DNA of 64,000 nucleotides from Candidatus Cryosericum sp. (GTDB taxonomy: Bacteria; Acidobacteriota; Polarisedimenticolia; Gp22-AA2): NCBI GenBank assembly GCA_035649235.1, contig DASRJX010000119.1:5549-69548 (forward strand), read 5' to 3'. Positions 1-64,000 of this stretch are shown piece by piece. Made by a program: the position numbers and the translations under genes. The stretch's first letter is position 1. Each line of letters starts with the position of its first letter. Under the pieces are notes generated by a model that worked only from the letters and a program-made list of their open reading frames with translations, did not search any database and was not told the DNA's origin.

Positions 1-186
1 CTGCGAACGGCGTCGGTGCACGCAGGCGTCAGCGCCGACGAGGTGCGAGCCAGGACCGGCTTCGTTCTCGAGTCCTCCGCGACCGGCACCGATCCGATGA
101 CCCCCGAACCGACGCGCGAGGAGAGGGCGGCGCTCGCGCGGTTCGATCCCGGCGGACTGCGCCACCGCCTGATCCGAGGAGGATGA
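1..186 (+). CDS. Partial CDS (3' end only): CoA-transferase family I beta-subunit-like C-terminus; the start lies upstream of the window
   Basis: Frame open from the window edge to TGA 184-186. Translation ...[14 protein letters not shown]...[17 protein letters not shown] weakly resembles the C-terminal tail of 3-oxoacid/glutaconate CoA-transferase B subunits. Short, low information. Confidence 0.3.
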
Positions 187-206
187 CCATGAGGAGTGGA
201 GGAACG

Positions 207-1241
207 ATGCGGGCCGTGGTGCTCCCCGAGTTCGGCGGGGCCGAGCGGCTCCGGCTCGAGAACGTCGAGGCGCCGCGGCCGGAGGACCTCAAGGAGCGCG
301 AGGTCCTCATCCGCGTGCGGGCGGTCGGCGTCTGCTATCACGACCTCATCAACCGCGGCGGCCACCTGCCCCGCACCCGCCTGCCGTCGATCCTCGGGCA
401 CGAGATCGCCGGAGTGGTCGAGGCCGTCGGATCGCAGGTTCGCTGGTTCCGCGCCGGCGATCCGGTCGCGACCATCCAGCGCGTGCCGTGCGGCCGCTGC
501 GACCTCTGCCGTCGCGCGCGCGGCTCGCTCTGCAAGGAGGGAGTGTTCTTCGGAGAGGAGATCCCGGGAGGCTACGCGGAGTACGTCGTGGCGGAGGAAC
601 AGGGGCTGTCCCGCGTGCCCGAGGGGATCCCGATCGAGGAGGCGGCGATCTGCGCCTGCACCATCGGCACGGCGCTGCACGTGGCGCGGACGCGCGGCCA
701 GGTGACGGCTGGCGAGACCGTCGTGATCACCGGCGCTTCCGGCGGCGTCGGGCTGCACGCCATCCAGGTCTGCCGGTTGCTCGGTGCCCGCGTCATCGCC
801 GTCACGTCCTCCCCCTCCAAGGCGGAGCACCTGCGGGAGGCGGGAGCGGACGAGGTCGTGGCCGCTCCGGACCTCCAGTTCGCGCGCGAGGTGCGCCGCC
901 GCACCGGCGGCCGAGGTGCCGACGTCGCCCTCGAGATCACCGGCGCCCTGACGTTCGATCAGGCGCTGCGATCGCTGGGGGCGGCCGGACGGCTCATCCT
1001 GGTCGGGAACCTCGAGACGCGCCCGGTTCCGGTCAACCCCGGCCTCCTCATCCTGAAGGAGCTCGAGATCCGCGGATCCTTCGCGACCAGCGTCCCGGAG
1101 CTCCAGGAGGCGTTCCATCTGGTCCTGGAGAAGAAGGTCCGCCCCGTGGTCTCGCGGGTCATGCCGCTCGCGGAGGCGTCCGAGGCCCACAGGCTGCTCC
1201 ACGACCGCTCCGTCGTCGGCCGGATCGTTCTGAGCGTCTAA
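207..1241 (+). CDS. Zinc-binding alcohol dehydrogenase / quinone oxidoreductase (medium-chain dehydrogenase/reductase superfamily)
   Basis: ATG 207 preceded by GGAGTGGAGGA RBS. GHEIAG catalytic-Zn motif, CGRCDLC..C structural Zn site, GASGGVG Rossmann motif. Confidence 0.8.
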
Positions 1242-1339
1242 GTCCTTCCACGACGGTGCTCGGGGCAGTGGTCTTGAGCCTGTCCCGTGTCGGTGGTAGC
1301 CTAAGGCCCTCGAGTCAACCCAGTACCGGAGGTGGAATC

Positions 1340-1780
1340 ATGCTGGCGGTCGGATCGAAGGCGCCCGCGTTCAGCGTCAAGGACCACAATGGTCGCGACG
1401 TCCATCTCTCGGACTTCGCCGGCCGCCGGGTGGTCCTCTGGTTCTTTCCCAAGGCGGACACTCCGGGCTGAACCATCGAGGGTTGCGGGTACCGCGACCT
1501 GTCGTCCCGTTACGAGGAGAAGAACGCCGTGATCCTGGGCGTGTCGTTCGATGCGGTCAGCGAGAACGCGGCCTTCGCGCGCAAGTTCGGGTTCCCCTAT
1601 CCCCTGCTGTGCGACACGTCGCGCTCGATCGGACTCGCCTACGGCGCCTGCGACGACCTGAAGGCCGGCTCCGCGCGGCGCATCTCGTACGTCATCGGGC
1701 CCGACGGCACCGTCGAGCACGCCTTCCCGAAAGTGGACGCGAAGACCCATCCGGCGGAGGTCCTGAAGCTCCTTCCGTGA
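1340..1780 (+). CDS. bcp: Bcp/PrxQ-type 1-Cys/atypical 2-Cys peroxiredoxin with in-frame TGA (1469-1471) at the peroxidatic-Cys position; candidate selenocysteine-containing peroxiredoxin
   Basis: ATG 1340 with GGAGGTGG RBS. ORFs 1340-1471 and 1529-1780 are in the same frame, separated only by TGA. Read-through gives ...[34 protein letters not shown]..., the Bcp motif T-P-G-C-T...C with U replacing Cp and the resolving Cys five residues on. Total length 146 aa is typical for Bcp. Confidence 0.65.
1481..1499 (+). promoter_or_regulatory. Candidate bacterial SECIS hairpin 10 nt downstream of the in-frame UGA of bcp
   Basis: GGUUGCG-GGUAC-CGCGACC: 7-bp stem (one G-U) with a 5-nt apical loop, at the spacing expected for a bacterial SECIS. 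Confidence 0.45.
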
Positions 1781-2979
1781 GCGATCTCAAGGGCGACCTG
1801 GAGTCGCTGCGCATCGAACGGGACCGGCCCGCGGGTCGCCGCAGCCGGTGGCTGCTCGCCGGCGGAGCCCTGCTGGTCCTGATCGGCGCCGGTGCCTGGC
1901 TGTTGCTCGCGCGCGGCACCTTCGCGGCCGCCGAGATCGAGACGGTGCGGCCCGCCGTCCTGAAGGCCGGCGCGGCGCCCGCCGGGACGCTCGTTTTGAC
2001 CGCGTCCGGCTACGTCGTCCCCCGGCGGAAAGCCGTGGTCTCGGCGAAAATCCAGGGGCGCTTGCAAGAATTGCGGGTCGAGGAGGGCAGCCGCGTGCGC
2101 GAGGGGGAGATCATCGCCCGGCTGGAAAGCGCCGACTACGAGGCGCAGGTGCGGCGCGCCCGGGCGGCGGTGCAGCGGGCGGAGGCCGACCTGGGTGAGA
2201 ACCGGCGTCAGCTCCGCCTGTCGACGCAGCTCTCCAAGGAGAGCGTCGTGTCGCGCGACACGGTCGAGGCGGCGGAGAGCCGCGTCCGGATGGCCGAGGC
2301 GTCGGTGGCCCAGGCCGAGGCCGACCTCGGCTTCGCCGAGGCGCAGTACCGCAACACGCTGATCCGGGCGCCGTTCGCCGGCGTGGTGCTGAAGAAGATG
2401 GCGGAGGTCGGCGAGAGCGTCGCCCCGATCCCTCCGGGAGTCAACATCTCCACCGCGTCCGGCGCCGTCGTGGCCCTCGCCGACCTGGACACGCTGGAGG
2501 TGGAGGCGGACGTCAGCGAATCGAACGTGGCGCGGCTCGGTGCCGATCAGCCGGCCGAAGTGAGCGTGGAGGCTTTCCCCGAGAAGCGCTACCGCGCCGT
2601 GCTGCGGCAGATCATCCCGACCGCCGATCGCACCCGCGCCACGGTCCAGGTCAAGGTAACGATCCTCGACAAGGACCCTGATCTGAAGCCGGAGATGAAC
2701 GCCAAGGTCAACTTCCTCGAGCGCGAGGCTCCGGCCGGCGCCGCCGCGGCGCCGGCCGCCGTGCAGATCACCGTGCCGCGCGACGCGGTCGTCGACCGGG
2801 CCGGCCGGTCCGTGGTGTTCGAAGTCCGCGATGGACGGGCCCGGGCCGTGAGCGTCGTGACGGGAGAGGCCCGCGAGGGTCAGGTGCTGGTCCGCGAGGG
2901 GCTCTCGGGATCCGAGACTCTCGTCGTCCGGCCCCCCGCGACGCTCGAGGACGGCGACGCGGTCCGCGTCAAATCCTGA
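1777..2979 (+). CDS. HlyD/MacA-like periplasmic adaptor (membrane fusion protein) of a tripartite ABC efflux system
   Basis: GTG 1777 overlaps the bcp stop (GTGA). N-terminal TM helix, coiled-coil region and beta-barrel domain typical of HlyD_D23/MacA. Followed by ABC ATPase and FtsX permeases. Confidence 0.8.
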   Translation: MSDLKGDLESLRIERDRPAGRRSRWLLAGGALLVLIGAGAWLLLARGTFAAAEIETVRPAVLKAGAAPAGTLVLTASGYVVPRRKAVVSAKIQGRLQELRVEEGSRVREGEIIARLESADYEAQVRRARAAVQRAEADLGENRRQLRLSTQLSKESVVSRDTVEAAESRVRMAEASVAQAEADLGFAEAQYRNTLIRAPFAGVVLKKMAEVGESVAPIPPGVNISTASGAVVALADLDTLEVEADVSESNVARLGADQPAEVSVEAFPEKRYRAVLRQIIPTADRTRATVQVKVTILDKDPDLKPEMNAKVNFLEREAPAGAAAAPAAVQITVPRDAVVDRAGRSVVFEVRDGRARAVSVVTGEAREGQVLVREGLSGSETLVVRPPATLEDGDAVRVKS

Positions 2980-3013
2980 GGCAGAGGTCCCGCCGGACGA
3001 GGAGGAGAGACGG

Positions 3014-3691
3014 ATGTCGATGGTCGAGGTGAACCAGGTCCGCAAGCTCTACAAGCGCGACGCGCAGCAGATCACCGTCCTGGACGGACTCGACCTCCAG
3101 GTGCCGGAGGGGGAGTTCCTGGCGCTCATGGGGCCCTCGGGCTCGGGCAAGACGACGCTCCTCAATCTCATCGCCGGCATCGACCGTCCCACATCGGGAA
3201 CAGTGCGGGTGGCGGGCACCGAACTGTCGCAGCTGTCGGAGAACGCCCTGGCGCGCTGGCGGAGCCGGAGCGTCGGCTTCATCTTCCAGTTCTACAACCT
3301 GATCCCGGTCCTGACGGCCCTGGAGAACGTGGAGCTTCCGCTCCTCCTGGAGCGGCTCGGCGGACGCGAGAGGCGGGAGCGGGCGCTCACCGCACTCAAG
3401 ATCGTCGGGCTCGCCGATCGAGCCTCGCACTACCCCCGGCAGTTGTCGGGCGGCCAGGAGCAGCGCGTGGCCATCGCGCGCGCCTTCGTCTCCGACCCCA
3501 AGGTGCTGGTGGCCGACGAGCCGACCGGCGATCTGGATGCCCGGAGCGCCGAGGAGATCCTGGCGCTCATGGAGACGCTCAATCGCGAGTTCAAGAAGAC
3601 CATCGTCATGGTGACCCATGACCCGAGGGCGGCCGCCCGGGCGCACGTGCAGCGCCACCTCGACAAGGGCGTGCTGACGGCCGACGCATGA
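3014..3691 (+). CDS. ABC transporter ATP-binding protein (MacB/LolD-type ATPase, stand-alone)
   Basis: Walker A GPSGSGKTT, signature LSGGQEQR, Walker B LVADEPTGDLD, H-loop VTHD. Confidence 0.9.
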   Translation: MSMVEVNQVRKLYKRDAQQITVLDGLDLQVPEGEFLALMGPSGSGKTTLLNLIAGIDRPTSGTVRVAGTELSQLSENALARWRSRSVGFIFQFYNLIPVLTALENVELPLLLERLGGRERRERALTALKIVGLADRASHYPRQLSGGQEQRVAIARAFVSDPKVLVADEPTGDLDARSAEEILALMETLNREFKKTIVMVTHDPRAAARAHVQRHLDKGVLTADA

Positions 3692-4869
3692 GATTCCTGC
3701 CGCTCGTCTTGAAGCACCTCCGGCGGAGCTGGGTCCGGAGCCTCAGCACCATCCTGGCGATGGCGCTCTGCATCTTCCTGTTCTGCACGCTGCAGACCTT
3801 CCTCACGGCAGTCAACCGGAGCCTCAAGAGCGCCAACGCGGCGCGCCTCGTGACGCGCCACGCCGTGAGCCTGGTGTTCAACCTGCCGCTCGCCTACCGC
3901 GACCGGATCGCCGCTGTGCCGGGCGTCAAGCAGATCGCCATGCAGAACTGGTTCGGCGGCGCGAGGCGCGCCGGCGACTTCTCCGAATTCTTCCCCAACC
4001 TGGCGGTCGAGGCGGAGCCCTTCCTGGAGATGTACCCCGAGCTGATCCTGACGCCGGAAGAGAAGCAGGCGTTCCTCGGGGACCCGCGCGGCTGCGTCCT
4101 CGGCCCGGACACCGCCGCCCGGTTCGGCTGGAAGTTGGGCGACACGTTTCAGCTCGAGAGCTTCATTCCCCCCTACCGGGTCGGCCGGCCGTTCGAGTTC
4201 GTGATCCGCGGCATCTACACGACCGACGAGGCCCACTACCCCGGCACCGACCGCACGCTGATGTTCTTCCACCACAAGTACCTGTACGAGACGACGGGGC
4301 GGCGCGTGGGGGTCGGCACCTACGTCACCGAGGTCTCCGACCCGAGCCAGGCTGGGGCGGTCAGCAAGGCCATCGACGCGCTGTTCGCCAACAGCGACAA
4401 CGAGACCCACACCGAGACCGAGCAGGCCTTCCGGGCCAGCTTCGTGTCGATGGCCGGCAATCTGGCCCTGCTCCTCAACACCATCGGCCTGGCGGTCACC
4501 TTCACGATCCTGCTCGTGACGGCCAACACCATGAGCATGGCGATCCGCGAGCGGCGGACCGAGATGGGCGTCCTCAAGACGCTCGGCTTCTCGAGCGCGC
4601 GGGTCATGGGGCTGGTCCTGACGGAGGCCGGTGCTTTGGGGGTGCTCGGAGGGCTGCTGGGGCTCCTGCTGAGCCAGGTCCTGATCGGCGCCCTGCCCCA
4701 CGTGCCGATGATCGGGCCGTTCGTGCGGGGCCTCGCGGGCTTCGGCCTGACGCCCCTCCTGGCCCTGAGCGGTCTGGGGGTGGCCCTGTTCATCGCCCTG
4801 GCCGCCGGCCTGGTGCCGGCCGTCCTGGCGTACCGCGCCCGCATCACCAACCTTCTGAGGCAGGTCTGA
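3688..4869 (+). CDS. ABC transporter permease, FtsX/MacB-like fold
   Basis: ATGA overlap with the upstream ATPase. N-terminal TM, large periplasmic domain, C-terminal 3-TM FtsX-like module. Confidence 0.8.
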   Translation: MRFLPLVLKHLRRSWVRSLSTILAMALCIFLFCTLQTFLTAVNRSLKSANAARLVTRHAVSLVFNLPLAYRDRIAAVPGVKQIAMQNWFGGARRAGDFSEFFPNLAVEAEPFLEMYPELILTPEEKQAFLGDPRGCVLGPDTAARFGWKLGDTFQLESFIPPYRVGRPFEFVIRGIYTTDEAHYPGTDRTLMFFHHKYLYETTGRRVGVGTYVTEVSDPSQAGAVSKAIDALFANSDNETHTETEQAFRASFVSMAGNLALLLNTIGLAVTFTILLVTANTMSMAIRERRTEMGVLKTLGFSSARVMGLVLTEAGALGVLGGLLGLLLSQVLIGALPHVPMIGPFVRGLAGFGLTPLLALSGLGVALFIALAAGLVPAVLAYRARITNLLRQV

Positions 4870-6038
4870 TGGCGCTTCCGATCAGTTACAACGTCCGCAG
4901 CCTGATCGTCCGCTGGAAGGTCACGCTCCTCGCCATCGGCGGCATAGCCCTGGTCGTAACCGTCCTCGTGGTCCTGACCGCGATGGCGAACGGCTTCATG
5001 CAGACCCTGGCCGCCACCGGCGACCCCGCCAACGCCATCGTGGTGCAGCGCGGCTCGGGGAGCGAATTGACCTCCTTCTTCAGCCGCGAGCATCGCAACC
5101 TGATCGAGGCCGACGGGCGCATCGCGCGCGGCGCCGACGGTCTGCCGCTGACCTCCGCCGAGATCGTGATCGTCGCCAACCTGAAGCGCAAGGCCGACGG
5201 CGAGCCGACCAACGTCACGGTGCGCGGCATCACGCCGAACGCCTTCAAGGTGCGCTCGGGGATCCGGATCGTCAACGGGCGGATGTTCACGCAGGGGCTG
5301 GGCGAGGTCATCGTCGGCGAGCAGATCGCGAGGCGGATCGCGGGCCTCGACCTCGGCCAGAAGCTCAAGATCCAGAACCGCGACTGGGAGGTGGTCGGCT
5401 GGTTTGCCGCCGCCGGAGGGGCGCTCGAGAGCGAGATCTGGGGCGACTACGAGGTCATGGGCCCCGCCTTCCGGCGCGGCGGCGGGCAGAACTCGCTGAC
5501 GGTGCGCCTGACCGATCCGTCGACTCGCGAGGCGTTCGACAAGGAGTGGCGGGAGAACCCCCAGATGCAGGTGCAGGCGGACAGCGAGCGCGAGTACTAC
5601 GCCAAGCAGTCGGGACCGGTGCGCGGCCCGCTCCTGGCGCTCGCCGGATTCGTCTCGGTGGTGATGGGGATCGGGGCAATCTTCGGGGCCATGAACACCA
5701 TGTACGCCATCGTCGCGGCGCGCACGCGCGAAGTCGGCACGCTCCGCGCCCTGGGCTTCTCGCGCCGCAGCATCCTGACCTCCTTCCTGATCGAGTCGCT
5801 TTTCCTGGCGCTCGTCGGCGGGGTGGCCGGATGCCTCCTCGCCTTCCCGATGAACGGCTACAGCACCGGCACCGGCCAGACCGCGAGCTTCAGCGAGGTC
5901 GCCTTCGCCTTCCGCATTTCCCCCGCGAGCCTGACGCTGGGGATGCTGTTCGCGCTCATGATGGGCTTCCTCGGGGGCCTGCTGCCGGCCTTCCGGGCCT
6001 CGCGCCTCCCGATCACGACGGCCCTGCGCGAGGGCTAG
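4869..6038 (+). CDS. ABC transporter permease, FtsX/MacB-like fold (second copy)
   Basis: TGATG overlap with the preceding permease. Same architecture as 3688-4869. Confidence 0.8.
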   Translation: MALPISYNVRSLIVRWKVTLLAIGGIALVVTVLVVLTAMANGFMQTLAATGDPANAIVVQRGSGSELTSFFSREHRNLIEADGRIARGADGLPLTSAEIVIVANLKRKADGEPTNVTVRGITPNAFKVRSGIRIVNGRMFTQGLGEVIVGEQIARRIAGLDLGQKLKIQNRDWEVVGWFAAAGGALESEIWGDYEVMGPAFRRGGGQNSLTVRLTDPSTREAFDKEWRENPQMQVQADSEREYYAKQSGPVRGPLLALAGFVSVVMGIGAIFGAMNTMYAIVAARTREVGTLRALGFSRRSILTSFLIESLFLALVGGVAGCLLAFPMNGYSTGTGQTASFSEVAFAFRISPASLTLGMLFALMMGFLGGLLPAFRASRLPITTALREG

Positions 6039-6094
6039 TCCGGTTTTTCCGACCGATTTCCTGCCGCGACGGAGCCCGGAGAGAAACAGGGGCT

Positions 6095-6114
6095 GGCCCG
6101 GCGGGCGCCGGGCC
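6095..6114 (-). terminator. GC-rich hairpin between convergent genes; candidate intrinsic terminator for the perR-ahpC operon
   Basis: GGCCCGGC-gggc-GCCGGGCC, 8-bp perfect stem. On the minus strand it is followed by AGCCCCUGUUUCUCUCC. Confidence 0.3.
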
Positions 6115-6150
6115 GCCTCCCCAAGTGAGACCGCTCCCGCTCCTGGACCT

Positions 6151-6714
6151 CTAGACCTTCAGCGTGGCGCTGCCGGGCTTCCAGTTGGCAGGGCAGAGCT
6201 CGCCCGTCTGGAAGGCCTGCAGGACGCGCAGCGTCTCGTCGACGCTCCGGCCGACTCCGAGGTTGTGGACGACGGAGTACTGCAGCATCCCCTTCGGGTC
6301 GACGAGGAACAGCCCGCGCAAGGCGATCCCCTTGTCCTCCAGCAGCACGCCGTACCTGCGGCTGACGTCCTTGGTCAGGTCGGAGGCCAGTGGGAACTTG
6401 AGCTCGCCGAGGCCGTTCTTCTCGCGCGGCGTCTTGATCCAGGCCCGGTGGACGAACTTCGAGTCGATGCTGACCCCGAGGACTTCGGCCCCCAGCGCGC
6501 GGAACCGGTCCGTGGCCTCCGAGAAGGCGATGATCTCGGTCGGGCAGACGAAGGTGAAATCGAGCGGGTAGAAGAACAGGACCAGCCACTTCTTGCTGTA
6601 GTCCGACAGGCGCACCGGCTGGTCGAGCGCCTCCAGGTTGCGAGTCGACTCCATGACGAAGTCGGGAGCCGGGCTCCCGACCTGGGCGGTCTTTGCGTTG
6701 CTCTCGGAAGTCAT
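6151..6714 (-). CDS. ahpC: Typical 2-Cys peroxiredoxin (AhpC/TSA family)
   Basis: ATG 6714 with [27 protein letters not shown] peroxidatic motif, C-terminal resolving Cys (GELCPANW). Confidence 0.85.
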
Positions 6715-7238
6715 CGATTCTCTCCTCCGTGCGTGGTCCGGGAAGTCCGGATGGGCTCCCCTGTTTCTGATGACGCGCCGCCCCCCGGGAGGCAGGCGGC
6801 GCAATACCCGACGATCTCGATGTGGTAGTCCGTCGCCCGGAAGTCGGGCCTGTCATACGTCTCCAGCGTCCTCGATCCTGCAGGCCGCTCCAGGTCGTCG
6901 ATGGCGCCGCATCCGAGGCAGCGACGATGGTCGTGGACGTCGATCCTGGCGTCGTAGCGGCGGGCCACCCCGTCCGGACCGGCGATGCGGCTTACGAGAC
7001 CGGCCGCCGTCAGGGTCTCGAGCGACGTGTAGACGGTGGCCAGCGACAGCCCCGGCACGAGGCGCCGCACGCTGCGATAGAGCGCCTCCGCCGTCGGGTG
7101 ATCGATCCGCCCGGCCAGAGCGGCGTAGATGGCCCGCCGCTGGCGCGTCGGACGCGCCCCGCGGGCCCGCAGCGCATCCTCCAGGCGGGCCCGCAGCCGT
7201 CGCGCTTCATCCGTTTCCAACTGAGGCCTGCGGATCAT
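6711..7238 (-). CDS. Fur-family metalloregulator; PerR-like on the basis of its coupling to the peroxiredoxin gene
   Basis: Winged-helix N-terminus, HxH.. and paired CxxC motifs (CLGCG..., YCAACL). Stop overlaps ahpC start (ATGA). Confidence 0.75.
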
Positions 7239-7245
7239 GCGCGGC

Positions 7246-7274
7246 AGTCTATGCGGCCCCGCCGCCCAAGTCAA
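7246..7274 (-). promoter_or_regulatory. Sigma70-like promoter of the perR-ahpC operon: -35 TTGACT, 17-nt spacer, -10 TAGACT, then 7 nt to the ATG (predicted leaderless transcript)
   Basis: Minus strand reads ...AAAAACGATTATTGACT tgggcggcggggccgca TAGACT gccgcgc ATG. Flanked upstream by an AT-rich tract (7271-7320) in a 70 % GC genome. Confidence 0.4.
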
Positions 7275-7303
7275 TAATCGTTTTTGAAATGTATGTAACG
7301 TGT

Positions 7304-8083
7304 TTACTTACGTAATTTGACTATCGATGGAATGTCCGTGTCCGTGGCCTCCAGGGGGATGCGGCAGGCGCGGGCCACGCCGTCACGATACAGCAGCCAC
7401 AGCTCCAGCGTTCTCTCGAGGAGCGCGCGCAGCCGGTCGCCCTGGCGGCCGGGCGTGACGTGCTCCAGGACCATCTTCCACGCCATCTTGCGATGCCCGG
7501 TCTCCACCATGTGATGGGCGCGCTTCAGATCGAGGAACCGCGGGTCGACGCCATAGTGCTGGACCAGGAAATGGCGGCGCAAGTCGGCCTCCACGTCGAC
7601 CGGGTCCTCGGGCTCCGGCGCCGTGACCCGCTTGCGGTCCTCACGGCTCCCTTCGATGAAGATGGTGACGAGCGCGGCCCCTTCGATCCAGGGGCGCCGG
7701 GTCGTGACCTGATCGATCCAGGCGCGGTAGGCCGCGGCCTCGGGGATCAGCTCGATGCCGCCGAACCGCGAGCGCGGGAACCCGAGCCCCTCCATCATGA
7801 CGAGGAACAGCTCGGGATGCGGGACTCCCTTGCTCAGCTTGCCCGTCTCCTCCTCGAAGAGGTTCTCCGCGAGGTCCTGACGGACCTCCGGATGCGGGCA
7901 CCGGGCGTGCACGCGGCTCAGCAGGATCGGGAAATCGCGCACGTAGACCTCGAACTCCTGCTGGAAGTGCAGCAGCAGATGGGCTCGCGTCGCCTTCCCG
8001 GAAGCGAAGTGCGGGTAGGCTCGGTGATCCTTGCGATCCATGACTTCGAGGAGCGCTTCCTGGAGCTGCGAGGCTGGCTGCAC
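7304..8083 (-). CDS. Heme-oxygenase-like fold protein (PqqC/TenA/CADD-like iron-containing redox enzyme family)
   Basis: 259 aa, all-helical, with conserved E/H/Y-rich pattern (EFEVYVRDFP..., HMVETGHRKMAW). Family call from motif resemblance only. Confidence 0.5.
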   Translation of the reverse strand: MQPASQLQEALLEVMDRKDHRAYPHFASGKATRAHLLLHFQQEFEVYVRDFPILLSRVHARCPHPEVRQDLAENLFEEETGKLSKGVPHPELFLVMMEGLGFPRSRFGGIELIPEAAAYRAWIDQVTTRRPWIEGAALVTIFIEGSREDRKRVTAPEPEDPVDVEADLRRHFLVQHYGVDPRFLDLKRAHHMVETGHRKMAWKMVLEHVTPGRQGDRLRALLERTLELWLLYRDGVARACRIPLEATDTDIPSIVKLRK

Positions 8084-8159
8084 CGAAGGGACCTCCTCCT
8101 TCTAGGATTCCAAGATGCGACCGCGGCGCCCCGGGATCAAGTCCCGGTGGCTTCCGAGG

Positions 8160-9137
8160 TCAGCGCGGCCCCCGGCCGCCACCGGGAGAATTCGGATCCG
8201 GCTCGCCCGGCGCGGGCTCCGCGGGCGCGGGCTCCGCGGGCGCGGGTTCCGCGGGCCCGGCGGGCGCCGGCGCCTCGTCGGAAGCTCCCGGCTGGGGCTG
8301 GGCCTCGGGAACCGTGGCGCGCTCGCCTCCCTCCTCCTGCGGCGCCGGGATCTGGAAGGGCACACCGGGCGGCTCCAGCGGCTTCGGTGGGGGCTGCGGG
8401 GCGGCGCGCGGCGGCTTCGCCTTCGGAGGCGGCTCCTGCCCCGCCTGCGGCAGGGTGAAGCCGCGCGGCGGCAGCACCAGACAGCGGAGATCGGGAATGA
8501 GCGAGCGGTAGACTTCGGCGCCGGTTTTCTCGTCGAGCTGCACGGAGAGCTCGAGGCGCGGCGCATCCCCACCCCCCCCGCCGCGGAGCCTGTCCCACAG
8601 GCCCCGCACCGACGCCCACCGCATCCGCAGGCCGCTCCCCGCCCCCGGGCCGCTGACGTACAGGACCACCGGCTGCTTGAACTGGACGCGGTAGGCCTTG
8701 GGCGGCTCCGGCGGCAGGATGTTCGCCACGTTTTCGTCGTCGGCCCCGGCCTCCACCTGCTCGGGCGTCAGGGGATTGAGCCGCGGGTCGCCGTCCTTCT
8801 CCCGCACCGTGAAGATCCCGGCGAGCAGTGGAGGGTCTGGATTCGTCCCATGCTTCGCCGGCACCAGCCCCTTGGTGCTCAAGTCGGGAAGCGGCACCTC
8901 GCGGAGCGTCATCCCGAGGAGCCGGTAGCGCAGCGTCTTCGCCTCCAGATCGAGGACGAGGTAGGGCTTGCGCGTCGAAGCGAGCGCCATCTCGGTCTCG
9001 AGCGCCGCCACCCTCCGACGTTCCGATTCGAAGGCGTCGCGCGTCGGGACGCCCGCAGCACCGCCACGGAGGAGGCCCTCCCCGGCAGCCAGCGCGAAGA
9101 GCGCTGCGGCGATCGTCCGGATGGATCGTGCTCTCAT
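8160..9137 (-). CDS. Hypothetical exported protein with C-terminal Pro/Ala-rich repeat tail
   Basis: ATG 9137. Signal peptide MRARSIRTIAAALFALAAG. C-terminus (PAEPA)n low-complexity region encoded by tandem 15-nt repeats. Confidence 0.5.
   Translation of the reverse strand: MRARSIRTIAAALFALAAGEGLLRGGAAGVPTRDAFESERRRVAALETEMALASTRKPYLVLDLEAKTLRYRLLGMTLREVPLPDLSTKGLVPAKHGTNPDPPLLAGIFTVREKDGDPRLNPLTPEQVEAGADDENVANILPPEPPKAYRVQFKQPVVLYVSGPGAGSGLRMRWASVRGLWDRLRGGGGGDAPRLELSVQLDEKTGAEVYRSLIPDLRCLVLPPRGFTLPQAGQEPPPKAKPPRAAPQPPPKPLEPPGVPFQIPAPQEEGGERATVPEAQPQPGASDEAPAPAGPAEPAPAEPAPAEPAPGEPDPNSPGGGRGPR
8211..8255. repeat. Three tandem 15-nt repeats (CGCGGGCTCCGCGGG x2, CGCGGGTTCCGCGGG) encoding PAEPA repeats in the 8160-9137 gene
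   Basis: Direct reading of the sequence. Confidence 0.8.
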
Positions 9138-9148
9138 GCCGTGGGTCC

Positions 9149-9796
9149 CTAAAAGATGTACACCGCCGTGCCGATCTTCACGCGGTGGTAGACGGTGTCG
9201 AGGTCCTGGTCCCCGAGCCGCACGCAGCCGTGCGTGATGCTCAACCCCAGCGCCCGCTGATAGAGCGTCCCGTGGATCAGGTAACCGTCTCCGAGGTCCA
9301 TGGCGTAAGCACCGAGCTCGGCCGGCGCCAGGCGCTCGGCGATCCCCCGCGGGATCGGCTCTCCGACCTCCAGGAACGCCCAGTCGGGCTTGATCCAGAC
9401 AGGATTCGGGTGCTTGGCCCGGATGAAGAACTCGCCGCGCGGCGTGTCGAAGACCCAGCGGCGCTTCCGCGCCGGATCGAGCAGGGCCCGCCCGCTTCCC
9501 GTGGAGCAGGTCGCGCGCAGAGTCTCCTGGCCGTTCTCGTACAGAGACAGGAGATTGCGGCCCGTGTCGATCACCACGTAGGTCTTTCCCTGGCCCGGCC
9601 GGAGCGCCGCGATCTTGCGCTCCAGCGCCTGGGCGCGCGCCTCCAGCGCCTGATGCTCCCGCCGCAGGGAGGCGTCGAGCGGCGTCAGGTCGGGGGCCGG
9701 CGCCGGCGCCCCGCCACGCAGCCACACGGCCACCCCCGCCGCCAGAAGCGCGCCCGCGACGGCCGCCGTCAGAAGCGCCATCCTGTGACCGGTCAT
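9149..9796 (-). CDS. L,D-transpeptidase (YkuD/ErfK domain)
   Basis: Catalytic motif HGT...ITHGCVRL. N-terminal TM/signal segment and coiled-coil. Start taken at MTGHRMALL (9796); an alternative start is 9781. Confidence 0.7.
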   Translation of the reverse strand: MTGHRMALLTAAVAGALLAAGVAVWLRGGAPAPAPDLTPLDASLRREHQALEARAQALERKIAALRPGQGKTYVVIDTGRNLLSLYENGQETLRATCSTGSGRALLDPARKRRWVFDTPRGEFFIRAKHPNPVWIKPDWAFLEVGEPIPRGIAERLAPAELGAYAMDLGDGYLIHGTLYQRALGLSITHGCVRLGDQDLDTVYHRVKIGTAVYIF

Positions 9797-10896
9797 TCCA
9801 GCACCCCGTCCGGTATGGTACCGACGATCGTGACCGGAGTCCCGACCACGACGCGCGACGCCAGATCGTCCATGTCGTCGTTGGAGAGGGCGACGCATCC
9901 CTGGGTCCAGTCCTGCGATCTCCCTCCGTCGCCGTGGATCTCGATGTTGTTGCCGATGCGTCCATCGCGCGGGACCTTTCCGGCCCGCTTCGCCAGGCGG
10001 AAGCGCTCGCGGTCGTCCTCGTTCGGGTAGTCGAGCATCAGCGCCCGATGATAGCGGGTCTGACCCGGTCCCCGCACCTCGGTCACCTTGTAGCGTCCTT
10101 CGGGAGTGAACTCGTCGCCCGCGCGCGTCTTGGAGGCGATGCCCCCCGCCCCGAGGTCGACGGTGTAGGACGCCAGATCTTCGCGCCCGCGCACCACCAG
10201 GAGCTGCCGCCGCAGCTTATCGACCAGGATGACCGTCCGGTCCTCGCGCACCGAGAGCCGGACCGTCTCCTCGACCCAGCGCCGCCAGACGGCGGTTCGC
10301 GGACTGTCCCGGAACTCGTCGATGAAGCGGCCGATCTCCTCGACCGACGAGCGGATCTGCCCACTCCCGCGCGCCGCCGCCTCCTCAGCGCGCTCGAAAT
10401 GCCCCCGCCCGAAGCTCGTGCGCCCCTCGCCGAGCGCCAGCACCGCCTTGAGGATGTCGTTCTTGATCCCCTCCCCGTCGGGCACGTGGCGGGCCAGTGC
10501 CGTGGCGCGTGCGATGTCGGCCTCCAGCCCGGACAGGGCCCTTTCGGCCCGGTCGCGCTTCAGGTCGCGCGCCGCGCGGGCATGGGAGACACAGATGTGC
10601 GCGGCCTGGACCGCCCGCGAAGTCAGAAGCGCCGCCTCGGTGAAGTCCTGCGACCAGGAGCTCCGCTTGGACTGCAGGCGCACCTCCGCCTCCGCCCTCG
10701 CCAGAGCCGCCTGCGCGGCCGCGCAGACGGCGGGAGCGCGCAGGGCGCCTTCCGCCTCGGCCGCGCGGGCCATGGCCCGGCGCGCCGACTCGAGCTGCGT
10801 CCGGGGCGGCTGGCCGCAGGCGCAGAGCGCGAGGACGCCCGCCAGGACAGCCACCCACCGTCGCGATCGCGGAGCCCGTGGGGCGAAGTGTCTCAC
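9793..10896 (-). CDS. Lipoprotein with DUF4398-like N-terminal coiled coil and C-terminal L,D-transpeptidase domain
   Basis: Lipobox-like LALCAC. C-terminal IEIHGDG...WTQGCVALSNDDMDDL YkuD motif. Confidence 0.7.
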   Translation of the reverse strand: MRHFAPRAPRSRRWVAVLAGVLALCACGQPPRTQLESARRAMARAAEAEGALRAPAVCAAAQAALARAEAEVRLQSKRSSWSQDFTEAALLTSRAVQAAHICVSHARAARDLKRDRAERALSGLEADIARATALARHVPDGEGIKNDILKAVLALGEGRTSFGRGHFERAEEAAARGSGQIRSSVEEIGRFIDEFRDSPRTAVWRRWVEETVRLSVREDRTVILVDKLRRQLLVVRGREDLASYTVDLGAGGIASKTRAGDEFTPEGRYKVTEVRGPGQTRYHRALMLDYPNEDDRERFRLAKRAGKVPRDGRIGNNIEIHGDGGRSQDWTQGCVALSNDDMDDLASRVVVGTPVTIVGTIPDGVLE

Positions 10897-10930
10897 CTGC
10901 TCAAGATAGGACCTGGGGCGGGAAGAATCA

Positions 10931-10967
10931 CGGGGCCCGGCCTGCCTGGGAGCCTGCCGGGGCCCCG
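10931..10967 (-). terminator. Candidate intrinsic terminator downstream of the 10982-11578 lipoprotein gene
   Basis: CGGGGCCCGGC-(13 nt)-GCCGGGGCCCCG inverted repeat, followed on the minus strand by UGAUUCUUCC. Confidence 0.3.
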
Positions 10968-10981
10968 TTCGAGTGAGGTCG

Positions 10982-11578
10982 TTACCGTCGGGCGCCCGCC
11001 CGTTTCGCCTTCGCCGCTTCGAGCTGCGTGGCGATCGAGGTGGCCTGATCCTTCACCGAGGTCGAGCTCTCGAGCGCTTTCTTGTAATCCTCCGAGCCGA
11101 AGCTCTGGCGCGCCGCGTCGAGCGTCGACTTGAGGGTCGTGAGATCGTTCTTGAAAAGCTCGAGATCGGCCTTGGAGTCCTTGGTCACCGGAGCCACCTT
11201 GAGCGCCGCCTCCGCCGCCTGGACGGCGGTGTCGGCCGCGGCGATCGTCGCCTCGGCGTCCTTCCGGGCCTGCTCCTTATTGGCGGCAGAGGCCTCGGCG
11301 GCCTTGGCCGCGTCCTCCCGGGCCTTGGCGAGAAGTTCCTTGGCCTTGTCGTAGTTCTTGATCCACTTCTCGTTCTGGGCGCTGATCTCGGCCTGGGCCG
11401 CGCTCATGCCCTCATCGGCAGCCTTGATCTCGTTCGGAGCCCAGGTTTCCGCCTGGGCCTGCCGGGCCCGGTCCATCTCCGCCTGTGTCGAGTTGATCTC
11501 ATCCTGCGGCGGCTTGGCGCAACCGACCGCGACGATCATGGAGAGTGCAGCCATGGATACAAGCGTCGATCGTTTCAT
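10982..11578 (-). CDS. Coiled-coil lipoprotein, A/K/E-rich (DUF4398/LEA-like)
   Basis: Signal peptide plus lipobox MIVAVGCAK. The rest is helical low-complexity sequence. Codon usage is noticeably more AT-rich than in neighbouring genes. Confidence 0.55.
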   Translation of the reverse strand: MKRSTLVSMAALSMIVAVGCAKPPQDEINSTQAEMDRARQAQAETWAPNEIKAADEGMSAAQAEISAQNEKWIKNYDKAKELLAKAREDAAKAAEASAANKEQARKDAEATIAAADTAVQAAEAALKVAPVTKDSKADLELFKNDLTTLKSTLDAARQSFGSEDYKKALESSTSVKDQATSIATQLEAAKAKRAGARR

Positions 11579-11732
11579 AGTTTGAGGTCGCCTCCTTGGC
11601 CAGGTGCCAGAGTTCAGTGGTCAACAACTCACGGACGGTCTGACGGCTTCGCTCCTTGCTTGTCCAGCTTCGAGCGCCTCACCTCCTCCCGCCGAGAGGG
11701 CCGAGAGGATACCAGAATCGGGCCGGCCCTGA

Positions 11733-12572
11733 CTATTGGGCGGCGTTCCCACCTTCGATCAGCTCCCCCGCGCGCCGGGAGGCCCGCACGACGGCCTTGA
11801 TCAGGGTGACGCGGAGCCCGCCCTCCTCCAGCTCCAGGAGGCCGTCGATGGTGCATCCGGCCGGTGTCGTGACGATGTCCTTCAGCTTCGCCGGATGCTC
11901 CCCCGACTCGAGGACCATCGCCGCGGACCCGAGGACCATCTGCGCGGCGAGCGTGGTCGCCACGTCGCGCGGCAGGCCCACCTTGACGCCGCCCTCCGCG
12001 AGGGACTCGATCACCACGTAGATGTAGGCCGGGCCGGAGGCGGAGAGGCCGGTCACGGCGTCCATGTGGCGCTCCTCGAGCGACAGGCAGCGTCCCAGAG
12101 GGGCGAAGACCTGCCGCGCCAGCTCCAGGTGCTCGGGGCGGGCGTGCCGGCCGGCGGCGAGCACCGTCATCCCCTGCCGGATCAGGCACGGAGTGTTCGG
12201 CATGGCGCGCACGACCGGCACCCCCGGGCGCAGCCGCCGTTCGATGTAGGACGTCCCCACCGAGGCCGCGACGGATACGACCAGCTGATCGCGCCGGACG
12301 TGCTTCCTGATGTCGCGCAGGACCTCCGCCATCGCCTGCGGCTTGACGGCCAGCAGGATGAGCCGCGCCCCGCGCACCGCCCGGTCGTTGCGCGGCGTCA
12401 CCTCCACGCCGAGACGGTCGGCGATCGACTGCAGCCGCTCCGGCTGCCGTGCGGTGGCGACGAGATCGCCGCGGCCGACGAGCCGCGTCGAGACCAGCGC
12501 GGCCATCAGGCTCTCGCCGATCTTCCCCGCCCCGAGGACGGCGATCCGGCCGAGGGACTCCTTGCGCGCCAT
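11733..12572 (-). CDS. proC: Pyrroline-5-carboxylate reductase
   Basis: N-terminal GAGKIG Rossmann motif, full-length ProC-like sequence (279 aa). Confidence 0.85.
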   Translation of the reverse strand: MARKESLGRIAVLGAGKIGESLMAALVSTRLVGRGDLVATARQPERLQSIADRLGVEVTPRNDRAVRGARLILLAVKPQAMAEVLRDIRKHVRRDQLVVSVAASVGTSYIERRLRPGVPVVRAMPNTPCLIRQGMTVLAAGRHARPEHLELARQVFAPLGRCLSLEERHMDAVTGLSASGPAYIYVVIESLAEGGVKVGLPRDVATTLAAQMVLGSAAMVLESGEHPAKLKDIVTTPAGCTIDGLLELEEGGLRVTLIKAVVRASRRAGELIEGGNAAQ

Positions 12573-12617
12573 CGGATGCTCCTCGAGCCAACGGTCCGGC
12601 CCGCCGGGGACCGGGGC

Positions 12618-13388
12618 TCAGTACCGGGCCGGAGACGGCGCGGCCGACCTGCTGAAGAGGAACGAGGCGACGAGAAAGCCGGCGACGACGAATCCGAGGG
12701 CGAAGACCCATCCCCCCGGCCCGCCGTACACGGTCGGGTAATGGTTGCTGACCATGAGGAACAGCAACGGGACGGACATGAACGTGTTGTGACGGGAGCG
12801 CATGCCCGCGAGCGCGACGATCGCGGCGTCCGGCGCCTGGCCGTCCTTGATGGCCGCGATGATCTTCCGCTGCGAAGGCCAGATGCGCATCCAGACGTTC
12901 GCGGCCATGATCGTCCCCAGGATGGATCCCACGTGGATGAAGACCGCCCGGCCCGTGAACACCCTGCTGAGACCCCAGGTGATGGCCGCCAGCAGGACGA
13001 GCGAGACCACGGTGCCGGCCATGACGTTGGACTTCAGCCCCGTCTTCCAGAGGGCGTCGTAGAGGCCGAAGCCGACCAGCAGCACCCCGAGGCCGATGAT
13101 CGAACCGACGCCCAGGCTCATCGTCGATTCCGGCTCCAGGAGCGTGCCGCCCATGTAGTAGACGACGCCCAGGAGCAGGATGCCGGTGACCCACGTCCAG
13201 GCCGCTCCCCAGCGGAACCAGTAGAGCGCCCTCGGCATCAGTTCGGGGACCACCTTTTTCTTGGACTCGGCGTCATAGGTCTTGGCGACCTGGGCGTTGA
13301 CGAAATTGAAGAAGTAGAGGTGGCCGATCCAGAGCACGCCCGCCAGCACGTGAATCCATCGGAAGACGATGTTCAGCCACTCGTTCAT
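12618..13388 (-). CDS. Membrane protein resembling the N-terminal membrane domain of urate hydroxylase PuuD (Urate_ox_N-like); no cytochrome c domain
   Basis: ATG 13388 with GGAGGGAAC RBS. Start MNEWLNIVFRWIHVLAGVLWIGHLYFF matches the EWLNLLVRWxHxxAGIxWIGxSFYF signature. About 6 TM helices. Confidence 0.45.
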   Translation of the reverse strand: MNEWLNIVFRWIHVLAGVLWIGHLYFFNFVNAQVAKTYDAESKKKVVPELMPRALYWFRWGAAWTWVTGILLLGVVYYMGGTLLEPESTMSLGVGSIIGLGVLLVGFGLYDALWKTGLKSNVMAGTVVSLVLLAAITWGLSRVFTGRAVFIHVGSILGTIMAANVWMRIWPSQRKIIAAIKDGQAPDAAIVALAGMRSRHNTFMSVPLLFLMVSNHYPTVYGGPGGWVFALGFVVAGFLVASFLFSRSAAPSPARY

Positions 13389-13559
13389 CCTGATGTTCCC
13401 TCCTCTCCATGCCTCGACGCAAAGCGGGCCACAATCTATGCCAATTCGGCGCGACGGCGCAACGGGGCGAGGCGCGCCGCGGTCCGGGACTCGTCCGACC
13501 CAGGCCCCGTCGTTTCGCGTCTTGTCCGCCGGCGGCCGTGGGCGTATATTTCCGGCGTC

Positions 13560-13934
13560 ATGCAGGCCTCGCGCTGGTTCACGGCATCCCTTCTGGCGGC
13601 CATCCTCTGGACCGCCGCCGTGGCTCCTCTGCTCCCCTCGTCGGATGGCGGATTGATGCCGTGCTGCGAGGCAGGACGTCCTTGCGGCCCGGCGCTGCAG
13701 GCGACCGGCTGCTGCCGGCTCGACGCCGCCTCGGATCGGGCGGTCGGGCTGGCCGCGGCCGTCACGCGGAGCCCGGCGTCCTTCAAGGCACACTTGTCGC
13801 CGGTGCCCGCGCTCCCCGCCTTCGCCTTTGCTCCGCCGCTCCTGGCCCGGTTGGCCCTGGCCTTCGCCACGGAGTCGCCACCCCGCGTGGCCGCCTTGCC
13901 GATCTACCTTCTGAACGCCGCGATCCTGCGCTGA
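13560..13934 (+). CDS. Hypothetical small exported Cys-rich protein (MPCCEAGRPCGPALQATGCC) upstream of cusC
   Basis: Signal peptide, cysteine cluster and high GC3, but no recognisable family. Could be spurious. Confidence 0.3.
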   Translation: MQASRWFTASLLAAILWTAAVAPLLPSSDGGLMPCCEAGRPCGPALQATGCCRLDAASDRAVGLAAAVTRSPASFKAHLSPVPALPAFAFAPPLLARLALAFATESPPRVAALPIYLLNAAILR

Positions 13935-14035
13935 TCGTCACACCTCGCATCGATTTCCCGCGTCCCGAGAATCTCTGATCGTGTCCGCGGGGCTGCCGCC
14001 TCGGGCGGCGGGCTCCGCGGCTTCCGAGGTGTGCC

Positions 14036-15388
14036 GTGCGACCAGCTCTCGTCGTTCGAAGGTCCCGTATCACGCTCTTTCCCTGCGCCTTGCTGCTGGC
14101 CGGGGCCGCCTTCCCTGCTCCAGGAGGCCAGGGAGACCCGACTCCCGTGTCGTCCGGCGCAGCCCCCGCCGACCTGGCGCGCCTGATCGAGGAGGCGCTC
14201 GCGGGGCACCCCGGCTTGAAAGCCGCCTCGGCGCGCATCGTGGCGTCGCAGGGTCTGGCCGCGCAGGCGGAGGCGCCGCCCGACCCCGAAATCAGCGTCG
14301 CCTACGTCAACGATGGCGTGTCGAGCTTCACGCTGGGAGACAGCGAGTTCACGACGCTCGCCTTCACCTGGACGCAGGAGGTGCCCTATCCCGGCAAGCG
14401 CCGCGGAGCCGGCGAAGTCGCGCGTCAGGGGATCGCCATGGCCTCCCTCGAGCAGAACCGGGCGCGGCTCGAGATCGCGTCGAACGTCAAGATCGCCTAC
14501 GCCGACCTCTACCTGCTCGACAGGTCCGGGGCCATTCTCGAAGAGACGAGGGCGATCCTCGATTCGCTGGCGCAGACGGCGATGCGGCGCTACGAGGTCG
14601 GCGAGGGGATCCAGGAGACCGTCCTCAAGGCGCAGACGGGCCTGCTGCGGGTCGACGCCCAGATCCTGCGCCTGCGCCAGGATCGGAGGGCCGCCGAGGC
14701 GCGGCTCAACGCCGCGGTCGGGCGCGCGGTCGAGACATCGGTCGGATCGGCCACGACGCTCCCCGAAGGCGGCCTGCCTCCGGATCCCGAGGCGCTGGCC
14801 GACACCGCCGTCGCCAGCTCACCCGGGATCGCGGTCCTCGACGCGGCGGTGCGGCGGCAGGAGGCCGAGGCGCGGCTCGCGCGCGTGGACCTGAAGCCGG
14901 ACTTCCTCTGGTCAGCGTCCTACCAGAACCGGGGGGGCCTCGATCCGATGGTGGGCGCGATGTTCGGCGTCCGCCTGCCGGTCCACAAAGAGCAGAAGCA
15001 GTCGCAGGCCCTCCATCAGGCCGAGGCGGAGCTGGAGGTGGCCCGCCGCCAGCTGGACGATCGGCGGCTCACGACGCGCGCCGCCGTGATCGAGCTGGTC
15101 GCGCGGGCCGAGCGGTCCGAGCAGCTCGCGACTCTCTACGATCAGGGGCTGATCCCACAGGCCCGCGCGGCCCTGGAATCGGCCCTGGCGTCCTACGCGG
15201 TCGGGCGCATCGCCTTTCTCGACGTGCTGAACGACCTGACCGTCCTTCTGGAATCCCGCATCGAGCTCGCCACGCAGCAGTCGGACCGGATGCGGTCCGT
15301 GGCGGGCCTGGAGCCGCTCGTCGGGTTGGATCTGATCCCGGCCTCGCCCACGGTCCCCACAGGAGGATCCGATGCCTTCCCTCGCTAG
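14036..15388 (+). CDS. cusC: Outer-membrane efflux protein (TolC/CusC/CzcC family)
   Basis: Two OEP repeats with coiled-coil, typical length (450 aa). Precedes the MFP and RND genes. Confidence 0.75.
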   Translation: MRPALVVRRSRITLFPCALLLAGAAFPAPGGQGDPTPVSSGAAPADLARLIEEALAGHPGLKAASARIVASQGLAAQAEAPPDPEISVAYVNDGVSSFTLGDSEFTTLAFTWTQEVPYPGKRRGAGEVARQGIAMASLEQNRARLEIASNVKIAYADLYLLDRSGAILEETRAILDSLAQTAMRRYEVGEGIQETVLKAQTGLLRVDAQILRLRQDRRAAEARLNAAVGRAVETSVGSATTLPEGGLPPDPEALADTAVASSPGIAVLDAAVRRQEAEARLARVDLKPDFLWSASYQNRGGLDPMVGAMFGVRLPVHKEQKQSQALHQAEAELEVARRQLDDRRLTTRAAVIELVARAERSEQLATLYDQGLIPQARAALESALASYAVGRIAFLDVLNDLTVLLESRIELATQQSDRMRSVAGLEPLVGLDLIPASPTVPTGGSDAFPR

Positions 15389-16745
15389 GCGACGGGCCGC
15401 GTGGATGGGACTCGGCGTCCTGCTCGGCGCCGCGCTGGTCCTGGCTGGGCTCCGCCTGCTCGGGCGCGGCTCGGAGGAGGGCGCGGACCGCGGTCCCGCC
15501 ACGCCGGCCCGCGCATCCGCAGCCGCGAAACCGCTCTATCACTGTCCGATGCATCCGGCGATGGTGTCCGACCAGCCGGCGGACTGCCCCATCTGCGGCA
15601 TGCGCATGGTCCCCCGGGAACCGGCAGGAGCCGGCGAATCGACGTCCTCCCCGGAGGTCCCGCACGGGCGGGAGAGCGCGGGGCCCGTCGACGCGCGCCG
15701 TGTCGAGGGCCTGGCCGGCGTGCGGATCCCGCTGCGCAAGCAGCAGCTCATCGGCGTGCGCACGGAGGAGGCCAGGGCGATCTCCTTCGTCCGCCGGATC
15801 CGCACGGTGGGACGCGTCACCGCGGACGAGAGCCACCTGCATCACGTTCACTCGAAGGCCGAGGGATGGATCGAGGTGATGCACGTCAATGCCCAGGGCG
15901 TCAAGGTCCGGAAGGGACAGCCGCTCCTGGCGATCTACAGCCCCGAGCTGGTCGCGACGCAGGAGGAGTATCTCCTGGCTCGGCGCGCGCGGCAGGCCTC
16001 CGACGTGACGTCTCTTCCCGAGATGAACCGCACCGGCGACGGCCTCCTCTCCAGCGCCAGGCGGCGCCTGACGCACTTCGGGCTGAGCGCGGCCCAGGTC
16101 GAGGAGCTGGAGAGGACCGGCGTCCCATCCCGCACCGTGACCCTGTACGCCCCGCTCTCCGGCTACGTGACCGCGCGCAACGTCACCCAGGGGGAGAAGA
16201 TCGGCCCCGACACGGCGCTCCTCGACATCGCCGATCTGTCGCGAGTCTGGGTCATCGCGTCCATCTACGAGTACGAGCTGCCGTTCGTCCGCAGCGGGCA
16301 AGTCGCGACCGTGACCCTGTCCTACGTGCCCGGCCGGTCCTTCCAGGGGCGCGTCTCGCTGGTCTATCCGGTGCTGGAGGAGGGCACGCGGACAGTCCAG
16401 GTCCGCGTGGAGTTCGACAATCCCGACCTGCTCCTGAAGCCGGAGATGTACGCCGACGTCGCCATCGAGAGCGACCTCGGGCTCCGGCTCGCGGTGCCCG
16501 AGAGCGCCGTCCTCTCCTCGGGGGCCCGGGACGTCGTCTTCGTGGAACAGGGGGACGGCTTCTTCGAGCCGCGCGAGGTCAGCATCGGCGCGCGGCTCCC
16601 CGACATCGTCGAGATCCTCGACGGCGTCTCCGAAGGCGACAGGGTCGTCGCCTCCGGGACGTTCTTCGTCGACTCCGAATCGAAACTCAAGGCGGCACTC
16701 GAGGCGACCGCGCCGTCAGGCCCCAAACCGGAGCACCGGCACTGA
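15372..16745 (+). CDS. cusB: RND efflux membrane fusion protein with N-terminal heavy-metal-binding YxCPMHP motif (CusB-like)
   Basis: YHCPMHPAMVSDQPADCPICGM metal-binding motif. HlyD_D23 barrel domain. Confidence 0.8.
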   Translation: MPSLARRRAAWMGLGVLLGAALVLAGLRLLGRGSEEGADRGPATPARASAAAKPLYHCPMHPAMVSDQPADCPICGMRMVPREPAGAGESTSSPEVPHGRESAGPVDARRVEGLAGVRIPLRKQQLIGVRTEEARAISFVRRIRTVGRVTADESHLHHVHSKAEGWIEVMHVNAQGVKVRKGQPLLAIYSPELVATQEEYLLARRARQASDVTSLPEMNRTGDGLLSSARRRLTHFGLSAAQVEELERTGVPSRTVTLYAPLSGYVTARNVTQGEKIGPDTALLDIADLSRVWVIASIYEYELPFVRSGQVATVTLSYVPGRSFQGRVSLVYPVLEEGTRTVQVRVEFDNPDLLLKPEMYADVAIESDLGLRLAVPESAVLSSGARDVVFVEQGDGFFEPREVSIGARLPDIVEILDGVSEGDRVVASGTFFVDSESKLKAALEATAPSGPKPEHRH

Positions 16746-19700
16746 TGGTCGAGCGGATCATCGAGTTCTCGGCGCGCAACAAGGTCATCGTCCTCGTGCT
16801 GACGGCCGTGGCGGTGGCGATGGCGGTGCACGCCATGCACAACGTGCCTCTGGACGCGATCCCGGACCTGTCCGACACGCAGGTCATCGTCTATTCGCGG
16901 TGGGACCGCAGTCCCGACATCCTGGAGGACCAGGTCACCTACCCAATCATCACCGCCCTCCTCGGGGTGCCGAGGGTCAAGGCGGTCCGCGGCTTCTCGG
17001 ACTTCGGGTTCTCGTATGTCTACGTCATCTTCCAGGACGGCACGGATCTCTACTGGGCCCGCAGCCGGACGCTCGAGTATCTGAACAAGATCCTCCCCCG
17101 CCTGCCGGAGGGCGTCCGCACGGAGATGGGGCCGGACGCCACGGGCGTCGGCTGGGTCTATAAGTATGCCCTCGTGGACCGCACCGGCCGGCACGACCTG
17201 TCCGAGATCCGCTCCTTCCAGGACTGGTACCTCCGCTACTGGCTGCAGAGCGTCCCTGGCGTGGCGGAGGTCGCCTCGATCGGCGGGTTCCAGAAGCAGT
17301 ACCAGGTGACCGTCGATCCCGATACGCTGCTCGCCCTGAAGATCCCGATCTCCCGAGTGGTCGAGGCGATCCGCCAGGGGAACAACGACGTCGGCGGGCG
17401 CGTGGTGGAGTTCTCCGGGGCCGAATACATGGTCCGAGGACGAGGCTACGCCCGCTCCGTCCAGGACCTCGGGCAGATCGTCGTCGGGGGCGACGGCAAG
17501 GGCGTCCCGGTGCTCGTGCGGGACGTGGCCCGCGTGACGCTGGGACCCGACATCCGGCGGGGCGTCGTCGACCTGGACGGGATCGGCGACACGGTGGGCG
17601 GCATCGTCATCATGCGCTCCGGCGAGAACGCCCTGAACGTCATCCACCGGGTCAAGGAGAAGATCGACGGCGTCCGTGCCTCGCTGCCTCCGGGCGTGGA
17701 GCTGGTGCCGACCTACGACCGGTCGGAGCTGATCCAGCGATCCATCGACAACCTCAAGCACGAGCTGGTGCTGGAGATGATCATCGTCAGCTTGGTCATC
17801 CTGATCTTCCTCTGGCACATCCCTTCGGCCATCGTGCCGATCGTCACCATCCCGGTCAGCGTCCTGCTGGCCTTCATCCCCATGTACCTCATGGGGATCA
17901 CCTCCAACATCATGTCCCTGGCCGGGATCGCCATGAGCATCGGGGTGCTCGTGGACGGCGCCATCGTCGAGGTGGAGAACGCCTACAAGAAGCTGCAGCT
18001 CTGGGAGGCCGGGGGCCGGGTCGGTGACTACCACAGGATTCGCCTCGAGGCGCTCAAGGAGGTCGGTCCATCGGTCTTCTTCTCCCTCCTCGTCATCGCC
18101 GTGGCCTTCCTGCCGATCTTCACGCTGGTCGATCAGGCGGGTCGCCTCTTCAAGCCTCTCGCCTACACCAAGACCCTGGCGATGGCGCTCGCGGCGGTCC
18201 TGGCGATCACGCTCGATCCCGCGATGCGCATGCTGTTCACCCGGATGGATCCGATCCAGTTCCGGCCGCGATGGCTCGCGTGGCTGGCCCACCACGCGGT
18301 GGTCGGGACCTACTATCCGGAGGAGAAACATCCGATCAGCCGGATCCTGTTCCGGATCTACGAGCCGGCCTGCCGCCTGGTCCTCGACTGGCCGAAGACG
18401 ACCGTGGCCACGGCCTTCCTCCTCGTCCTCAGCACGATCCCCGTCTACCTCGGGCTCGGGTCGGAGTTCTTCCCGCCGCTCGACGAAGGGTCCCTGCTCT
18501 ACATGCCCACCACGCTCCCGGGGCTGGCGGTGACCGAAGCCGAGCGCCTCGTCCAGACGACGGACCGCCTGATCGCCGAGGTACCGGAAGTCGTGCGCGT
18601 GTTCGGGAAGGCGGGACGCGCCGAGACCTCGACCGACCCGGCGCCCTTCTCGATGCTCGAGACCACCATCCTCCTCAAGCCGCATTCCGAATGGCGCCGG
18701 GCAAAGCGCTTCTACTCCAACTGGCCCGAGATCCTCCAGGCGCCGCTGCGCCGGATCTGGCCGGATCGAATCACGCGCGAGGACCTGATCGCCGAGCTGG
18801 ACCAGAGGCTGAGGCTTCCCGGCGTGAGGAACGCCTGGACCATGCCGATCAAGAACCGCATCGACATGCTGACGACCGGCATCAGGACGCCGATCGGTCT
18901 CAAGATCTTCGGGGCCGACCTCACCGTCATCGAGCGCATCGGTTCGCAGATCGAGGCGGCCCTGCGGCGGCTCCCGCGGACGCGCAGCATCTACGCCGAG
19001 CGGACGGCCGGAGGGTATTTCCTCGACTTCGACCTCCGCCGCGACGAGCTGGCGCGCTACGGACTCAGCGTCCAGGAGGCCCAGATGGTCATCCTCACAG
19101 CCATCGGCGGGGAGCCGATCACTACGACCGTGGAGGGCCGCGAGCGGTACACGGTCAGCGTCCGCTACCCTCGCGAGTTGCGCGACAACCTGGACCGCCT
19201 CCGGCGCGTCCTCGTCCCCACGCCGTCCGGGGCGCAGGTGCCGCTCGCCCAGCTCGCGGACATCCGGACGACAACGGGGCCCGCGATGATCCGGGACGAG
19301 AACGGCATGCTCGCCGGCTACGTGTACGTGGACATCTCGGGCTCGGACCTGGGAGGGTACGTCTCGGAGGCGAAGGAGGCCGTGGCACGGTCGGTCAGCG
19401 TGCCGACCGGCTACACGGTGCAGTGGAGTGGACAGTACGAGAACATGCTGCGGGTGCGCGAGCGGCTGAAGATCGTCGTGCCGGCCACCCTCGTCATCAT
19501 CGTCCTCCTCCTCTACATGAACACGCGATCCGCCGTGAAGGCCGGCATCGTCATGCTCGCCGTGCCGTTCTCCCTGATCGGCGCCGTCTGGCTCCTCTAC
19601 CTCCTCGGGTACAACATCTCGATCGCCGTCTGGGTCGGGATGATCGCCCTCATGGGACTGGACGCCGAGACCGGCGTCTTCATGCTGTTGTTCCTGGATA

Positions 19701-20017
19701 TCGCGTACCACGACGCCGTCCGCGAAGGCAGGATGCGGACCCGGGAGGACCTCCGCGAGGCGATCATCCACGGGGCGGTCAAGCGGGTGCGCCCCAAGAT
19801 GATGACCGTGGCGGCCGCCTTCGCCGGCCTCATGCCGATCATGTGGTCTCTCGGGACGGGCGCCGACATGATGAAGCGCGTGGTCGCCCCGATGGTCGGC
19901 GGCCTCGTCACGAGCTTCATCCTGGAGCTCCTGGTCTACCCGCCGATCTACGAGATCTGGAAGTGGCGCTTCGAGATGAAGGGGGGCGCCGTCGAGCCGC
20001 GGGTCGCTCGATCCTGA
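16745..20017 (+). CDS. cusA: Heavy-metal-efflux (HME) RND permease, CusA/CzcA family
   Basis: ATG 16745 overlaps the cusB stop. 12-TM ACR_tran architecture, about 1090 aa. The six-frame ORF 15401-20017 is an out-of-frame run-in. Confidence 0.9.
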   Translation: MVERIIEFSARNKVIVLVLTAVAVAMAVHAMHNVPLDAIPDLSDTQVIVYSRWDRSPDILEDQVTYPIITALLGVPRVKAVRGFSDFGFSYVYVIFQDGTDLYWARSRTLEYLNKILPRLPEGVRTEMGPDATGVGWVYKYALVDRTGRHDLSEIRSFQDWYLRYWLQSVPGVAEVASIGGFQKQYQVTVDPDTLLALKIPISRVVEAIRQGNNDVGGRVVEFSGAEYMVRGRGYARSVQDLGQIVVGGDGKGVPVLVRDVARVTLGPDIRRGVVDLDGIGDTVGGIVIMRSGENALNVIHRVKEKIDGVRASLPPGVELVPTYDRSELIQRSIDNLKHELVLEMIIVSLVILIFLWHIPSAIVPIVTIPVSVLLAFIPMYLMGITSNIMSLAGIAMSIGVLVDGAIVEVENAYKKLQLWEAGGRVGDYHRIRLEALKEVGPSVFFSLLVIAVAFLPIFTLVDQAGRLFKPLAYTKTLAMALAAVLAITLDPAMRMLFTRMDPIQFRPRWLAWLAHHAVVGTYYPEEKHPISRILFRIYEPACRLVLDWPKTTVATAFLLVLSTIPVYLGLGSEFFPPLDEGSLLYMPTTLPGLAVTEAERLVQTTDRLIAEVPEVVRVFGKAGRAETSTDPAPFSMLETTILLKPHSEWRRAKRFYSNWPEILQAPLRRIWPDRITREDLIAELDQRLRLPGVRNAWTMPIKNRIDMLTTGIRTPIGLKIFGADLTVIERIGSQIEAALRRLPRTRSIYAERTAGGYFLDFDLRRDELARYGLSVQEAQMVILTAIGGEPITTTVEGRERYTVSVRYPRELRDNLDRLRRVLVPTPSGAQVPLAQLADIRTTTGPAMIRDENGMLAGYVYVDISGSDLGGYVSEAKEAVARSVSVPTGYTVQWSGQYENMLRVRERLKIVVPATLVIIVLLLYMNTRSAVKAGIVMLAVPFSLIGAVWLLYLLGYNISIAVWVGMIALMGLDAETGVFMLLFLDIAYHDAVREGRMRTREDLREAIIHGAVKRVRPKMMTVAAAFAGLMPIMWSLGTGADMMKRVVAPMVGGLVTSFILELLVYPPIYEIWKWRFEMKGGAVEPRVARS

Positions 20018-20117
20018 CGATCCACCGCCTCCGCAGCAGGGACGGGACGGACCCGGTGCTCGGCGGTAGAATGCCGTCGGCGGTGGGGCCATGCGATCGA
20101 CGGCTTGGGGACGGGGA

Positions 20118-20591
20118 ATGACAGCGGCGCGGCTCCTCGTTGCCGTTCTCGTGATGACACTCGGCGCCTGCTCCGCCCGCACCGAGCTCTGCTGGGTCTG
20201 CCAGCGCGAGATCACTCCGAGCGTTCGCGTCACTTTGTCGCTCGAGGACGGCCGGAAGGTCCACGCCTGCTGCCCGCGCTGCGCCCTGCACTACGGAGAG
20301 ACCTCCGGTCCGCCCGTGCGGAGAATCGAGGTGTCAGATTACGCGTCGCGAGGCACGATCGATCTGCGGCAGGCCTGGCTCATCGAAGGGAGCGACGAAG
20401 CGCCCTGCCTCGAGCACCACCATCCGGTGACCGACCCGGGCGGCGCGCCGATGCAGGTCTGCTACGACCGCTGCATGCCGAGCCTCATCGCCTTCGCGAG
20501 CCGGGAGGGAGCCGCCGCCTTCCAGGGGGAGCACGGCGGGACGCTCATACCACCCGGTGGGCTCGCCGGCCGCGCGGCCGCCGATCCCTGA
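20118..20591 (+). CDS. NosL-like copper-binding lipoprotein
   Basis: Lipobox LGACS. ELCWVCQREI...FAAQ-like stretch and ...GRKVHACCPRCALHY resemble the NosL CxxC-M...FDSxxC pattern. Second His-rich half (CLEHHHP). Family call is tentative. Confidence 0.4.
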   Translation: MTAARLLVAVLVMTLGACSARTELCWVCQREITPSVRVTLSLEDGRKVHACCPRCALHYGETSGPPVRRIEVSDYASRGTIDLRQAWLIEGSDEAPCLEHHHPVTDPGGAPMQVCYDRCMPSLIAFASREGAAAFQGEHGGTLIPPGGLAGRAAADP

Positions 20592-20636
20592 TCGACCCCG
20601 GACCCGGATCGGCGCCTCGTCCTCCGGCCGCCTTCC

Positions 20637-22361
20637 TCAGTGGGGGAGCGGCACCTCGTAGATGTAGAACGCGTGCCCCACGACGGCGCGCGGCGGCGTG
20701 CGCAGGATCCAGTTCTCCGGGCCCCGGCCGAGCAGGCCGATCGAGCGCGCCAGGAGGTGCGCGCTGATCGCGTGCAGGCCCGGCGGCAGTCCTTTCACGA
20801 TGTCGTCCGTCGTCAGCCGGTCGTACACCAGGCCGTGGTGCTGCGGCAGCGCCGTCCCGAAGTAGGCGAGGCCGATCCGGCGTCCCGGGGCGTGCTCGTC
20901 GAGCCAGGCCTTGAGCTGCTTGAGCCCCTGTCCCCAGTCGACGTTCGAGTCGTCCAGCCACAGAGGGCCGCAGGCGCTGCCGCCGTCCCACCCGAGCCTG
21001 GACGGTTGGGACAGGAGGCAGGCCGACTCGTTGAAGTACGACAGATGGTCCGGATAGATGCCGGCCGCTCCGACGACGAGCCACGCGAGCAGCGCCAGAA
21101 GGCCCAGGCGCTGCCAGAGAACGCCCGAATTCCACAGCGACCGCGCCCCCACGCCGCCGACGAGATAGAGGCACGGCAGCGCCGGGATGAGATAGCGGAA
21201 CCCCAGATTGTGCGGCAACGGGACGGCGAAGAACAGCCGCAGGGGCAGGTGCAGGAGGCCGGTGTAGAAGGCGAAGAAGGCCAGGGGGGGCAGGAGGACG
21301 AACGCGCCGTCCAGCGCCGGGACGTCGCCACCGCGCCGGAGCAGCCTGAGCCCGCCGAGGGCCGCGAGGAGGATCGCCGGGATCGGCTCCTTCAGCAGAT
21401 AGGCCACCGCGTAGTAGGTCCAGAAGAGGGGCTGGAAGCCGCCGGCCATGTAGGGCCAGTAGGTCGGGTTGTGGTCGGCGTTCACACGCGCGATCCCCTG
21501 CAGGTAGAGGAAGGGATTGCGCGGCAGGAAATAAAGAAGATGGAGGACGACCGCGGCCATCATCAGGAACACCATCGCGAGCGCCAGGCTGCAGACGATC
21601 CGCGGCCCGCCCGCCTCCCCGGCGTACGGATCGACGAGGCTCGAGGATCGGCGCGGGACCTCCGCCGGGATCCAGCGCGTCGCCAGGAGCAGAACGAGGA
21701 GCGCCAGGGGCGGCAGCAGGATGCCGGAGAACTTCGCGCCCAGAGCGCCTCCCAGGGCCAGGCCGCACAGCACGAGGCGCTTGAGCGAGCGATGGTTCAG
21801 GTATTCCCAGAGGGCCCAGAGGAACAGCACCGCGAACAAGGCAAAGCCGGTGTCGGTGGCCACGAGGACGCCGTGCGCCACGATCGATGGGTCGAAGGCG
21901 AGAAGTGCTATCGCCATCAGCGCCGGCATCGTCCCGAGCATCCGCCGTCCCCAGGCGTAGACCGCCCACCCGAGGACGAGCGTCAGACCCAGGAACGGCA
22001 GTCTGGAGAGGAACATCACCCGATCCGGGTCGTTCTGGTAGAGCACCGCCTGGCCGATCTCCCACTGCAGCGCCGGATCGGGATCGGTGCTGACGCCCCG
22101 CCACGCCTCCTCCGTCACCGGCCACCTTACGCCTCCGAGGACGAGCGGCAGGGCGCCGATTTCCTTCAGGAGAGGCGGGTGCTGGAGGTTGATCTTGAAC
22201 TCGCCTGTCGTCAGGTACGACAGACCGGCTGCGATGTGTGCCGGCTCGTCGAAGGTGGGGGACTTGAGGCGCAGGGCCGGCCATGCCTGCAGGCCCAGGG
22301 CCGCGAGGATCAGGGTCGCCGCGACGTTCGCCGCCCCGGAACCGCGCGCAGCGCTCCGCAT
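20637..22361 (-). CDS. GT-C-fold membrane glycosyltransferase (ArnT/PMT-like, GT39/GT83-type), paralog 1
   Basis: Multi-TM N-terminal half with a periplasmic-loop DE motif (TFDEPAHIAAGLSY). About 575 aa. Paralogous to 22476-24383. Confidence 0.65.
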   Translation of the reverse strand: MRSAARGSGAANVAATLILAALGLQAWPALRLKSPTFDEPAHIAAGLSYLTTGEFKINLQHPPLLKEIGALPLVLGGVRWPVTEEAWRGVSTDPDPALQWEIGQAVLYQNDPDRVMFLSRLPFLGLTLVLGWAVYAWGRRMLGTMPALMAIALLAFDPSIVAHGVLVATDTGFALFAVLFLWALWEYLNHRSLKRLVLCGLALGGALGAKFSGILLPPLALLVLLLATRWIPAEVPRRSSSLVDPYAGEAGGPRIVCSLALAMVFLMMAAVVLHLLYFLPRNPFLYLQGIARVNADHNPTYWPYMAGGFQPLFWTYYAVAYLLKEPIPAILLAALGGLRLLRRGGDVPALDGAFVLLPPLAFFAFYTGLLHLPLRLFFAVPLPHNLGFRYLIPALPCLYLVGGVGARSLWNSGVLWQRLGLLALLAWLVVGAAGIYPDHLSYFNESACLLSQPSRLGWDGGSACGPLWLDDSNVDWGQGLKQLKAWLDEHAPGRRIGLAYFGTALPQHHGLVYDRLTTDDIVKGLPPGLHAISAHLLARSIGLLGRGPENWILRTPPRAVVGHAFYIYEVPLPH

Positions 22362-22475
22362 CGCGCGGCATCGTAGCACAGGCCGAAGGCGCTCTCCGGG
22401 GCTTCCGGCCGTTGACGCTGCCTGCCGCGTGCACTAGATTCGCGCCTCGGTTGCGCCCGACGAGGAGCCCCCGCG

Positions 22476-24383
22476 ATGCGCCGCCAGCCGCCCAGGAAGG
22501 AGGTCCCCAGGCAGGTCCCCGCTCCGCCGGCGGACGCCCCTCCCCAGGATCGCCGCGCCGCATGGCTGGCGGGCGCCCTCCTCCTCGTCCTTTTCCTGCA
22601 GGGGCTCGTCTTCATCACCGAGTCGTCGCAGACGAGCGACGAGGCGGCGCACCTGGCCGCCGGCTACTCGTATCTCGTCCGGGGCGACTTCCGGCTCAAC
22701 ACGGAGCACCCGCCGCTCATGAAGGAGCTGGCGGCCCTGCCGCTCCTGCCGCTGCATCTCGATTTCCCCTGGGGGCCGCTGTGGGAGCAGGCCGAGGAGT
22801 GGAACATCGGCCGGATCTTCGTGCACGAGAACCACGTGGCGAACGACACGCTCCTCTTCCTCGGCCGCCTGCCGATGCTCCTGCTGTCGCTCGGGCTCGG
22901 CTGGGGGATGTACTGCTGGGGACGACGCCTGTTCGGCGCCCCGGGCGCGCTCCTCGGCCTGGCGCTCTATGTCCTCGACCCGAATGTCGTGGCCCACTCG
23001 GGCCTGGTGACGACCGACCTGGGCGTGACCCTGTTCATCTTCCTCGCGGTGTACGCGTTCTGGTGCTGGTGCGAGCGTCCGTCGCGCCGCACGCTCGTGC
23101 TGCTGGGCCTGGCCACGGGCGGCGCCTTCGCGGCCAAGTACACCGCGGTGTGGCTGCCGCCGATCCTGGCGGCGCTGGGGGCGGCGCTCCTGTTCCTGCG
23201 GGCCCCTCTCCCGCGCTGGCCGCTCGCGGCCGCGGACCGGCCGTCACCGCCGGCCGTCTCGTTCGCGGGCCGCCTCGGCGCGCTCGCCTCGGCGGCGGCC
23301 CTGGTGATCGCGATCGGCTTCGTCGTGCTGGCGCTCTCCTATGCGGTCGTCGGTCTCCCCACGTTCCTGGAAGGACTGGACCGCGGTCTACACCACTCCG
23401 CCATCGGGCACCGCGCCTACCTGATGGGAAGAATCTCCGAGTCTGGCTGGTGGTACTACTTCCTCTTCGCCTGGCTCGTGAAGACTCCCCCCGGGACGAT
23501 CCTGATCGTGGCGGCCTCGCTCGCGGCGCTTCTGTTCGGGCGGAGGCGCAGCGCCCGCGACGAGCTGTTCCTCTACCTCCCGGTTCTCGCCACCCTCGCC
23601 ATCACCTGCCTCTGGAAAGTCAACATCGGCCTCCGGCACATCCTGCCGATCTATCCGTTCCTGTATCTCGGAGCGGGACGGCTGCTGATGCACGTCGGGG
23701 CGGCGGCCGCTCCCGCCCCCGCCGCAGGACCGCGGATGTCGAGGCTGGCGGTCCCGGCGGCCGCCCTCCTGCTCGGCTGGAACGCCGTCGAGATGGTCCG
23801 GATAGCCCCGCACCACCTGGCCTACTTCAACCTCCTCGTCGGCGGGCCGGCGAACGGCCACAGGTACCTGCTCGACTCGAATCTCGACTGGGGCCAGTCG
23901 GCCAAAGCACTCCGCCGCTTCCAGGAGGGCGAGCGCCTGCCGGTTCTCTACGTGGCCTTCAGCGGCAACACCGATCCTTTCTACTACGGCGTGCGCTATC
24001 AGTACGTCCCCGGAACGGGCAATCTCCTGGCTTCGAAGGTGCGGCCCCAGCGCATGCCCGAGCGGGCCCCGCGCGAGCTGTTCGCCATCAGCGCCATGGT
24101 CCTGCACTCGCTCCATTTCAGCACCCACGACCTGTACGACTGGCTGGCCGCCAGGTCACCTGTGGCCATGCCGGGATACTCGTTCCTCGTGTACGACATC
24201 ACGGGAGAACCGGAGAGCCACGCCCGGATCGCCGAACTGTGTCTCAGCTTCAAGCTCTGGGACCTGGCGGCGTTCGAGGCGGGGAGGGCGCTCGCCCTCG
24301 ATGCGCAGAACGGCCTGGCGCATGCGGTCCTGCAGCGGCTCGCCGAGGTCTCCCCCCAACCCGAGACCGGAGGGAGGCCCTGA
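22476..24383 (+). CDS. GT-C-fold membrane glycosyltransferase (ArnT/PMT-like), paralog 2
   Basis: TSDEAAHLAAGYSYLVRGDFRLNTEHPPLMKEL aligns with paralog 1 (SPTFDEPAHIAAGLSYLTTGEFKINLQHPPLLKEI). 635 aa, multi-TM. Confidence 0.65.
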   Translation: MRRQPPRKEVPRQVPAPPADAPPQDRRAAWLAGALLLVLFLQGLVFITESSQTSDEAAHLAAGYSYLVRGDFRLNTEHPPLMKELAALPLLPLHLDFPWGPLWEQAEEWNIGRIFVHENHVANDTLLFLGRLPMLLLSLGLGWGMYCWGRRLFGAPGALLGLALYVLDPNVVAHSGLVTTDLGVTLFIFLAVYAFWCWCERPSRRTLVLLGLATGGAFAAKYTAVWLPPILAALGAALLFLRAPLPRWPLAAADRPSPPAVSFAGRLGALASAAALVIAIGFVVLALSYAVVGLPTFLEGLDRGLHHSAIGHRAYLMGRISESGWWYYFLFAWLVKTPPGTILIVAASLAALLFGRRRSARDELFLYLPVLATLAITCLWKVNIGLRHILPIYPFLYLGAGRLLMHVGAAAAPAPAAGPRMSRLAVPAAALLLGWNAVEMVRIAPHHLAYFNLLVGGPANGHRYLLDSNLDWGQSAKALRRFQEGERLPVLYVAFSGNTDPFYYGVRYQYVPGTGNLLASKVRPQRMPERAPRELFAISAMVLHSLHFSTHDLYDWLAARSPVAMPGYSFLVYDITGEPESHARIAELCLSFKLWDLAAFEAGRALALDAQNGLAHAVLQRLAEVSPQPETGGRP

Positions 24384-24388
24384 GAACC

Positions 24389-25567
24389 ATGACACCCGAC
24401 ACCAGTCCTACCGACGGCAGCCGGCACAGCAGCGCTCCACGGCGTGGCCGCGCATCCACGGCACGTCGTGACCGCACCGGATTCGTCGCCGTCGCGGCGG
24501 CTCTCCTCTGCGGACAGGCGCTGAGCATCCCGTCGAGCTTCGCCATCACCGTCGTCGAGCCCACCTACCTGCCGGCCGGCGTGAGCGACTTCGCGGGGAC
24601 GCTCGGCTGCCTCCGGTCGCCGGAGGGAGGCGTGGACGCCGTCGATCTGAAATCCGGCCGGTCGCTCTGGCGCTCCGACGCAAGGGCCCGGCCGCTCCTC
24701 GTCACCGGCGGGCGGGCGTTCCTCCTCGAGGAGAGCGCCAAACAACCGCTGCGACTCGTCGTCCGCACGGCGCAGGACGGCCGGCAGGTCCGGGCGTACG
24801 ACCTCGCGAGCCTCGCTCTTCCCCCCTGGGCTTCCTTGTCCGAACAACGGGAGGCACGGCAGTGGACCGAGTTCGAGGCCGCCGCCCGGCTCATGGGCGA
24901 CAAGCTCGAGATCCACTACATCGTGACCCGCAGGCAGGTCTCCGGGATGGCTGGGCCGGGTGCCGCGGCCCAGGTTGAGGGCGTGGCGCTCGTCGCGCTG
25001 GACTCGGGCCGGATCGCCGGCCAGATTGGGCCGCCGTCGCCTCCTCCGCTCGTCTCGGAGCCCGCGCCGCCGATGGCGGGCGTGCGCTTCGTCGCGCTCC
25101 ACGCGCGCCCAGCCGACGCGAGGATCGTACTCGGTGGACCTCCTGCCAATGCCGGCACGGCCCTGATCGCAGGGGAACGGCGGATGGCCTTCGAACTGAG
25201 CCGGGACGCCAAGACGGTCCTCGTCCACCGCTGGAGCTACGCGGGAGGATCGCGGGAGCCCGTGCTGCGCCTCGAGCACGGGCAGCCGACCGACGCCGTC
25301 TGGGTGACGCTCGACCGGCGGCATGTCCTGCTGCGGCGCGCCTCCGATCAGCGCTTCTACGATCTGTACTCGCTCGACAGCGCGAAGTCCGAAGGGAAGC
25401 TGGAGGCGCCCGTGGATGTCGCGGTCGTCGGCCAGCGCGTCTACTGGACGACGCGCGAGTCCAAGGGCCGCCTGGTGCTGGCGGCCTCGAGCCTGGAAGC
25501 CGGCCGGAAGCTGTGGCGCCACACCGTGCGCCGTGCAGAGGGCCCTCCCGGGGAGCCGATCCCGTAA
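24389..25567 (+). CDS. Hypothetical exported protein, possibly beta-propeller-like; co-directional with paralog 2, 5 bp downstream
   Basis: ATG 24389 with GGAGGGAGG RBS. Signal-like hydrophobic segment. No family assignment. Confidence 0.5.
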   Translation: MTPDTSPTDGSRHSSAPRRGRASTARRDRTGFVAVAAALLCGQALSIPSSFAITVVEPTYLPAGVSDFAGTLGCLRSPEGGVDAVDLKSGRSLWRSDARARPLLVTGGRAFLLEESAKQPLRLVVRTAQDGRQVRAYDLASLALPPWASLSEQREARQWTEFEAAARLMGDKLEIHYIVTRRQVSGMAGPGAAAQVEGVALVALDSGRIAGQIGPPSPPPLVSEPAPPMAGVRFVALHARPADARIVLGGPPANAGTALIAGERRMAFELSRDAKTVLVHRWSYAGGSREPVLRLEHGQPTDAVWVTLDRRHVLLRRASDQRFYDLYSLDSAKSEGKLEAPVDVAVVGQRVYWTTRESKGRLVLAASSLEAGRKLWRHTVRRAEGPPGEPIP

Positions 25568-25591
25568 GGCGATCGGCCGCGCGGAGCGCGG

Positions 25592-27727
25592 TCAGCGACC
25601 ATCCGGATCCCGCCCCGCTCCTGGCGCTGACGAGGGCGCGTTCCGGCGCAGCCGCTCGAGGACGCTCCGGGCTTCGTCGTCCATGACCTCGCCTCGGGTG
25701 TCCAGGGTCAGCGCGCGCTCGAGGGACTGGAGCGCGCCATCGAGATCGCCTGTCCGGAACTGCAGCAGGCCGAGGCTCCGTTGCGGGACCGGCGAGGCGG
25801 GCGACAGACGGATCGATTCGCGATAGGCGGCGGCCGCCTCCGGCACCCGGCCGGCTTGCTCCAGCGCCCGCCCCATCTGGTAACGGAGGATGGCGTCCGC
25901 CGGTCGGACCTCGGCGGCCGCGGCGAAAGCCTGGGCGGCGGCCTGAAAGTCGCCAGCCGCCGAGCGCGCCAGGCCGAGATTGACCAGGTAATCGGCGTTC
26001 CCGGGGACGAGACGCGCCGCCTCCGAGTAGGCCTTGACGGCGTCTCCTGTCCGTCCGAGAGCGAGCCGTGCGGCGCCGAGGTTGTTCCAGCCCCGATCGC
26101 TCCGCGGGTCGAGCCCCACCGCCTTCTCCAGGACCGCGAGCGACTCCCCCGGACGACCGGCGCGGTTCAACGCGTGGCCCAGGTTCACCAGGTAGGTGAT
26201 GTTCTCCGGCTGCTCGGCGAGGGCCTTCTGGTAGTGTTCGATAGCCTCCTCCCAGTTCATCCCCCGCGACAGGAGCCCCGCCAGGTTGTATTGGGCGTCG
26301 GCGAAGCCGGGCCAGATGCCGATCGCCGCCCGATAACCCCGCTCGGCGGCCGCTCGATCGCCGGCCTCCTCGGAGGCGGTCCCGTAGTTGAACTGCGCGC
26401 GCGCGCTCGCCGGCGTGACGGCGACCGCCGCGGCGAAGATCGTCCGGTCGTCGCGCCAGTCGACGAGGCGCACGACGCTCCGGAGCGCCAGGAGGCCGAG
26501 AGCCCCGATCAGGATCGATTTGAAGAGGACGGGCCGCCCTTTCGTGGCGAGCGTCCGGGACGGCAGGAGCGCGGCCACCAGCAGGCAGAAACCAACCGAA
26601 GGCAGGTAGAGCAGCCGCTCCGCCATGATGGTGCCGATCGGGTAGAGCAGGTTCGAGACGGGCGCCAGGGCCAGCCCGGTGAACAGGAGCGAGAAGGCTG
26701 CCGCGGGGCGCCGCCGCCAGGCCGCCGCCACTCCAGAGGCGGCCGCGAGCAGGATCAGGCCGCCCAGGACAACCGGCGGCTCCAACGCCGACAGGGCCGG
26801 CGGCAGCGCGTTGTAGGAGTGATCGATCGACAGCCGCAGCGGGAACACCAGGAGGAATGCATAACTCGCGAGCGCCTTGAGCGCCGTCAGGCGTCCGAGG
26901 ACGAAGGGCTGATAGGCGATCGGGTTGTCGATATAGTGGGTGAAGCGCGCAACACCGATTTGGCCCAGGACCGACGCGCGGACCCAGAGCAGGAGGAGGA
27001 AGACGAGCGCCGACGCCGCGTGGTAGCCCCAGGCGGGGCGCGCGGCGGCCCCGCCCCGGGCGCGCGGCCGGGTGAGGTCCGCTGCCAGGGCGATGAACGG
27101 GACGGCGACGGCGTTCTCCTTGGACAGGAACCCGACGGCGAACGCGAGCAGCGACAGCGCGAGCGCCGGCCACGCGGGCTTCGGCGAAGAGGCCGCGGCG
27201 CGGTCCCGCCCTTCCAGGAAGAACAGGACGGCCAGCATCGCTCCGAGCGCGGCCAGGAGATCGCCGCGACCGACCACGAGACCCAGCACCTCGGTGTGAA
27301 CCGGATGGACCGCGAACAGGAGCCCGGCGAGAAGCGCCGGTTCGACGGACGGATCGAGGGCCGTCGGCCTCGGCCGATCGAGGACGCGGCGCCCCACGGC
27401 GAAGACGAGCGCCGCCACCAGGGCGTGGAGCAGGAGGTTCACGAGGCGGTAACCGAAGGGATGGAGCCCCGCGACCGCATGGTTGAGGGCGAACGACAGG
27501 ATGGTGACGGGACGATAGAGGTTCGGTACCTCCTCGTCGTTCACCGTCCAGTAGCCGTGCGTCAGGATCGCGGGAAGGCGCCCCGGATCGCGGACCAGCT
27601 CGTTCTGCTCGATGATCCGGTGGTCGTCGTGGATGAAGCCGGGGAGCAGGGACGGGAGCCCCGCCAGGACGGCGGTCAGGACGACAAGAAGCAGCGGACG
27701 GGCGGGGGCCCGGCCGCGGTCAGGCAT
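25592..27727 (-). CDS. TMTC-like protein: DUF1736-type GT-C membrane domain fused to C-terminal TPR repeats (putative protein O-mannosyl/glycosyl-transferase)
   Basis: N-terminal roughly 450 aa multi-TM domain with LPGFIHDDH.. motif. C-terminus has at least 8 TPR units (AxxYxxAL... pattern). Confidence 0.6.
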   Translation of the reverse strand: MPDRGRAPARPLLLVVLTAVLAGLPSLLPGFIHDDHRIIEQNELVRDPGRLPAILTHGYWTVNDEEVPNLYRPVTILSFALNHAVAGLHPFGYRLVNLLLHALVAALVFAVGRRVLDRPRPTALDPSVEPALLAGLLFAVHPVHTEVLGLVVGRGDLLAALGAMLAVLFFLEGRDRAAASSPKPAWPALALSLLAFAVGFLSKENAVAVPFIALAADLTRPRARGGAAARPAWGYHAASALVFLLLLWVRASVLGQIGVARFTHYIDNPIAYQPFVLGRLTALKALASYAFLLVFPLRLSIDHSYNALPPALSALEPPVVLGGLILLAAASGVAAAWRRRPAAAFSLLFTGLALAPVSNLLYPIGTIMAERLLYLPSVGFCLLVAALLPSRTLATKGRPVLFKSILIGALGLLALRSVVRLVDWRDDRTIFAAAVAVTPASARAQFNYGTASEEAGDRAAAERGYRAAIGIWPGFADAQYNLAGLLSRGMNWEEAIEHYQKALAEQPENITYLVNLGHALNRAGRPGESLAVLEKAVGLDPRSDRGWNNLGAARLALGRTGDAVKAYSEAARLVPGNADYLVNLGLARSAAGDFQAAAQAFAAAAEVRPADAILRYQMGRALEQAGRVPEAAAAYRESIRLSPASPVPQRSLGLLQFRTGDLDGALQSLERALTLDTRGEVMDDEARSVLERLRRNAPSSAPGAGRDPDGR

Positions 27728-28862
27728 GCGAAGCAGGAGCCTTCGCCGGGCCTACGACTTCGCCTTTCAGCCCGGTCGGCCCTCCGTAGCGCTCGTCGAA
27801 CAGCCGCCCCCACACGGTGCGGCGGAAGCGGGCGATGCGCGCGCGGCCGACGGTCGGATACCAGAGGAGGTCGTGGTAGATGTTCGAGGCCAGAGGAGCC
27901 CAGACGACGAGCGGCGAGTGGAGTGCTATGTGCTCCAGGAAGCGCAGCGGTCCCAGCCGCAGCATCTGGTCCCCCCAGATCACCAGCGACCGGCTGACCT
28001 TGAAGTGGAGGTTCATCCCCGACACGTCGTCCCCCACCACCTCGATGCCTGCCGGATCGGCGACGCCCAGGCCGCGATCGTGGCACATGCGGAGATACGG
28101 GATCGTGAGCGGGTCGAAGCCCATGAGGCGCGCCGCGACGGCGTCGATCGCCACCGAGTCGGCCCCCGCCAGGATGACGTTCCCCTCCACCGGCACCATG
28201 GTGCGCGGACCGGCGCCGTCGCCGCACACCGTGCCGTCCATGACCGCGAAGATCCCGGGGTGCAGCTCCCGCTGCATGAGCATCAGGTCGACCAGCACCT
28301 CGTGCATGTACTTGTGGGCGTAATGCCGGACCTCCTTGAGGAGGCCGCCGAAGGCGTTCTTGACCGCCCCCGTCGTCGTGGCGTGACCGTGCGTCTTGAC
28401 CGTCGGGAAATGCAGGATGTTCTTCCCGGGGTAGATGGCGGGGATCTCGATCCCCTCCGGGAAGATTTCGTTCAGGCGCATGAGCTTCGTCTTGAACCGG
28501 TAGACCGTCCACGCCGCCTCGTGCAGGGCCGTGAAACGCAGGCCGTGCCGTTCCAGGATCGGCAGCCAGCGGTTGTTGGCGGCCCCCTTCCAGGGGTCGG
28601 TCACGACCGTCTTGTTCTCCACCGGCAGCAGGTGCTGACGATCGAACCCCTGCTCGAGGAGCCCCTGAAGCACCCCCTCGAGCTGCCACGGCTGCGACGA
28701 GCACGCGGGGTAGTACTTGGTCCAGGAGAGATTGAGCTTGAGGAGGGTGGGGATGGACGGATCGAGGGCCGGCCGGAGACCCGCGAGGCGCAGGAGACGT
28801 CCGTAGTCCCCGAGGACGGTCCCCGGCGTCGTCTTGAGAACCGCGATGCGCGGGCGTGTCAC
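27720..28862 (-). CDS. DUF362 domain protein
   Basis: ...ILAGADSVAIDAVAARLMGFDPLTIPYLRMCHDRGLGV... signature. Start overlaps the TMTC-like gene by 8 nt (operon). Confidence 0.5.
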   Translation of the reverse strand: MTRPRIAVLKTTPGTVLGDYGRLLRLAGLRPALDPSIPTLLKLNLSWTKYYPACSSQPWQLEGVLQGLLEQGFDRQHLLPVENKTVVTDPWKGAANNRWLPILERHGLRFTALHEAAWTVYRFKTKLMRLNEIFPEGIEIPAIYPGKNILHFPTVKTHGHATTTGAVKNAFGGLLKEVRHYAHKYMHEVLVDLMLMQRELHPGIFAVMDGTVCGDGAGPRTMVPVEGNVILAGADSVAIDAVAARLMGFDPLTIPYLRMCHDRGLGVADPAGIEVVGDDVSGMNLHFKVSRSLVIWGDQMLRLGPLRFLEHIALHSPLVVWAPLASNIYHDLLWYPTVGRARIARFRRTVWGRLFDERYGGPTGLKGEVVGPAKAPASHA

Positions 28863-29056
28863 GATCAGCCCCCCCCTGCGCGCCGGCCGCTCCGGCGCTC
28901 GGGCGCATTATAGGTCGCGCCCCCGGCGCGCGCCAAAGAGGCGTGCCGGTCCCTCCAGTCAGGCGACGGCCCTGGTGGGAAGAGCGTCGTCGGCCTTAGA
29001 ATGGACTTCGGTTTCCGCTCTCAGGACGGTGGTCCGGACTCACAAGGAGGTGGCCC

Positions 29057-29446
29057 GTGAACAGAAGGCTTCACCGAACGCGGATGGCCGTGCTGACGGC
29101 GGTGGTGCTGGCGCTCGGCCTCCTGTGTCCCCCGCCGCAGGCGGCCGCACCTGCCAAAGCCGCGGTCGACGTGACCTATTACTTCCTTCCGGGCTGAATG
29201 GTGTGCGCGAAGCTGAAGCCCGCCGTGAGCGGGCTCGAGAAGGAGTTCCCCGGACAAGTGAAGGCCCACAACGTGGACGCTTCCACCCCCGAGGCGAAGC
29301 AGGCGCTCCAAGAACTCGGCTTCAAGAGCCACGGTCTGGTGATCCGATCCGCCGACGGCAAGGTGCTCCACAAGCAGCCGGACCACACGGTCGATCTGGA
29401 GAAGGCCCGCGAAGCCCTCAAGGAGATCCTGAAGCCCTCGGCCTGA
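29057..29446 (+). CDS. Exported thioredoxin-fold protein with in-frame TGA (29195-29197) giving a U-x-x-C redox motif; candidate selenoprotein
   Basis: GTG 29057 with AAGGAGG RBS 6 nt upstream. Signal peptide (n-region NRRLHRTR, h-region MAVLTAVVLALGLL). Same frame continues through TGA into ORF 29198-29446. Beta1-...AVDVTYYFLPG-U-MVC-AKLKP... matches the Trx WCGPC(K) position. Downstream (L/I)-rich strand and helix of a Trx fold. Confidence 0.55.
29217..29235 (+). promoter_or_regulatory. Candidate SECIS hairpin downstream of the in-frame UGA of the Trx-like gene
   Basis: AGCCCGC-CGUGA-GCGGGCU, perfect 7-bp stem with 5-nt loop, stem starting 20 nt after UGA. Confidence 0.4.
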
Positions 29447-29501
29447 GGATCCTCCGCCTGATGGTCGACGACATCCCCGCCGACAACGAACGAGCGCTGC
29501 C

Positions 29502-29972
29502 TCAGTGCGATCGCGGCTCGAGGCGCGACACCAGGACCTGGTCGAGCGACAGGGGACCGGCGCCTGCGACGCCCAGCCAGACGAAGAGCACGATGTACAG
29601 GTACTCGACGAAACCGAAGAGGCTGGCGATCCCCTGGTAGTCCTCCCGGCGCGCCGTCACGATGGCCACGATCATCGTGACGATGAGCGGCACGCAGGCA
29701 AGCCGCGTGAACAGGCCGACCAGGAGGAGGGTGCCGCACACGAGCTCGGCCCCCGCGGCGAGAGGCGCCTGGAACTCCGGCACCGGGATCCGCAGCTCCC
29801 GGAAATACGACACGATGTCGGGGAGGTGGTTCACCTTCCCCCAGCCGGCCTGCAGGAACAACCAGCCGACCGTGATGCGCGCCAGGGCGGGCGGCAGCCA
29901 CGACAGAATCCCGGCCACGTTGAGAACGAATCGCCGCACCGCCACTGCTCCGCTCATGAGTCCGTGCATCAC
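29502..29972 (-). CDS. DoxX-family membrane protein
   Basis: 4-TM, DoxX-like helices (WLFLQAGWGKV...). 156 aa. Confidence 0.65.
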   Translation of the reverse strand: MMHGLMSGAVAVRRFVLNVAGILSWLPPALARITVGWLFLQAGWGKVNHLPDIVSYFRELRIPVPEFQAPLAAGAELVCGTLLLVGLFTRLACVPLIVTMIVAIVTARREDYQGIASLFGFVEYLYIVLFVWLGVAGAGPLSLDQVLVSRLEPRSH

Positions 29973-29979
29973 TCCTCCT

Positions 29980-32685
29980 TCAGCGCGACTTCCCCAGCTC
30001 CTGCAGGAGCCGTCCCGCGAGGGCCGTCCAGCCGGTCTGGTGGCTGGCGCCGACGCCCCGCCCGGTGTCGGCGTGGAAGTACTCGTAGAAGAGCACCAGG
30101 TCCTTGAAGTGCGGGTCGTCCGCGTACCGTGCCTCGTCGCCGTGGCAGGGGCGGCGGCCGTCGCGGCCGGGCAGGAAGATCGACGCCAGCCTGCGGCGCA
30201 GCTCGTCGGCCACCTCCTGGAGGTCCATCAACCGCCCGGAGCCAACCGGACACTCGACGCGCAGGCTGTCGCCGTAGAAATGGTGGTAGCGCTCCAGCGC
30301 CTCGATCAGGAGGTAGTTGACGGGGAACCAGATCGGCCCCCGCCAATTGGAGTTGCCGCCGAACAGGCCGGTGTCGGACTCGGCCGGCGTGTAGTCGACG
30401 CGGTGCTCGGTGCCGTCGATCCGGAGGACGAAGGGATGTCGCTCGTGCACCCGAGACAGCGAGCGGATCCCGAACGGCGAGAGGAACTCGTTCTCGTCGA
30501 GCACGTAGCGGAGCACCCGCAGCAACCGCTCTCGCGAGGTGATGGCCAGTAGCAGGTGCTCGTGGCCGCCGCCCATCGGCACGATGTGCGAGATCTGCTT
30601 CGCCAGATCGACGCGGTTCCGGATGAACCAGTCGAGTCGCTTCTTGAAGCCCGGCAGCCTCCCGACGTGCTCCATCTCCAGTACGCTCACCGCGAACAGC
30701 GGGATGAGGCCGACGAGCGAGCGGACGCGGATCGGATGGCTCCGGCCGTCGACGTGCAGCTGGTCGTAGTAGAAGCCGTCCTCCTCGTCCCACAGCCCCA
30801 TGCCGCCGAGGTTGTTCATCGCGTCGGCGATCGCCACGAAGTGCTCGAAGAACTTCGATGCCATGTCCTCCGTGGCGGGGTTGTCGCGCGACAGCTCGAG
30901 CGCCATCGCCAGCATGGTGGCGGCGTAGGACGCCATCCATGCGGTGCCGTCCGCCTGCTCCAGACGGCCGCCGGTCGGCAGCGGCCGGCTGCGATCGAAG
31001 ACGCCGATGTTGTCGAGGCCCAGGAACCCGCCCGAGAAGAGGTGGTTCCCCTCCTCGTCCTTGCGGTTCACCCACCAGGTGAAGTTGATCAGGAGCTTCT
31101 GGAAGCAGCGCGACAGGAACGCCCGATCCCGTCCGCCGCGCGGCCCGGTCATCTTGTACGTGCGCCAGCAGGCCCAGGCGTGGACCGGTGGATTGACGTC
31201 GCCGAACGCGAACTCGTACGCCGGCAGCTGCCCGTTCGGGTGCATGTACCACTCTCGCAGGAACAGCACGAGCTGTTCCTTGGCGAACTGCGGATCGAGG
31301 GTCGCGAGCGGGATCATGTGGAAGGCGAGATCCCACGCCGCGTACCAGGGATACTCCCACTTGTCCGGCATCGAGATGACGTCCCGGTTGAACAGATGCC
31401 CCCAGTCGGAGTTCCTTCCGAGCCGCCGCGCCTGAGGCGGCGGCGGTTGCGCCGGGTCCCCTTCGAGCCAGTCGCGCACCACGTAGTGGAAGAACTGCTT
31501 GCTCCAGAGCAGCCCGGCGTACGCCTGCCGCGCCACCTGCTTCTCCTCGGCCGTGAGCGCCGCCGGCAGCCGTCCGGCGTAGAACGCGTCCGCCTCCGCG
31601 CGGCGCTCCGCCACGATCCGGTCGAACGCGGCCGGCCCACGGCTCGGCGCCCGGGGTGCCGCCTGGCCCGGCCGGCCCGCTTTGGCGAGTCGCAGCCGGA
31701 TGGTCGCGGTGCCGCCCGCGGGGATGACGAACCGGTGGAGGAACGCCGCCTTGGTACCACTCCGCGCCGGGTTGACCGCGTCCCGGCGGCCGCGCACCAC
31801 GTACTCGTGGAAGGCGTCCTTGACGAACGGCGTGCCATTCGGCGCGCCATAGAGGCGCTCCGCATTGGTCTCGTTCTCGGTGAATAGCGGTTCGGGACCC
31901 CTCCCGTCCGGACTGGCGCCGTCCGCGGGGCCGGCGGCGGCGAGCGTGAAGGTTCCGAGCGTGACGTGCCGCGCCAGCAGGGCGCCGCCCCGGTCGAGCT
32001 CGATCCCGGGCTTCTCCCAGTAACCCTCCCCCGTGCGCCCCCACGACCAGGTGTTCCGGAACCAGAGGGTCGGCAGGACCGTGATCGGCGCGGGCTCGGG
32101 TCCGCGATTGGAGATCCGCAGCACGATCAGGATGTCGTCCGGCCCGGCCTTGGCATACTCCGCCAGGACGTCGAAGTAGCGGCCGCCGTCGAAGGCACCG
32201 CCGTCGGCGAGCTCGAACTCGCGATCGCGCTTGCCGCGGCGCGCGTTCTCTTCCAGGAGGCGGCGGTAGGGAAACTCCGTCTGGGGGTACTTATAGAGCG
32301 CCGTCATGTAGGAGTGCGTCGGGGTGGCCTCGAGGTAGTAGTAGCACTCCTTCACGTCCTCGCCGTGGTTCCCCTCCGGGCCGGTGAGGCCGAACAGCCG
32401 CTCCTTGAGGATCGGATCGCGCCCGTTCCACAGCGCGATCGCGAAGCACAGGCGGCACTCCCGATCGGTGATCCCGAGGAGGCCGTCCTCGCCCCAGCGG
32501 TACGCCCGGCTGCGCGCGTGTTCGTGGGGGAAGTAGCTCCAGCACTCGCCGCCGGCGGAATAGTCCTCGCGCACGGTGCCCCACTGGCGCTCGGCCAGGT
32601 ACGGGCCCCAGCGCTTCCAGTTGGCGCGACGCGCGGCGTCCTCGGCGAGGCGGGCCTCCTCGGCGGTCGGGCTCTTCTGGCTCAT
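29980..32685 (-). CDS. Large (alpha/alpha)6-barrel glycoside hydrolase, GH63-like / MGH1-like glucosidase family
   Basis: ATG 32685. About 900 aa. N-terminal beta-sandwich plus C-terminal barrel with conserved acidic motifs ([27 protein letters not shown]). Family call from overall resemblance. Confidence 0.5.
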
Positions 32686-32885
32686 GCGCGGGATTATGCG
32701 ACGGATCGGCGTCGGCGATCTCCGTGGCGACCGAGACCGACCTCGTCGAGGAGGGATTGACGGACGGGACCTCGCCGGGCGTAGCATGCAACGTGCCCCG
32801 CCTGCGCCTGCGCGGCGTCCTCACGGAGATGGCCCTGGCGCCCGGCACGGGACCGGGCGCTGCCCAGAATCCAGGGAACGCAGAC

Positions 32886-34450
32886 GTGAGGCGCTGCGCC
32901 GCGATCGCGGTCCTGATCCTGATCCTCGCGACCGCCTACCTGCTGGCGGCGAGCCGGGCGGCCGGAGAGCCGGGCCTGCCGCTCGACGACTCCTGGATCC
33001 ACGCGCGCATCGCCCGCAACCTCGTGGAGGGGAACGGCTTCGCCTTCAACCCCGGAGAGACCGCCGCGGCCTCGAGCGCGCCGCTCTGGACCCTGCTCCT
33101 GGCCGTGCCGGCGGCGCTCCGGCTGCCGTTCCCCTGGGCCTCGTACGTGGCGGGGATCGCGTCGGCCATGGCACTCGCGCTCGTGGCCCGCCATCTGGCG
33201 GAGCGGGTCACGGGGGACCCGAAGGCAGGTCTTCTGTGCGCCGTCCTGGTGATCGGCAGCCATCCTTTCCCGTGGTCGGTCGTGTCCGGCATGGAGTCTC
33301 CGCTCGCCGCGGCGCTGGTGCTCGGGACGATCCTGTGCGCGGCCTCGGGATCCCTCCGCCTGGCGCTCGGCCTCGCGGCGGCCGCGGGCCTGACGCGACC
33401 CGAGATGGCGCTTCTGCCTATGCTCGTTCTGGCGGACCATCTGGTGCGGGATCGCTCCTGGTCGCCCCGGAGTCTCGTCGGGCCGGCGCTCGGGGCGACC
33501 GCGGCCGCCGCGGCGCCGTTCCTGTGCAACCGGCTCCTGACCGGCCGGTGGGTGTTCGGGTCGTTCGCGGCGAAGGTGGGCCGTCACGGCGTCCTCGCGG
33601 CGCTTGCGGAAGGGCGGGCCGATCTCCTGCCGGCGATTGCCTTGGCCAACCTGCCGCTCTATCTCGGCCCCCTGCTCGAGTCGCTGCTGCGGGACAACGG
33701 CGTCCTGCTGCTGCTGGCGCCCGTCGGGTTCCTGCGCCTGTCCCGGGGCGAGCGCCGGACGCACCTGCCCTGGATGGTCGGGATCCTGCTGCCGTGCGCC
33801 GTGGCGGTCCTGGCGCCGTTCGGCGGGCCGGCGTTTCACGAGCAGCGCTACGTGGCCCCGATCGTGGCCGTGTACCTGGTGGCAGGCTGCGCCGGTCTCT
33901 TCACCCTCTTCCGGCGCCCGGGCCGGGAGAGAGTCCTGGTCGTGGCCATGGTGGCGGCCACCGGGCTGTCCGCCTGGGGGGCGGGGCAGGGACTGCGGCG
34001 CTATGCTCTCGAGGTGAAGAACGTGACCGAGATGCAGGTCCGCATCGGGCGCTGGCTCGCTCCGCGCACGGCGGGACAGGAGCCGATCGCGACCAACGAC
34101 ATCGGCGCGATCGGCTTCTTCACCCGCGCGACGATCCTCGACCTCACGGGCCTCGCCTCGCCCGAGGCGATGCCGTACCTGCGCCGCGCGGCCCCGCCTG
34201 GAGGTGTGAACCGCGGCTGGAACGGCGCGAGCGAGGCCGGGCTCCTGGAGTTCCTGAGGGCCCGGAAGCCGGCCTACGTCGCCCTCTTCCCCTCCTGGTA
34301 CCCCAGCCCGGAATTCCGCCGGAGTCTCGGAGAGGAAGTGTTCCGCGTCGACCTCGAAGACAACCTGATCTGCGGGGATCGAACGATGATCGTGTATCGC
34401 CCCGCCTGGCAGGCGGCGGCCGGGTCTTGTCCCGGTCTACGGCGCGACGG
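32886..34450 (+). CDS. GT-C-fold membrane glycosyltransferase, paralog 3; 3' end uncertain because the frame has no stop codon until 35600
   Basis: GTG 32886 (alternative ATG 32829/32724). Multi-TM with periplasmic PLDDSWIHARIARNLVEGNGF motif. After about 34440 the frame runs antisense through the UbiA-like gene with D/E/R/H-rich translation, so the end coordinate is approximate. Confidence 0.45.
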
Positions 34451-35345
34451 TGGGACTCGCCACGTAGAGCAGGAGGACCACCGTGATGCCCCACAGCGCC
34501 ACGTTCAGCAGCAGCGGGAGGTCCGTCAGGAGGGCCTGCGTCGGGCTGCTCCCCTCCCCTCTCTGATGGACGAGGTAGAGGTAGCGGAAGATGCCGTACA
34601 GGACGAACGGCACGGTCAGGTAGAGGTAGGGGGTCCGGAGTCGCATCTCCACCTCGGGGGAGATGGTGTAGAACATGTAAGCGACGACCGTCGACGCCGT
34701 GACGACGCCGATCATCTGATCGAGGAACGCCACCGAGTACTCCCGGAGGATGCTGCGATGCCCGTGGGCGTCCGCCAGCGTCTCGAGCTCCTGACGCCGC
34801 TTGCAGAAGGCCAGGAACAACGACAGGAGGATGGTGCACATGATGAGCCAGGTGGAGATCGGCACGTCGATGATGAGACCGCCGCCGATGGCCCGGAGCA
34901 CGAAGCCGGCGCTGATCACCATGACATCGATGATGACAACCTCCTTCAGCCAGAAGGAATACACCAGGTTCAGCGCCGCGTACGCCAGCAGGACCGCTCC
35001 GAACGGCGGCGACAGCGCGAAGCCGGCCATGAGCGACAGGCTGGACAGGACGACCGCGGCGACCGTGGCGGGCACGATCGACAGCGCGCCGGAGGCGATC
35101 GGCCGGCGGGCCTTGGCGGGGTGCTTGCGGTCGCGCTCGGCGTCGAACAGATCGTTGACGATGTAGACCGCGCCGCTGATGGCGCAGAACAGCAGAAACC
35201 CCAGGATCGCGTTCCGGCAGGCGTGCGGGATCAGGAGGCTGCGCGAGAAGAGCAGGGCCGCGAAGACGACGAGGTTCTTGATCCACTGCCGCGGGCGCAT
35301 CGACAGCGCCACGCCGACGAGCGTCCCTCCCGGCCGACGCCGCAT
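34437..35345 (-). CDS. UbiA-family prenyl-phosphate phosphoribosyltransferase, decaprenyl-phosphate 5-phosphoribosyltransferase (Rv3806c/DPPR synthase)-like
   Basis: WIKNLVVFAALLFS and YIVNDLFDAERDRKHPAKARRPIASGALS, a UbiA NDxxDxxxD motif in the arrangement typical of DPPR synthases. 8-9 TM. Confidence 0.65.
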   Translation of the reverse strand: MRRRPGGTLVGVALSMRPRQWIKNLVVFAALLFSRSLLIPHACRNAILGFLLFCAISGAVYIVNDLFDAERDRKHPAKARRPIASGALSIVPATVAAVVLSSLSLMAGFALSPPFGAVLLAYAALNLVYSFWLKEVVIIDVMVISAGFVLRAIGGGLIIDVPISTWLIMCTILLSLFLAFCKRRQELETLADAHGHRSILREYSVAFLDQMIGVVTASTVVAYMFYTISPEVEMRLRTPYLYLTVPFVLYGIFRYLYLVHQRGEGSSPTQALLTDLPLLLNVALWGITVVLLLYVASPTVAP

Positions 35346-36187
35346 CAGGCGGGGAGCCGGCGGGCCCTGCGGCGCGGGAAGAGCGCCAGCCCCCTGAGCG
35401 CCTCGCTGGCCGCACCGCCGCGCCGCACGGCGATCATCTCCGCCGCGATGCTGACGGCGATCTCGTCCGGCGTCTCGGCGGCGATCGGCAGCCCGATCGG
35501 AGCCCGCAACGTATCCAGCGCCTCCCGGGGCGTCCCCATCTCGAGGGCCCGGGCCACCACGGTTTTCACCTTGCGCCGGCTGCCGATCAGCCCGACGTAG
35601 GCGGCTCCGCGCCCCACGGCGTGACGGACGGCCTCGAGATCGGTCTCGTGGCAGCGGGTCACGATGGCGACGTACGCTCCCTCGGGAACGGGAGGCAGGC
35701 CGTCCTTGAACTGGGCTCCGGCGCGCACGCGGGTCACCGCGGCAGGAAAGCGACTCTCCTTGAGCTCCCGCTCGCGATCGTCGACGACGGACACCAGGAA
35801 CCCGAGGCGGACGGCAAGGCGGGCCAGGGCGCGGCCCACGTGACCGGCGCCGTAGATGAAGAGGGGCGGCGCCGGGGCGATGACCTCCACCAGCACCCGG
35901 ACGGCGCCGCCACACACCATGCCGGTGGAGCCCTCACCGTGCCGGGTGAACCGGTACTCCTTCTCGAACCCCGCGCCGCGCCGCAACGCCTCCCTGGCGT
36001 CGCCGATGACGAGCGCCTCGAAGGCTCCGCCGCCGATGCTGAAGGCGGTGGAGCCGTCGGCGCCGATCAGCATCTTCGCGCCGATGTCCCGCGGCGCGGA
36101 GCCCTGCCGGTGGATGACGGTGGCGATCGCCACCGCCCGGCCGGCGCGCAGCCAGCGTCCCACCCGCTCGTAGAAGGGCAGGCTCAT
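35345..36187 (-). CDS. XdhC/CoxI-family protein (molybdo-enzyme maturation factor-like)
   Basis: XdhC_CoxI N-domain (AIATVIHRQGSAPRDIGAKMLI) plus Rossmann XdhC_C domain (IYGAGHVGRALARLA). Confidence 0.65.
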   Translation of the reverse strand: MSLPFYERVGRWLRAGRAVAIATVIHRQGSAPRDIGAKMLIGADGSTAFSIGGGAFEALVIGDAREALRRGAGFEKEYRFTRHGEGSTGMVCGGAVRVLVEVIAPAPPLFIYGAGHVGRALARLAVRLGFLVSVVDDRERELKESRFPAAVTRVRAGAQFKDGLPPVPEGAYVAIVTRCHETDLEAVRHAVGRGAAYVGLIGSRRKVKTVVARALEMGTPREALDTLRAPIGLPIAAETPDEIAVSIAAEMIAVRRGGAASEALRGLALFPRRRARRLPA

Positions 36188-37149
36188 CTCGGCGGTGTGG
36201 CGGCGTGGTTTCTGGCCCACCAGCGTTGCCAGGGCTCCGGCTTCGTACCCAGCGACTGGCCGGTGATGCGGGCGAGGGTCTCCGCCGCCGAGTCTCGCGC
36301 CGGCCCTTGAGCATCCTTCAGCCGGTCGATCAGGTACGGCACCAGAGCCGGATCGTTGAGGCGCGAGAGCGCGCTGTAGGCGCTGGCGCGCAGTTCCGGA
36401 GCCGGATCGCTTTCGCCCATCGAGCGCAGGAGCGCGCGGGTGGCCTCGTCGTCTCGTCCGGCGAGAGAGGTGATGACGTCGGAGCGCACCTCCATGGCGG
36501 GGTGCTGCACGAGCCGGCCCAGTGCTGTGACGGCCTCCGGTTCCTGGAACTGCCCCAGGGCCTGCACGGCCGCGCGCGCGACGGCGAGCTCGGGATGGCG
36601 GGCGGCCTTCTCCAGGAACGGGATTCCGGCGGGATCTCCCAGGGCGCCGACCGCGAAGCACGTACCCTCGAGGAGATCGGCCGGGCGGTTCTCTTCCACG
36701 CCGGCGAGCAGGACGCCGAGCGCAGCCGGATCGCCGCCACCCCTGTGGATCAGGTTGGCCACCAGGATCCGGCTGTCGCTCAGCTCCCTGGCGGGCCTGA
36801 CCCGGATCGGGTTGTAAGGGAGCATGACCCGGCGGCCGACCGCGAGCTGGGCCCGGAGCGCCTCGCGGGCCCCGGGCTGCGGCATGCGCGCCAACTGGAT
36901 GATCGAAGTCGCACGGTTGAGGGGGACCTTGCTGTCGAGGCCGCGAACGAAAACGGCGTAACCCCCGGACTCGACGATGGACTCGATCTTGTCCGCCGCC
37001 TCCTGGCGGGCCTCCACGTCCTCACTGCCGAGCGCCGCAAAGAGCGCGTCGGCGTTCTCGGCCGGGGCGCAGCCCCCAAGCAGCGCGGCCGTCGCCAGGG
37101 CGACGAGCGCAGCGCATCCGCGACCGACGGGCCGATCGGGAGTCCTCAC
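36184..37149 (-). CDS. HEAT/PBS-lyase-repeat lipoprotein
   Basis: GTG 37149. Lipobox LLGGCAP. Repeated AVxALGxxGDPxAxPxL HEAT-like units. Confidence 0.5.
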   Translation of the reverse strand: MRTPDRPVGRGCAALVALATAALLGGCAPAENADALFAALGSEDVEARQEAADKIESIVESGGYAVFVRGLDSKVPLNRATSIIQLARMPQPGAREALRAQLAVGRRVMLPYNPIRVRPARELSDSRILVANLIHRGGGDPAALGVLLAGVEENRPADLLEGTCFAVGALGDPAGIPFLEKAARHPELAVARAAVQALGQFQEPEAVTALGRLVQHPAMEVRSDVITSLAGRDDEATRALLRSMGESDPAPELRASAYSALSRLNDPALVPYLIDRLKDAQGPARDSAAETLARITGQSLGTKPEPWQRWWARNHAATPPR

Positions 37150-37622
37150 GACTCCTCCTTGTCGTGCAGCGTCCGGAGCAGGATGATCTCGAGCGCGCGC
37201 GTGCCCGCGGGGATCCGGATCGTCACCTCGTCGCCCACCTTGCGCCCCACGAGGGCCTTGCCGATGGGCGAGGTGACGGAGATGAGCCCCTTGGAGAGGT
37301 CGGCCTCCTCCGAAATCACCAGCTCGTAGGCGAATTCCTTGTCCGCCTGCGTGTCGTAGACGGTCACCGTCGACCCGAGGCCGGCGCAATCCCGCGGTAG
37401 ATTGTCGAGGTCGATCATCGACAGGGTCCGCAGCTGGGCCTGGACCTGGCCCATGCGGGCCTGGACGTAGTGTTGGCGCTCCAGGGCGGCCTGGTACTCG
37501 GCGTTCTCCCGGAGATCCCCCAGCGCCTTGGCCCGCTGGATCTCCTTGGGGAGTTCCACGCGGTACTCTCTATCCAGCGCCTTCAACTCCTTCTCGAGCC
37601 TTTCACGCGAACGGTGCAGCAT
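37146..37622 (-). CDS. greA: Transcription elongation factor GreA
   Basis: N-terminal coiled coil with the conserved acidic DLRENAEY motif and C-terminal FKBP-like domain. 158 aa. Confidence 0.9.
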   Translation of the reverse strand: MLHRSRERLEKELKALDREYRVELPKEIQRAKALGDLRENAEYQAALERQHYVQARMGQVQAQLRTLSMIDLDNLPRDCAGLGSTVTVYDTQADKEFAYELVISEEADLSKGLISVTSPIGKALVGRKVGDEVTIRIPAGTRALEIILLRTLHDKEES

Positions 37623-37701
37623 GCGGGGCTCCGAGCGGACGTGGCCTCTGTTCCGCGCGGAAAACTACCATCGCCGCGCTCTCCTGTCAAAGCAGGCGGG
37701 T

Positions 37702-37721
37702 GGGGGGCCTTTCGGCCCCCC
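37702..37721. other. Very stable GC hairpin (GGGGGGCC-UUUC-GGCCCCCC) in the divergent greA/ccmE intergenic region
   Basis: Perfect 8-bp G/C stem with a 4-nt loop. Not positioned as a terminator of any adjacent gene. Confidence 0.5.
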
Positions 37722-37775
37722 GTCATGGTTGGTTAGCTGTGGGAGGATTCGGGATTCAAGCACTTCTCTTATATA

Positions 37776-37840
37776 TCTGCTTTCTCATCGATTCATCGCC
37801 TTACTCTCGAAAGCACATATATAAGCGTTCTGCGGCGTAA
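37776..37840. promoter_or_regulatory. AT-rich imperfect palindrome (CTTATATATcTGCTTTC ... GAAAGCAcATATATAAG, 17/18 match, 24-nt spacer) between greA and ccmE; candidate divergent promoter and operator element
   Basis: Conspicuous AT-rich mirror repeat in a 70 % GC genome. Each arm contains a TATATA -10-like hexamer facing one of the two divergent genes. Confidence 0.35.
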
Positions 37841-37953
37841 TCTAGGTCCCGGCCACCGGAAGTCAAGTCTTTAGCACCGGAAAGCCCCGGGAGTCGCGTT
37901 GACTCTCCCTGGGGGGTGGGCTATCATCCGGCTCCGCCCCACGACGAAGGAGA

Positions 37954-38436
37954 GTGAGCCTCGTGGCGTTCAGTCGTTTCTCCCCCAAGATCCTGGTCTC
38001 CGTCGTCGCGCTCGTCATCGGCTTCGCGATCCTGTTCGGCATCGGTCTGAAGGGCTCGATGGTGTACTACCTCACCGTCGGCGAGTTCCTGGACCGCCAG
38101 GGACGCGAGGACCTGGGCGAGAACTTCCGCGTCAACGGCAACGTCGTGAGCGGCACGATCGAGAGGACCCCCGGGGTGATCGGCGCCCGTTTCAGGATGA
38201 CCGACGGCACGCGGGAGCTTCCGGTCGTCTTCGGCAAGGAAACGCCCGACACGTTCGTGGACGGCAGCGAGGTGGTGGTCGAAGGGCGGATCGGTCCGGA
38301 CGGCCAGTTCGCGGCCACGACCCTGCTCGCCAAGTGCCCCTCCAAGTACGAGTCCACGGCTGCCGGGCGCGACGCTCTCAAGGCCTCGATGCAGCGCCAG
38401 GCCGGGAAGGCGACCCCGGACTCCCCCGCCCGGTGA
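37954..38436 (+). CDS. ccmE: Cytochrome c maturation heme chaperone CcmE, variant with Cys in place of the heme-binding His (CxxxY)
   Basis: N-terminal TM, OB-fold region (RFRMTDGTRELPVVF...), C-terminal LLAKCPSKYES where canonical CcmE has LxKHDENY. Confidence 0.8.
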   Translation: MSLVAFSRFSPKILVSVVALVIGFAILFGIGLKGSMVYYLTVGEFLDRQGREDLGENFRVNGNVVSGTIERTPGVIGARFRMTDGTRELPVVFGKETPDTFVDGSEVVVEGRIGPDGQFAATTLLAKCPSKYESTAAGRDALKASMQRQAGKATPDSPAR

Positions 38437-38463
38437 CCGGGCCCACGGCCGAACCGCAGGGCC

Positions 38464-40455
38464 ATGGCTGATTTCGGCACCCTCTGCCTCCTGATGGCGC
38501 TCGCCACCGCGGGCTGGGCCATGGTGGCCTCCTACAACGGCTGGCGCATCCAATCGGGCGAGCTCATTCTGAGCGCCGAGCGCGCCGTGCTCGCCACCTG
38601 GGGACTGGTGGCTCTGGCCATCGTCGCCCTCGAGCACCTCATCTTCACGGACAGGTTCGACCTCGAGTACGTCGCCTCCTACTCCAACCGTGCGCTCCCG
38701 GCGATGTACAAGGTCGCGGCCCTGTGGGCCGGCCAGTCGGGGTCCATACTGTTCTGGGTCTTCATTCTCTGCACGTACTCGGTGATCGTGGTGCTGCTGC
38801 ACCGGCGGCGCAACCGCGCCCTCATGCCGGTCGTGGTCACGACGCTCTCTGGCGTGACCGTGTTCTTCCTCCTCCTCCTGTGCTTCCTCGCCCGTCCGTT
38901 CGTCGGGCTGTCGCACGCGCCGCCGGACGGCATGGGGATGAACCCGCAGCTGCAGAACCCCTTCATGGCGATCCACCCGCCCTGTCTCTACCTGGGCTAC
39001 GTCGGACTGACGGTGCCGTTCGCGTTCGCCATAGCGGCGCTCGCGACGGGGAAGACGAGCGACACCTGGTTCCGCACCACGCGGCGCTTCACCATCGTCT
39101 CGTGGTTCGTGCTCGGGACCGGCATCCTCCTCGGTGGCTGGTGGGCCTACGTCGAGCTCGGCTGGGGCGGGTGCTGGGCCTGGGACCCGGTCGAGAACGC
39201 CTCCTTCATCCCCTGGCTGACGACGACCGCCTTCCTGCACTCGGTCATGATCGAAGAGCGCAAGAAGATGCTCCGCGTGTGGAACATGTCGCTGGTCATC
39301 ATGAGCTTCCTGCTGTCGATCCTCGGCACCTTCATCACGCGGAGCGGCGTGATCTCCTCCGTCCACTCGTTCACGCGGTCCGACATCGGCCCGATGTTCG
39401 CCGGGTTCCTCGGGCTGTGCGTGGTGGTCTCGGTGGGGCTCCTCCTGCACCGCCTGCCCCTCCTCCAGAGCGAGCATCGGCTGGATTCCTTCGTGTCGCG
39501 CGAGAGCACGTTCCTGTTCAACAATCTCCTGCTCGTGGGCGCCGCCTTCGCGGTGCTCTGGGGCACGCTGTTCCCGATCATCTCGGAGGCGGTGCGGGGG
39601 GTGAAGATCACCGTCGGCCCGCCGTTCTTCAACGAGATCTTCGTGCCGATCACATTCGCAATCATGACCCTCAGCGCCATCTGCCCGATCATCGCCTGGC
39701 GCCGCGCCACGCCGCACAAGCTGCTGGAGAAGATCCGGATCCCGTTCGGGGCCATGGTCGCCGCGACCGCCCTCATGGTGGCGTTCGGCATGAGGGATCT
39801 CTACGCTCTCGTCTCGTTCGCGCTCTCGGCCTTCGTCATCGCGACGACGGTGATGGAGTTCTATTGGGGGACGCGGGCGCGCCGCCGCGCCACCCAGGAG
39901 CGCTGGCTCGCGGCCTTCTGGAACCTGCTCGACCGCAACAAGCGGCGCTACGGCGGCTTCGTGGTCCATCTGGGGATCGTCCTGATCGTCATCGGCGTCA
40001 CGGGGTCGAGCGCCTTCAAGAAGGAAGCCTCGGCGACGCTGGGCCGCGGCGAGGCGTTCTCGGTCGGCCGGTTCGAGCTCCGCCTGGAGGAGATCGTGAG
40101 CCGCGACACGCCGAACCACGAGTTCCTCGGGGCGCGCCTGGCGGTGCTCGACGGCGGGCACCAGGTCGGCACGCTTCTGCCCGGTCAGAATTTCTACAAG
40201 GCGGGCCAGGACCCCTCGTCGGAGGTGGACATCCGGTCCACGCTGCGGGAGGACCTCTACCTCATCATGACCGGGTTCGATCCGCAGCAGGGGCGGGCGA
40301 CGCTCAAGGCCTACATCAACCCGCTGGTGAACTGGATCTGGATCGGCGGCTTGGTCCTGATCCTGGGGTCGTGGTTCGCCATGCTCCCCGACCTGCGCGA
40401 GCGCCGCCGGACGGCCGAAGCCCGGCTCCGGGAACTGCAGCCGCATGCGATCTGA
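38464..40455 (+). CDS. ccmF: Cytochrome c-type biogenesis protein CcmF (heme lyase subunit)
   Basis: 663 aa, multi-TM, WWD-like tryptophan-rich motif (WGGCWAWDPVENASFIPWL), conserved His residues. Confidence 0.9.
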   Translation: MADFGTLCLLMALATAGWAMVASYNGWRIQSGELILSAERAVLATWGLVALAIVALEHLIFTDRFDLEYVASYSNRALPAMYKVAALWAGQSGSILFWVFILCTYSVIVVLLHRRRNRALMPVVVTTLSGVTVFFLLLLCFLARPFVGLSHAPPDGMGMNPQLQNPFMAIHPPCLYLGYVGLTVPFAFAIAALATGKTSDTWFRTTRRFTIVSWFVLGTGILLGGWWAYVELGWGGCWAWDPVENASFIPWLTTTAFLHSVMIEERKKMLRVWNMSLVIMSFLLSILGTFITRSGVISSVHSFTRSDIGPMFAGFLGLCVVVSVGLLLHRLPLLQSEHRLDSFVSRESTFLFNNLLLVGAAFAVLWGTLFPIISEAVRGVKITVGPPFFNEIFVPITFAIMTLSAICPIIAWRRATPHKLLEKIRIPFGAMVAATALMVAFGMRDLYALVSFALSAFVIATTVMEFYWGTRARRRATQERWLAAFWNLLDRNKRRYGGFVVHLGIVLIVIGVTGSSAFKKEASATLGRGEAFSVGRFELRLEEIVSRDTPNHEFLGARLAVLDGGHQVGTLLPGQNFYKAGQDPSSEVDIRSTLREDLYLIMTGFDPQQGRATLKAYINPLVNWIWIGGLVLILGSWFAMLPDLRERRRTAEARLRELQPHAI

Positions 40456-41005
40456 CGCGGTACCCGGCGACCGTCCGCGAGGACTCTACGCGCGGCCCGG
40501 GCGGCGGGCCGCCGGGATCGCAAGGGTCCTGGCGATCGGCTCCGTCCTCGCACTGGCGCCCGTGCCGCCGGCCCCCGCTGCCGAGACGACCCCGCAGGAG
40601 CGCGCCGAGCACGCCCTGATGTGCTTCTGCGGCTGCTCCGACCTGACCATCAGGACCTGCAGCTGCGGCACTGCGGCGCGCGTCAAGGAGGACATCGCGC
40701 GCCGGCTGGCGTCGGGTGCGACGGTCGACCAGGTGATCGAGGCCTACGTCGCGCAGCACGGCGAGCAGATCCGCTCCGCTCCCACCAAGCGGGGCTTCAA
40801 CCTCCTGGCGTGGGTGGTGCCGTTCGCCGCCATCCTGGCGGCGGGAGGCCTGATCGTGGCCTTGATTCGGCGCTGGCAGGCACGCGGCGCCGTGGAGGGG
40901 GCAGTCGTCGGGGCGGGGGGGTCGGCCTCGCCGCTCGCGAATCTCTCGAGCGCCGACCGCAAGATGCTCGAGCGCGTCGAGCGTGAGTTCCGAAGGGATC
41001 TCTGA
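40445..41005 (+). CDS. ccmH: CcmH/CycL-like thiol-redox protein
   Basis: Signal sequence, Cys-rich redox motif (LMCFCGCS...TCSCG) instead of canonical LRCxxC, then the CcmH helical and TM tail (WVVPFAAILAAGGLIVALIRRW). Confidence 0.6.
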   Translation: MRSDAVPGDRPRGLYARPGRRAAGIARVLAIGSVLALAPVPPAPAAETTPQERAEHALMCFCGCSDLTIRTCSCGTAARVKEDIARRLASGATVDQVIEAYVAQHGEQIRSAPTKRGFNLLAWVVPFAAILAAGGLIVALIRRWQARGAVEGAVVGAGGSASPLANLSSADRKMLERVEREFRRDL

Positions 41006-41325
41006 TGCTCGCGCTCGCGGGGATCTTCATGACCTTGCTCGCCTGCTGGCTCGTGCTCGCCCCCCTGCTGACGCGTGCCGCCGCGCCGCTCACCGACGGT
41101 CCGGACCGCCTGGCGGAGTTGCACGAGCTCGAGACGCTGCGGGAGGTCACTTACGAGACGCTGCGCGACATCGAATTCGACTACCACGCCGGCAAGATCT
41201 CGGAGGCCGACTACCGGGAGCTGACCGACCGTTACAAGGCGGAGGCGCTCCAGCTGGTGCGCCGCATCGACGCGCTCGGCGCGGCGGCGCGCCCCGCCGA
41301 GGGGCGGCCGCGGGACCCCTCTTGA
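41005..41325 (+). CDS. Small membrane protein between ccmH and ccmA (possible CcmI/CcmH2 N-terminal-like module)
   Basis: One TM helix then a charged helical region. 106 aa. No firm family. Confidence 0.35.
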   Translation: MLALAGIFMTLLACWLVLAPLLTRAAAPLTDGPDRLAELHELETLREVTYETLRDIEFDYHAGKISEADYRELTDRYKAEALQLVRRIDALGAAARPAEGRPRDPS

Positions 41326-42080
41326 GGGCCGGCTCCGCCTCGCCCGCGGCGTCCCGTGAAGTCGTCGTCGAGGCGGAGCGGCTGGGCCGGAGGTACGGCG
41401 CGCACGCGGCCCTCGACGGTCTCGACCTCCTCGTCGAACGAGGGGAGTCGATCCTCCTCCTCGGCCCCAACGGCGCGGGCAAGTCGACGCTGCTGCGGAT
41501 CCTGGCCACCCTGCTGCGCCCATCCGAGGGCCGGCTGGAGCTGTTCGGGGCCGACCCCAGGGCGTCCGACCGCGCGGCGCTGCGCCGGCGCCTCAGTCTC
41601 CTGTCGCACCAGACCTACCTGTACGACCATCTGACGGCGGAGGAGAACCTCCAGTTCTACGGCCGCCTCTACGGCAGCCGCCCGGCGGACGGGGACCTGC
41701 GCTCCGCCCTGCGGGAAGTCGCCCTCGAGGAGAGGCGAACCGAGCAGGTCCGCGCTCTCTCCCGCGGCATGCAGCAGCGGCTGGCGATCGCGCGGGCGTT
41801 CCTCCACCGGCCGGAGCTTCTGCTGCTGGACGAGCCGTTCACCGGGCTGGACCGTCAGGGAGCCGATCGCCTGCAGGCGATGCTGCGGGACCGGATCCAC
41901 GAGGGCGCCACCTGCGTCCTGGCCACCCACGACTTCGCCACGGCCCTGACGCTCGCGACCCGCGTCGTCGTCCTGGACGCCGGCCGGGCCGTCGTCGACC
42001 GCCCGGCCGCCGGCCTCGACCCCGCGGGGCTGGAAGAGCTCTATCGCCGGTCGACCCGATCGGCCCCTTCGTTCCCGTGA
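41322..42080 (+). CDS. ccmA: Heme exporter ATP-binding protein CcmA
   Basis: Walker A GPNGAGKST, signature LSRGMQQR, Walker B LLLDEPFTGLD. TTG 41322 overlaps the upstream stop; the start is uncertain. Confidence 0.8.
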   Translation: MRAGSASPAASREVVVEAERLGRRYGAHAALDGLDLLVERGESILLLGPNGAGKSTLLRILATLLRPSEGRLELFGADPRASDRAALRRRLSLLSHQTYLYDHLTAEENLQFYGRLYGSRPADGDLRSALREVALEERRTEQVRALSRGMQQRLAIARAFLHRPELLLLDEPFTGLDRQGADRLQAMLRDRIHEGATCVLATHDFATALTLATRVVVLDAGRAVVDRPAAGLDPAGLEELYRRSTRSAPSFP

Positions 42081-42754
42081 GCTACTTCCGGATCGTGGGG
42101 CTGGTCGCGTGGAAGGACCTGCGCACCGAGATGCGCAGCCGCGAGCAGGCCGTGAGCGTGCTGGTCTTCGCGCTGCTGATCCTGGTCGTCTTCAACTTCG
42201 CCTTCGACTTCACCATCATTGACTTCCGGAGCCTCGGGCCGGGCATCCTGTGGGTCGCCTTCCTCTTCTCCGGAGTGCTGGCGCTGAACCATTCCTTCCG
42301 TATCGAGCGCGAGCAGGACCGCATCGAGGGCATCCTCATGGCCCCGATCGACCGCAGCGCGTTCTACCTGGGGAAGGTGCTCGCCACGGTGCTGTTCATG
42401 GCCGCGGTCGAGGCCGTGCTCGTGCCGCTGGCCGCCATTCTCTTCAACCAGACGCTGGGCGGCCGCCTGGGGCTGATGTTCCTCGCCCTGGTCCTGAACA
42501 CCATCGGGTTCGCCGCGGTCGGCACCCTGTTCGCGGCGGTGACCACGCAGACCCGGCGCAGCGAGGTGCTCCTGCCGGTGCTGCTGTTCCCCGCGGCCGT
42601 GCCGATCGCCTTAGCGGCCGTCCGCGCCACGTCGCACATCCTGGCGGGCGGACCGTTCGTGCACTACGCCCACTGGATCTACCTCGCGGCGGCCTACGAC
42701 CTGGTGTTCCTGGCCGCCTCGGTCCTGCTGTTCGACTACGCGCTGCAGGACTGA
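42077..42754 (+). CDS. ccmB: Heme exporter permease CcmB
   Basis: 6-TM, FNFAFDF motif region. GTGA overlap with ccmA. Confidence 0.85.
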   Translation: MSYFRIVGLVAWKDLRTEMRSREQAVSVLVFALLILVVFNFAFDFTIIDFRSLGPGILWVAFLFSGVLALNHSFRIEREQDRIEGILMAPIDRSAFYLGKVLATVLFMAAVEAVLVPLAAILFNQTLGGRLGLMFLALVLNTIGFAAVGTLFAAVTTQTRRSEVLLPVLLFPAAVPIALAAVRATSHILAGGPFVHYAHWIYLAAAYDLVFLAASVLLFDYALQD

Positions 42755-42802
42755 GACGCCCGGAGGAGGTTCGAGGCACGGGCCGGTGGTATCATCCGCG
42801 CC

Positions 42803-43519
42803 ATGCTCGAGCGGGCTCTGTTCGCAGTCACCGCGGGGCTGGTCCCCGCGTCGCTCTACATGATCTTCCTCGTGGCGCCCACGGAAGGAAAGATGGGCGT
42901 CGTCCAGCGCATCTTCTACTTTCACGTCCCCTCCGCCTTCATGGCGTTCCTGGGCGTGGCCGTGTGCGCCGTGGCGAGCGCGCTCTATCTGTACCGGAAG
43001 GACCGTCGGTTCGACATCGCGGCGCACGCCGGGGCGGAGCTGGGCGTGCTGTTCTGCAGCATCGTCCTGATCACGGGTCCGATCTGGGCCCGACCGGTGT
43101 GGGGCGTGTGGTGGACCGGCGAGGTGCGGCTGACGTCCACGCTCATCCTCTGGCTCATCTACGTGGGCTACCTCCTCCTGCGGCAGAACGCGGACGACCG
43201 GGACCAGGCGGCGCGCTGGGCCGCCATCGTCGGCATCGTCGGGGCGCTCGACATGCCGATCATCTATAAGTCGGTCGAGTGGTGGCGCGGCCTGCACCCC
43301 AAGGTCCTCAAGATCTCGGGAGGCGGCGGACTCGACCCGGTCATGGAGAGAACGCTCCTGGTCTGCACCGTGACCATGCTGGGCCTCTTTTCCTGCCTGT
43401 TCCTGGAGCGCTTCCGGCTCGGCCGCCTCCGCGACGAAGTCGAGAGGCTCGAGGCGGATGCCGCGCGCCGGGAGGCGCGCGGTTCGCGCTCCCCGCAGCC
43501 GGCGGGCGTCGCGCCATGA
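42803..43519 (+). CDS. ccmC: Heme exporter protein CcmC
   Basis: WWD domain (WGVWWTGEVRLT) and conserved His residues. 238 aa. Confidence 0.9.
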   Translation: MLERALFAVTAGLVPASLYMIFLVAPTEGKMGVVQRIFYFHVPSAFMAFLGVAVCAVASALYLYRKDRRFDIAAHAGAELGVLFCSIVLITGPIWARPVWGVWWTGEVRLTSTLILWLIYVGYLLLRQNADDRDQAARWAAIVGIVGALDMPIIYKSVEWWRGLHPKVLKISGGGGLDPVMERTLLVCTVTMLGLFSCLFLERFRLGRLRDEVERLEADAARREARGSRSPQPAGVAP

Positions 43520-43767
43520 ACTGTCCCGAGCCCGGCGCGCTCCTGGCGGGCCTCCTGGCCGCCATCCAGGAGGCCGCGCCTCAAGCCACCTTCACTGCCG
43601 CCGATGCGGCGGCACGGCCCGAGGTCGTGCAGCGCGGGTTCCGCTTCCTGACGGCGGCGTACAGCGTCGTCTGGGTGATCCTCGCCGTCTACCTCCTCAC
43701 GCTCTCGATCCGCCAGCGCCGCCTGGCGCAGCAGATCCGCCGGCTGCGCGAGCGCCTCGGCCTGTAG
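43516..43767 (+). CDS. ccmD: Small single-TM protein in the CcmD position
   Basis: ATGA overlap with ccmC. One TM helix then R-rich tail (IRQRRLAQQIRRLRERL). Confidence 0.45.
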   Translation: MNCPEPGALLAGLLAAIQEAAPQATFTAADAAARPEVVQRGFRFLTAAYSVVWVILAVYLLTLSIRQRRLAQQIRRLRERLGL

Positions 43768-43805
43768 GCCGCTCCGGGGACTCCACGACGCAGGGAGGAG
43801 GGCCG

Positions 43806-44348
43806 ATTCGCATCGCGGTGTTCGGAGGGTCGGAGCCCCTGGACGGCAGTCCGGAGTACGCCGAGGCGGCCGAGATTGGACGGCTGCTGGCGCTCTCGGG
43901 CTTCACGGTCCTGAACGGCGGCTACGGAGGCGTCATGGAGGCCTCGGCGCGCGGCGCCCGCGCCGCCGGTGGCCGTAGTGTCGGGGTCACGACTCGCTCC
44001 TTCACCTTCCGCTCCGGAGCGAATCCGTTCGTCGACACCGAGATCTGCGAGCCGGACCTTTTCTCGCGGACGCAACGCCTGATCGAGGATGCCTCCGGAT
44101 TCATCATCCTGCCGGGCCGCTCGGGAACGCTCGCCGAGCTCGCCTTCCTCTGGGCGCTGCGCAAGGCGGACCTCCTCGGCCCCAAGCCGATCCTCCTGCT
44201 GGGCGGCATCTGGGAGGAGCTGCTGGGACACCTGCGCCGGCTCCGGCTGCTCGATCCCGTGGCCGACGAGGCCTCCCGGCTCGTCCGGAGCCCCCGCGAG
44301 GCGGTGGAGGCCCTGACGCGCGCCCTGCGAGCGCCGGCGACGGAATGA
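43806..44348 (+). CDS. LOG-family protein (cytokinin riboside 5'-monophosphate phosphoribohydrolase / Rossmann-fold lysine-decarboxylase-like)
   Basis: IAVFGGS, GGYGGVMEA and PGRSGTLAEL motifs. No ATG/GTG/TTG in frame upstream of the conserved N-terminus. Start taken at ATT 43806 (RBS GGGAGGAGGG 43793-43802); alternative start GTG 43818. Confidence 0.6.
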   Translation: MRIAVFGGSEPLDGSPEYAEAAEIGRLLALSGFTVLNGGYGGVMEASARGARAAGGRSVGVTTRSFTFRSGANPFVDTEICEPDLFSRTQRLIEDASGFIILPGRSGTLAELAFLWALRKADLLGPKPILLLGGIWEELLGHLRRLRLLDPVADEASRLVRSPREAVEALTRALRAPATE

Positions 44349-44508
44349 AGCCTCGCCGGGGGCGGTGCGCAGGCCGCGCCGCTCCTGTATGGCCTCGTTC
44401 GTCGACGCCAATCAGCCGGCGGAGACATGGGATCGCCGCGGCGAGGCGCCGGGAGTTCCGCAAGCGGCCGGTTGAAGAGCGCCGCCTTAGCCCCTATAAT
44501 CGCCCCCC

Positions 44509-45222
44509 TTGCATGGGTTCGATATGACCTCGGCGGATACTCCCAAGAGCCTGATCAGGGACTACTTCGAGACGATCGTCACGTGCGTAATCTTCGTCCT
44601 GTTCGCGCGCACGTTCGTCTTCCAGCAGTCCAAGATCCCAACGGGATCCATGATCCCGACGCTCCTGATCGGCGACTACATCATGGTGAACAAGTTCGTG
44701 TACGCGCAAGGGTCGGACGATGTGCCTCTGCTGGGCGCGGTGGAGCGCGCGCTGTTTCCGATGCGCGACGTGCGCCGCGGCGACATCGTCGTGTTCAAGT
44801 TCCCGGAGGAGCCCGAGAAGGACTACATCAAGCGCGTCGTCGGCCTGCCGGGCGAGACGGTCGAGATCCGCGATCGGCAGGTCTACATCGACGGCCAGCC
44901 GCTCGACGAGACCTACAAGATGCACCGCAACCCGCGCGGATTGAACATCGACCAGGACAACTATCCCGCCACCAAGGTCCCCCCCACCGCCTACTTCTGC
45001 ATGGGGGACAACCGCGACAACAGCCGCGACAGCCGATCGTGGGGCTTCGTGCCGCGCGATTTCGTGAAAGGCCGCGCCTTCATGATCTGGTGGTCCTATG
45101 ACGAGGACCGGGACGCCTACCTGAAGACGTCCGTCAGGGACCGCGTGCAGGGGATCTGGTCGAAGGTCAGCCACCTGTTCACGAAGTCCCGTTGGGATCG
45201 GACGTTCCGGATCATCCGCTGA
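44509..45222 (+). CDS. lepB: Signal peptidase I
   Basis: Catalytic Ser box GSMIPTL, Lys box KRVVGLPGE, and C-terminal GDNRDNSRDSR motif. Confidence 0.9.
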   Translation: MHGFDMTSADTPKSLIRDYFETIVTCVIFVLFARTFVFQQSKIPTGSMIPTLLIGDYIMVNKFVYAQGSDDVPLLGAVERALFPMRDVRRGDIVVFKFPEEPEKDYIKRVVGLPGETVEIRDRQVYIDGQPLDETYKMHRNPRGLNIDQDNYPATKVPPTAYFCMGDNRDNSRDSRSWGFVPRDFVKGRAFMIWWSYDEDRDAYLKTSVRDRVQGIWSKVSHLFTKSRWDRTFRIIR

Positions 45223-45736
45223 CCGAAGGGCGCGGGCGAGGAGCCCGACGCTCCGGCATCTCGGGGAGATCGACGGTGGCCGGAGCCGTACCCGCGCCAG
45301 CCCAGGGGCGCACGCTCGACCAGGGCCACTCCCTCGGCAGCCGCACCAGTCCCGCCAGAACCGGGCTCCGATGCAGCAGGTCGGCGCGCCGGGCAATCTG
45401 CTGCAGCCCCTGAAGCGCCGCCATCTGGTCCGCGTCCTGCCAGACCAGTCCGAGCCGGCCCCGCCGCCAGTTCCACTCGCGAGCGAAGCGCGCCTTGAGT
45501 CGTCTCACGATCACCTGGACCGAGCGCGGGTCGCCATCCGGCGTGGCGACGATCAGCCGCACGCGGTCCGGCAGCACCACGAAGGCGTGCAGGTGAAACG
45601 CCAGACGCCGGCGCAGGTGCCCGAGGACGCGGCAGAAGAGGCGCGCGGCCTCGGCGTCGCCGAGCACCGGACGGTCACCGTAGGTCCAGAGCGTCAGCAG
45701 GTAGGCGCACTTCTCTCCCGATGCTCCACGCATCAT
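45212..45736 (-). CDS. IS200/RAYT (TnpA_REP)-like Y1 transposase homolog with substituted HuH and catalytic-Tyr positions (probable domesticated or inactive copy)
   Basis: Fold-level pattern ...AFVVLPDRVRLIV... (HuH position reads R-V-R) and ...GLVWQDADQ...VLAGLV..P.EWPWSS (Tyr position reads D). Converges on and overlaps the lepB 3' end by 11 nt. Confidence 0.5.
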   Translation of the reverse strand: MMRGASGEKCAYLLTLWTYGDRPVLGDAEAARLFCRVLGHLRRRLAFHLHAFVVLPDRVRLIVATPDGDPRSVQVIVRRLKARFAREWNWRRGRLGLVWQDADQMAALQGLQQIARRADLLHRSPVLAGLVRLPREWPWSSVRPWAGAGTAPATVDLPEMPERRAPRPRPSVSG

Positions 45737-45913
45737 CTCCTCCCGTACGGCTCTCGCCCCGTCGTGACGCGGCGGTCGGGCCCGGTGGAGTGCAAGAGCG
45801 GTGCGAGGAGACACGACGCTGCGCCGTGGCGGGATAGAAGCCGGCGGGGCATGGCGGACGTTCGCCCGTGGTCACGACAAGGACTGTGATGGACGCGGAA
45901 GGACTGTGCTGCC

Positions 45914-46174
45914 TCAGCGGCGCGCGCTCTCGTCGAGCGCATCCTCGAGGATGGTTCGCGCAGCGTCGGCGGCGCGGAACCAGGAGTCGCTCAGCCGGGC
46001 GGGCGCCTCGCGGGCGGCCCGCTCCACGGATCGCGCAGCCTTCTTCACGCGCTCGCGGTTCCGGCGCCCCGATTCGGGCGCGGTCAGGTAGGCGATGATC
46101 GCCCCCGCGGCCGCGCCGGCGAGGAAAGCGACGAGGATATGTGAGCCCTTGAACCCTCCGCCCTCAGTGGCCAT
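45914..46174 (-). CDS. YtxH-like small membrane-associated protein
   Basis: ATG 46174. GFKGSHILVAFLAGAAAGAIIAYLTAPESGRRNRE matches the YtxH pattern. Confidence 0.5.
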   Translation of the reverse strand: MATEGGGFKGSHILVAFLAGAAAGAIIAYLTAPESGRRNRERVKKAARSVERAAREAPARLSDSWFRAADAARTILEDALDESARR

Positions 46175-46649
46175 CGAGCGACTCCTCGGAGGCGCGCATG
46201 GAGGGGACCGGAGCGCCTCCTCCCGCATCGGCTTCCTCGTCCGCGGCGTCGCCCTCGGATTCCTGGCCGGCGTCCCCGTCTCCGGACCGACCACGCCTCG
46301 CCGTGAAGGCGCCCAGACCGGCGAGCAGGGCAGGCCCCACGGCACCCAGCACGGTCCCTGCAATCTGAAGGGAGCGTCGCAGGTTCTGCAACGTCTGGCC
46401 GAGGCTCGCGGCGGAGTCGAAGAGCGGCTTGAGCCGCTCCCCTTCCCCTTCCAGAGTGACACCGATCCGGTTCATGCGGGCCGCTGTCTCCGACAACTCC
46501 CGCAGGGCGTGCTCCAGGCGGGGCGCGGTTGTGTCCGCGAACTGCTTGACGCTCTTGAGCGTCTGGACGGCGTGATAGAAGACGGGCAGCAGGGCGCCGA
46601 CCAGAACGGCCAGCAGGACGAGTCCTATGACGACCGCTGCATCCTGCAT
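46164..46649 (-). CDS. DUF948-like membrane-anchored coiled-coil protein
   Basis: N-terminal TM (VVIGLVLLAVLVGALL), helical region, acidic tail. Stop overlaps the ytxH-like start. Confidence 0.55.
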   Translation of the reverse strand: MQDAAVVIGLVLLAVLVGALLPVFYHAVQTLKSVKQFADTTAPRLEHALRELSETAARMNRIGVTLEGEGERLKPLFDSAASLGQTLQNLRRSLQIAGTVLGAVGPALLAGLGAFTARRGRSGDGDAGQESEGDAADEEADAGGGAPVPSMRASEESLDGH

Positions 46650-46703
46650 TGTGGTCCTCCCTTCCGTTACTGTAACAGAAAGCCGCCTGCGACGGTCACG
46701 CGC

Positions 46704-48326
46704 CTACCCTGACCCTGGGAGCCGGATGAGATCGGGAGCCGGGGCGCCGGGCGCCACGATCGAATGCCGGCCGCGGCCGGGCTGGGGCCGGGGAAAGTCG
46801 GATCGGAAATGGCTCCCCCTGCTCTCCTCGCGTCGCAGAGCGCACTCGGCGATCAGCCGCCCGGCGAACAGCATGTTGCGCGCTTCCAGTCCGGCGCGGG
46901 ACGGAGGACCCGCCGCCAAATTCTCCTCGAGCCCGAGGATCGCCGACGCCGCCCGCTGCAGGCCCAAAGCGTCGCGCACGATGCCGGCCTGCTGCCACAT
47001 GATCTCCTTCAGCGCCGCAATGGTTGCAGGGGCCGCGGCCTCCGGAATCGTCCGAACGACGGGGTCGGAGTCGCCGGCTGGACCCGTAGTCAGGGGGCCC
47101 GAGGCGTCCGGCCGGGTTGACGGGCCCGGCCCCGCCGGTCGGTCGGCCAGGACTGCCTGCCCGGCGCGGGCGCCGAAGACCAGGCCCTCCAGCAGCGAGT
47201 TGCTGGCCAGCCGGTTGGCGCCGTGCACGCCGTTGCAGGCCACCTCGCCGGCCGCGTACAGGCCCGGGATCGAAGTTCTCCCCCAGGTGTCGGTCCGCAC
47301 GCCCCCCATCATGAAGTGGGCGCAGGGCGAGACCGGCAGGCGGTCCCGGCCAATGTCGAGGCCGTGGCGCGCACAGGTGGCGGCGATGGTCGGGAATCGG
47401 CGGCGGACGAACTCGGGCTCGCAGGCGCTCATATCGAGGAACACGCACGGATGTCCGCTGCGCCGGATCTCCTCGGTGATGCCGCGCGCCACGATGTCCC
47501 GCGGGGCCAGGTCCCCACGCGGATCGATCGCGGCCATGAAGCCCTCCCCGCGGGCATTCAGCAGCCGGCCCCCCTCGCCGCGCATCGCCTCCGACAGGAG
47601 GAAGCGCGGCACCCCCGGCAGAAACAGGGCCGTCGGATGGAACTGGACGAACTCCAGGTCCATCATCTCGGCCCCTGCACGATAGGCCATGGTCAGTCCG
47701 TCGCCGGTGGCCTGGGGCGGGTTGGTGGTCTCGCGATAGATCTGTCCGGCGCCTCCGGTCGCGAGCAGCACGGCCCGGGCTGGCATCAGCAGGGTCCTGC
47801 CGCTCCGCTCGTCGAGGGCTGCGAGCCCGACGCAGCATCCTCCCTGCATGAGGATGTCGATGGAGAAGAGCCGCGGCAGGAGCTCGATCCCCGGCGTGCC
47901 CTTGGCCTTCTCGACCAGGGCGCGGACGATCTCGCGCCCGGTCGAGTCGCCCTGGGCGTGCAGGATGCGGCGCTTGCTGTGGGCCGCCTCGCGCGCCAGG
48001 GCCAGCCGGGCCCCCTCGCGGTCGAAACGGGCCCCCCACTCGATCAGCTCCAGGGCCCGGGCGGGCCCCTCCTCGACGAGGATGCGCACCGCGCCTTCGC
48101 TGCACAGTCCGTCTCCGGCCCGCAGTGTGTCCTCGTAATGGAGCGCCACCTCGTCGTCATCCGAGAGGACCGCGGCCAGCCCCCCCTGGGCCTTGTCGGA
48201 CGAGGAGTCCGTCGGGCCGTCCTTGGTGAGGATGCCGACGCGCCCGCCGCTCCGGGCGATCTCCACGGCGGCACGCAGGCCGGCGATGCCGCTTCCGACG
48301 ACGAGCGCTCCGAAGACCGGTGTCAT
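46704..48326 (-). CDS. nadB: L-aspartate oxidase
   Basis: FAD motif VVGSGIAGL, succinate-dehydrogenase/fumarate-reductase flavoprotein family core (HYxMGG, RxSxGSHFRxDFP C-terminus). 540 aa. Confidence 0.9.
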   Translation of the reverse strand: MTPVFGALVVGSGIAGLRAAVEIARSGGRVGILTKDGPTDSSSDKAQGGLAAVLSDDDEVALHYEDTLRAGDGLCSEGAVRILVEEGPARALELIEWGARFDREGARLALAREAAHSKRRILHAQGDSTGREIVRALVEKAKGTPGIELLPRLFSIDILMQGGCCVGLAALDERSGRTLLMPARAVLLATGGAGQIYRETTNPPQATGDGLTMAYRAGAEMMDLEFVQFHPTALFLPGVPRFLLSEAMRGEGGRLLNARGEGFMAAIDPRGDLAPRDIVARGITEEIRRSGHPCVFLDMSACEPEFVRRRFPTIAATCARHGLDIGRDRLPVSPCAHFMMGGVRTDTWGRTSIPGLYAAGEVACNGVHGANRLASNSLLEGLVFGARAGQAVLADRPAGPGPSTRPDASGPLTTGPAGDSDPVVRTIPEAAAPATIAALKEIMWQQAGIVRDALGLQRAASAILGLEENLAAGPPSRAGLEARNMLFAGRLIAECALRREESRGSHFRSDFPRPQPGRGRHSIVAPGAPAPDLIRLPGSG

Positions 48327-48451
48327 GGATCGACAGTCTAATCCGCCCGGCGTTCCTTGACAGCCCGGGTGAGCGTCCCTATCATGCACCCTCCCGAGGC
48401 CCCGCGCGCGGCACAGCACGGCGGCCCCGAGAGAGGTCGTCCCGGCCCGCG

Positions 48452-50152
48452 ATGCAGGACGCTCAACCCACGCAACCGATCGCCAGCGTGTTCACGCCGC
48501 GGCTCGTCGCCCGCCTGCATCGCGAGGGTTTCGACGGCTCGTTGCGCTTCAGCGCGGAAGGGACGACCCGGGTCGTTTACTTCCGGAACGGCGAGATCGC
48601 CTCCGCCGCCAGCAACGCCGAGGCGGATCGCCTGCCCAGCATCCTCCTGGGTGACGGACGCCTGACGGAGCCGCAGCTCGAGATGGCGCGCTCGCGGCTC
48701 CAGCCCGGCGTCTCGCTGGGCAAGATGCTGATCGAGATGGGGTTCCTGACCCCCTCGGAGCTGCTCCAGGGGGCCCGACGGCAGGTCCGCCAGATCCTGG
48801 CAGCCTGCTTCGCGCTGCACGAGGGCGCGTACCAGATCAGCCCCGGTCCGCTGCCGCGCGAGATCACGGTCCTCGGACTGCCGGCCCGCCGTCTGATCTT
48901 CGACGCTCTCATGGAATCCGGCGACCGGCAGGCGATCGTGCGCGAGATGGGGTCGATGGAGTCGGTCTACCGCCCCACCGATGCCTTCCGGGAGGGACTG
49001 TCCGCCCTCCGGCTCGAGACCTCGACGGAGCAGGTGGGACTGACCGTCGATGGGCAGCGGACCTTGCGCGAGATCAGCGGCCAGACCTCGTTGGACGACT
49101 TCACCGTCAGCAAGGTCGTCCTGGCGCTCGAGATCCTGGGTCTGGTGGAGGCCGCGCCGTCCGCCGCCTCCGCAGTCTCCCGGGGGAGGTTGATCCCGGT
49201 CGAAGCGGACTTGCCGCCCGACGCGCATCCCGCTCCGGACGCCCGGATCCAGGAGCCGGAGGTCGTGCCAGCGCCTCCATTGGAGCCGGAGAGCCCGGCG
49301 GCCCTGGCGCCGCCGCCCGCTCCCCAGGCTCAAGAGGAAGCCGAAGACCTGCCGCCCCCCTTCCCTCCGGGGGAGCTGCCCGCTTTCGCGATCCCGCCCG
49401 GCGCAGCGCCGGAGTGGCGTCTCAATCCCCAGACCGGAGAGAAGACGATGGCCGGACCGGTCGAGATGACGTTCGACGGCCAGGTCGGGCCCGCGACGAA
49501 CCGTCCGTCGGCCGCGAGGCGCTGGGCAGCCGTCGCCTCCGTGGCGGCGGTCGTGCTGATGGCGGCGCTCGCGGCCAGCCTGCTGCGCAACAGGCGACCG
49601 GCCCTGCAGGAGGCCGTGGCCGGGTCCACGGCCGAGCCCAAACCCGCCGAGGCAACGACCCCGGCTCCCGTCGAGGCAGGAGAAGTCGACACGCTGAAGG
49701 CGCCCTCTCCCCCCGCTCCGGCGCAGCCGGCGCCCGCTGCGGACCTTGCCGGCGACTCCGCAGAGCACCTTCCTCCCAGGTCCGGAGCGCGGCCCGGGCA
49801 GGAGCGGTTCGCCGACGCCTACCGCCTGATCGAAGAGGGGCGGGTCGCCGCGGGAGCCGATGCGTTTCGTGCCCTGGTGAGAGAAGGCGACCCGGATCGC
49901 TTCACCTTGCAGGTCCTGATCGCCTGCGAACCGGCCACGGTGCAGAAAGCGCTCGCCGCCACGCGCGCGGCGGGCGATCTCATCGTCGTGCCCTTCCCGC
50001 TCCAGGGACGGACCTGCTTCCGCGCCTGCTGGGGCGTGTACGACAGCAAGGAGGCCGCATACGCCGCGGCGTCGTCCGTCCCCGCCTATTTCGCCGAGGG
50101 AGCCCAGAAGCCGGTCGTCGTCTCGCTGGCTCGGCTCGCTCCGCGGTCCTAG
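48452..50152 (+). CDS. PATAN (DUF4388) domain protein with TM segment and C-terminal SPOR-like peptidoglycan-binding domain
   Basis: N-terminus ...FDGSLRFSAEGTTRVVYFRNGEIASAAS... (DUF4388 pattern). Pro-rich linker, TM (AAVASVAAVVLMAALAASLL). C-terminus FTLQVLIACEPATVQKALAA...GRTCFRACWGVYDSKEAAYAAASSVPAYF is SPOR-like. Confidence 0.6.
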   Translation: MQDAQPTQPIASVFTPRLVARLHREGFDGSLRFSAEGTTRVVYFRNGEIASAASNAEADRLPSILLGDGRLTEPQLEMARSRLQPGVSLGKMLIEMGFLTPSELLQGARRQVRQILAACFALHEGAYQISPGPLPREITVLGLPARRLIFDALMESGDRQAIVREMGSMESVYRPTDAFREGLSALRLETSTEQVGLTVDGQRTLREISGQTSLDDFTVSKVVLALEILGLVEAAPSAASAVSRGRLIPVEADLPPDAHPAPDARIQEPEVVPAPPLEPESPAALAPPPAPQAQEEAEDLPPPFPPGELPAFAIPPGAAPEWRLNPQTGEKTMAGPVEMTFDGQVGPATNRPSAARRWAAVASVAAVVLMAALAASLLRNRRPALQEAVAGSTAEPKPAEATTPAPVEAGEVDTLKAPSPPAPAQPAPAADLAGDSAEHLPPRSGARPGQERFADAYRLIEEGRVAAGADAFRALVREGDPDRFTLQVLIACEPATVQKALAATRAAGDLIVVPFPLQGRTCFRACWGVYDSKEAAYAAASSVPAYFAEGAQKPVVVSLARLAPRS

Positions 50153-50153
50153 G

Positions 50154-51605
50154 ATGCCGGGCCGCCACGTCCGGGGCGGCTGGCCGGCCGGACTCGCCGC
50201 CTGCGCCACGGCGCTCCTGGCTCAATCGCTCTCTCCCGCCGTCGCCGACATCGTCCATCTCAAGAACGGAGGGACGATCGTCTGCGACCGCATCGAGGAG
50301 CGCGGCGAGAACCTCGTCGTGCATCAAGGCCAGGGAACGATAGTCGTTCCCCGCCGCGACGTCGCCCGGATCGAGGCGGTCCCGTCCCCGCCGTCCTCGA
50401 AGTCCGCCCGCGCGCCGGGCGGCGCCGGGCCGGACCGGAGGGGCGGGGCGGCACGGCAGCCAGCGGACTCATCCGGCAGAGCCCCGCAGTCACCCCCCTT
50501 CGATCGGGCGGAGACCGTCCGGCGTCTGGAGGAGCTGAAGGCCCGGATGCAGCAGTTCCCCCTGGCCCGGGAGGAGAACCGGGCCCAGGTCGTCGCCCTG
50601 CTCTGTCGGCTGGGAGGAGAGGATCTCAAGCAAGGCCACGCCGGCGAGGCGCGTCGACGCTTCGAGGAGGCCCTCCAGTACGACGATCACAGCATTCCCG
50701 CCCGGGGAGGGCTGGCCGCGGCGTATCTGCACGAGGGCCGGGACGCGTTCGCCCGCTCGGTTCTCGAGCGGGCGCTCCTGGACGCACCCCACGATCCGGA
50801 TCTGCTCTTCCTGCTCGGCGCGGTGGCCCAGAAACAGGACCGCCAGGACGAGGCGCTCGCCGCCTGGGAGAAGTCCCTGGCCGTCCGGCCGGATCCTCTG
50901 CTGCGCGAGCGGATGGAGACGCTGCGGCGCCAGCAGTCCGTCGAACAGGGCTACCGGCGGACCGAAGGCGCGCACTTCATCCTGCGCTACGACGGCGAGC
51001 GGATCTCGCCAGAACTCGAGGCGGCGATCCTCGGCGAGCTCGAGAGCCGGTTCCCCGATCTGGTCCGGCAGTTCGACCACGACCTATCCCTGCCAATCGC
51101 GGTCGTCGTCTATCCCGGACAGGCCTTCTACGAGGCGACTCAAGCCGATGCCAACGTCGCCGGCCTCTACGACGGCAAGATCCGCCTGCCGGCCGGGGGC
51201 CTGCGCGATCTGAACCGCGAGGTCCGCGCCGTCCTCCTGCACGAGCTGGCGCACGCTTTCATCACGGACAAGAGCGGCGGTCGCGCCCCGCGCTGGCTGC
51301 AGGAGGGTCTGGCCCAATGGATCGAGGGGCGACGCACGACGGTCGCGACCGCGCGCCAGCTGGCGCGGGACTGGCAGGACGACAGCGCCGGCCCGGCGTG
51401 GGGATCGACCTTCACCTACGCCTCCGCTCTTTCGTTCGTTGAATTCCTCCTCGATCGCGAAGGGTTCCACGGACTGAACCTCGTCCTGCTCGAGATGGGT
51501 CGCGGCAGCGACTCCGATGAGGCGGTCCGGACCGCCACCCGGTTCACCCTCCCCGAGTTGCTGCGCCTCTGGGGCGAGGACCTGGCCCGCCGTCACTTGC
51601 AATAA
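50154..51605 (+). CDS. TPR-repeat protein with peptidase_MA-like HExxH...EGLA domain
   Basis: Signal sequence, TPR units, LLHELAHAF...WLQEGLAQW motif. Confidence 0.55.
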   Translation: MPGRHVRGGWPAGLAACATALLAQSLSPAVADIVHLKNGGTIVCDRIEERGENLVVHQGQGTIVVPRRDVARIEAVPSPPSSKSARAPGGAGPDRRGGAARQPADSSGRAPQSPPFDRAETVRRLEELKARMQQFPLAREENRAQVVALLCRLGGEDLKQGHAGEARRRFEEALQYDDHSIPARGGLAAAYLHEGRDAFARSVLERALLDAPHDPDLLFLLGAVAQKQDRQDEALAAWEKSLAVRPDPLLRERMETLRRQQSVEQGYRRTEGAHFILRYDGERISPELEAAILGELESRFPDLVRQFDHDLSLPIAVVVYPGQAFYEATQADANVAGLYDGKIRLPAGGLRDLNREVRAVLLHELAHAFITDKSGGRAPRWLQEGLAQWIEGRRTTVATARQLARDWQDDSAGPAWGSTFTYASALSFVEFLLDREGFHGLNLVLLEMGRGSDSDEAVRTATRFTLPELLRLWGEDLARRHLQ

Positions 51606-51688
51606 CGTTGTCCGCGCACCAAGTTATAGCGAGATCCGATCCGGCCGCCCCGGCCCGTAGGCGTGCGGCTGATGGAGGGCTCTCTGGC

Positions 51689-53506
51689 ATGCAAGGAAGC
51701 CTGGCTCGCAGATCACCCGCCGACGTGCTGAGCGACGCGCAGCGGAATCGAACCTCGGGCGTCCTGACCTTCCGTCTCGATCCGATCAGCCGGCAGATCC
51801 ATCTCGAGGCGGGAGTGCACATCCGGTTCGCCGCCAGCAACCATCCCGCCGAGAGCCTGACGAGCTGGTTCCTGGAACGTGGCGGCGTGGCGGAGGAGCA
51901 GCTGCGGCAGGCCGCTTTGGAGAAGCGGCCGGAGGAATTCCTGGGCTCGACGCTGCTGCGGCTCGGACTCGTCACCCCGGAGGACCTGGTCGAGCTGACC
52001 GAAATGCACATCCGCAGGATCGCCCGCGCCGCGATGCGGATGGGAGGCGCCGCCTACCAGTTCCAGGAGGGTGGCACGCCGCTTCGCGATCCGATGATCG
52101 GCGGAGTCCTGACCGCCGAGGTCCTCCTCGAGTGGACGCGCGAGATCAACAATCCGGACTGGATCCGCGGGCGCCTCGGATCTCCCGACAGCCGCATCCA
52201 GCGCGGAGCCCGCCCTCCGGACGGCTACCAGAGGATCCGGCTGGACCCGGCGGAGGGGTACATCATGTCGCGGGTCGACGGCGTCGCCACCATCCGCGAG
52301 ATCTGCATGGTGAGCCCCATGGGGGACGACAAGACGCTCGCCGCCCTGCTCGGTCTGTCCCTGGCGGGCATCCTCGAGATGCCCGGCGGAGCCACGGAGC
52401 AACCGGGGCCCGCGGCACGCCCCGAGCTTCCCCCCGTTGACGCCGCCGGCTCCTCGCAGAGCAGCCGGTCGCCATCGCCTCCGAAGCCGCCGGCAGTCAA
52501 GCCTTCGGTGCCGACGCAGGCCGCTGCCAAGCCGATCGTTCTTCCGTCACCGACGGCGTCCGCCAAGCCTCCCGCGCCCTCTGTGCCCGCGGCGAGCAAG
52601 GCCCCGCCGCCGGCCGCCGCCAGACCGGGCAGTCCCCAGGCCGCCCCGGCCTTCCAGCCTCCCGGCGCTGCTCGCCCGGGGCCGATCGGTCTCGTCCCCA
52701 AGGCCCGCATCCCCCTCGGAGGCGCCGGCCGGGGCTTGAGGCCCGTCCGGAGGCCGGGCGCCGCGATCCCGAAGCCCCTGCGGCCAGCGATCAAGCCGGC
52801 GGCCGAGACCGTCGTGGACGTGGAGACGGAGATGCTCCGCCGCTTCCGCGACATCCACACGCTCGACCTCTACCAGGTCCTCGACGTCGCTCCGGTCGCC
52901 ACGATGGACATGATCCGCCGCTCGTACTACGCCCTGGCGCGCCGCCTGCACCCCGACACCTTCCATCGCGAGGATCTGAAATCGAAGGCGGAAAAGGTCT
53001 TCGGCCGGATCACCGAGGCCTATGCCACCTTGTCCCACCCCACTACACGGGAGAAGTACGACGAGGAGCGGCAGGCGCGCGGCAGCCAAACGGAGGACAA
53101 GTCGGCCGACGCGACAGCGGTGGCCCGGATGAACTTCAAGCACGGCCGGGAGCATTTCGAGCACGGCCGGCTGTCGGAAGCGCTCTCGTTCCTCCAGAAC
53201 GCCTGCCAGCAGGATCCGACCCGGGCCGAGTACTTCGAGTACCTGGGCATGGCCCAGACGAAGAACCCACGCCTCCGCAAGCAAGCGGAGGAGAGCCTTC
53301 TCAAGGCCATCGAGCTGGCGCCGATGAGCGCCAGCTCGCACGCGCTCCTCGGGCAGCTGTACGAACGCGCCGGAGTCATGGACAGGGCGCGCGCCATGTA
53401 CCGCAAGGCGCTCGAGTGGGACCCCACCAACGAGACGGCACTGGCCGGGCTCGAATCCGAAGGCTCGACCCGCAAGGGAATCCTCGGGCTGTTCTCCCGC
53501 AAGTGA
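51689..53506 (+). CDS. PATAN (DUF4388) - Pro-rich linker - DnaJ (J-domain) - TPR multidomain protein
   Basis: DUF4388 pattern (...TSGVLTFRLDPISRQIHLEAGVHIRFAASN...). J domain with HPD (DLYQVLDV...RRLHPDTF). C-terminal TPRs. Confidence 0.65.
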   Translation: MQGSLARRSPADVLSDAQRNRTSGVLTFRLDPISRQIHLEAGVHIRFAASNHPAESLTSWFLERGGVAEEQLRQAALEKRPEEFLGSTLLRLGLVTPEDLVELTEMHIRRIARAAMRMGGAAYQFQEGGTPLRDPMIGGVLTAEVLLEWTREINNPDWIRGRLGSPDSRIQRGARPPDGYQRIRLDPAEGYIMSRVDGVATIREICMVSPMGDDKTLAALLGLSLAGILEMPGGATEQPGPAARPELPPVDAAGSSQSSRSPSPPKPPAVKPSVPTQAAAKPIVLPSPTASAKPPAPSVPAASKAPPPAAARPGSPQAAPAFQPPGAARPGPIGLVPKARIPLGGAGRGLRPVRRPGAAIPKPLRPAIKPAAETVVDVETEMLRRFRDIHTLDLYQVLDVAPVATMDMIRRSYYALARRLHPDTFHREDLKSKAEKVFGRITEAYATLSHPTTREKYDEERQARGSQTEDKSADATAVARMNFKHGREHFEHGRLSEALSFLQNACQQDPTRAEYFEYLGMAQTKNPRLRKQAEESLLKAIELAPMSASSHALLGQLYERAGVMDRARAMYRKALEWDPTNETALAGLESEGSTRKGILGLFSRK

Positions 53507-53580
53507 CGCACGGGCCACGCGCCACGGGCGTTGATATTTCTCGGGCGGGCCCCTAGATTCCGTTTCGGAGCGAGCGCGCG

Positions 53581-55080
53581 ATGACAGAATCGTCATCGGA
53601 CAGAAAGGCGGGCGACCGCTTCGGGACCTACCGCGTCCTGGAGCTGATCGGCGCTGGGGGCATGGGACGGGTCTACCGCGCGCTCGACGAGGCGCTGCAG
53701 CGCGAGGTGGCTCTCAAGACCCTCCTGCCGGCCCTGGCCGCCGACGGAGAGTTCGTCACGCGCTTCACGCGGGAGGCGCGCTCCGCCGCGGCGCTGAACC
53801 ATCCGAACATCACCCAGATCTACGCCATCGGCCAGGAGGGGGAGAGCCCCTACTTCGCGATGGAGCTGATCCGGGGACGGTCGCTCGAGACGATGGTGAA
53901 AGCGGGCGGCGCGCTCGAGCCCGCGATCGCGGCGGGGTACATCATGCAGGCCGCGGCCGGGCTCCGGCATGCCGCGGACAAGGGCCTCATCCATCGCGAC
54001 GTGAAGCCGAGCAACCTCATGGTCGCGGAGGACGGCACCGTCAAGATTACCGACTTCGGCCTGGCCAAGGCCGCGCGCGCCGAGACGCAGCTGACCGCGA
54101 CCGGCGAGGTGCTCGGATCCCCCGGGTACATCTCGCCGGAGCAGGCGCAGGGGCAGCCGATCGATCTGAGGTCGGACATCTATTCCCTCGGCGCCACCTT
54201 CTACCATCTCGTCACGGGCCGCCTCCCGTTCGAGGCCACCACCGCCGTGGCGATGATCATGAAGCACATGAATGAGCCGGTCCGCTCCCCGCGCGCGGTC
54301 AACGCCGGCATCCCCTACCCGATCGCGGCGGTGATCCAGCGGATGATGGCCAAGCGGCCGGCGGAGCGCTTCCAGGATTACAACGCTCTCCTCCGGGAGC
54401 TGGAACGCGCGCTGGGCGACACGCAGCCGTCGACCGCGGCGGCCGCGGACGTGCCCGCCACCACGATGCGCCGCAAGGGGCCGCTGGACCCGGGAGCCGC
54501 CGCGGGGGCCGGCCGCGTCCCGGCACCGGCGCGCCTGCCAGCGTCCCCCGCGGCGGACGAGCGGCGCTCGCTATCCCTTCTGCCCGTGGGTCTGATGGTG
54601 GCCGTCCTGGGCCTCGTCGCCGCCGGCCTCTGGCAGCACCTGCAAGCCGCGCGGCAGGGCGAGGCGTCAGGAGGGCCGGCCTCCTCCACCGTGGTCAGCC
54701 CGTCCATCGAGGGGGAAGGCACCTACACGAGTCGTTCCGCGGCGCCGCAATCCAGCGGCGGGCCAGAGCAGGATCTTCTCGCCAGCTCGATCGCCGGCGC
54801 CTCCCGGGCGAACCTGATGTTCCTGTCGAACGATCACGATGTCCTGCCGACGGGCGGTCTGCGGGTCAAGGGGCAGGTGCAGAACTCCGGCGGCCTGCCG
54901 GCCATGAACGCTCGCGTGCGGGTGCGGCTCCTGCTCGACACCGGCGCCGTAGCGGCTCAAGGCGAGTCGCCGCTCAAGCCGCCCGTCGTCCCGCCCGGCC
55001 GCAGCGCCACGTTCGAGGTGGACCTCGACTACGCCGGCCCGATCGGCACCATCAAGGCCGAGCTCATATGGACGGACTGA
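53581..55080 (+). CDS. Ser/Thr protein kinase (Hanks type) with TM and extracytoplasmic C-terminal domain
   Basis: GAGGMGRVY, VALK, HRDVKPSNL, DFGLA, SPEQ motifs. TM helix LMVAVLGLVAAGLW. Confidence 0.85.
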   Translation: MTESSSDRKAGDRFGTYRVLELIGAGGMGRVYRALDEALQREVALKTLLPALAADGEFVTRFTREARSAAALNHPNITQIYAIGQEGESPYFAMELIRGRSLETMVKAGGALEPAIAAGYIMQAAAGLRHAADKGLIHRDVKPSNLMVAEDGTVKITDFGLAKAARAETQLTATGEVLGSPGYISPEQAQGQPIDLRSDIYSLGATFYHLVTGRLPFEATTAVAMIMKHMNEPVRSPRAVNAGIPYPIAAVIQRMMAKRPAERFQDYNALLRELERALGDTQPSTAAAADVPATTMRRKGPLDPGAAAGAGRVPAPARLPASPAADERRSLSLLPVGLMVAVLGLVAAGLWQHLQAARQGEASGGPASSTVVSPSIEGEGTYTSRSAAPQSSGGPEQDLLASSIAGASRANLMFLSNDHDVLPTGGLRVKGQVQNSGGLPAMNARVRVRLLLDTGAVAAQGESPLKPPVVPPGRSATFEVDLDYAGPIGTIKAELIWTD

Positions 55081-55239
55081 CCCCGCCGCCATTCCCGTTC
55101 CTCCCCGGTCCGGGGAGCGGCCCGCCGCCTCGCCCATTGGAGCTTCGAATTCCACGGCTTGACAGCGCCCGGGACACCACCAATAATCCGCCGCCGGGTC
55201 CGGCTGCTTGAGCACGGCGCACTCCGGGGAGCGCAATCG

Positions 55240-56700
55240 GTGAGCGACCATCAGGACGGCCGCCGGGAGTTCCGGCGCGAGCTTTCCCTCTTCGACGCGA
55301 CGATGGTCGTGGCCGGATCGATGATCGGCTCCGGCATCTTCATCGTCTCCGCCGACATCTCCCGCCAGATGGGCAGCCCGTTCTGGCTCCTCATGGTCTG
55401 GGTCGCGACGGGCGTCCTGACCGTGGTAGGGGCGCTGGCTTCGGGTGAACTGGCGTCCCTGTTCCCGAGAGCCGGCGGACAGTACGTCTACCTGCGCGAG
55501 GCATTCTCTCCCCTCATCGGCTTCCTGTACGGGTGGACGCTGTTCCTGGTGATCCAGACCGGCACCATCGCCGCCGTGGCGGTCGCCTTCGCGAAGTTCC
55601 TCGGCGTCCTGTGGCCCTGGGTCTCCCCGTCCCAGCGGCTGGTGCCGATCGTCCTCTTCGGGAGCCCGGGCGAAGGCGGTCTCGATCTCTCGATCACCTC
55701 CCAGCGGCTGGTGGCGATTCTGGTGATCGCCTTCCTGACCTGGCTCAACACGCGCGGCATCAGAACCGCCAAGTGGACGCAGAACCTGTTCACGACCACC
55801 AAGGTCGGAGCCCTGGCCTTGCTGGCGATCGTGCCCCTGCTCGGCCGGAGCGACCCAGTCGCCGTCGAGGCCAACTTCGGCGGCGGCCGGTTCCTGGGCG
55901 ACGCCGGGATCCACCTGGCGCTGCTGATGACCTTCGGAGCGGCCATGGTCGGATCGCTGTTCTCCGCGGACGCCTGGAACAACATCTGCTTCGCCGGCGA
56001 CGAGGTGAAGGAGCCGCACCGCACGCTGCCGCGCAGCATGGTGCTCGGGACCCTCCTGGTCACGGCCCTCTACTGCCTGGCGAACGTGGCCTACCTCAAC
56101 CTCCTGCCGTTGCAGGGGACGCCGGATGGCGCCTCGGTGATCGAGCGGGGGATCCAGCATGCGGCGGAGGATCGCGTCGGCACGGCGGGCGTGCAGGTGC
56201 TGTTCGGACCCCTCGGCGGGGCCATCATGGCCGTGCTCATCATCATCTCGACCTTCGGCTGCGAGAATGGCCTGATCCTGGCTGGCCCGCGTCTCTATTA
56301 CGCCATGGCGAAGGACGGCCTCTTCTTCCGCAAGGCCGGGGATCTGGACCGGCACGCGGTGCCGGCCTGGGGGCTCGTGGTGCAGGGGATCTGGGCCGCC
56401 GTCCTGACGCTCTCGGGGCGCTACGGCGACCTGCTCGACTACATCATCCTGGCGGCCATGCTCTTCTACGCCCTCACGGTCTCGGGCCTGTTCGTGCTCC
56501 GCTGGCGGCGGCCGGAAGCTCCACGGCCCTACAAGGTCCCGGGGTACCCCTGGCTTCCCGCCCTCTACGTCCTGGCCACGATCGCCATCATGATCGACCT
56601 GTTGATCGTGAAGCCGACCTACACGTGGCCGGGGCTCCTCATCGTGCTGAGCGGCGTCCCGGTCTACTTCTTCTGGCGGAGCCGCTCGCGGACGTCCTGA
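55240..56700 (+). CDS. APC-family amino-acid permease
   Basis: 12-TM, MVVAGSMIGSGIF signature. GTG 55240 start (alternative ATG 55159). Confidence 0.8.
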   Translation: MSDHQDGRREFRRELSLFDATMVVAGSMIGSGIFIVSADISRQMGSPFWLLMVWVATGVLTVVGALASGELASLFPRAGGQYVYLREAFSPLIGFLYGWTLFLVIQTGTIAAVAVAFAKFLGVLWPWVSPSQRLVPIVLFGSPGEGGLDLSITSQRLVAILVIAFLTWLNTRGIRTAKWTQNLFTTTKVGALALLAIVPLLGRSDPVAVEANFGGGRFLGDAGIHLALLMTFGAAMVGSLFSADAWNNICFAGDEVKEPHRTLPRSMVLGTLLVTALYCLANVAYLNLLPLQGTPDGASVIERGIQHAAEDRVGTAGVQVLFGPLGGAIMAVLIIISTFGCENGLILAGPRLYYAMAKDGLFFRKAGDLDRHAVPAWGLVVQGIWAAVLTLSGRYGDLLDYIILAAMLFYALTVSGLFVLRWRRPEAPRPYKVPGYPWLPALYVLATIAIMIDLLIVKPTYTWPGLLIVLSGVPVYFFWRSRSRTS

Positions 56701-57296
56701 GCCGGCGCGCGCTCCGGCGGCGCCTGCGCTTCCCCCAGCCGCGAGGCTCGGTAGATGTAGTGCAGCCCGGACGACACGGTCAGAGCCAGCGTGAACCAGC
56801 CCAGCCCCAGGACCAGGATCGGCGCCGGGCGGTTCAGGGTGTTGAGGAGCAGGACCACGCCGACGGTCAGGATCTGCGTCAGCGTCGTGAGCTTGCCCAG
56901 GGCGCTCGGCGGGAAGCTGGCGACCCCCGAGGTCAGGTGCATGAGCAGGGCGAGCATCACGATGAAGACGTCGCGACTGATGGTCACGATCGTGAGGTAG
57001 ATCGGAATGTGATTGGCGATCTCGAATTCGGGGATCGTCTTCGGATGATCCGGAATCGACAGGACGATGAAGCAGGCGGTCATCAGAAGCTTGTCGGCCG
57101 TCGGATCGAGAAAGGCGCCCAGGCGCGAGCTCTGCTTGTAGCGCCGGGCCACCAGCCCGTCCAGACCGTCGGTGACGCCGGCCAGGATGAACACCAGAAG
57201 CGCCCATCCCGGATGATTCGACAAGATGAGCGTGATCAAGAGCGGGATGAGGACCATCCGGAAGATGGTCAGGACGTTGGGGAGCGTCAGGCCCAT
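56664..57296 (-). CDS. pgsA: CDP-diacylglycerol--glycerol-3-phosphate 3-phosphatidyltransferase
   Basis: CDP-alcohol phosphatidyltransferase motif DGxxAR...G...D...AD (GVTDGLDGLVARRYKQSSRLGAFLDPTADK). Confidence 0.8.
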   Translation of the reverse strand: MGLTLPNVLTIFRMVLIPLLITLILSNHPGWALLVFILAGVTDGLDGLVARRYKQSSRLGAFLDPTADKLLMTACFIVLSIPDHPKTIPEFEIANHIPIYLTIVTISRDVFIVMLALLMHLTSGVASFPPSALGKLTTLTQILTVGVVLLLNTLNRPAPILVLGLGWFTLALTVSSGLHYIYRASRLGEAQAPPERAPAQDVRERLRQKK

Positions 57297-58255
57297 GCCG
57301 CATCCCACCGGAGCCGGAGCTCCCGGCCCGCATGCTCGAGCGCCGCGTCGAAGGGCGCGGGCGATCCCGGATCGACCTCGAACCACGCGACGCCGGGCTC
57401 CTTCTTGAACCAGGTCCACTGCCGCTTGGCGTAGCGCCGCGTGTTGCGCCGCGTCAGGGCCATCGCCTCCTCGAGGCTGCGCTCGCCCCGGAGGTGCGAC
57501 AGCACCTCCCGGTAACCGAGCGCCTTGAGGGCGTTCGCGGAGGGAGGACAACCGGAGGCGAGCAGCCCCCGGACCTCCTCGACCAGTCCGGCGGCGAAAA
57601 ACCCGTCCACGCGGACGTCGATCCTCCGGTGGAGCTCGTCGCGACGCATCACGAGGCCGACCTTGACGGCATCGTAGCGATCTTCGCCGAACGGCGACGC
57701 GCCGATGAGGGAGGATAGAGGGCGGCCCGCGCTGAAGAAGACTTCCAGCGCGCGCGCGATCCGCTGCCGATCCCGTTCCGGCAGACGGGAGGCCGTCGCC
57801 GGATCCACGCGCCGCAACATACGGTGCAGCCACGGCACGCCCCGGCGCGCGGCCAGCGCCTCGAGACGAGCGCGCAAATGCTTTGACCGGCGCGGCGCCT
57901 CGGCCACGCCGCGCAGGAGGCCGCGCAGGTACAACCCGGTGCCTCCGACGAGGACCGGAAGGCGGCCGCGCGCCCGGATCCCCTCGATCGATCGCTCCGC
58001 CGACCGCACGAAGTCCCCCAGGGAGAAGTCCTCACCCGGGTCCGCCAGGTCGATGCCGTGGTGCGGCACGCGGGCCCGTTCGCCCTGCGCCGGCTTCGAC
58101 GTGGCCGTCTCCAGCCCGCGGTAGACCTGCATCGAATCGACACTGACGATCTCGCCTCCGAACAACTCACAGGCGCGCAGCGCGAAGGCGCTCTTGCCCA
58201 CCGCGGTCGGTCCGATGACCGCGAGCACGGCGGGTCGCAGCGCGCCCCCCGTCAA
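57287..58255 (-). CDS. miaA: tRNA dimethylallyltransferase
   Basis: P-loop GPTAVGKS, conserved MiaA core (DSMQVYRGL...T.KP). Confidence 0.9.
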   Translation of the reverse strand: MTGGALRPAVLAVIGPTAVGKSAFALRACELFGGEIVSVDSMQVYRGLETATSKPAQGERARVPHHGIDLADPGEDFSLGDFVRSAERSIEGIRARGRLPVLVGGTGLYLRGLLRGVAEAPRRSKHLRARLEALAARRGVPWLHRMLRRVDPATASRLPERDRQRIARALEVFFSAGRPLSSLIGASPFGEDRYDAVKVGLVMRRDELHRRIDVRVDGFFAAGLVEEVRGLLASGCPPSANALKALGYREVLSHLRGERSLEEAMALTRRNTRRYAKRQWTWFKKEPGVAWFEVDPGSPAPFDAALEHAGRELRLRWDAAWA

Positions 58256-58258
58256 AGG

Positions 58259-58567
58259 TCAGCGCCCCCGCTCGCGCTCCTGATCGCGGTACCGGTTGAT
58301 GGTCTCGACCAGGTGATCTTCGCAATAGACCCGGCCACGCGCCACGCGCCGGCCGCACCGCGGGCAGGCGGGTGCCGTGATCCCCGATCGGGCACGCGCC
58401 ACGAGGGACGCCACCAGCCCACCCACGAGGCTGGCCGCGCCCGCCGCCAGCACGATGCGGAACAGCCGGGGGTCCGCGCCGCCCCAGAAGGTGTCGAAGA
58501 GGAAGAGATAGAGCACATCCCCCACGACGAGCAGCGTTCCGATGCGGGACAGGAGCCTCGAGATCAC
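58259..58567 (-). CDS. Small membrane protein with C-terminal zinc-ribbon (CPRCG...YCEDH)
   Basis: Two TM helices plus CxxC...C.DH. 102 aa. Confidence 0.4.
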   Translation of the reverse strand: MISRLLSRIGTLLVVGDVLYLFLFDTFWGGADPRLFRIVLAAGAASLVGGLVASLVARARSGITAPACPRCGRRVARGRVYCEDHLVETINRYRDQERERGR

Positions 58568-59694
58568 TGTAGCCCCTCCGGCTTCGCGAGGGAGAGCAGC
58601 CCGTCGCGCCGCAACTCGTGCAGCACACGCTGCTCATGCTCCGGACCCAGCGTCTGCCGCAGGATCAGCAGCTCGCGATACAGGAGCTCGCTCAGACCCT
58701 GCACGAGCGCGTCGCGCCGTCCGCCGCGCGAGAGGGTGCGGACGTTGTCGCCCAGAATGCCCTCGTCCAGCGTGCCGTCACCCGCCAGCCGCGCGCGCCG
58801 GAACAGAGGCTGCGAGGACTGCTCCAGGTCCCGGAGCGAGGCGGCGAGCAGGTCCTCCGAGATGGGACCCAACTCGAGCGTCATGTACTGATAGACGCGC
58901 CCGTACAGGCCGTTGAACTGCCGGACGATGGTCTCGATGGCCGCGGGGTCCGGCTCCTCGTCCGGAGTGGCGGCCTGCGGCCGGGGCCGGATACGACCGA
59001 GCGTGAGTAGCAGGAACAGGATGCGGCGTGTTTCCGCCTCCGTGTACTCGGCTCCCGCCTCCAGCTCCCCGACCGTCCGGCCGCCGTCCAGGAGCGCCAG
59101 GAGGTGCTGCTCCTGGGGCTCGAGGCGGACGACTCCTCCATCCGGCACCGGCTCGAAGATCCAGTCGGCCGACGGGATCCGGGCGCGGAACAGCTCCGGG
59201 TCGCTCACGCGTCGGAGGCCTTCGGCCACCAGGTCCAGGATCGGGAGGTCGATCGGCGTGGACCATCCCGAAGGGCTTCGTCTCTCCTCGAAGAGGTACT
59301 CGCCGTCGGTCCACTCGAAGAGCGCCTTGACGATGCGGCGCGCCTGCTCCCGTCGCGCCTCGATCAGATCCCTGGGGCTCAGGGCGCCGCAGGCGATGAG
59401 GGCCCGGCCGATGCCCGCCTCCGGGTTCGCGGCCTCGAAGGCGCGGGCCTGCTCCTGCTGCGCCGCCGTGATGCACCCGGTCGCCAGCAGGATCGCCTCG
59501 AGTCGGTCGTCGGGGTGGTTCGAGGCGGCCCGGACCACGAACTCCCCCCGCAGATCGAGAACGACCTCCACGCCGCTCCGGCGTAGCTCCAGCCGGCCCG
59601 GGCGGTTCAGGCTCTTCAGGAACACCAGGATGTCGGCGATGCTGAGCGCCTTCAGTCTGCCTCGGAAGGTGGGATCGCTGGTCGGCACGCTCAC
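58564..59694 (-). CDS. PATAN (DUF4388) domain protein (third copy in window)
   Basis: ...LKALSIADILVFLKSLNRPGRLELRRSGVEVVLDLRGEFVVRAASN... GTG 59694 (alternative ATG 59775). Confidence 0.55.
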   Translation of the reverse strand: MSVPTSDPTFRGRLKALSIADILVFLKSLNRPGRLELRRSGVEVVLDLRGEFVVRAASNHPDDRLEAILLATGCITAAQQEQARAFEAANPEAGIGRALIACGALSPRDLIEARREQARRIVKALFEWTDGEYLFEERRSPSGWSTPIDLPILDLVAEGLRRVSDPELFRARIPSADWIFEPVPDGGVVRLEPQEQHLLALLDGGRTVGELEAGAEYTEAETRRILFLLLTLGRIRPRPQAATPDEEPDPAAIETIVRQFNGLYGRVYQYMTLELGPISEDLLAASLRDLEQSSQPLFRRARLAGDGTLDEGILGDNVRTLSRGGRRDALVQGLSELLYRELLILRQTLGPEHEQRVLHELRRDGLLSLAKPEGLQ

Positions 59695-59812
59695 TCGAGC
59701 CGGGGTAGGGGCCGCGTCGGGAGCGCCCGATCGGCCCGGGCGCCCGATTATCCTTGCCGGCCGCCGGGGTGTCAACCGGCGCGCGAGCCCGGCGACCCGC
59801 CCCGGCCGCCGC

Positions 59813-62050
59813 TCAGTTCGCGGCGCGGGCCGGCGTGACCGCCGCGAGGTCGCTGATGTCGACGCCGGTGTAATAGTGGCGGAGGATCTCGTCGAACTTC
59901 TTGCCGCGCAGGGCCATCCCGTAGGCGCCGACCTGGCAGAGCCCGAGCCCGTGCCCCCAGCCCTTGCCGCTGAAGATGAACTGCTCTACCGAGCCGTTCG
60001 TCGCGTAGGTGCGATCCACGGTGAACAGGTTCTCGCGGATGCCGAAGGCGGTGCGGATGCGGAACCCGCGCAGGAAGAAATCGCCCCGGCTGCCGGTGAT
60101 CCGCACCTCGACGACCCGCCCGCTCACGCCGCGGCGGGTCGGCACGATGTCGACGAGAGTCCCCAGGTCCACGCGCTGGCGCAGGAGCGCCTCGAGCTCG
60201 GGGCGGGTGCGCCGCTCCTCCCAGCGGTACAGGGAGGAATAGCGGTCGTCGGAGACGCCGCGCTGGTTGGCGATCACCTTGAGGTAGTTGACGGAGCCGT
60301 CCGGCGCCGCGTGGTAGAGGACCCGGTCGCCCAGAGTCAGAGGGACGCTGCGGGCGGGATACGACACGTCCCGGAAGGAGCGGAACAACGCCGCGTCGGG
60401 GGCCATCGCGAGGGTCACCGAGAGCTCGTCTTTCTTCGACTCCAGGATGATCTTGTCCGAGTCGCTGCCGCGGTAGGTGGCCGGCTGGCGGCCGAGCCCG
60501 CCGTAGAAATCGAGGACGCGGTAGAGCGCCCGCAGGAGCAGACCGCGCGATGGCGGGTGGTTGGGCCGCAGGGAGTTGTCGGGAAACGGCTCCAGGATCC
60601 CTTCCAGCACGAGCATCGCGTAAGGCCGGCGGGCGTCGGCCGGCACCTCGTCGCGATCGCGGAACGCCAGCAGGTACGGCAGGTCGCGCTCGTCGAGCGA
60701 CAGCTTCATCTTCTCGTCCCAGCCGAGGGAGCTCGCGAGGAAGGTCGCGAACGCGTGCATGACCAGGCGATCGCCGGCGATCCCCTTCGGATCGGCTTTC
60801 TTCCCAACCTGGCCCAGGGCGAGCCCGGTCCAGCGCTCCGCCTCGGCCGCTCGGCAGGAGGCCAGGAGCCAGGATCGGTCGAGCGCCTCCTCCCCCACCA
60901 CGCCGTGCAGCCGCAGCATCTGGACCTCCTCGTTGACGCGCGACCCATCCTCGAGGACCACCGCGTCGAGCCAGGAGTTCCCGGTGACCGTGCGGCTCTC
61001 CGCCTCGGCCTCCGGGTAGCACGGCACTCCCTTCAGGTAGGTCCCTTTCTCCTCCGGGAAGATCAGATTGCCGTCCTCGGTGTGTCCGCCGCAGGTCGAG
61101 GTGTACAGCGCGTGGATCGGCTGGCCGTCGAAGACCAGGACGAGACCCCGGGTCTCCGCCAGGGCCTGGTCGGTGAGCGGATGCTCCGTGCCGGCGCCCT
61201 TGTAGACCTGGCACTGCGCGGAGTCGCAGATGTCGTAGCCGCTCTCGGAGAACTGCCCGAGGTTGGCGACGACGTAGGTCCGCGCCGCCACCGCCTGCGC
61301 CTTGAGCGCTTCGAGCTCGGGATAGACGCCTGGTCCCATCTCGTTCGGCACCACGCCCTTGAGGTAGTCCTCCATACCGAGCTGATTGATGAGACGCAGG
61401 CGGCCGGCCTTGTCGACGCGCACCTCGAGCGTGCCGCGGTAGGAGGTCTGCTCGAGGCGCAGCGGCTGCCCGGCCCGCGCCGACTCGACGAGGACCCGAT
61501 CGTGTCCGGTCAGGAAGTTGTTCCAGCGGTCGTCGACCAGCCGCACGCGCCGGCGCCCGGTGGCCTCCGCCGCCTCCTCGGTGATCCAGAGCTCGCGGTA
61601 GCCCTCGTCCGCCAGCCGCTGCGAGAGGGCGGCCGCCTCCTCGCGCGTCCGGGACTCCCCCACTCGCACGCGCCAGGCGCGCCGATCGGGGTGGTACGCG
61701 ATCACCACCTTCTCCGTCTTGAGGAGGTTTTCGAGCGCCTGTCTCTTCTCCTCCGCGGCCTCCTGCGTGGCATAGGACCCGACCTGCACCCTGTAGATCA
61801 CGACCGCCCCGTGCCCCGAGGCCTCGGAGACGAACGTGAGGCCGGGATCGAAGACCTTTTTCCAGATGGCGCCGCGCCGCGCCGGGTCGCGCACCACGAC
61901 GCCGCCTTCGGCCGTCACGCGCACGCGGACCGGATCGGTCGTCAGCCCGATGCGGACGGTCGGTGGGGCTGATGGGGGCGCCGCGGCCGTGCCGACGGGC
62001 GCGACCGCCAGCAGGGCGAGCAGCCCGACGGCGGAAAGGTTCGGCCTCAT
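59813..62050 (-). CDS. SpoIID/LytB-family protein with N-terminal SPOR domain (putative lytic transglycosylase / amidase enhancer)
   Basis: ATG 62050. Signal peptide. SPOR-like IYRVQVGSYATQEAAEE...WRVRVGESRTREEAAAL. SpoIID motif LYTSTCGGHTEDGNLIF. 745 aa. The six-frame ORF extends spuriously upstream. Confidence 0.7.
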   Translation of the reverse strand: MRPNLSAVGLLALLAVAPVGTAAAPPSAPPTVRIGLTTDPVRVRVTAEGGVVVRDPARRGAIWKKVFDPGLTFVSEASGHGAVVIYRVQVGSYATQEAAEEKRQALENLLKTEKVVIAYHPDRRAWRVRVGESRTREEAAALSQRLADEGYRELWITEEAAEATGRRRVRLVDDRWNNFLTGHDRVLVESARAGQPLRLEQTSYRGTLEVRVDKAGRLRLINQLGMEDYLKGVVPNEMGPGVYPELEALKAQAVAARTYVVANLGQFSESGYDICDSAQCQVYKGAGTEHPLTDQALAETRGLVLVFDGQPIHALYTSTCGGHTEDGNLIFPEEKGTYLKGVPCYPEAEAESRTVTGNSWLDAVVLEDGSRVNEEVQMLRLHGVVGEEALDRSWLLASCRAAEAERWTGLALGQVGKKADPKGIAGDRLVMHAFATFLASSLGWDEKMKLSLDERDLPYLLAFRDRDEVPADARRPYAMLVLEGILEPFPDNSLRPNHPPSRGLLLRALYRVLDFYGGLGRQPATYRGSDSDKIILESKKDELSVTLAMAPDAALFRSFRDVSYPARSVPLTLGDRVLYHAAPDGSVNYLKVIANQRGVSDDRYSSLYRWEERRTRPELEALLRQRVDLGTLVDIVPTRRGVSGRVVEVRITGSRGDFFLRGFRIRTAFGIRENLFTVDRTYATNGSVEQFIFSGKGWGHGLGLCQVGAYGMALRGKKFDEILRHYYTGVDISDLAAVTPARAAN

Positions 62051-62649
62051 CGGGGAGCGGTGAGGCGCAGGAACTCGCCCCGGAGCGCCGGCCGCCGGTG
62101 GAACGCGCCGGTGTACGACGTCGTCACCACGCGCGGGGAGCCCTTGCGGCCCCCGCGGATCGTCATGCAGGCGTGCTCCGCCTCCATGCGGCAGGCCGTC
62201 CCCTCGGGATGGATGGCTTCCTCCAGGGCGGAGGTCACCTGCCGCGTCAGCCTCTCCTGGAGCTGCAGGCGGCAGGCCAGGACATCGACCAGCCTTGCGA
62301 CCCTCGACAGCCCGATGATGCGGCCGTCCGGGAGATAGGCGACGTGCGCCGTGCCCCGGAACGGCAGGAGATGGTGCACGCAGACCGACGCGAAGGGGAT
62401 GTCGCGGACCACGACCATGCCCCGGTCGCGCGAGGCGAACCCGTTCTTCAAGATACGCTCCGGGCGCTCGCGGTACCCCGAGAGGATCTCGTCCGCCCAG
62501 GTGTCCGCCACGCGCTGCGGCGTGCGGCGCAGATCGCGGCGCAGATCGACCTCGCCAACGCCGGACAGGAAGAGGCGCGCCGCGCGCAGGAGGGTCCGGC
62601 GGTGAGGTCCGCGCCTCGTCCTCCGGGTGGAAGCGGGCCGCCGGGTCAT
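62047..62649 (-). CDS. folE: GTP cyclohydrolase I
   Basis: VVRDIPFASVCVHHLLPFRGTAHVAYLP...GLSRVARLV matches the FolE core. 200 aa. Confidence 0.85.
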   Translation of the reverse strand: MTRRPASTRRTRRGPHRRTLLRAARLFLSGVGEVDLRRDLRRTPQRVADTWADEILSGYRERPERILKNGFASRDRGMVVVRDIPFASVCVHHLLPFRGTAHVAYLPDGRIIGLSRVARLVDVLACRLQLQERLTRQVTSALEEAIHPEGTACRMEAEHACMTIRGGRKGSPRVVTTSYTGAFHRRPALRGEFLRLTAPR

Positions 62650-63050
62650 TTCGGCTGGTTCTTCTCGTAGGCGTCGCGCGTGGCGCGGTCGAGGGCGCTC
62701 CCCTCGGTCGGCGTGCAGGCGCAGTGGCCTTTCTTGTCGACCGCCACGTGGCCGGAATCCTTGTGGCACTTGCCATCGCAGTGGCCGCAGATGTGGTCGG
62801 TGCAGACGACGCGGATGATGCGGGGCGGGGCCTCCGTCGGCGGCGCGGGCTCCGTCGGAGGCGAGGCCGGCGCCGCGGAGGGCACGGCCGCGGCCGGCGG
62901 CGCCGGCTCCTGCGCCGGCGCGGGGGGCGCCTCCTGGGCGGCGGCGGTCTCGGCCAGGGGTCGTCCCGCGACCAGAAGGACGATCGCCAGGGTGGCGCTT
63001 CCCAGCACCGCCGCCAGAACGAGCCTCCATCGGTCCGTCTCAACGCGCAT
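62646..63050 (-). CDS. Membrane-anchored protein with Pro/Ala-rich linker and Cys/His-rich C-terminal putative metal-binding domain
   Basis: TM (LVLAAVLGSATLAIVLLVAG), then ...VVCTDHICGHCDGKCHKDSGHVAVDKKGHCAC.... No family. Confidence 0.4.
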   Translation of the reverse strand: MRVETDRWRLVLAAVLGSATLAIVLLVAGRPLAETAAAQEAPPAPAQEPAPPAAAVPSAAPASPPTEPAPPTEAPPRIIRVVCTDHICGHCDGKCHKDSGHVAVDKKGHCACTPTEGSALDRATRDAYEKNQPK

Positions 63051-63077
63051 GATCCACCTCGTCAGTCGTCGATCCGG

Positions 63078-64000
63078 TCACGCATCGTACTTCAACCCGG
63101 TTCCGGTGTTGAACAGAACGATCGCTTCCTCGCGCCCGACGCGCCCGCCCACCACCAGCGTCCGCAGCGCCGCGAGACACGCGCCGCCCTCGGGGCAGGC
63201 GTCGACTCCTTCCATCGCCGCCATCCGGCGCGCGTCGGCGGCGAGGGCGTCGTCGTCCACCGCGATTGCCTCGCCCTTGCTGGCCCGCAGGGCATCGAGG
63301 ATCAGGAAGTCGCCCAGGCTCGCGGGAACCCTGAGCCCCGAGGCGCGGGTCCTGGGGTCCTGCCAGGTCTCGGCGGTCCCGCGGCCTTCGCGGAACGCAC
63401 GGACGATCGGGGCGCATCCCGCGGCCTGCACGCTGATCATCCTCGGGCGCTCCTCCCCGATCCATCCGACGGCCTGCATCTCCTCGAACGCCTTCCACAT
63501 GCCGATGAGCCCGGTGCCGCCCCCCGTCGGGTACAGGATGACGTCGGGCAGCCGACCACCGAGCTGCTCGTAGAGTTCGAAGCCCATGGTCTTCTTCCCC
63601 TCCAGACGGAACGGCTCCCGGAGGGTCGACATGTCGAACCAGCCTCCCCGATCGGCCGGGCCGAGCGACTCTCGCATCCTGCGTCCCGCATCGGCGATCG
63701 ATCCCGGAACCACGGTCACGCTCGCCCCGAGCCGCCGCGCCTCGGCCAGGAAGGGCGCCGGCGTTCCCTCGGGCAGGAACAGACGGACCTCCAGGCCGGC
63801 CCTGGCGCCGTAGGCCGCCAGGGCGCTGCCGGCATTGCCGGCCGAGGGAGCGGCCACCACCGTCACGCCCTGCGCTGCCGCGACCGAGACCGCCACGGCC
63901 ATGCCGCGCGCCTTGAACGAGCCCGTCGGGTTGACCGCTTCATCCTTGATATGGAGCCGCGAGAGCCCCAGCTCGGCGCCGAGCCGGCGCGCCGGCAGGA
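63078..64000 (-). CDS. Threonine synthase-like PLP-dependent enzyme (TrpB/ThrC fold), 3' portion; N-terminus lies beyond the window end
   Basis: Frame open to the window edge. ...DEAVNPTGSFKARGMAVAVS... PLP-lysine motif, YPTGGGTGLIGMW glycine-rich loop. Confidence 0.7.
   Translation of the reverse strand, partial: LPARRLGAELGLSRLHIKDEAVNPTGSFKARGMAVAVSVAAAQGVTVVAAPSAGNAGSALAAYGARAGLEVRLFLPEGTPAPFLAEARRLGASVTVVPGSIADAGRRMRESLGPADRGGWFDMSTLREPFRLEGKKTMGFELYEQLGGRLPDVILYPTGGGTGLIGMWKAFEEMQAVGWIGEERPRMISVQAAGCAPIVRAFREGRGTAETWQDPRTRASGLRVPASLGDFLILDALRASKGEAIAVDDDALAADARRMAAMEGVDACPEGGACLAALRTLVVGGRVGREEAIVLFNTGTGLKYDA

Follow-up and report, generated by a model that had tools for sequence, protein, structure and literature searches.

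Extracytoplasmic pentofuranosylation systems made up of a polyprenyl-phosphoribose synthase, a flippase and a GT-C glycosyltransferase have been characterised biochemically and described as widespread, including the three-component ORF15-ORF14-ORF12 systems of Citrobacter youngae O1/O2 (Kelly et al., PNAS 2024, PMC11127046). Their logic starts from PRPP, which yields lipid-P-Ribf-5-P and then lipid-P-Ribf; the latter is flipped and used by the GT-C enzyme for periplasmic transfer, while the identity of the added pentose depends on whether an epimerase, which is not obligatory, takes part (PMC11127046). For the pilin D-arabinofuranosylation of Pseudomonas aeruginosa PA7, the same paper mentions a PPPRS ortholog and a separate phosphatase (PMC11127046). 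The decaprenyl-phosphoarabinose pathway of mycobacteria consists of Rv3806c, Rv3807c, DprE1/DprE2 and AftB. AftB is a drug target in tuberculosis and, to our knowledge, the sole precedent so far of a retaining pentofuranosyl GT-C enzyme. The PA7 pilin system also has DprE1/2 homologs and the GT-C transferase TfpW.

The locus described here lies in a 64-kb stretch of DNA (referred to as the window) from an uncultured soil Acidobacterium, and the pair studied consists of a UbiA-family gene and a convergent GT-C gene, GT-C3. The initial annotation regarded the region as a previously undescribed pentosylation system, which was an overstatement, as systems of this kind had already been reported to be widespread (Kelly et al., 2024, PMC11127046). 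Like the Citrobacter systems, the locus has an Rv3806c-like synthase co-located with GT-C transferases, and the same logic can be expected. Unlike in Citrobacter, the synthase is not fused to a HAD phosphoribose-phosphatase domain, a MATE flippase and an epimerase of the ORF13 or DprE1/2 type are absent from the window, the conserved partner is a DUF362 protein and the host is an uncultured Acidobacterium. The Citrobacter GT-C belongs to GT136, whereas the enzymes found here resemble AftB and PMT/TMTC proteins.

The mycobacterial pathway is resembled in two respects: the UbiA product can be aligned with Rv3806c from end to end and retains its active-site residues, and GT-C3 retains the DD nucleophile of AftB, both arginines that bind phosphate, and the Glu and Ser/Thr in contact with the sugar. 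However, GT-C3 is shorter (about 515 aa) than the AftB chain in 9dlf (669 residues), PAP2 phosphatase and DprE1/DprE2 are absent from the window, and the lipid carrier is presumably undecaprenyl phosphate instead of the decaprenyl phosphate of mycobacteria. With PA7 the locus shares a stand-alone PPPRS without HAD fusion, a GT-C enzyme and a Gram-negative bacterium as host; the Acidobacterium appears to be of Gram-negative type because LptD is found near GT-C3 orthologs in its relatives. PA7, in contrast, encodes the phosphatase, the DprE1/2 homologs and a defined protein acceptor together, none of which was seen here.

Gene content of the window

The two convergent genes were borne out by GC3 frame analysis and translation (Table 1). 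Pfam scans were run directly on about 40 ORFs of the window, while the ccm stretch (37.9-45.2 kb) was covered by the precomputed Pfam labels of L001, and they recovered the three other GT-C genes and the GH63-like hydrolase that had been placed within 15 kb of the pair. GT-C3 has a second possible start, the in-frame ATG at 32829. The XdhC stop and the UbiA start overlap by 1 nt, and there is an 8-nt overlap between the DUF362 stop and the gene of the GT-C with TPR domain (TPR GT-C).

Table 1. Genes and other features around the UbiA/GT-C3 pair (positions in the window)
Feature	Position	Strand	Remarks
GT-C1, PMT_2-type	20637..22379	-	Pfam PMT_2 E 8.2e-15
GT-C2, PMT/PMT_2-type	22476..24383	+	Pfam PMT_2 E 3e-12, PMT E 8.5e-6
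TMTC/PMT_2-like GT-C with C-terminal TPR domain	25592..27727	-	Pfam PMT_2, TMTC_DUF1736, many TPR families
DUF362 protein	27720..28862	-	Pfam DUF362 E 1.6e-22
DoxX	29502..29972	-	Pfam match
GH63/MGH1-like hydrolase	29980..32685	-	Pfam match
GT-C3, AftB-like GT-C_A glycosyltransferase, homology-supported coding part	32886..34409 (end approximate)	+	GTG start at 32886
Stop-less continuation of the GT-C3 frame	34410..35600	+	antisense to UbiA and the XdhC 3′ end
UbiA, putative polyprenyl-phosphate 5-phosphoribosyltransferase (Rv3806c/DPPRS-type)	34437..35345	-	302 aa
XdhC-like	35345..~36187	-	Pfam match; upstream of UbiA
HEAT-repeat gene	36184..37149	-	Pfam match; upstream of UbiA
GreA	37146..37622	-	Pfam match; upstream of UbiA

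The UbiA product is a putative phosphoribosyltransferase

Besides a general match to Pfam UbiA (E 1.4e-24), the UbiA product scored 287.8 bits with NF008977, the NCBIfam equivalog model of decaprenyl-phosphate phosphoribosyltransferase (curated cutoff 234), and 220.6 bits with NF008978 (cutoff 207); its ortholog in locus L168 reached 296.8 bits. The models of heme o synthase, 4-hydroxybenzoate prenyltransferase and chlorophyll synthase gave 33.9, 24.6 and 24.9 bits against cutoffs of 210, 275 and 313, respectively, and a quinone, heme or chlorophyll prenyltransferase was ruled out by these values. The HAD-fused model NF006088 was matched with 199 bits (cutoff 351) in its C-terminal half only, and the 302-aa product contains no fused HAD phosphatase domain. 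The top PDB match was Rv3806c (8j8j, E 3.6e-35, residues 4-289), while the second, an archaeal UbiA, reached only E 1e-3.

Thirteen catalytic and substrate-binding residues of Rv3806c could be mapped, and 11 of them (R22, K28, Y70, N73, D74, D77, D81, K87, R90, Y138, and K143) are identical in the UbiA product. The two changes affect Q135, replaced by N (N126), and Y157, replaced by F (F148); Phe at the latter position is found in some mycobacteria as well (PMC10994848). The Mg2+/pyrophosphate site is identical at 7/7 positions (N64, D68, R17, K78, R81, Y129, and K134, corresponding to N73, D77, R22, K87, R90, Y138, and K143 of Rv3806c), and so are K23 and Y61, the equivalents of K28 and Y70, which like Q135 and Y157 bind phosphoribose; these sites are not conserved across the wider UbiA superfamily (PMC10994848). 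Judged by family membership and residue conservation, the gene encodes a putative polyprenyl-phosphate 5-phosphoribosyltransferase of the Rv3806c type. The NCBIfam scores, the PDB match and the conserved residues agree with the original assignment to the Rv3806c/DPPR-synthase subfamily and not to the quinone, heme or chlorophyll type.

GT-C3 is a remote relative of AftB

The GT-C3 protein has no match in Pfam. Its AlphaFold2 model (pLDDT 94.5) shows a GT-C_A fold and a C-terminal domain on the periplasmic side, and a Foldseek search placed AftB (9dlf/9dlh) within the best three matches, with the highest identity of all matches (E 2e-7 to 2e-6, TM 0.52-0.56, 531-547 columns). Since STT3, ALG12 and ArnT reach similar scores, the fold alone is non-discriminating. 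A GT-C3 family profile built from 11 sequences (A1) found no match in the PDB; with a deeper profile of 60 sequences (A2), AftB was the sole match, covering the whole transmembrane domain (E 7e-15). All six functional residues of AftB are kept in GT-C3, each in 93-100% of the 60 family members: the catalytic D62 of the DD motif (D35 in GT-C3), the phosphate-binding R221 and R372 (R171 and R321), and the donor-contacting T91, E172 and T274 (S64, E137 and S226). This relationship and the retained catalytic and donor-contact residues lend weight to the earlier view that the GT-C beside UbiA is a lipid-linked-pentose-type transferase. The sole NCBIfam match of GT-C3 was also AftB (NF041481), but the score of 28.6 bits, restricted to residues 34-99, is far under the equivalog cutoff of 1050; thus GT-C3 is a remote homolog and not an ortholog of AftB, and consequently its donor specificity is unreadable from homology alone. 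At least 512 relatives are present in metagenome contigs, and some homologs have been annotated "arabinofuranosyltransferase" by JGI. The homologs are 510-520 aa long and end 0-15 aa past an "RPxW" motif.

GT-C1 and GT-C2 are 33% identical, whereas GT-C3 was related to GT-C1 with an hhalign E-value of 1e-5 and showed no detectable relation to the TPR GT-C by hhalign. These sequence and profile comparisons ruled out that GT-C3 is a paralog of GT-C1, GT-C2 or the TPR GT-C, and the label "paralog 3" had to be dropped. The Pfam PMT_2 family also contains ArnT. None of the four GT-Cs matched an ArnT or EptA model of NCBIfam at E ≤ 0.01, the sequence-profile searches matched none of the ArnT sequences in the PDB, and no ArnA, ArnB, ArnC or ArnD gene is present in the window. 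The GT-Cs are thus not ArnT orthologs, and lipid A modifiers of the ArnT/EptA type were rejected.

Other components of the pathway

The Pfam scans detected no FAD_binding_4/ALO (DprE1), PAP2, HAD, MATE, SMR or GtrA family in the 64-kb window, in agreement with the initial finding that DprE1/DprE2 epimerase and PAP2 phosphatase are absent from it, and the window scans gave no match to the SDR family, to which DprE2 belongs. The 21-kb neighbourhood of L168 likewise contained neither DprE1/DprE2-like genes nor a MATE, SMR or GtrA flippase family.

Gene order in relatives

Raw-ORF homology clustering around 80 UbiA loci was contaminated by antisense ORFs and was replaced by tblastn with the proteins of the window, from which the gene order of the relatives was read. 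An array of GreA-HEAT-XdhC-UbiA-DUF362-(sulfatase)-TPR GT-C-PMT-PMT_2 is found in approximately 20 Polarisedimenticolia relatives, with overlapping stop/start codons within its UbiA-DUF362-TPR GT-C-PMT-PMT_2 part. In these relatives, UbiA lies on the same strand as the TPR GT-C, which is downstream of DUF362, and adjoins two PMT-type GT-Cs. In about 10-20 relatives, UbiA shares synteny with the TPR GT-C, PMT and PMT_2 genes (with GT-C2 in 10); GT-C1 is syntenic in relatives as well. The GreA-HEAT-XdhC-UbiA order is kept in 14-18 relatives, but a functional tie of XdhC, HEAT and GreA to UbiA is doubtful because a GT2 gene in divergent orientation lies between XdhC and UbiA in about 14 relatives. 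Among 124 neighbour ORFs of 26 more distant UbiA loci, a Pfam scan found no recurrent GT-C partner and no family with more than four occurrences.

The tail-to-tail placement of GT-C3 and UbiA is real in the window; as a conserved arrangement, however, it did not hold up, being confined to near-identical contigs of the same population. UbiA was missing from the available flanks of 78 of the 80 GT-C3-family loci surveyed, and the GT-C3 orthologs (54-71% identity) were all found in another context, between EF-P/FAA-hydrolase/LemA/M48 and B12-radical SAM genes. The survey and these contexts ruled out a conserved GT-C3/UbiA synteny. A GT-C3 ortholog (L005) and the UbiA cluster (L019) occur together in one MAG, CAYLND01, though at separate sites. 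In the window, a lineage-specific block of approximately 4.9 kb (DoxX, GH63 and GT-C3) lies between UbiA and DUF362, by which DUF362 is displaced from UbiA. No DoxX or GH63 homolog was found between UbiA and DUF362 in the roughly 20 relatives or beside the 78 other GT-C3-family loci. The adjacency of GT-C3 and UbiA is thus recent and lineage-specific, and, as it is confined to one population, the neighbourhood gives little support for a link between them. The conserved module is the older one and consists of UbiA-DUF362-(sulfatase)-TPR GT-C with two PMT-type GT-Cs. The notion of a pentosylation region is supported as far as UbiA is kept together with the TPR and PMT GT-Cs in relatives, and this support does not extend to the placement of GT-C3.

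Missing stop codon and population variation of GT-C3

GT-C3 has no in-frame stop near its conserved end (around 34409), and its frame stays open to 35598-35600, passing through all of UbiA in antisense, which adds about 390-396 codons to the core. The GC3 of the frame drops from approximately 0.92 to 0.57-0.65 beyond about 34350, and the extension contains many R, D, E and Q residues. The same stop-less sequence is present in four further assemblies (L001, L002, L088, and L089), and an assembly error was ruled out as these differ by SNPs and one in-frame 3-nt indel. A motif scan detected neither a terminator-like motif nor a promoter between the two convergent genes. Compared with one population variant, GT-C3 carries 14 SNPs in 1,545 nt, nine of them nonsynonymous (L117P and G367W included) and five synonymous, whereas UbiA has one SNP in 909 nt, that is, the SNP density of GT-C3 is about eightfold higher. 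GT-C3 may be under relaxed constraint. All five sequences have kept an unbroken core of 515 codons.

Proposed function of the locus

We consider it reasonably probable that the locus belongs, as an acidobacterial representative, to the known extracytoplasmic pentofuranosylation pathways. The UbiA enzyme would transfer ribose-5-phosphate from PRPP onto polyprenyl phosphate at the cytoplasmic face of the membrane, then enzymes encoded outside the window would remove the 5-phosphate and flip the product. The resulting polyprenyl-phosphate pentofuranose, ribose unless an epimerase exists, would be the donor for the periplasm-facing GT-C transferases. GT-C3 would be the most plausible consumer of this donor, because it keeps the AftB nucleophile Asp, both phosphate-binding Arg and the sugar-contacting Glu and Ser/Thr, and it may add a terminal pentofuranose to an envelope glycan or protein. 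The present gene order could have arisen by a move of GT-C3, or of a copy of it, away from the usual site: along with GH63 and DoxX, it would have been placed between UbiA and DUF362, probably losing its stop codon during translocation.

The gene order itself suggests another reading, in which the adjacency results from a chance rearrangement: UbiA would supply lipid-linked phosphoribose to DUF362 and the TPR/PMT-type GT-Cs, or to targets elsewhere in the genome, and GT-C3 would act independently, as at its usual place beside LemA and the M48 peptidase, perhaps using a lipid-linked sugar of another kind. The 78 GT-C3-family loci with no UbiA in their flanks, the uniform context of the orthologs and the position of DUF362 directly after UbiA in every relative all speak for it. 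Nevertheless, the sole detectable solved relative of GT-C3 uses a polyprenyl-phosphate pentofuranose through contacts that GT-C3 retains, the block landed right beside the one gene of the region that makes such a donor, and the existence of at least one genome with both genes at separate sites fits a functional pairing without linkage. We therefore regard mere chance as unlikely, though still worth serious consideration. The lost stop codon raises a further question, namely whether the copy of GT-C3 found here is decaying or poorly expressed, with an antisense readthrough of about 390 codons or a non-stop mRNA leading to an unstable protein under relaxed selection. Such a decay would account for a frame without stop until 35600 in the window and the four further assemblies, although homologs stop shortly after "RPxW", for the non-coding GC3 and R, D, E, Q-rich composition of the extension, and for the excess of SNPs over UbiA. 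Yet the core is unbroken, the sole indel polymorphism is in frame, every catalytic residue is present, and the N/S ratio of 1.8, obtained from a small SNP sample, is below the neutral expectation of roughly 2.5-3; decay thus seems rather improbable.

That the UbiA gene codes for a conventional prenyltransferase acting on aromatic compounds or tetrapyrroles (UbiA, MenA, CyoE, or ChlG), accompanied by GT-Cs modifying lipid A in the manner of ArnT/EptA, is hardly credible. This would agree only with the general Pfam UbiA match and the PMT_2 matches of GT-C1 and GT-C2, and it is contradicted by scores of 24-34 bits against cutoffs of 210-313 on the heme o synthase, UbiA and ChlG models, by the conserved phosphoribose-specific residues, and by the lack of ArnT/EptA model matches among the four GT-Cs, of a PDB ArnT sequence match and of arn genes.

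If the pentofuranosylation pathway is indeed encoded here, lipid-linked pentofuranose glycosylation would extend to Acidobacteriota, a phylum abundant in soil and for the most part uncultured, about whose envelope chemistry hardly anything is known, and the AftB-type GT-Cs, counting their relatives in metagenome contigs, would form a broad environmental family. Current understanding would not be overturned, as the logic of the pathway was already published in 2024.

The DUF362 partner and the PMT-type glycosyltransferases

The only new lead found here is the DUF362 partner, which is distantly LarA-like. DUF362 follows UbiA in 20 loci of the Polarisedimenticolia type and in four that bear the labels of other lineages; in these loci it starts on the same strand 14-372 nt past the UbiA match (1,271 nt in L012). 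Its identity across more than 120 clusters is 75-89%. No related solved structure was detectable by sequence. Its AF2 model has moderate confidence (pLDDT 74.6), with the conserved loops 157-162 and 212-224 poorly modelled, and its best fold matches were LarA-like enzymes, weakly. As a long shot, DUF362 might be a LarA-like enzyme, possibly with a nickel-pincer cofactor, that epimerises or otherwise processes polyprenyl-phosphate ribose, giving a DprE1/DprE2-independent lipid-linked pentofuranose for AftB-like GT-Cs outside Actinobacteria; such GT-Cs are possibly retaining. If the pathway is assigned correctly, the large DUF362 family, whose function is unknown, would be tied to it by a genomic association open to testing.

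The GT2 gene found beside UbiA in the relatives is divergent from UbiA and resembles AglJ/Dol-P-hexose synthases; the PMT-type GT-Cs may use a polyprenyl-phosphate hexose instead.

The UbiA-family gene belongs to the Rv3806c type

The initial annotation had read the UbiA-family gene as an Rv3806c-like phosphoribosyltransferase rather than a quinone or heme prenyltransferase. Its product scored 287.8 bits on the NCBIfam model NF008977 ("decaprenyl-phosphate phosphoribosyltransferase", cutoff 234), and the models of heme o synthase, 4-hydroxybenzoate prenyltransferase, chlorophyll synthase, EboC and GGGP synthase gave 19–34 bits versus cutoffs of 205–313; the quinone, heme and chlorophyll prenyltransferase readings were rejected. 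Among all PDB sequences, the best match was M. tuberculosis Rv3806c (8j8j, E 3.6e-35, residues 4–289), followed by an archaeal UbiA (E 1e-3). The Mg2+/pyrophosphate ligands and phosphoribose-binding residues of Rv3806c are named in the structure paper, which found no conservation of the phosphoribose-binding sites in the wider UbiA superfamily (PMC10994848). The HMMER alignment showed that R22, K28, Y70, N73, D74, D77, D81, K87, R90, Y138 and K143 (11 residues) are identical in the two proteins, while Q135 of Rv3806c is replaced by Asn and Y157 by Phe, the latter being found in some mycobacteria too. The model score, the Rv3806c match and the residue conservation together indicate that the initial subfamily call was correct.

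As the G+C content of the window is 70%, spurious long ORFs are common, thus coding frames were selected on third-position GC. For the ccm stretch, families were taken from the precomputed Pfam labels of L001, one of four assemblies (one ENA and three JGI; L001, L002, L088, L089) with DNA 99.3–99.9% identical to the window. The nearest relatives of several window genes belong to MAGs labelled Acidobacteriota or "Candidatus Polarisedimenticolia".

Coordinates of the UbiA gene and associated features
Feature	Position	Strand	Remark
UbiA	34437-35345	-	302 aa; Pfam UbiA match
GT-C3	start GTG 32886	+	remote AftB-like GT-C_A; no match in Pfam scan from this GTG
Stop-less extension of GT-C3 frame	34410-35600	+	antisense through entire UbiA
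GT-C1	20637-22379	-	PMT_2/PMT/TMTC-type GT-C (Pfam)
GT-C2	22476-24383	+	PMT_2/PMT/TMTC-type GT-C (Pfam)
TPR GT-C	25592-27727	-	PMT_2/PMT/TMTC-type GT-C (Pfam)
DUF362	27720-28862	-	directly follows UbiA in relatives

GT-C3 resembles AftB

The AlphaFold2 model of GT-C3 (60 homologs as input, mean pLDDT 94.5) showed a GT-C_A fold and matched STT3, ALG12, AftB, ArnT and PglB with comparable E-values; the highest sequence identity (18%) was to AftB. The fold alone cannot tell these families apart; the sequence can. Searched against all PDB sequences, the 60-homolog profile matched solely AftB (9dlf, E 7e-15, profile positions 20–377). In AftB, D62 of the DD motif is the nucleophile, R221, R372 and T91 contact the phosphate, E172 the arabinose C5-OH, and T274 lies next to C2 (PMC12041299). 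D62, R221, R372, T91, E172 and T274 align with D35, R171, R321, S64, E137 and S226 of GT-C3, and these six columns are kept in 93–100% of the 60 family members. AftB was also the sole NCBIfam match, but with 28.6 bits versus a cutoff of 1050. GT-C3 is therefore a remotely AftB-like GT-C and no AftB ortholog. The protein database contains 90 homologs of approximately 510–520 aa, some called "arabinofuranosyltransferase" by JGI.

The designation of GT-C3 as a paralog of the other window GT-Cs had to be abandoned, since hhalign linked it to GT-C1 with just E 1e-5 and detected no relation to the TPR GT-C; GT-C1 and GT-C2 are 33% identical. An ArnT/EptA-type reading was likewise discarded: none of the four GT-Cs matched an ArnT/EptA model or an ArnT sequence of the PDB.

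The GT-C3 homologs stop 0–15 residues past a conserved RPxW motif. The first stop of the GT-C3 frame in the window is located at 35598–35600, which adds approximately 390 codons antisense to UbiA and the end of XdhC; third-position GC drops sharply beyond ~34350, and no terminator-like motif was found between the two convergent genes. The missing stop is real: an assembly error was rejected as its cause, since the stop-less sequence recurs in the four further assemblies, where the only differences are SNPs and a single 3-nt indel that keeps the frame. Compared with L089, GT-C3 (32886–34430) has 14 SNPs in 1,545 nt (5 synonymous, 9 nonsynonymous, including L117P and G367W) versus one in the 909 nt of UbiA, a contrast that hints that constraint or selection on the translocated GT-C3 copy may be relaxed. 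Open antisense frames are common for the UbiA gene, as 52 of 80 UbiA loci have an opposite-strand ORF of 110 aa or more.

Gene order in relatives

When one genome per species was scanned, 402 relatives of UbiA were detected. In the ~20 closest loci (58–79% identity) the order is GreA-HEAT-XdhC-UbiA-DUF362-TPR GT-C, then GT-C2 and GT-C1, with DUF362 starting on the same strand 14–372 nt past the UbiA match (1,271 nt in L012). An 830-kb contig carries the array with overlapping stop/start codons; here DUF362 and the TPR GT-C are separated by an arylsulfatase-like gene. None of these ~20 relatives has GT-C3, GH63 or DoxX at the array. Conversely, loci of the GT-C3 family number at least 512 in metagenome contigs, and of the 80 best only two, both 98–99% identical to the window, have UbiA nearby; all 54–71% identity GT-C3 orthologs lie between EF-P/FAA-hydrolase/LemA/M48-peptidase genes and a B12-radical SAM gene; in the MAG CAYLND01 GT-C3 and the UbiA cluster occupy separate sites. 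The tail-to-tail arrangement reported initially thus exists in the window but is not conserved, and the window lineage has accordingly acquired a block of ~4.9 kb (DoxX, GH63, GT-C3; 29502–34430) between UbiA and DUF362.

The sulfatase gene of the relatives is absent from the window, as is the divergent AglJ/Dol-P-hexose-synthase-like GT2 found upstream of UbiA in ~14 relatives. This GT2 lies ~150 nt upstream in L011, L015, L016, L019–L025 and others, and (64–65% identity) ~6 kb from UbiA in the Latescibacterota loci L077–L086; the arylsulfatase-like gene is PF00884 (L168, 11136–12605). Full Polarisedimenticolia-type synteny (ccm-GreA-HEAT-XdhC-UbiA-DUF362-GT-Cs) was also seen in L010 and L013, labelled Verrucomicrobiia and Patescibacteria (UbiA identity 76–79%), which are probably mis-binned contigs. 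At the usual GT-C3 site, four ortholog loci (L003, L005, L006, L172) share a stretch 6–9 kb downstream of GT-C3 in which LptD precedes a pair of NAD-dependent epimerase/dehydratase (SDR) genes and a gene for a DUF92 membrane protein.

DUF362 immediately follows UbiA in ~24 loci (L008–L028, L046, L055, L064, L065), including four further ones labelled Gemmatimonadota, "delta proteobacterium", Solibacteraceae and Armatimonadota, and the protein is extremely well conserved (75–89% identity across more than 120 clusters). Among 124 neighboring ORFs of 26 more distant UbiA loci, no recurrent partner family was found. Pfam groups DUF362 and the N-terminal domain of LarA in one clan (PMC11770544), and the DUF362 model (moderate confidence, pLDDT 74.6) matched LarA-like nickel-pincer enzymes of the PDB best, though weakly (E ~2e-3, TM 0.33–0.38). 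Any role for DUF362 as an epimerase or in processing is speculative.

A putative lipid-linked pentose pathway

While its family membership is firm, UbiA is only predicted to convert PRPP into polyprenyl-phosphate 5-phosphoribose. Further enzymes would dephosphorylate this product at position 5 and flip the lipid-linked sugar to the other side of the membrane, where periplasm-facing GT-Cs would transfer the pentofuranose. Judged by sequence, the AftB-like GT-C3 is the best candidate consumer; judged by synteny, the TPR and PMT-type GT-Cs are. Ribose would be the sugar transferred, unless an epimerase is encoded elsewhere in the genome. This logic is shared with the mycobacterial DPA pathway and the three-component systems characterised in Citrobacter, which are reported to be widespread and to extend to a phage and to Gram-positive bacteria (Kelly et al., 2024, PMC11127046). 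Unlike in those systems, there is no fused HAD phosphatase and no flippase or epimerase in cis, the GT-Cs appear to be of families other than GT136, DUF362 is a conserved partner and the host is acidobacterial; the literature searched contained no paper tying Acidobacteria to these enzymes. The initial observation stands and its interpretation is partly supported, but the pathway logic is not new; what merits following is the association with DUF362 and the broad family of AftB-like proteins.

Other genes of the window

Pfam matches bore out the three further GT-Cs and the GH63/MGH1-like hydrolase described initially, which lie within 15 kb, as do DUF362 and DoxX; ~40 scanned ORFs gave no match to DprE1-type, SDR-type (DprE2), PAP2, HAD, MATE, SMR or GtrA families, in agreement with the reported lack of DprE1/DprE2 and PAP2. 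Between GT-C2 and the TPR GT-C, a 392-aa ORF (24389–25567, + strand) with coding-like GC3 and a weak PQQ_2 match only is absent from the clusters of all relatives. Three DUF4388-domain proteins are encoded at 48452–50152, 51689–53506 (fused to DnaJ and TPR) and 58564–59775, interspersed with a TPR/peptidase-MA protein and a Ser/Thr kinase (48452–55080, 58564–59775).
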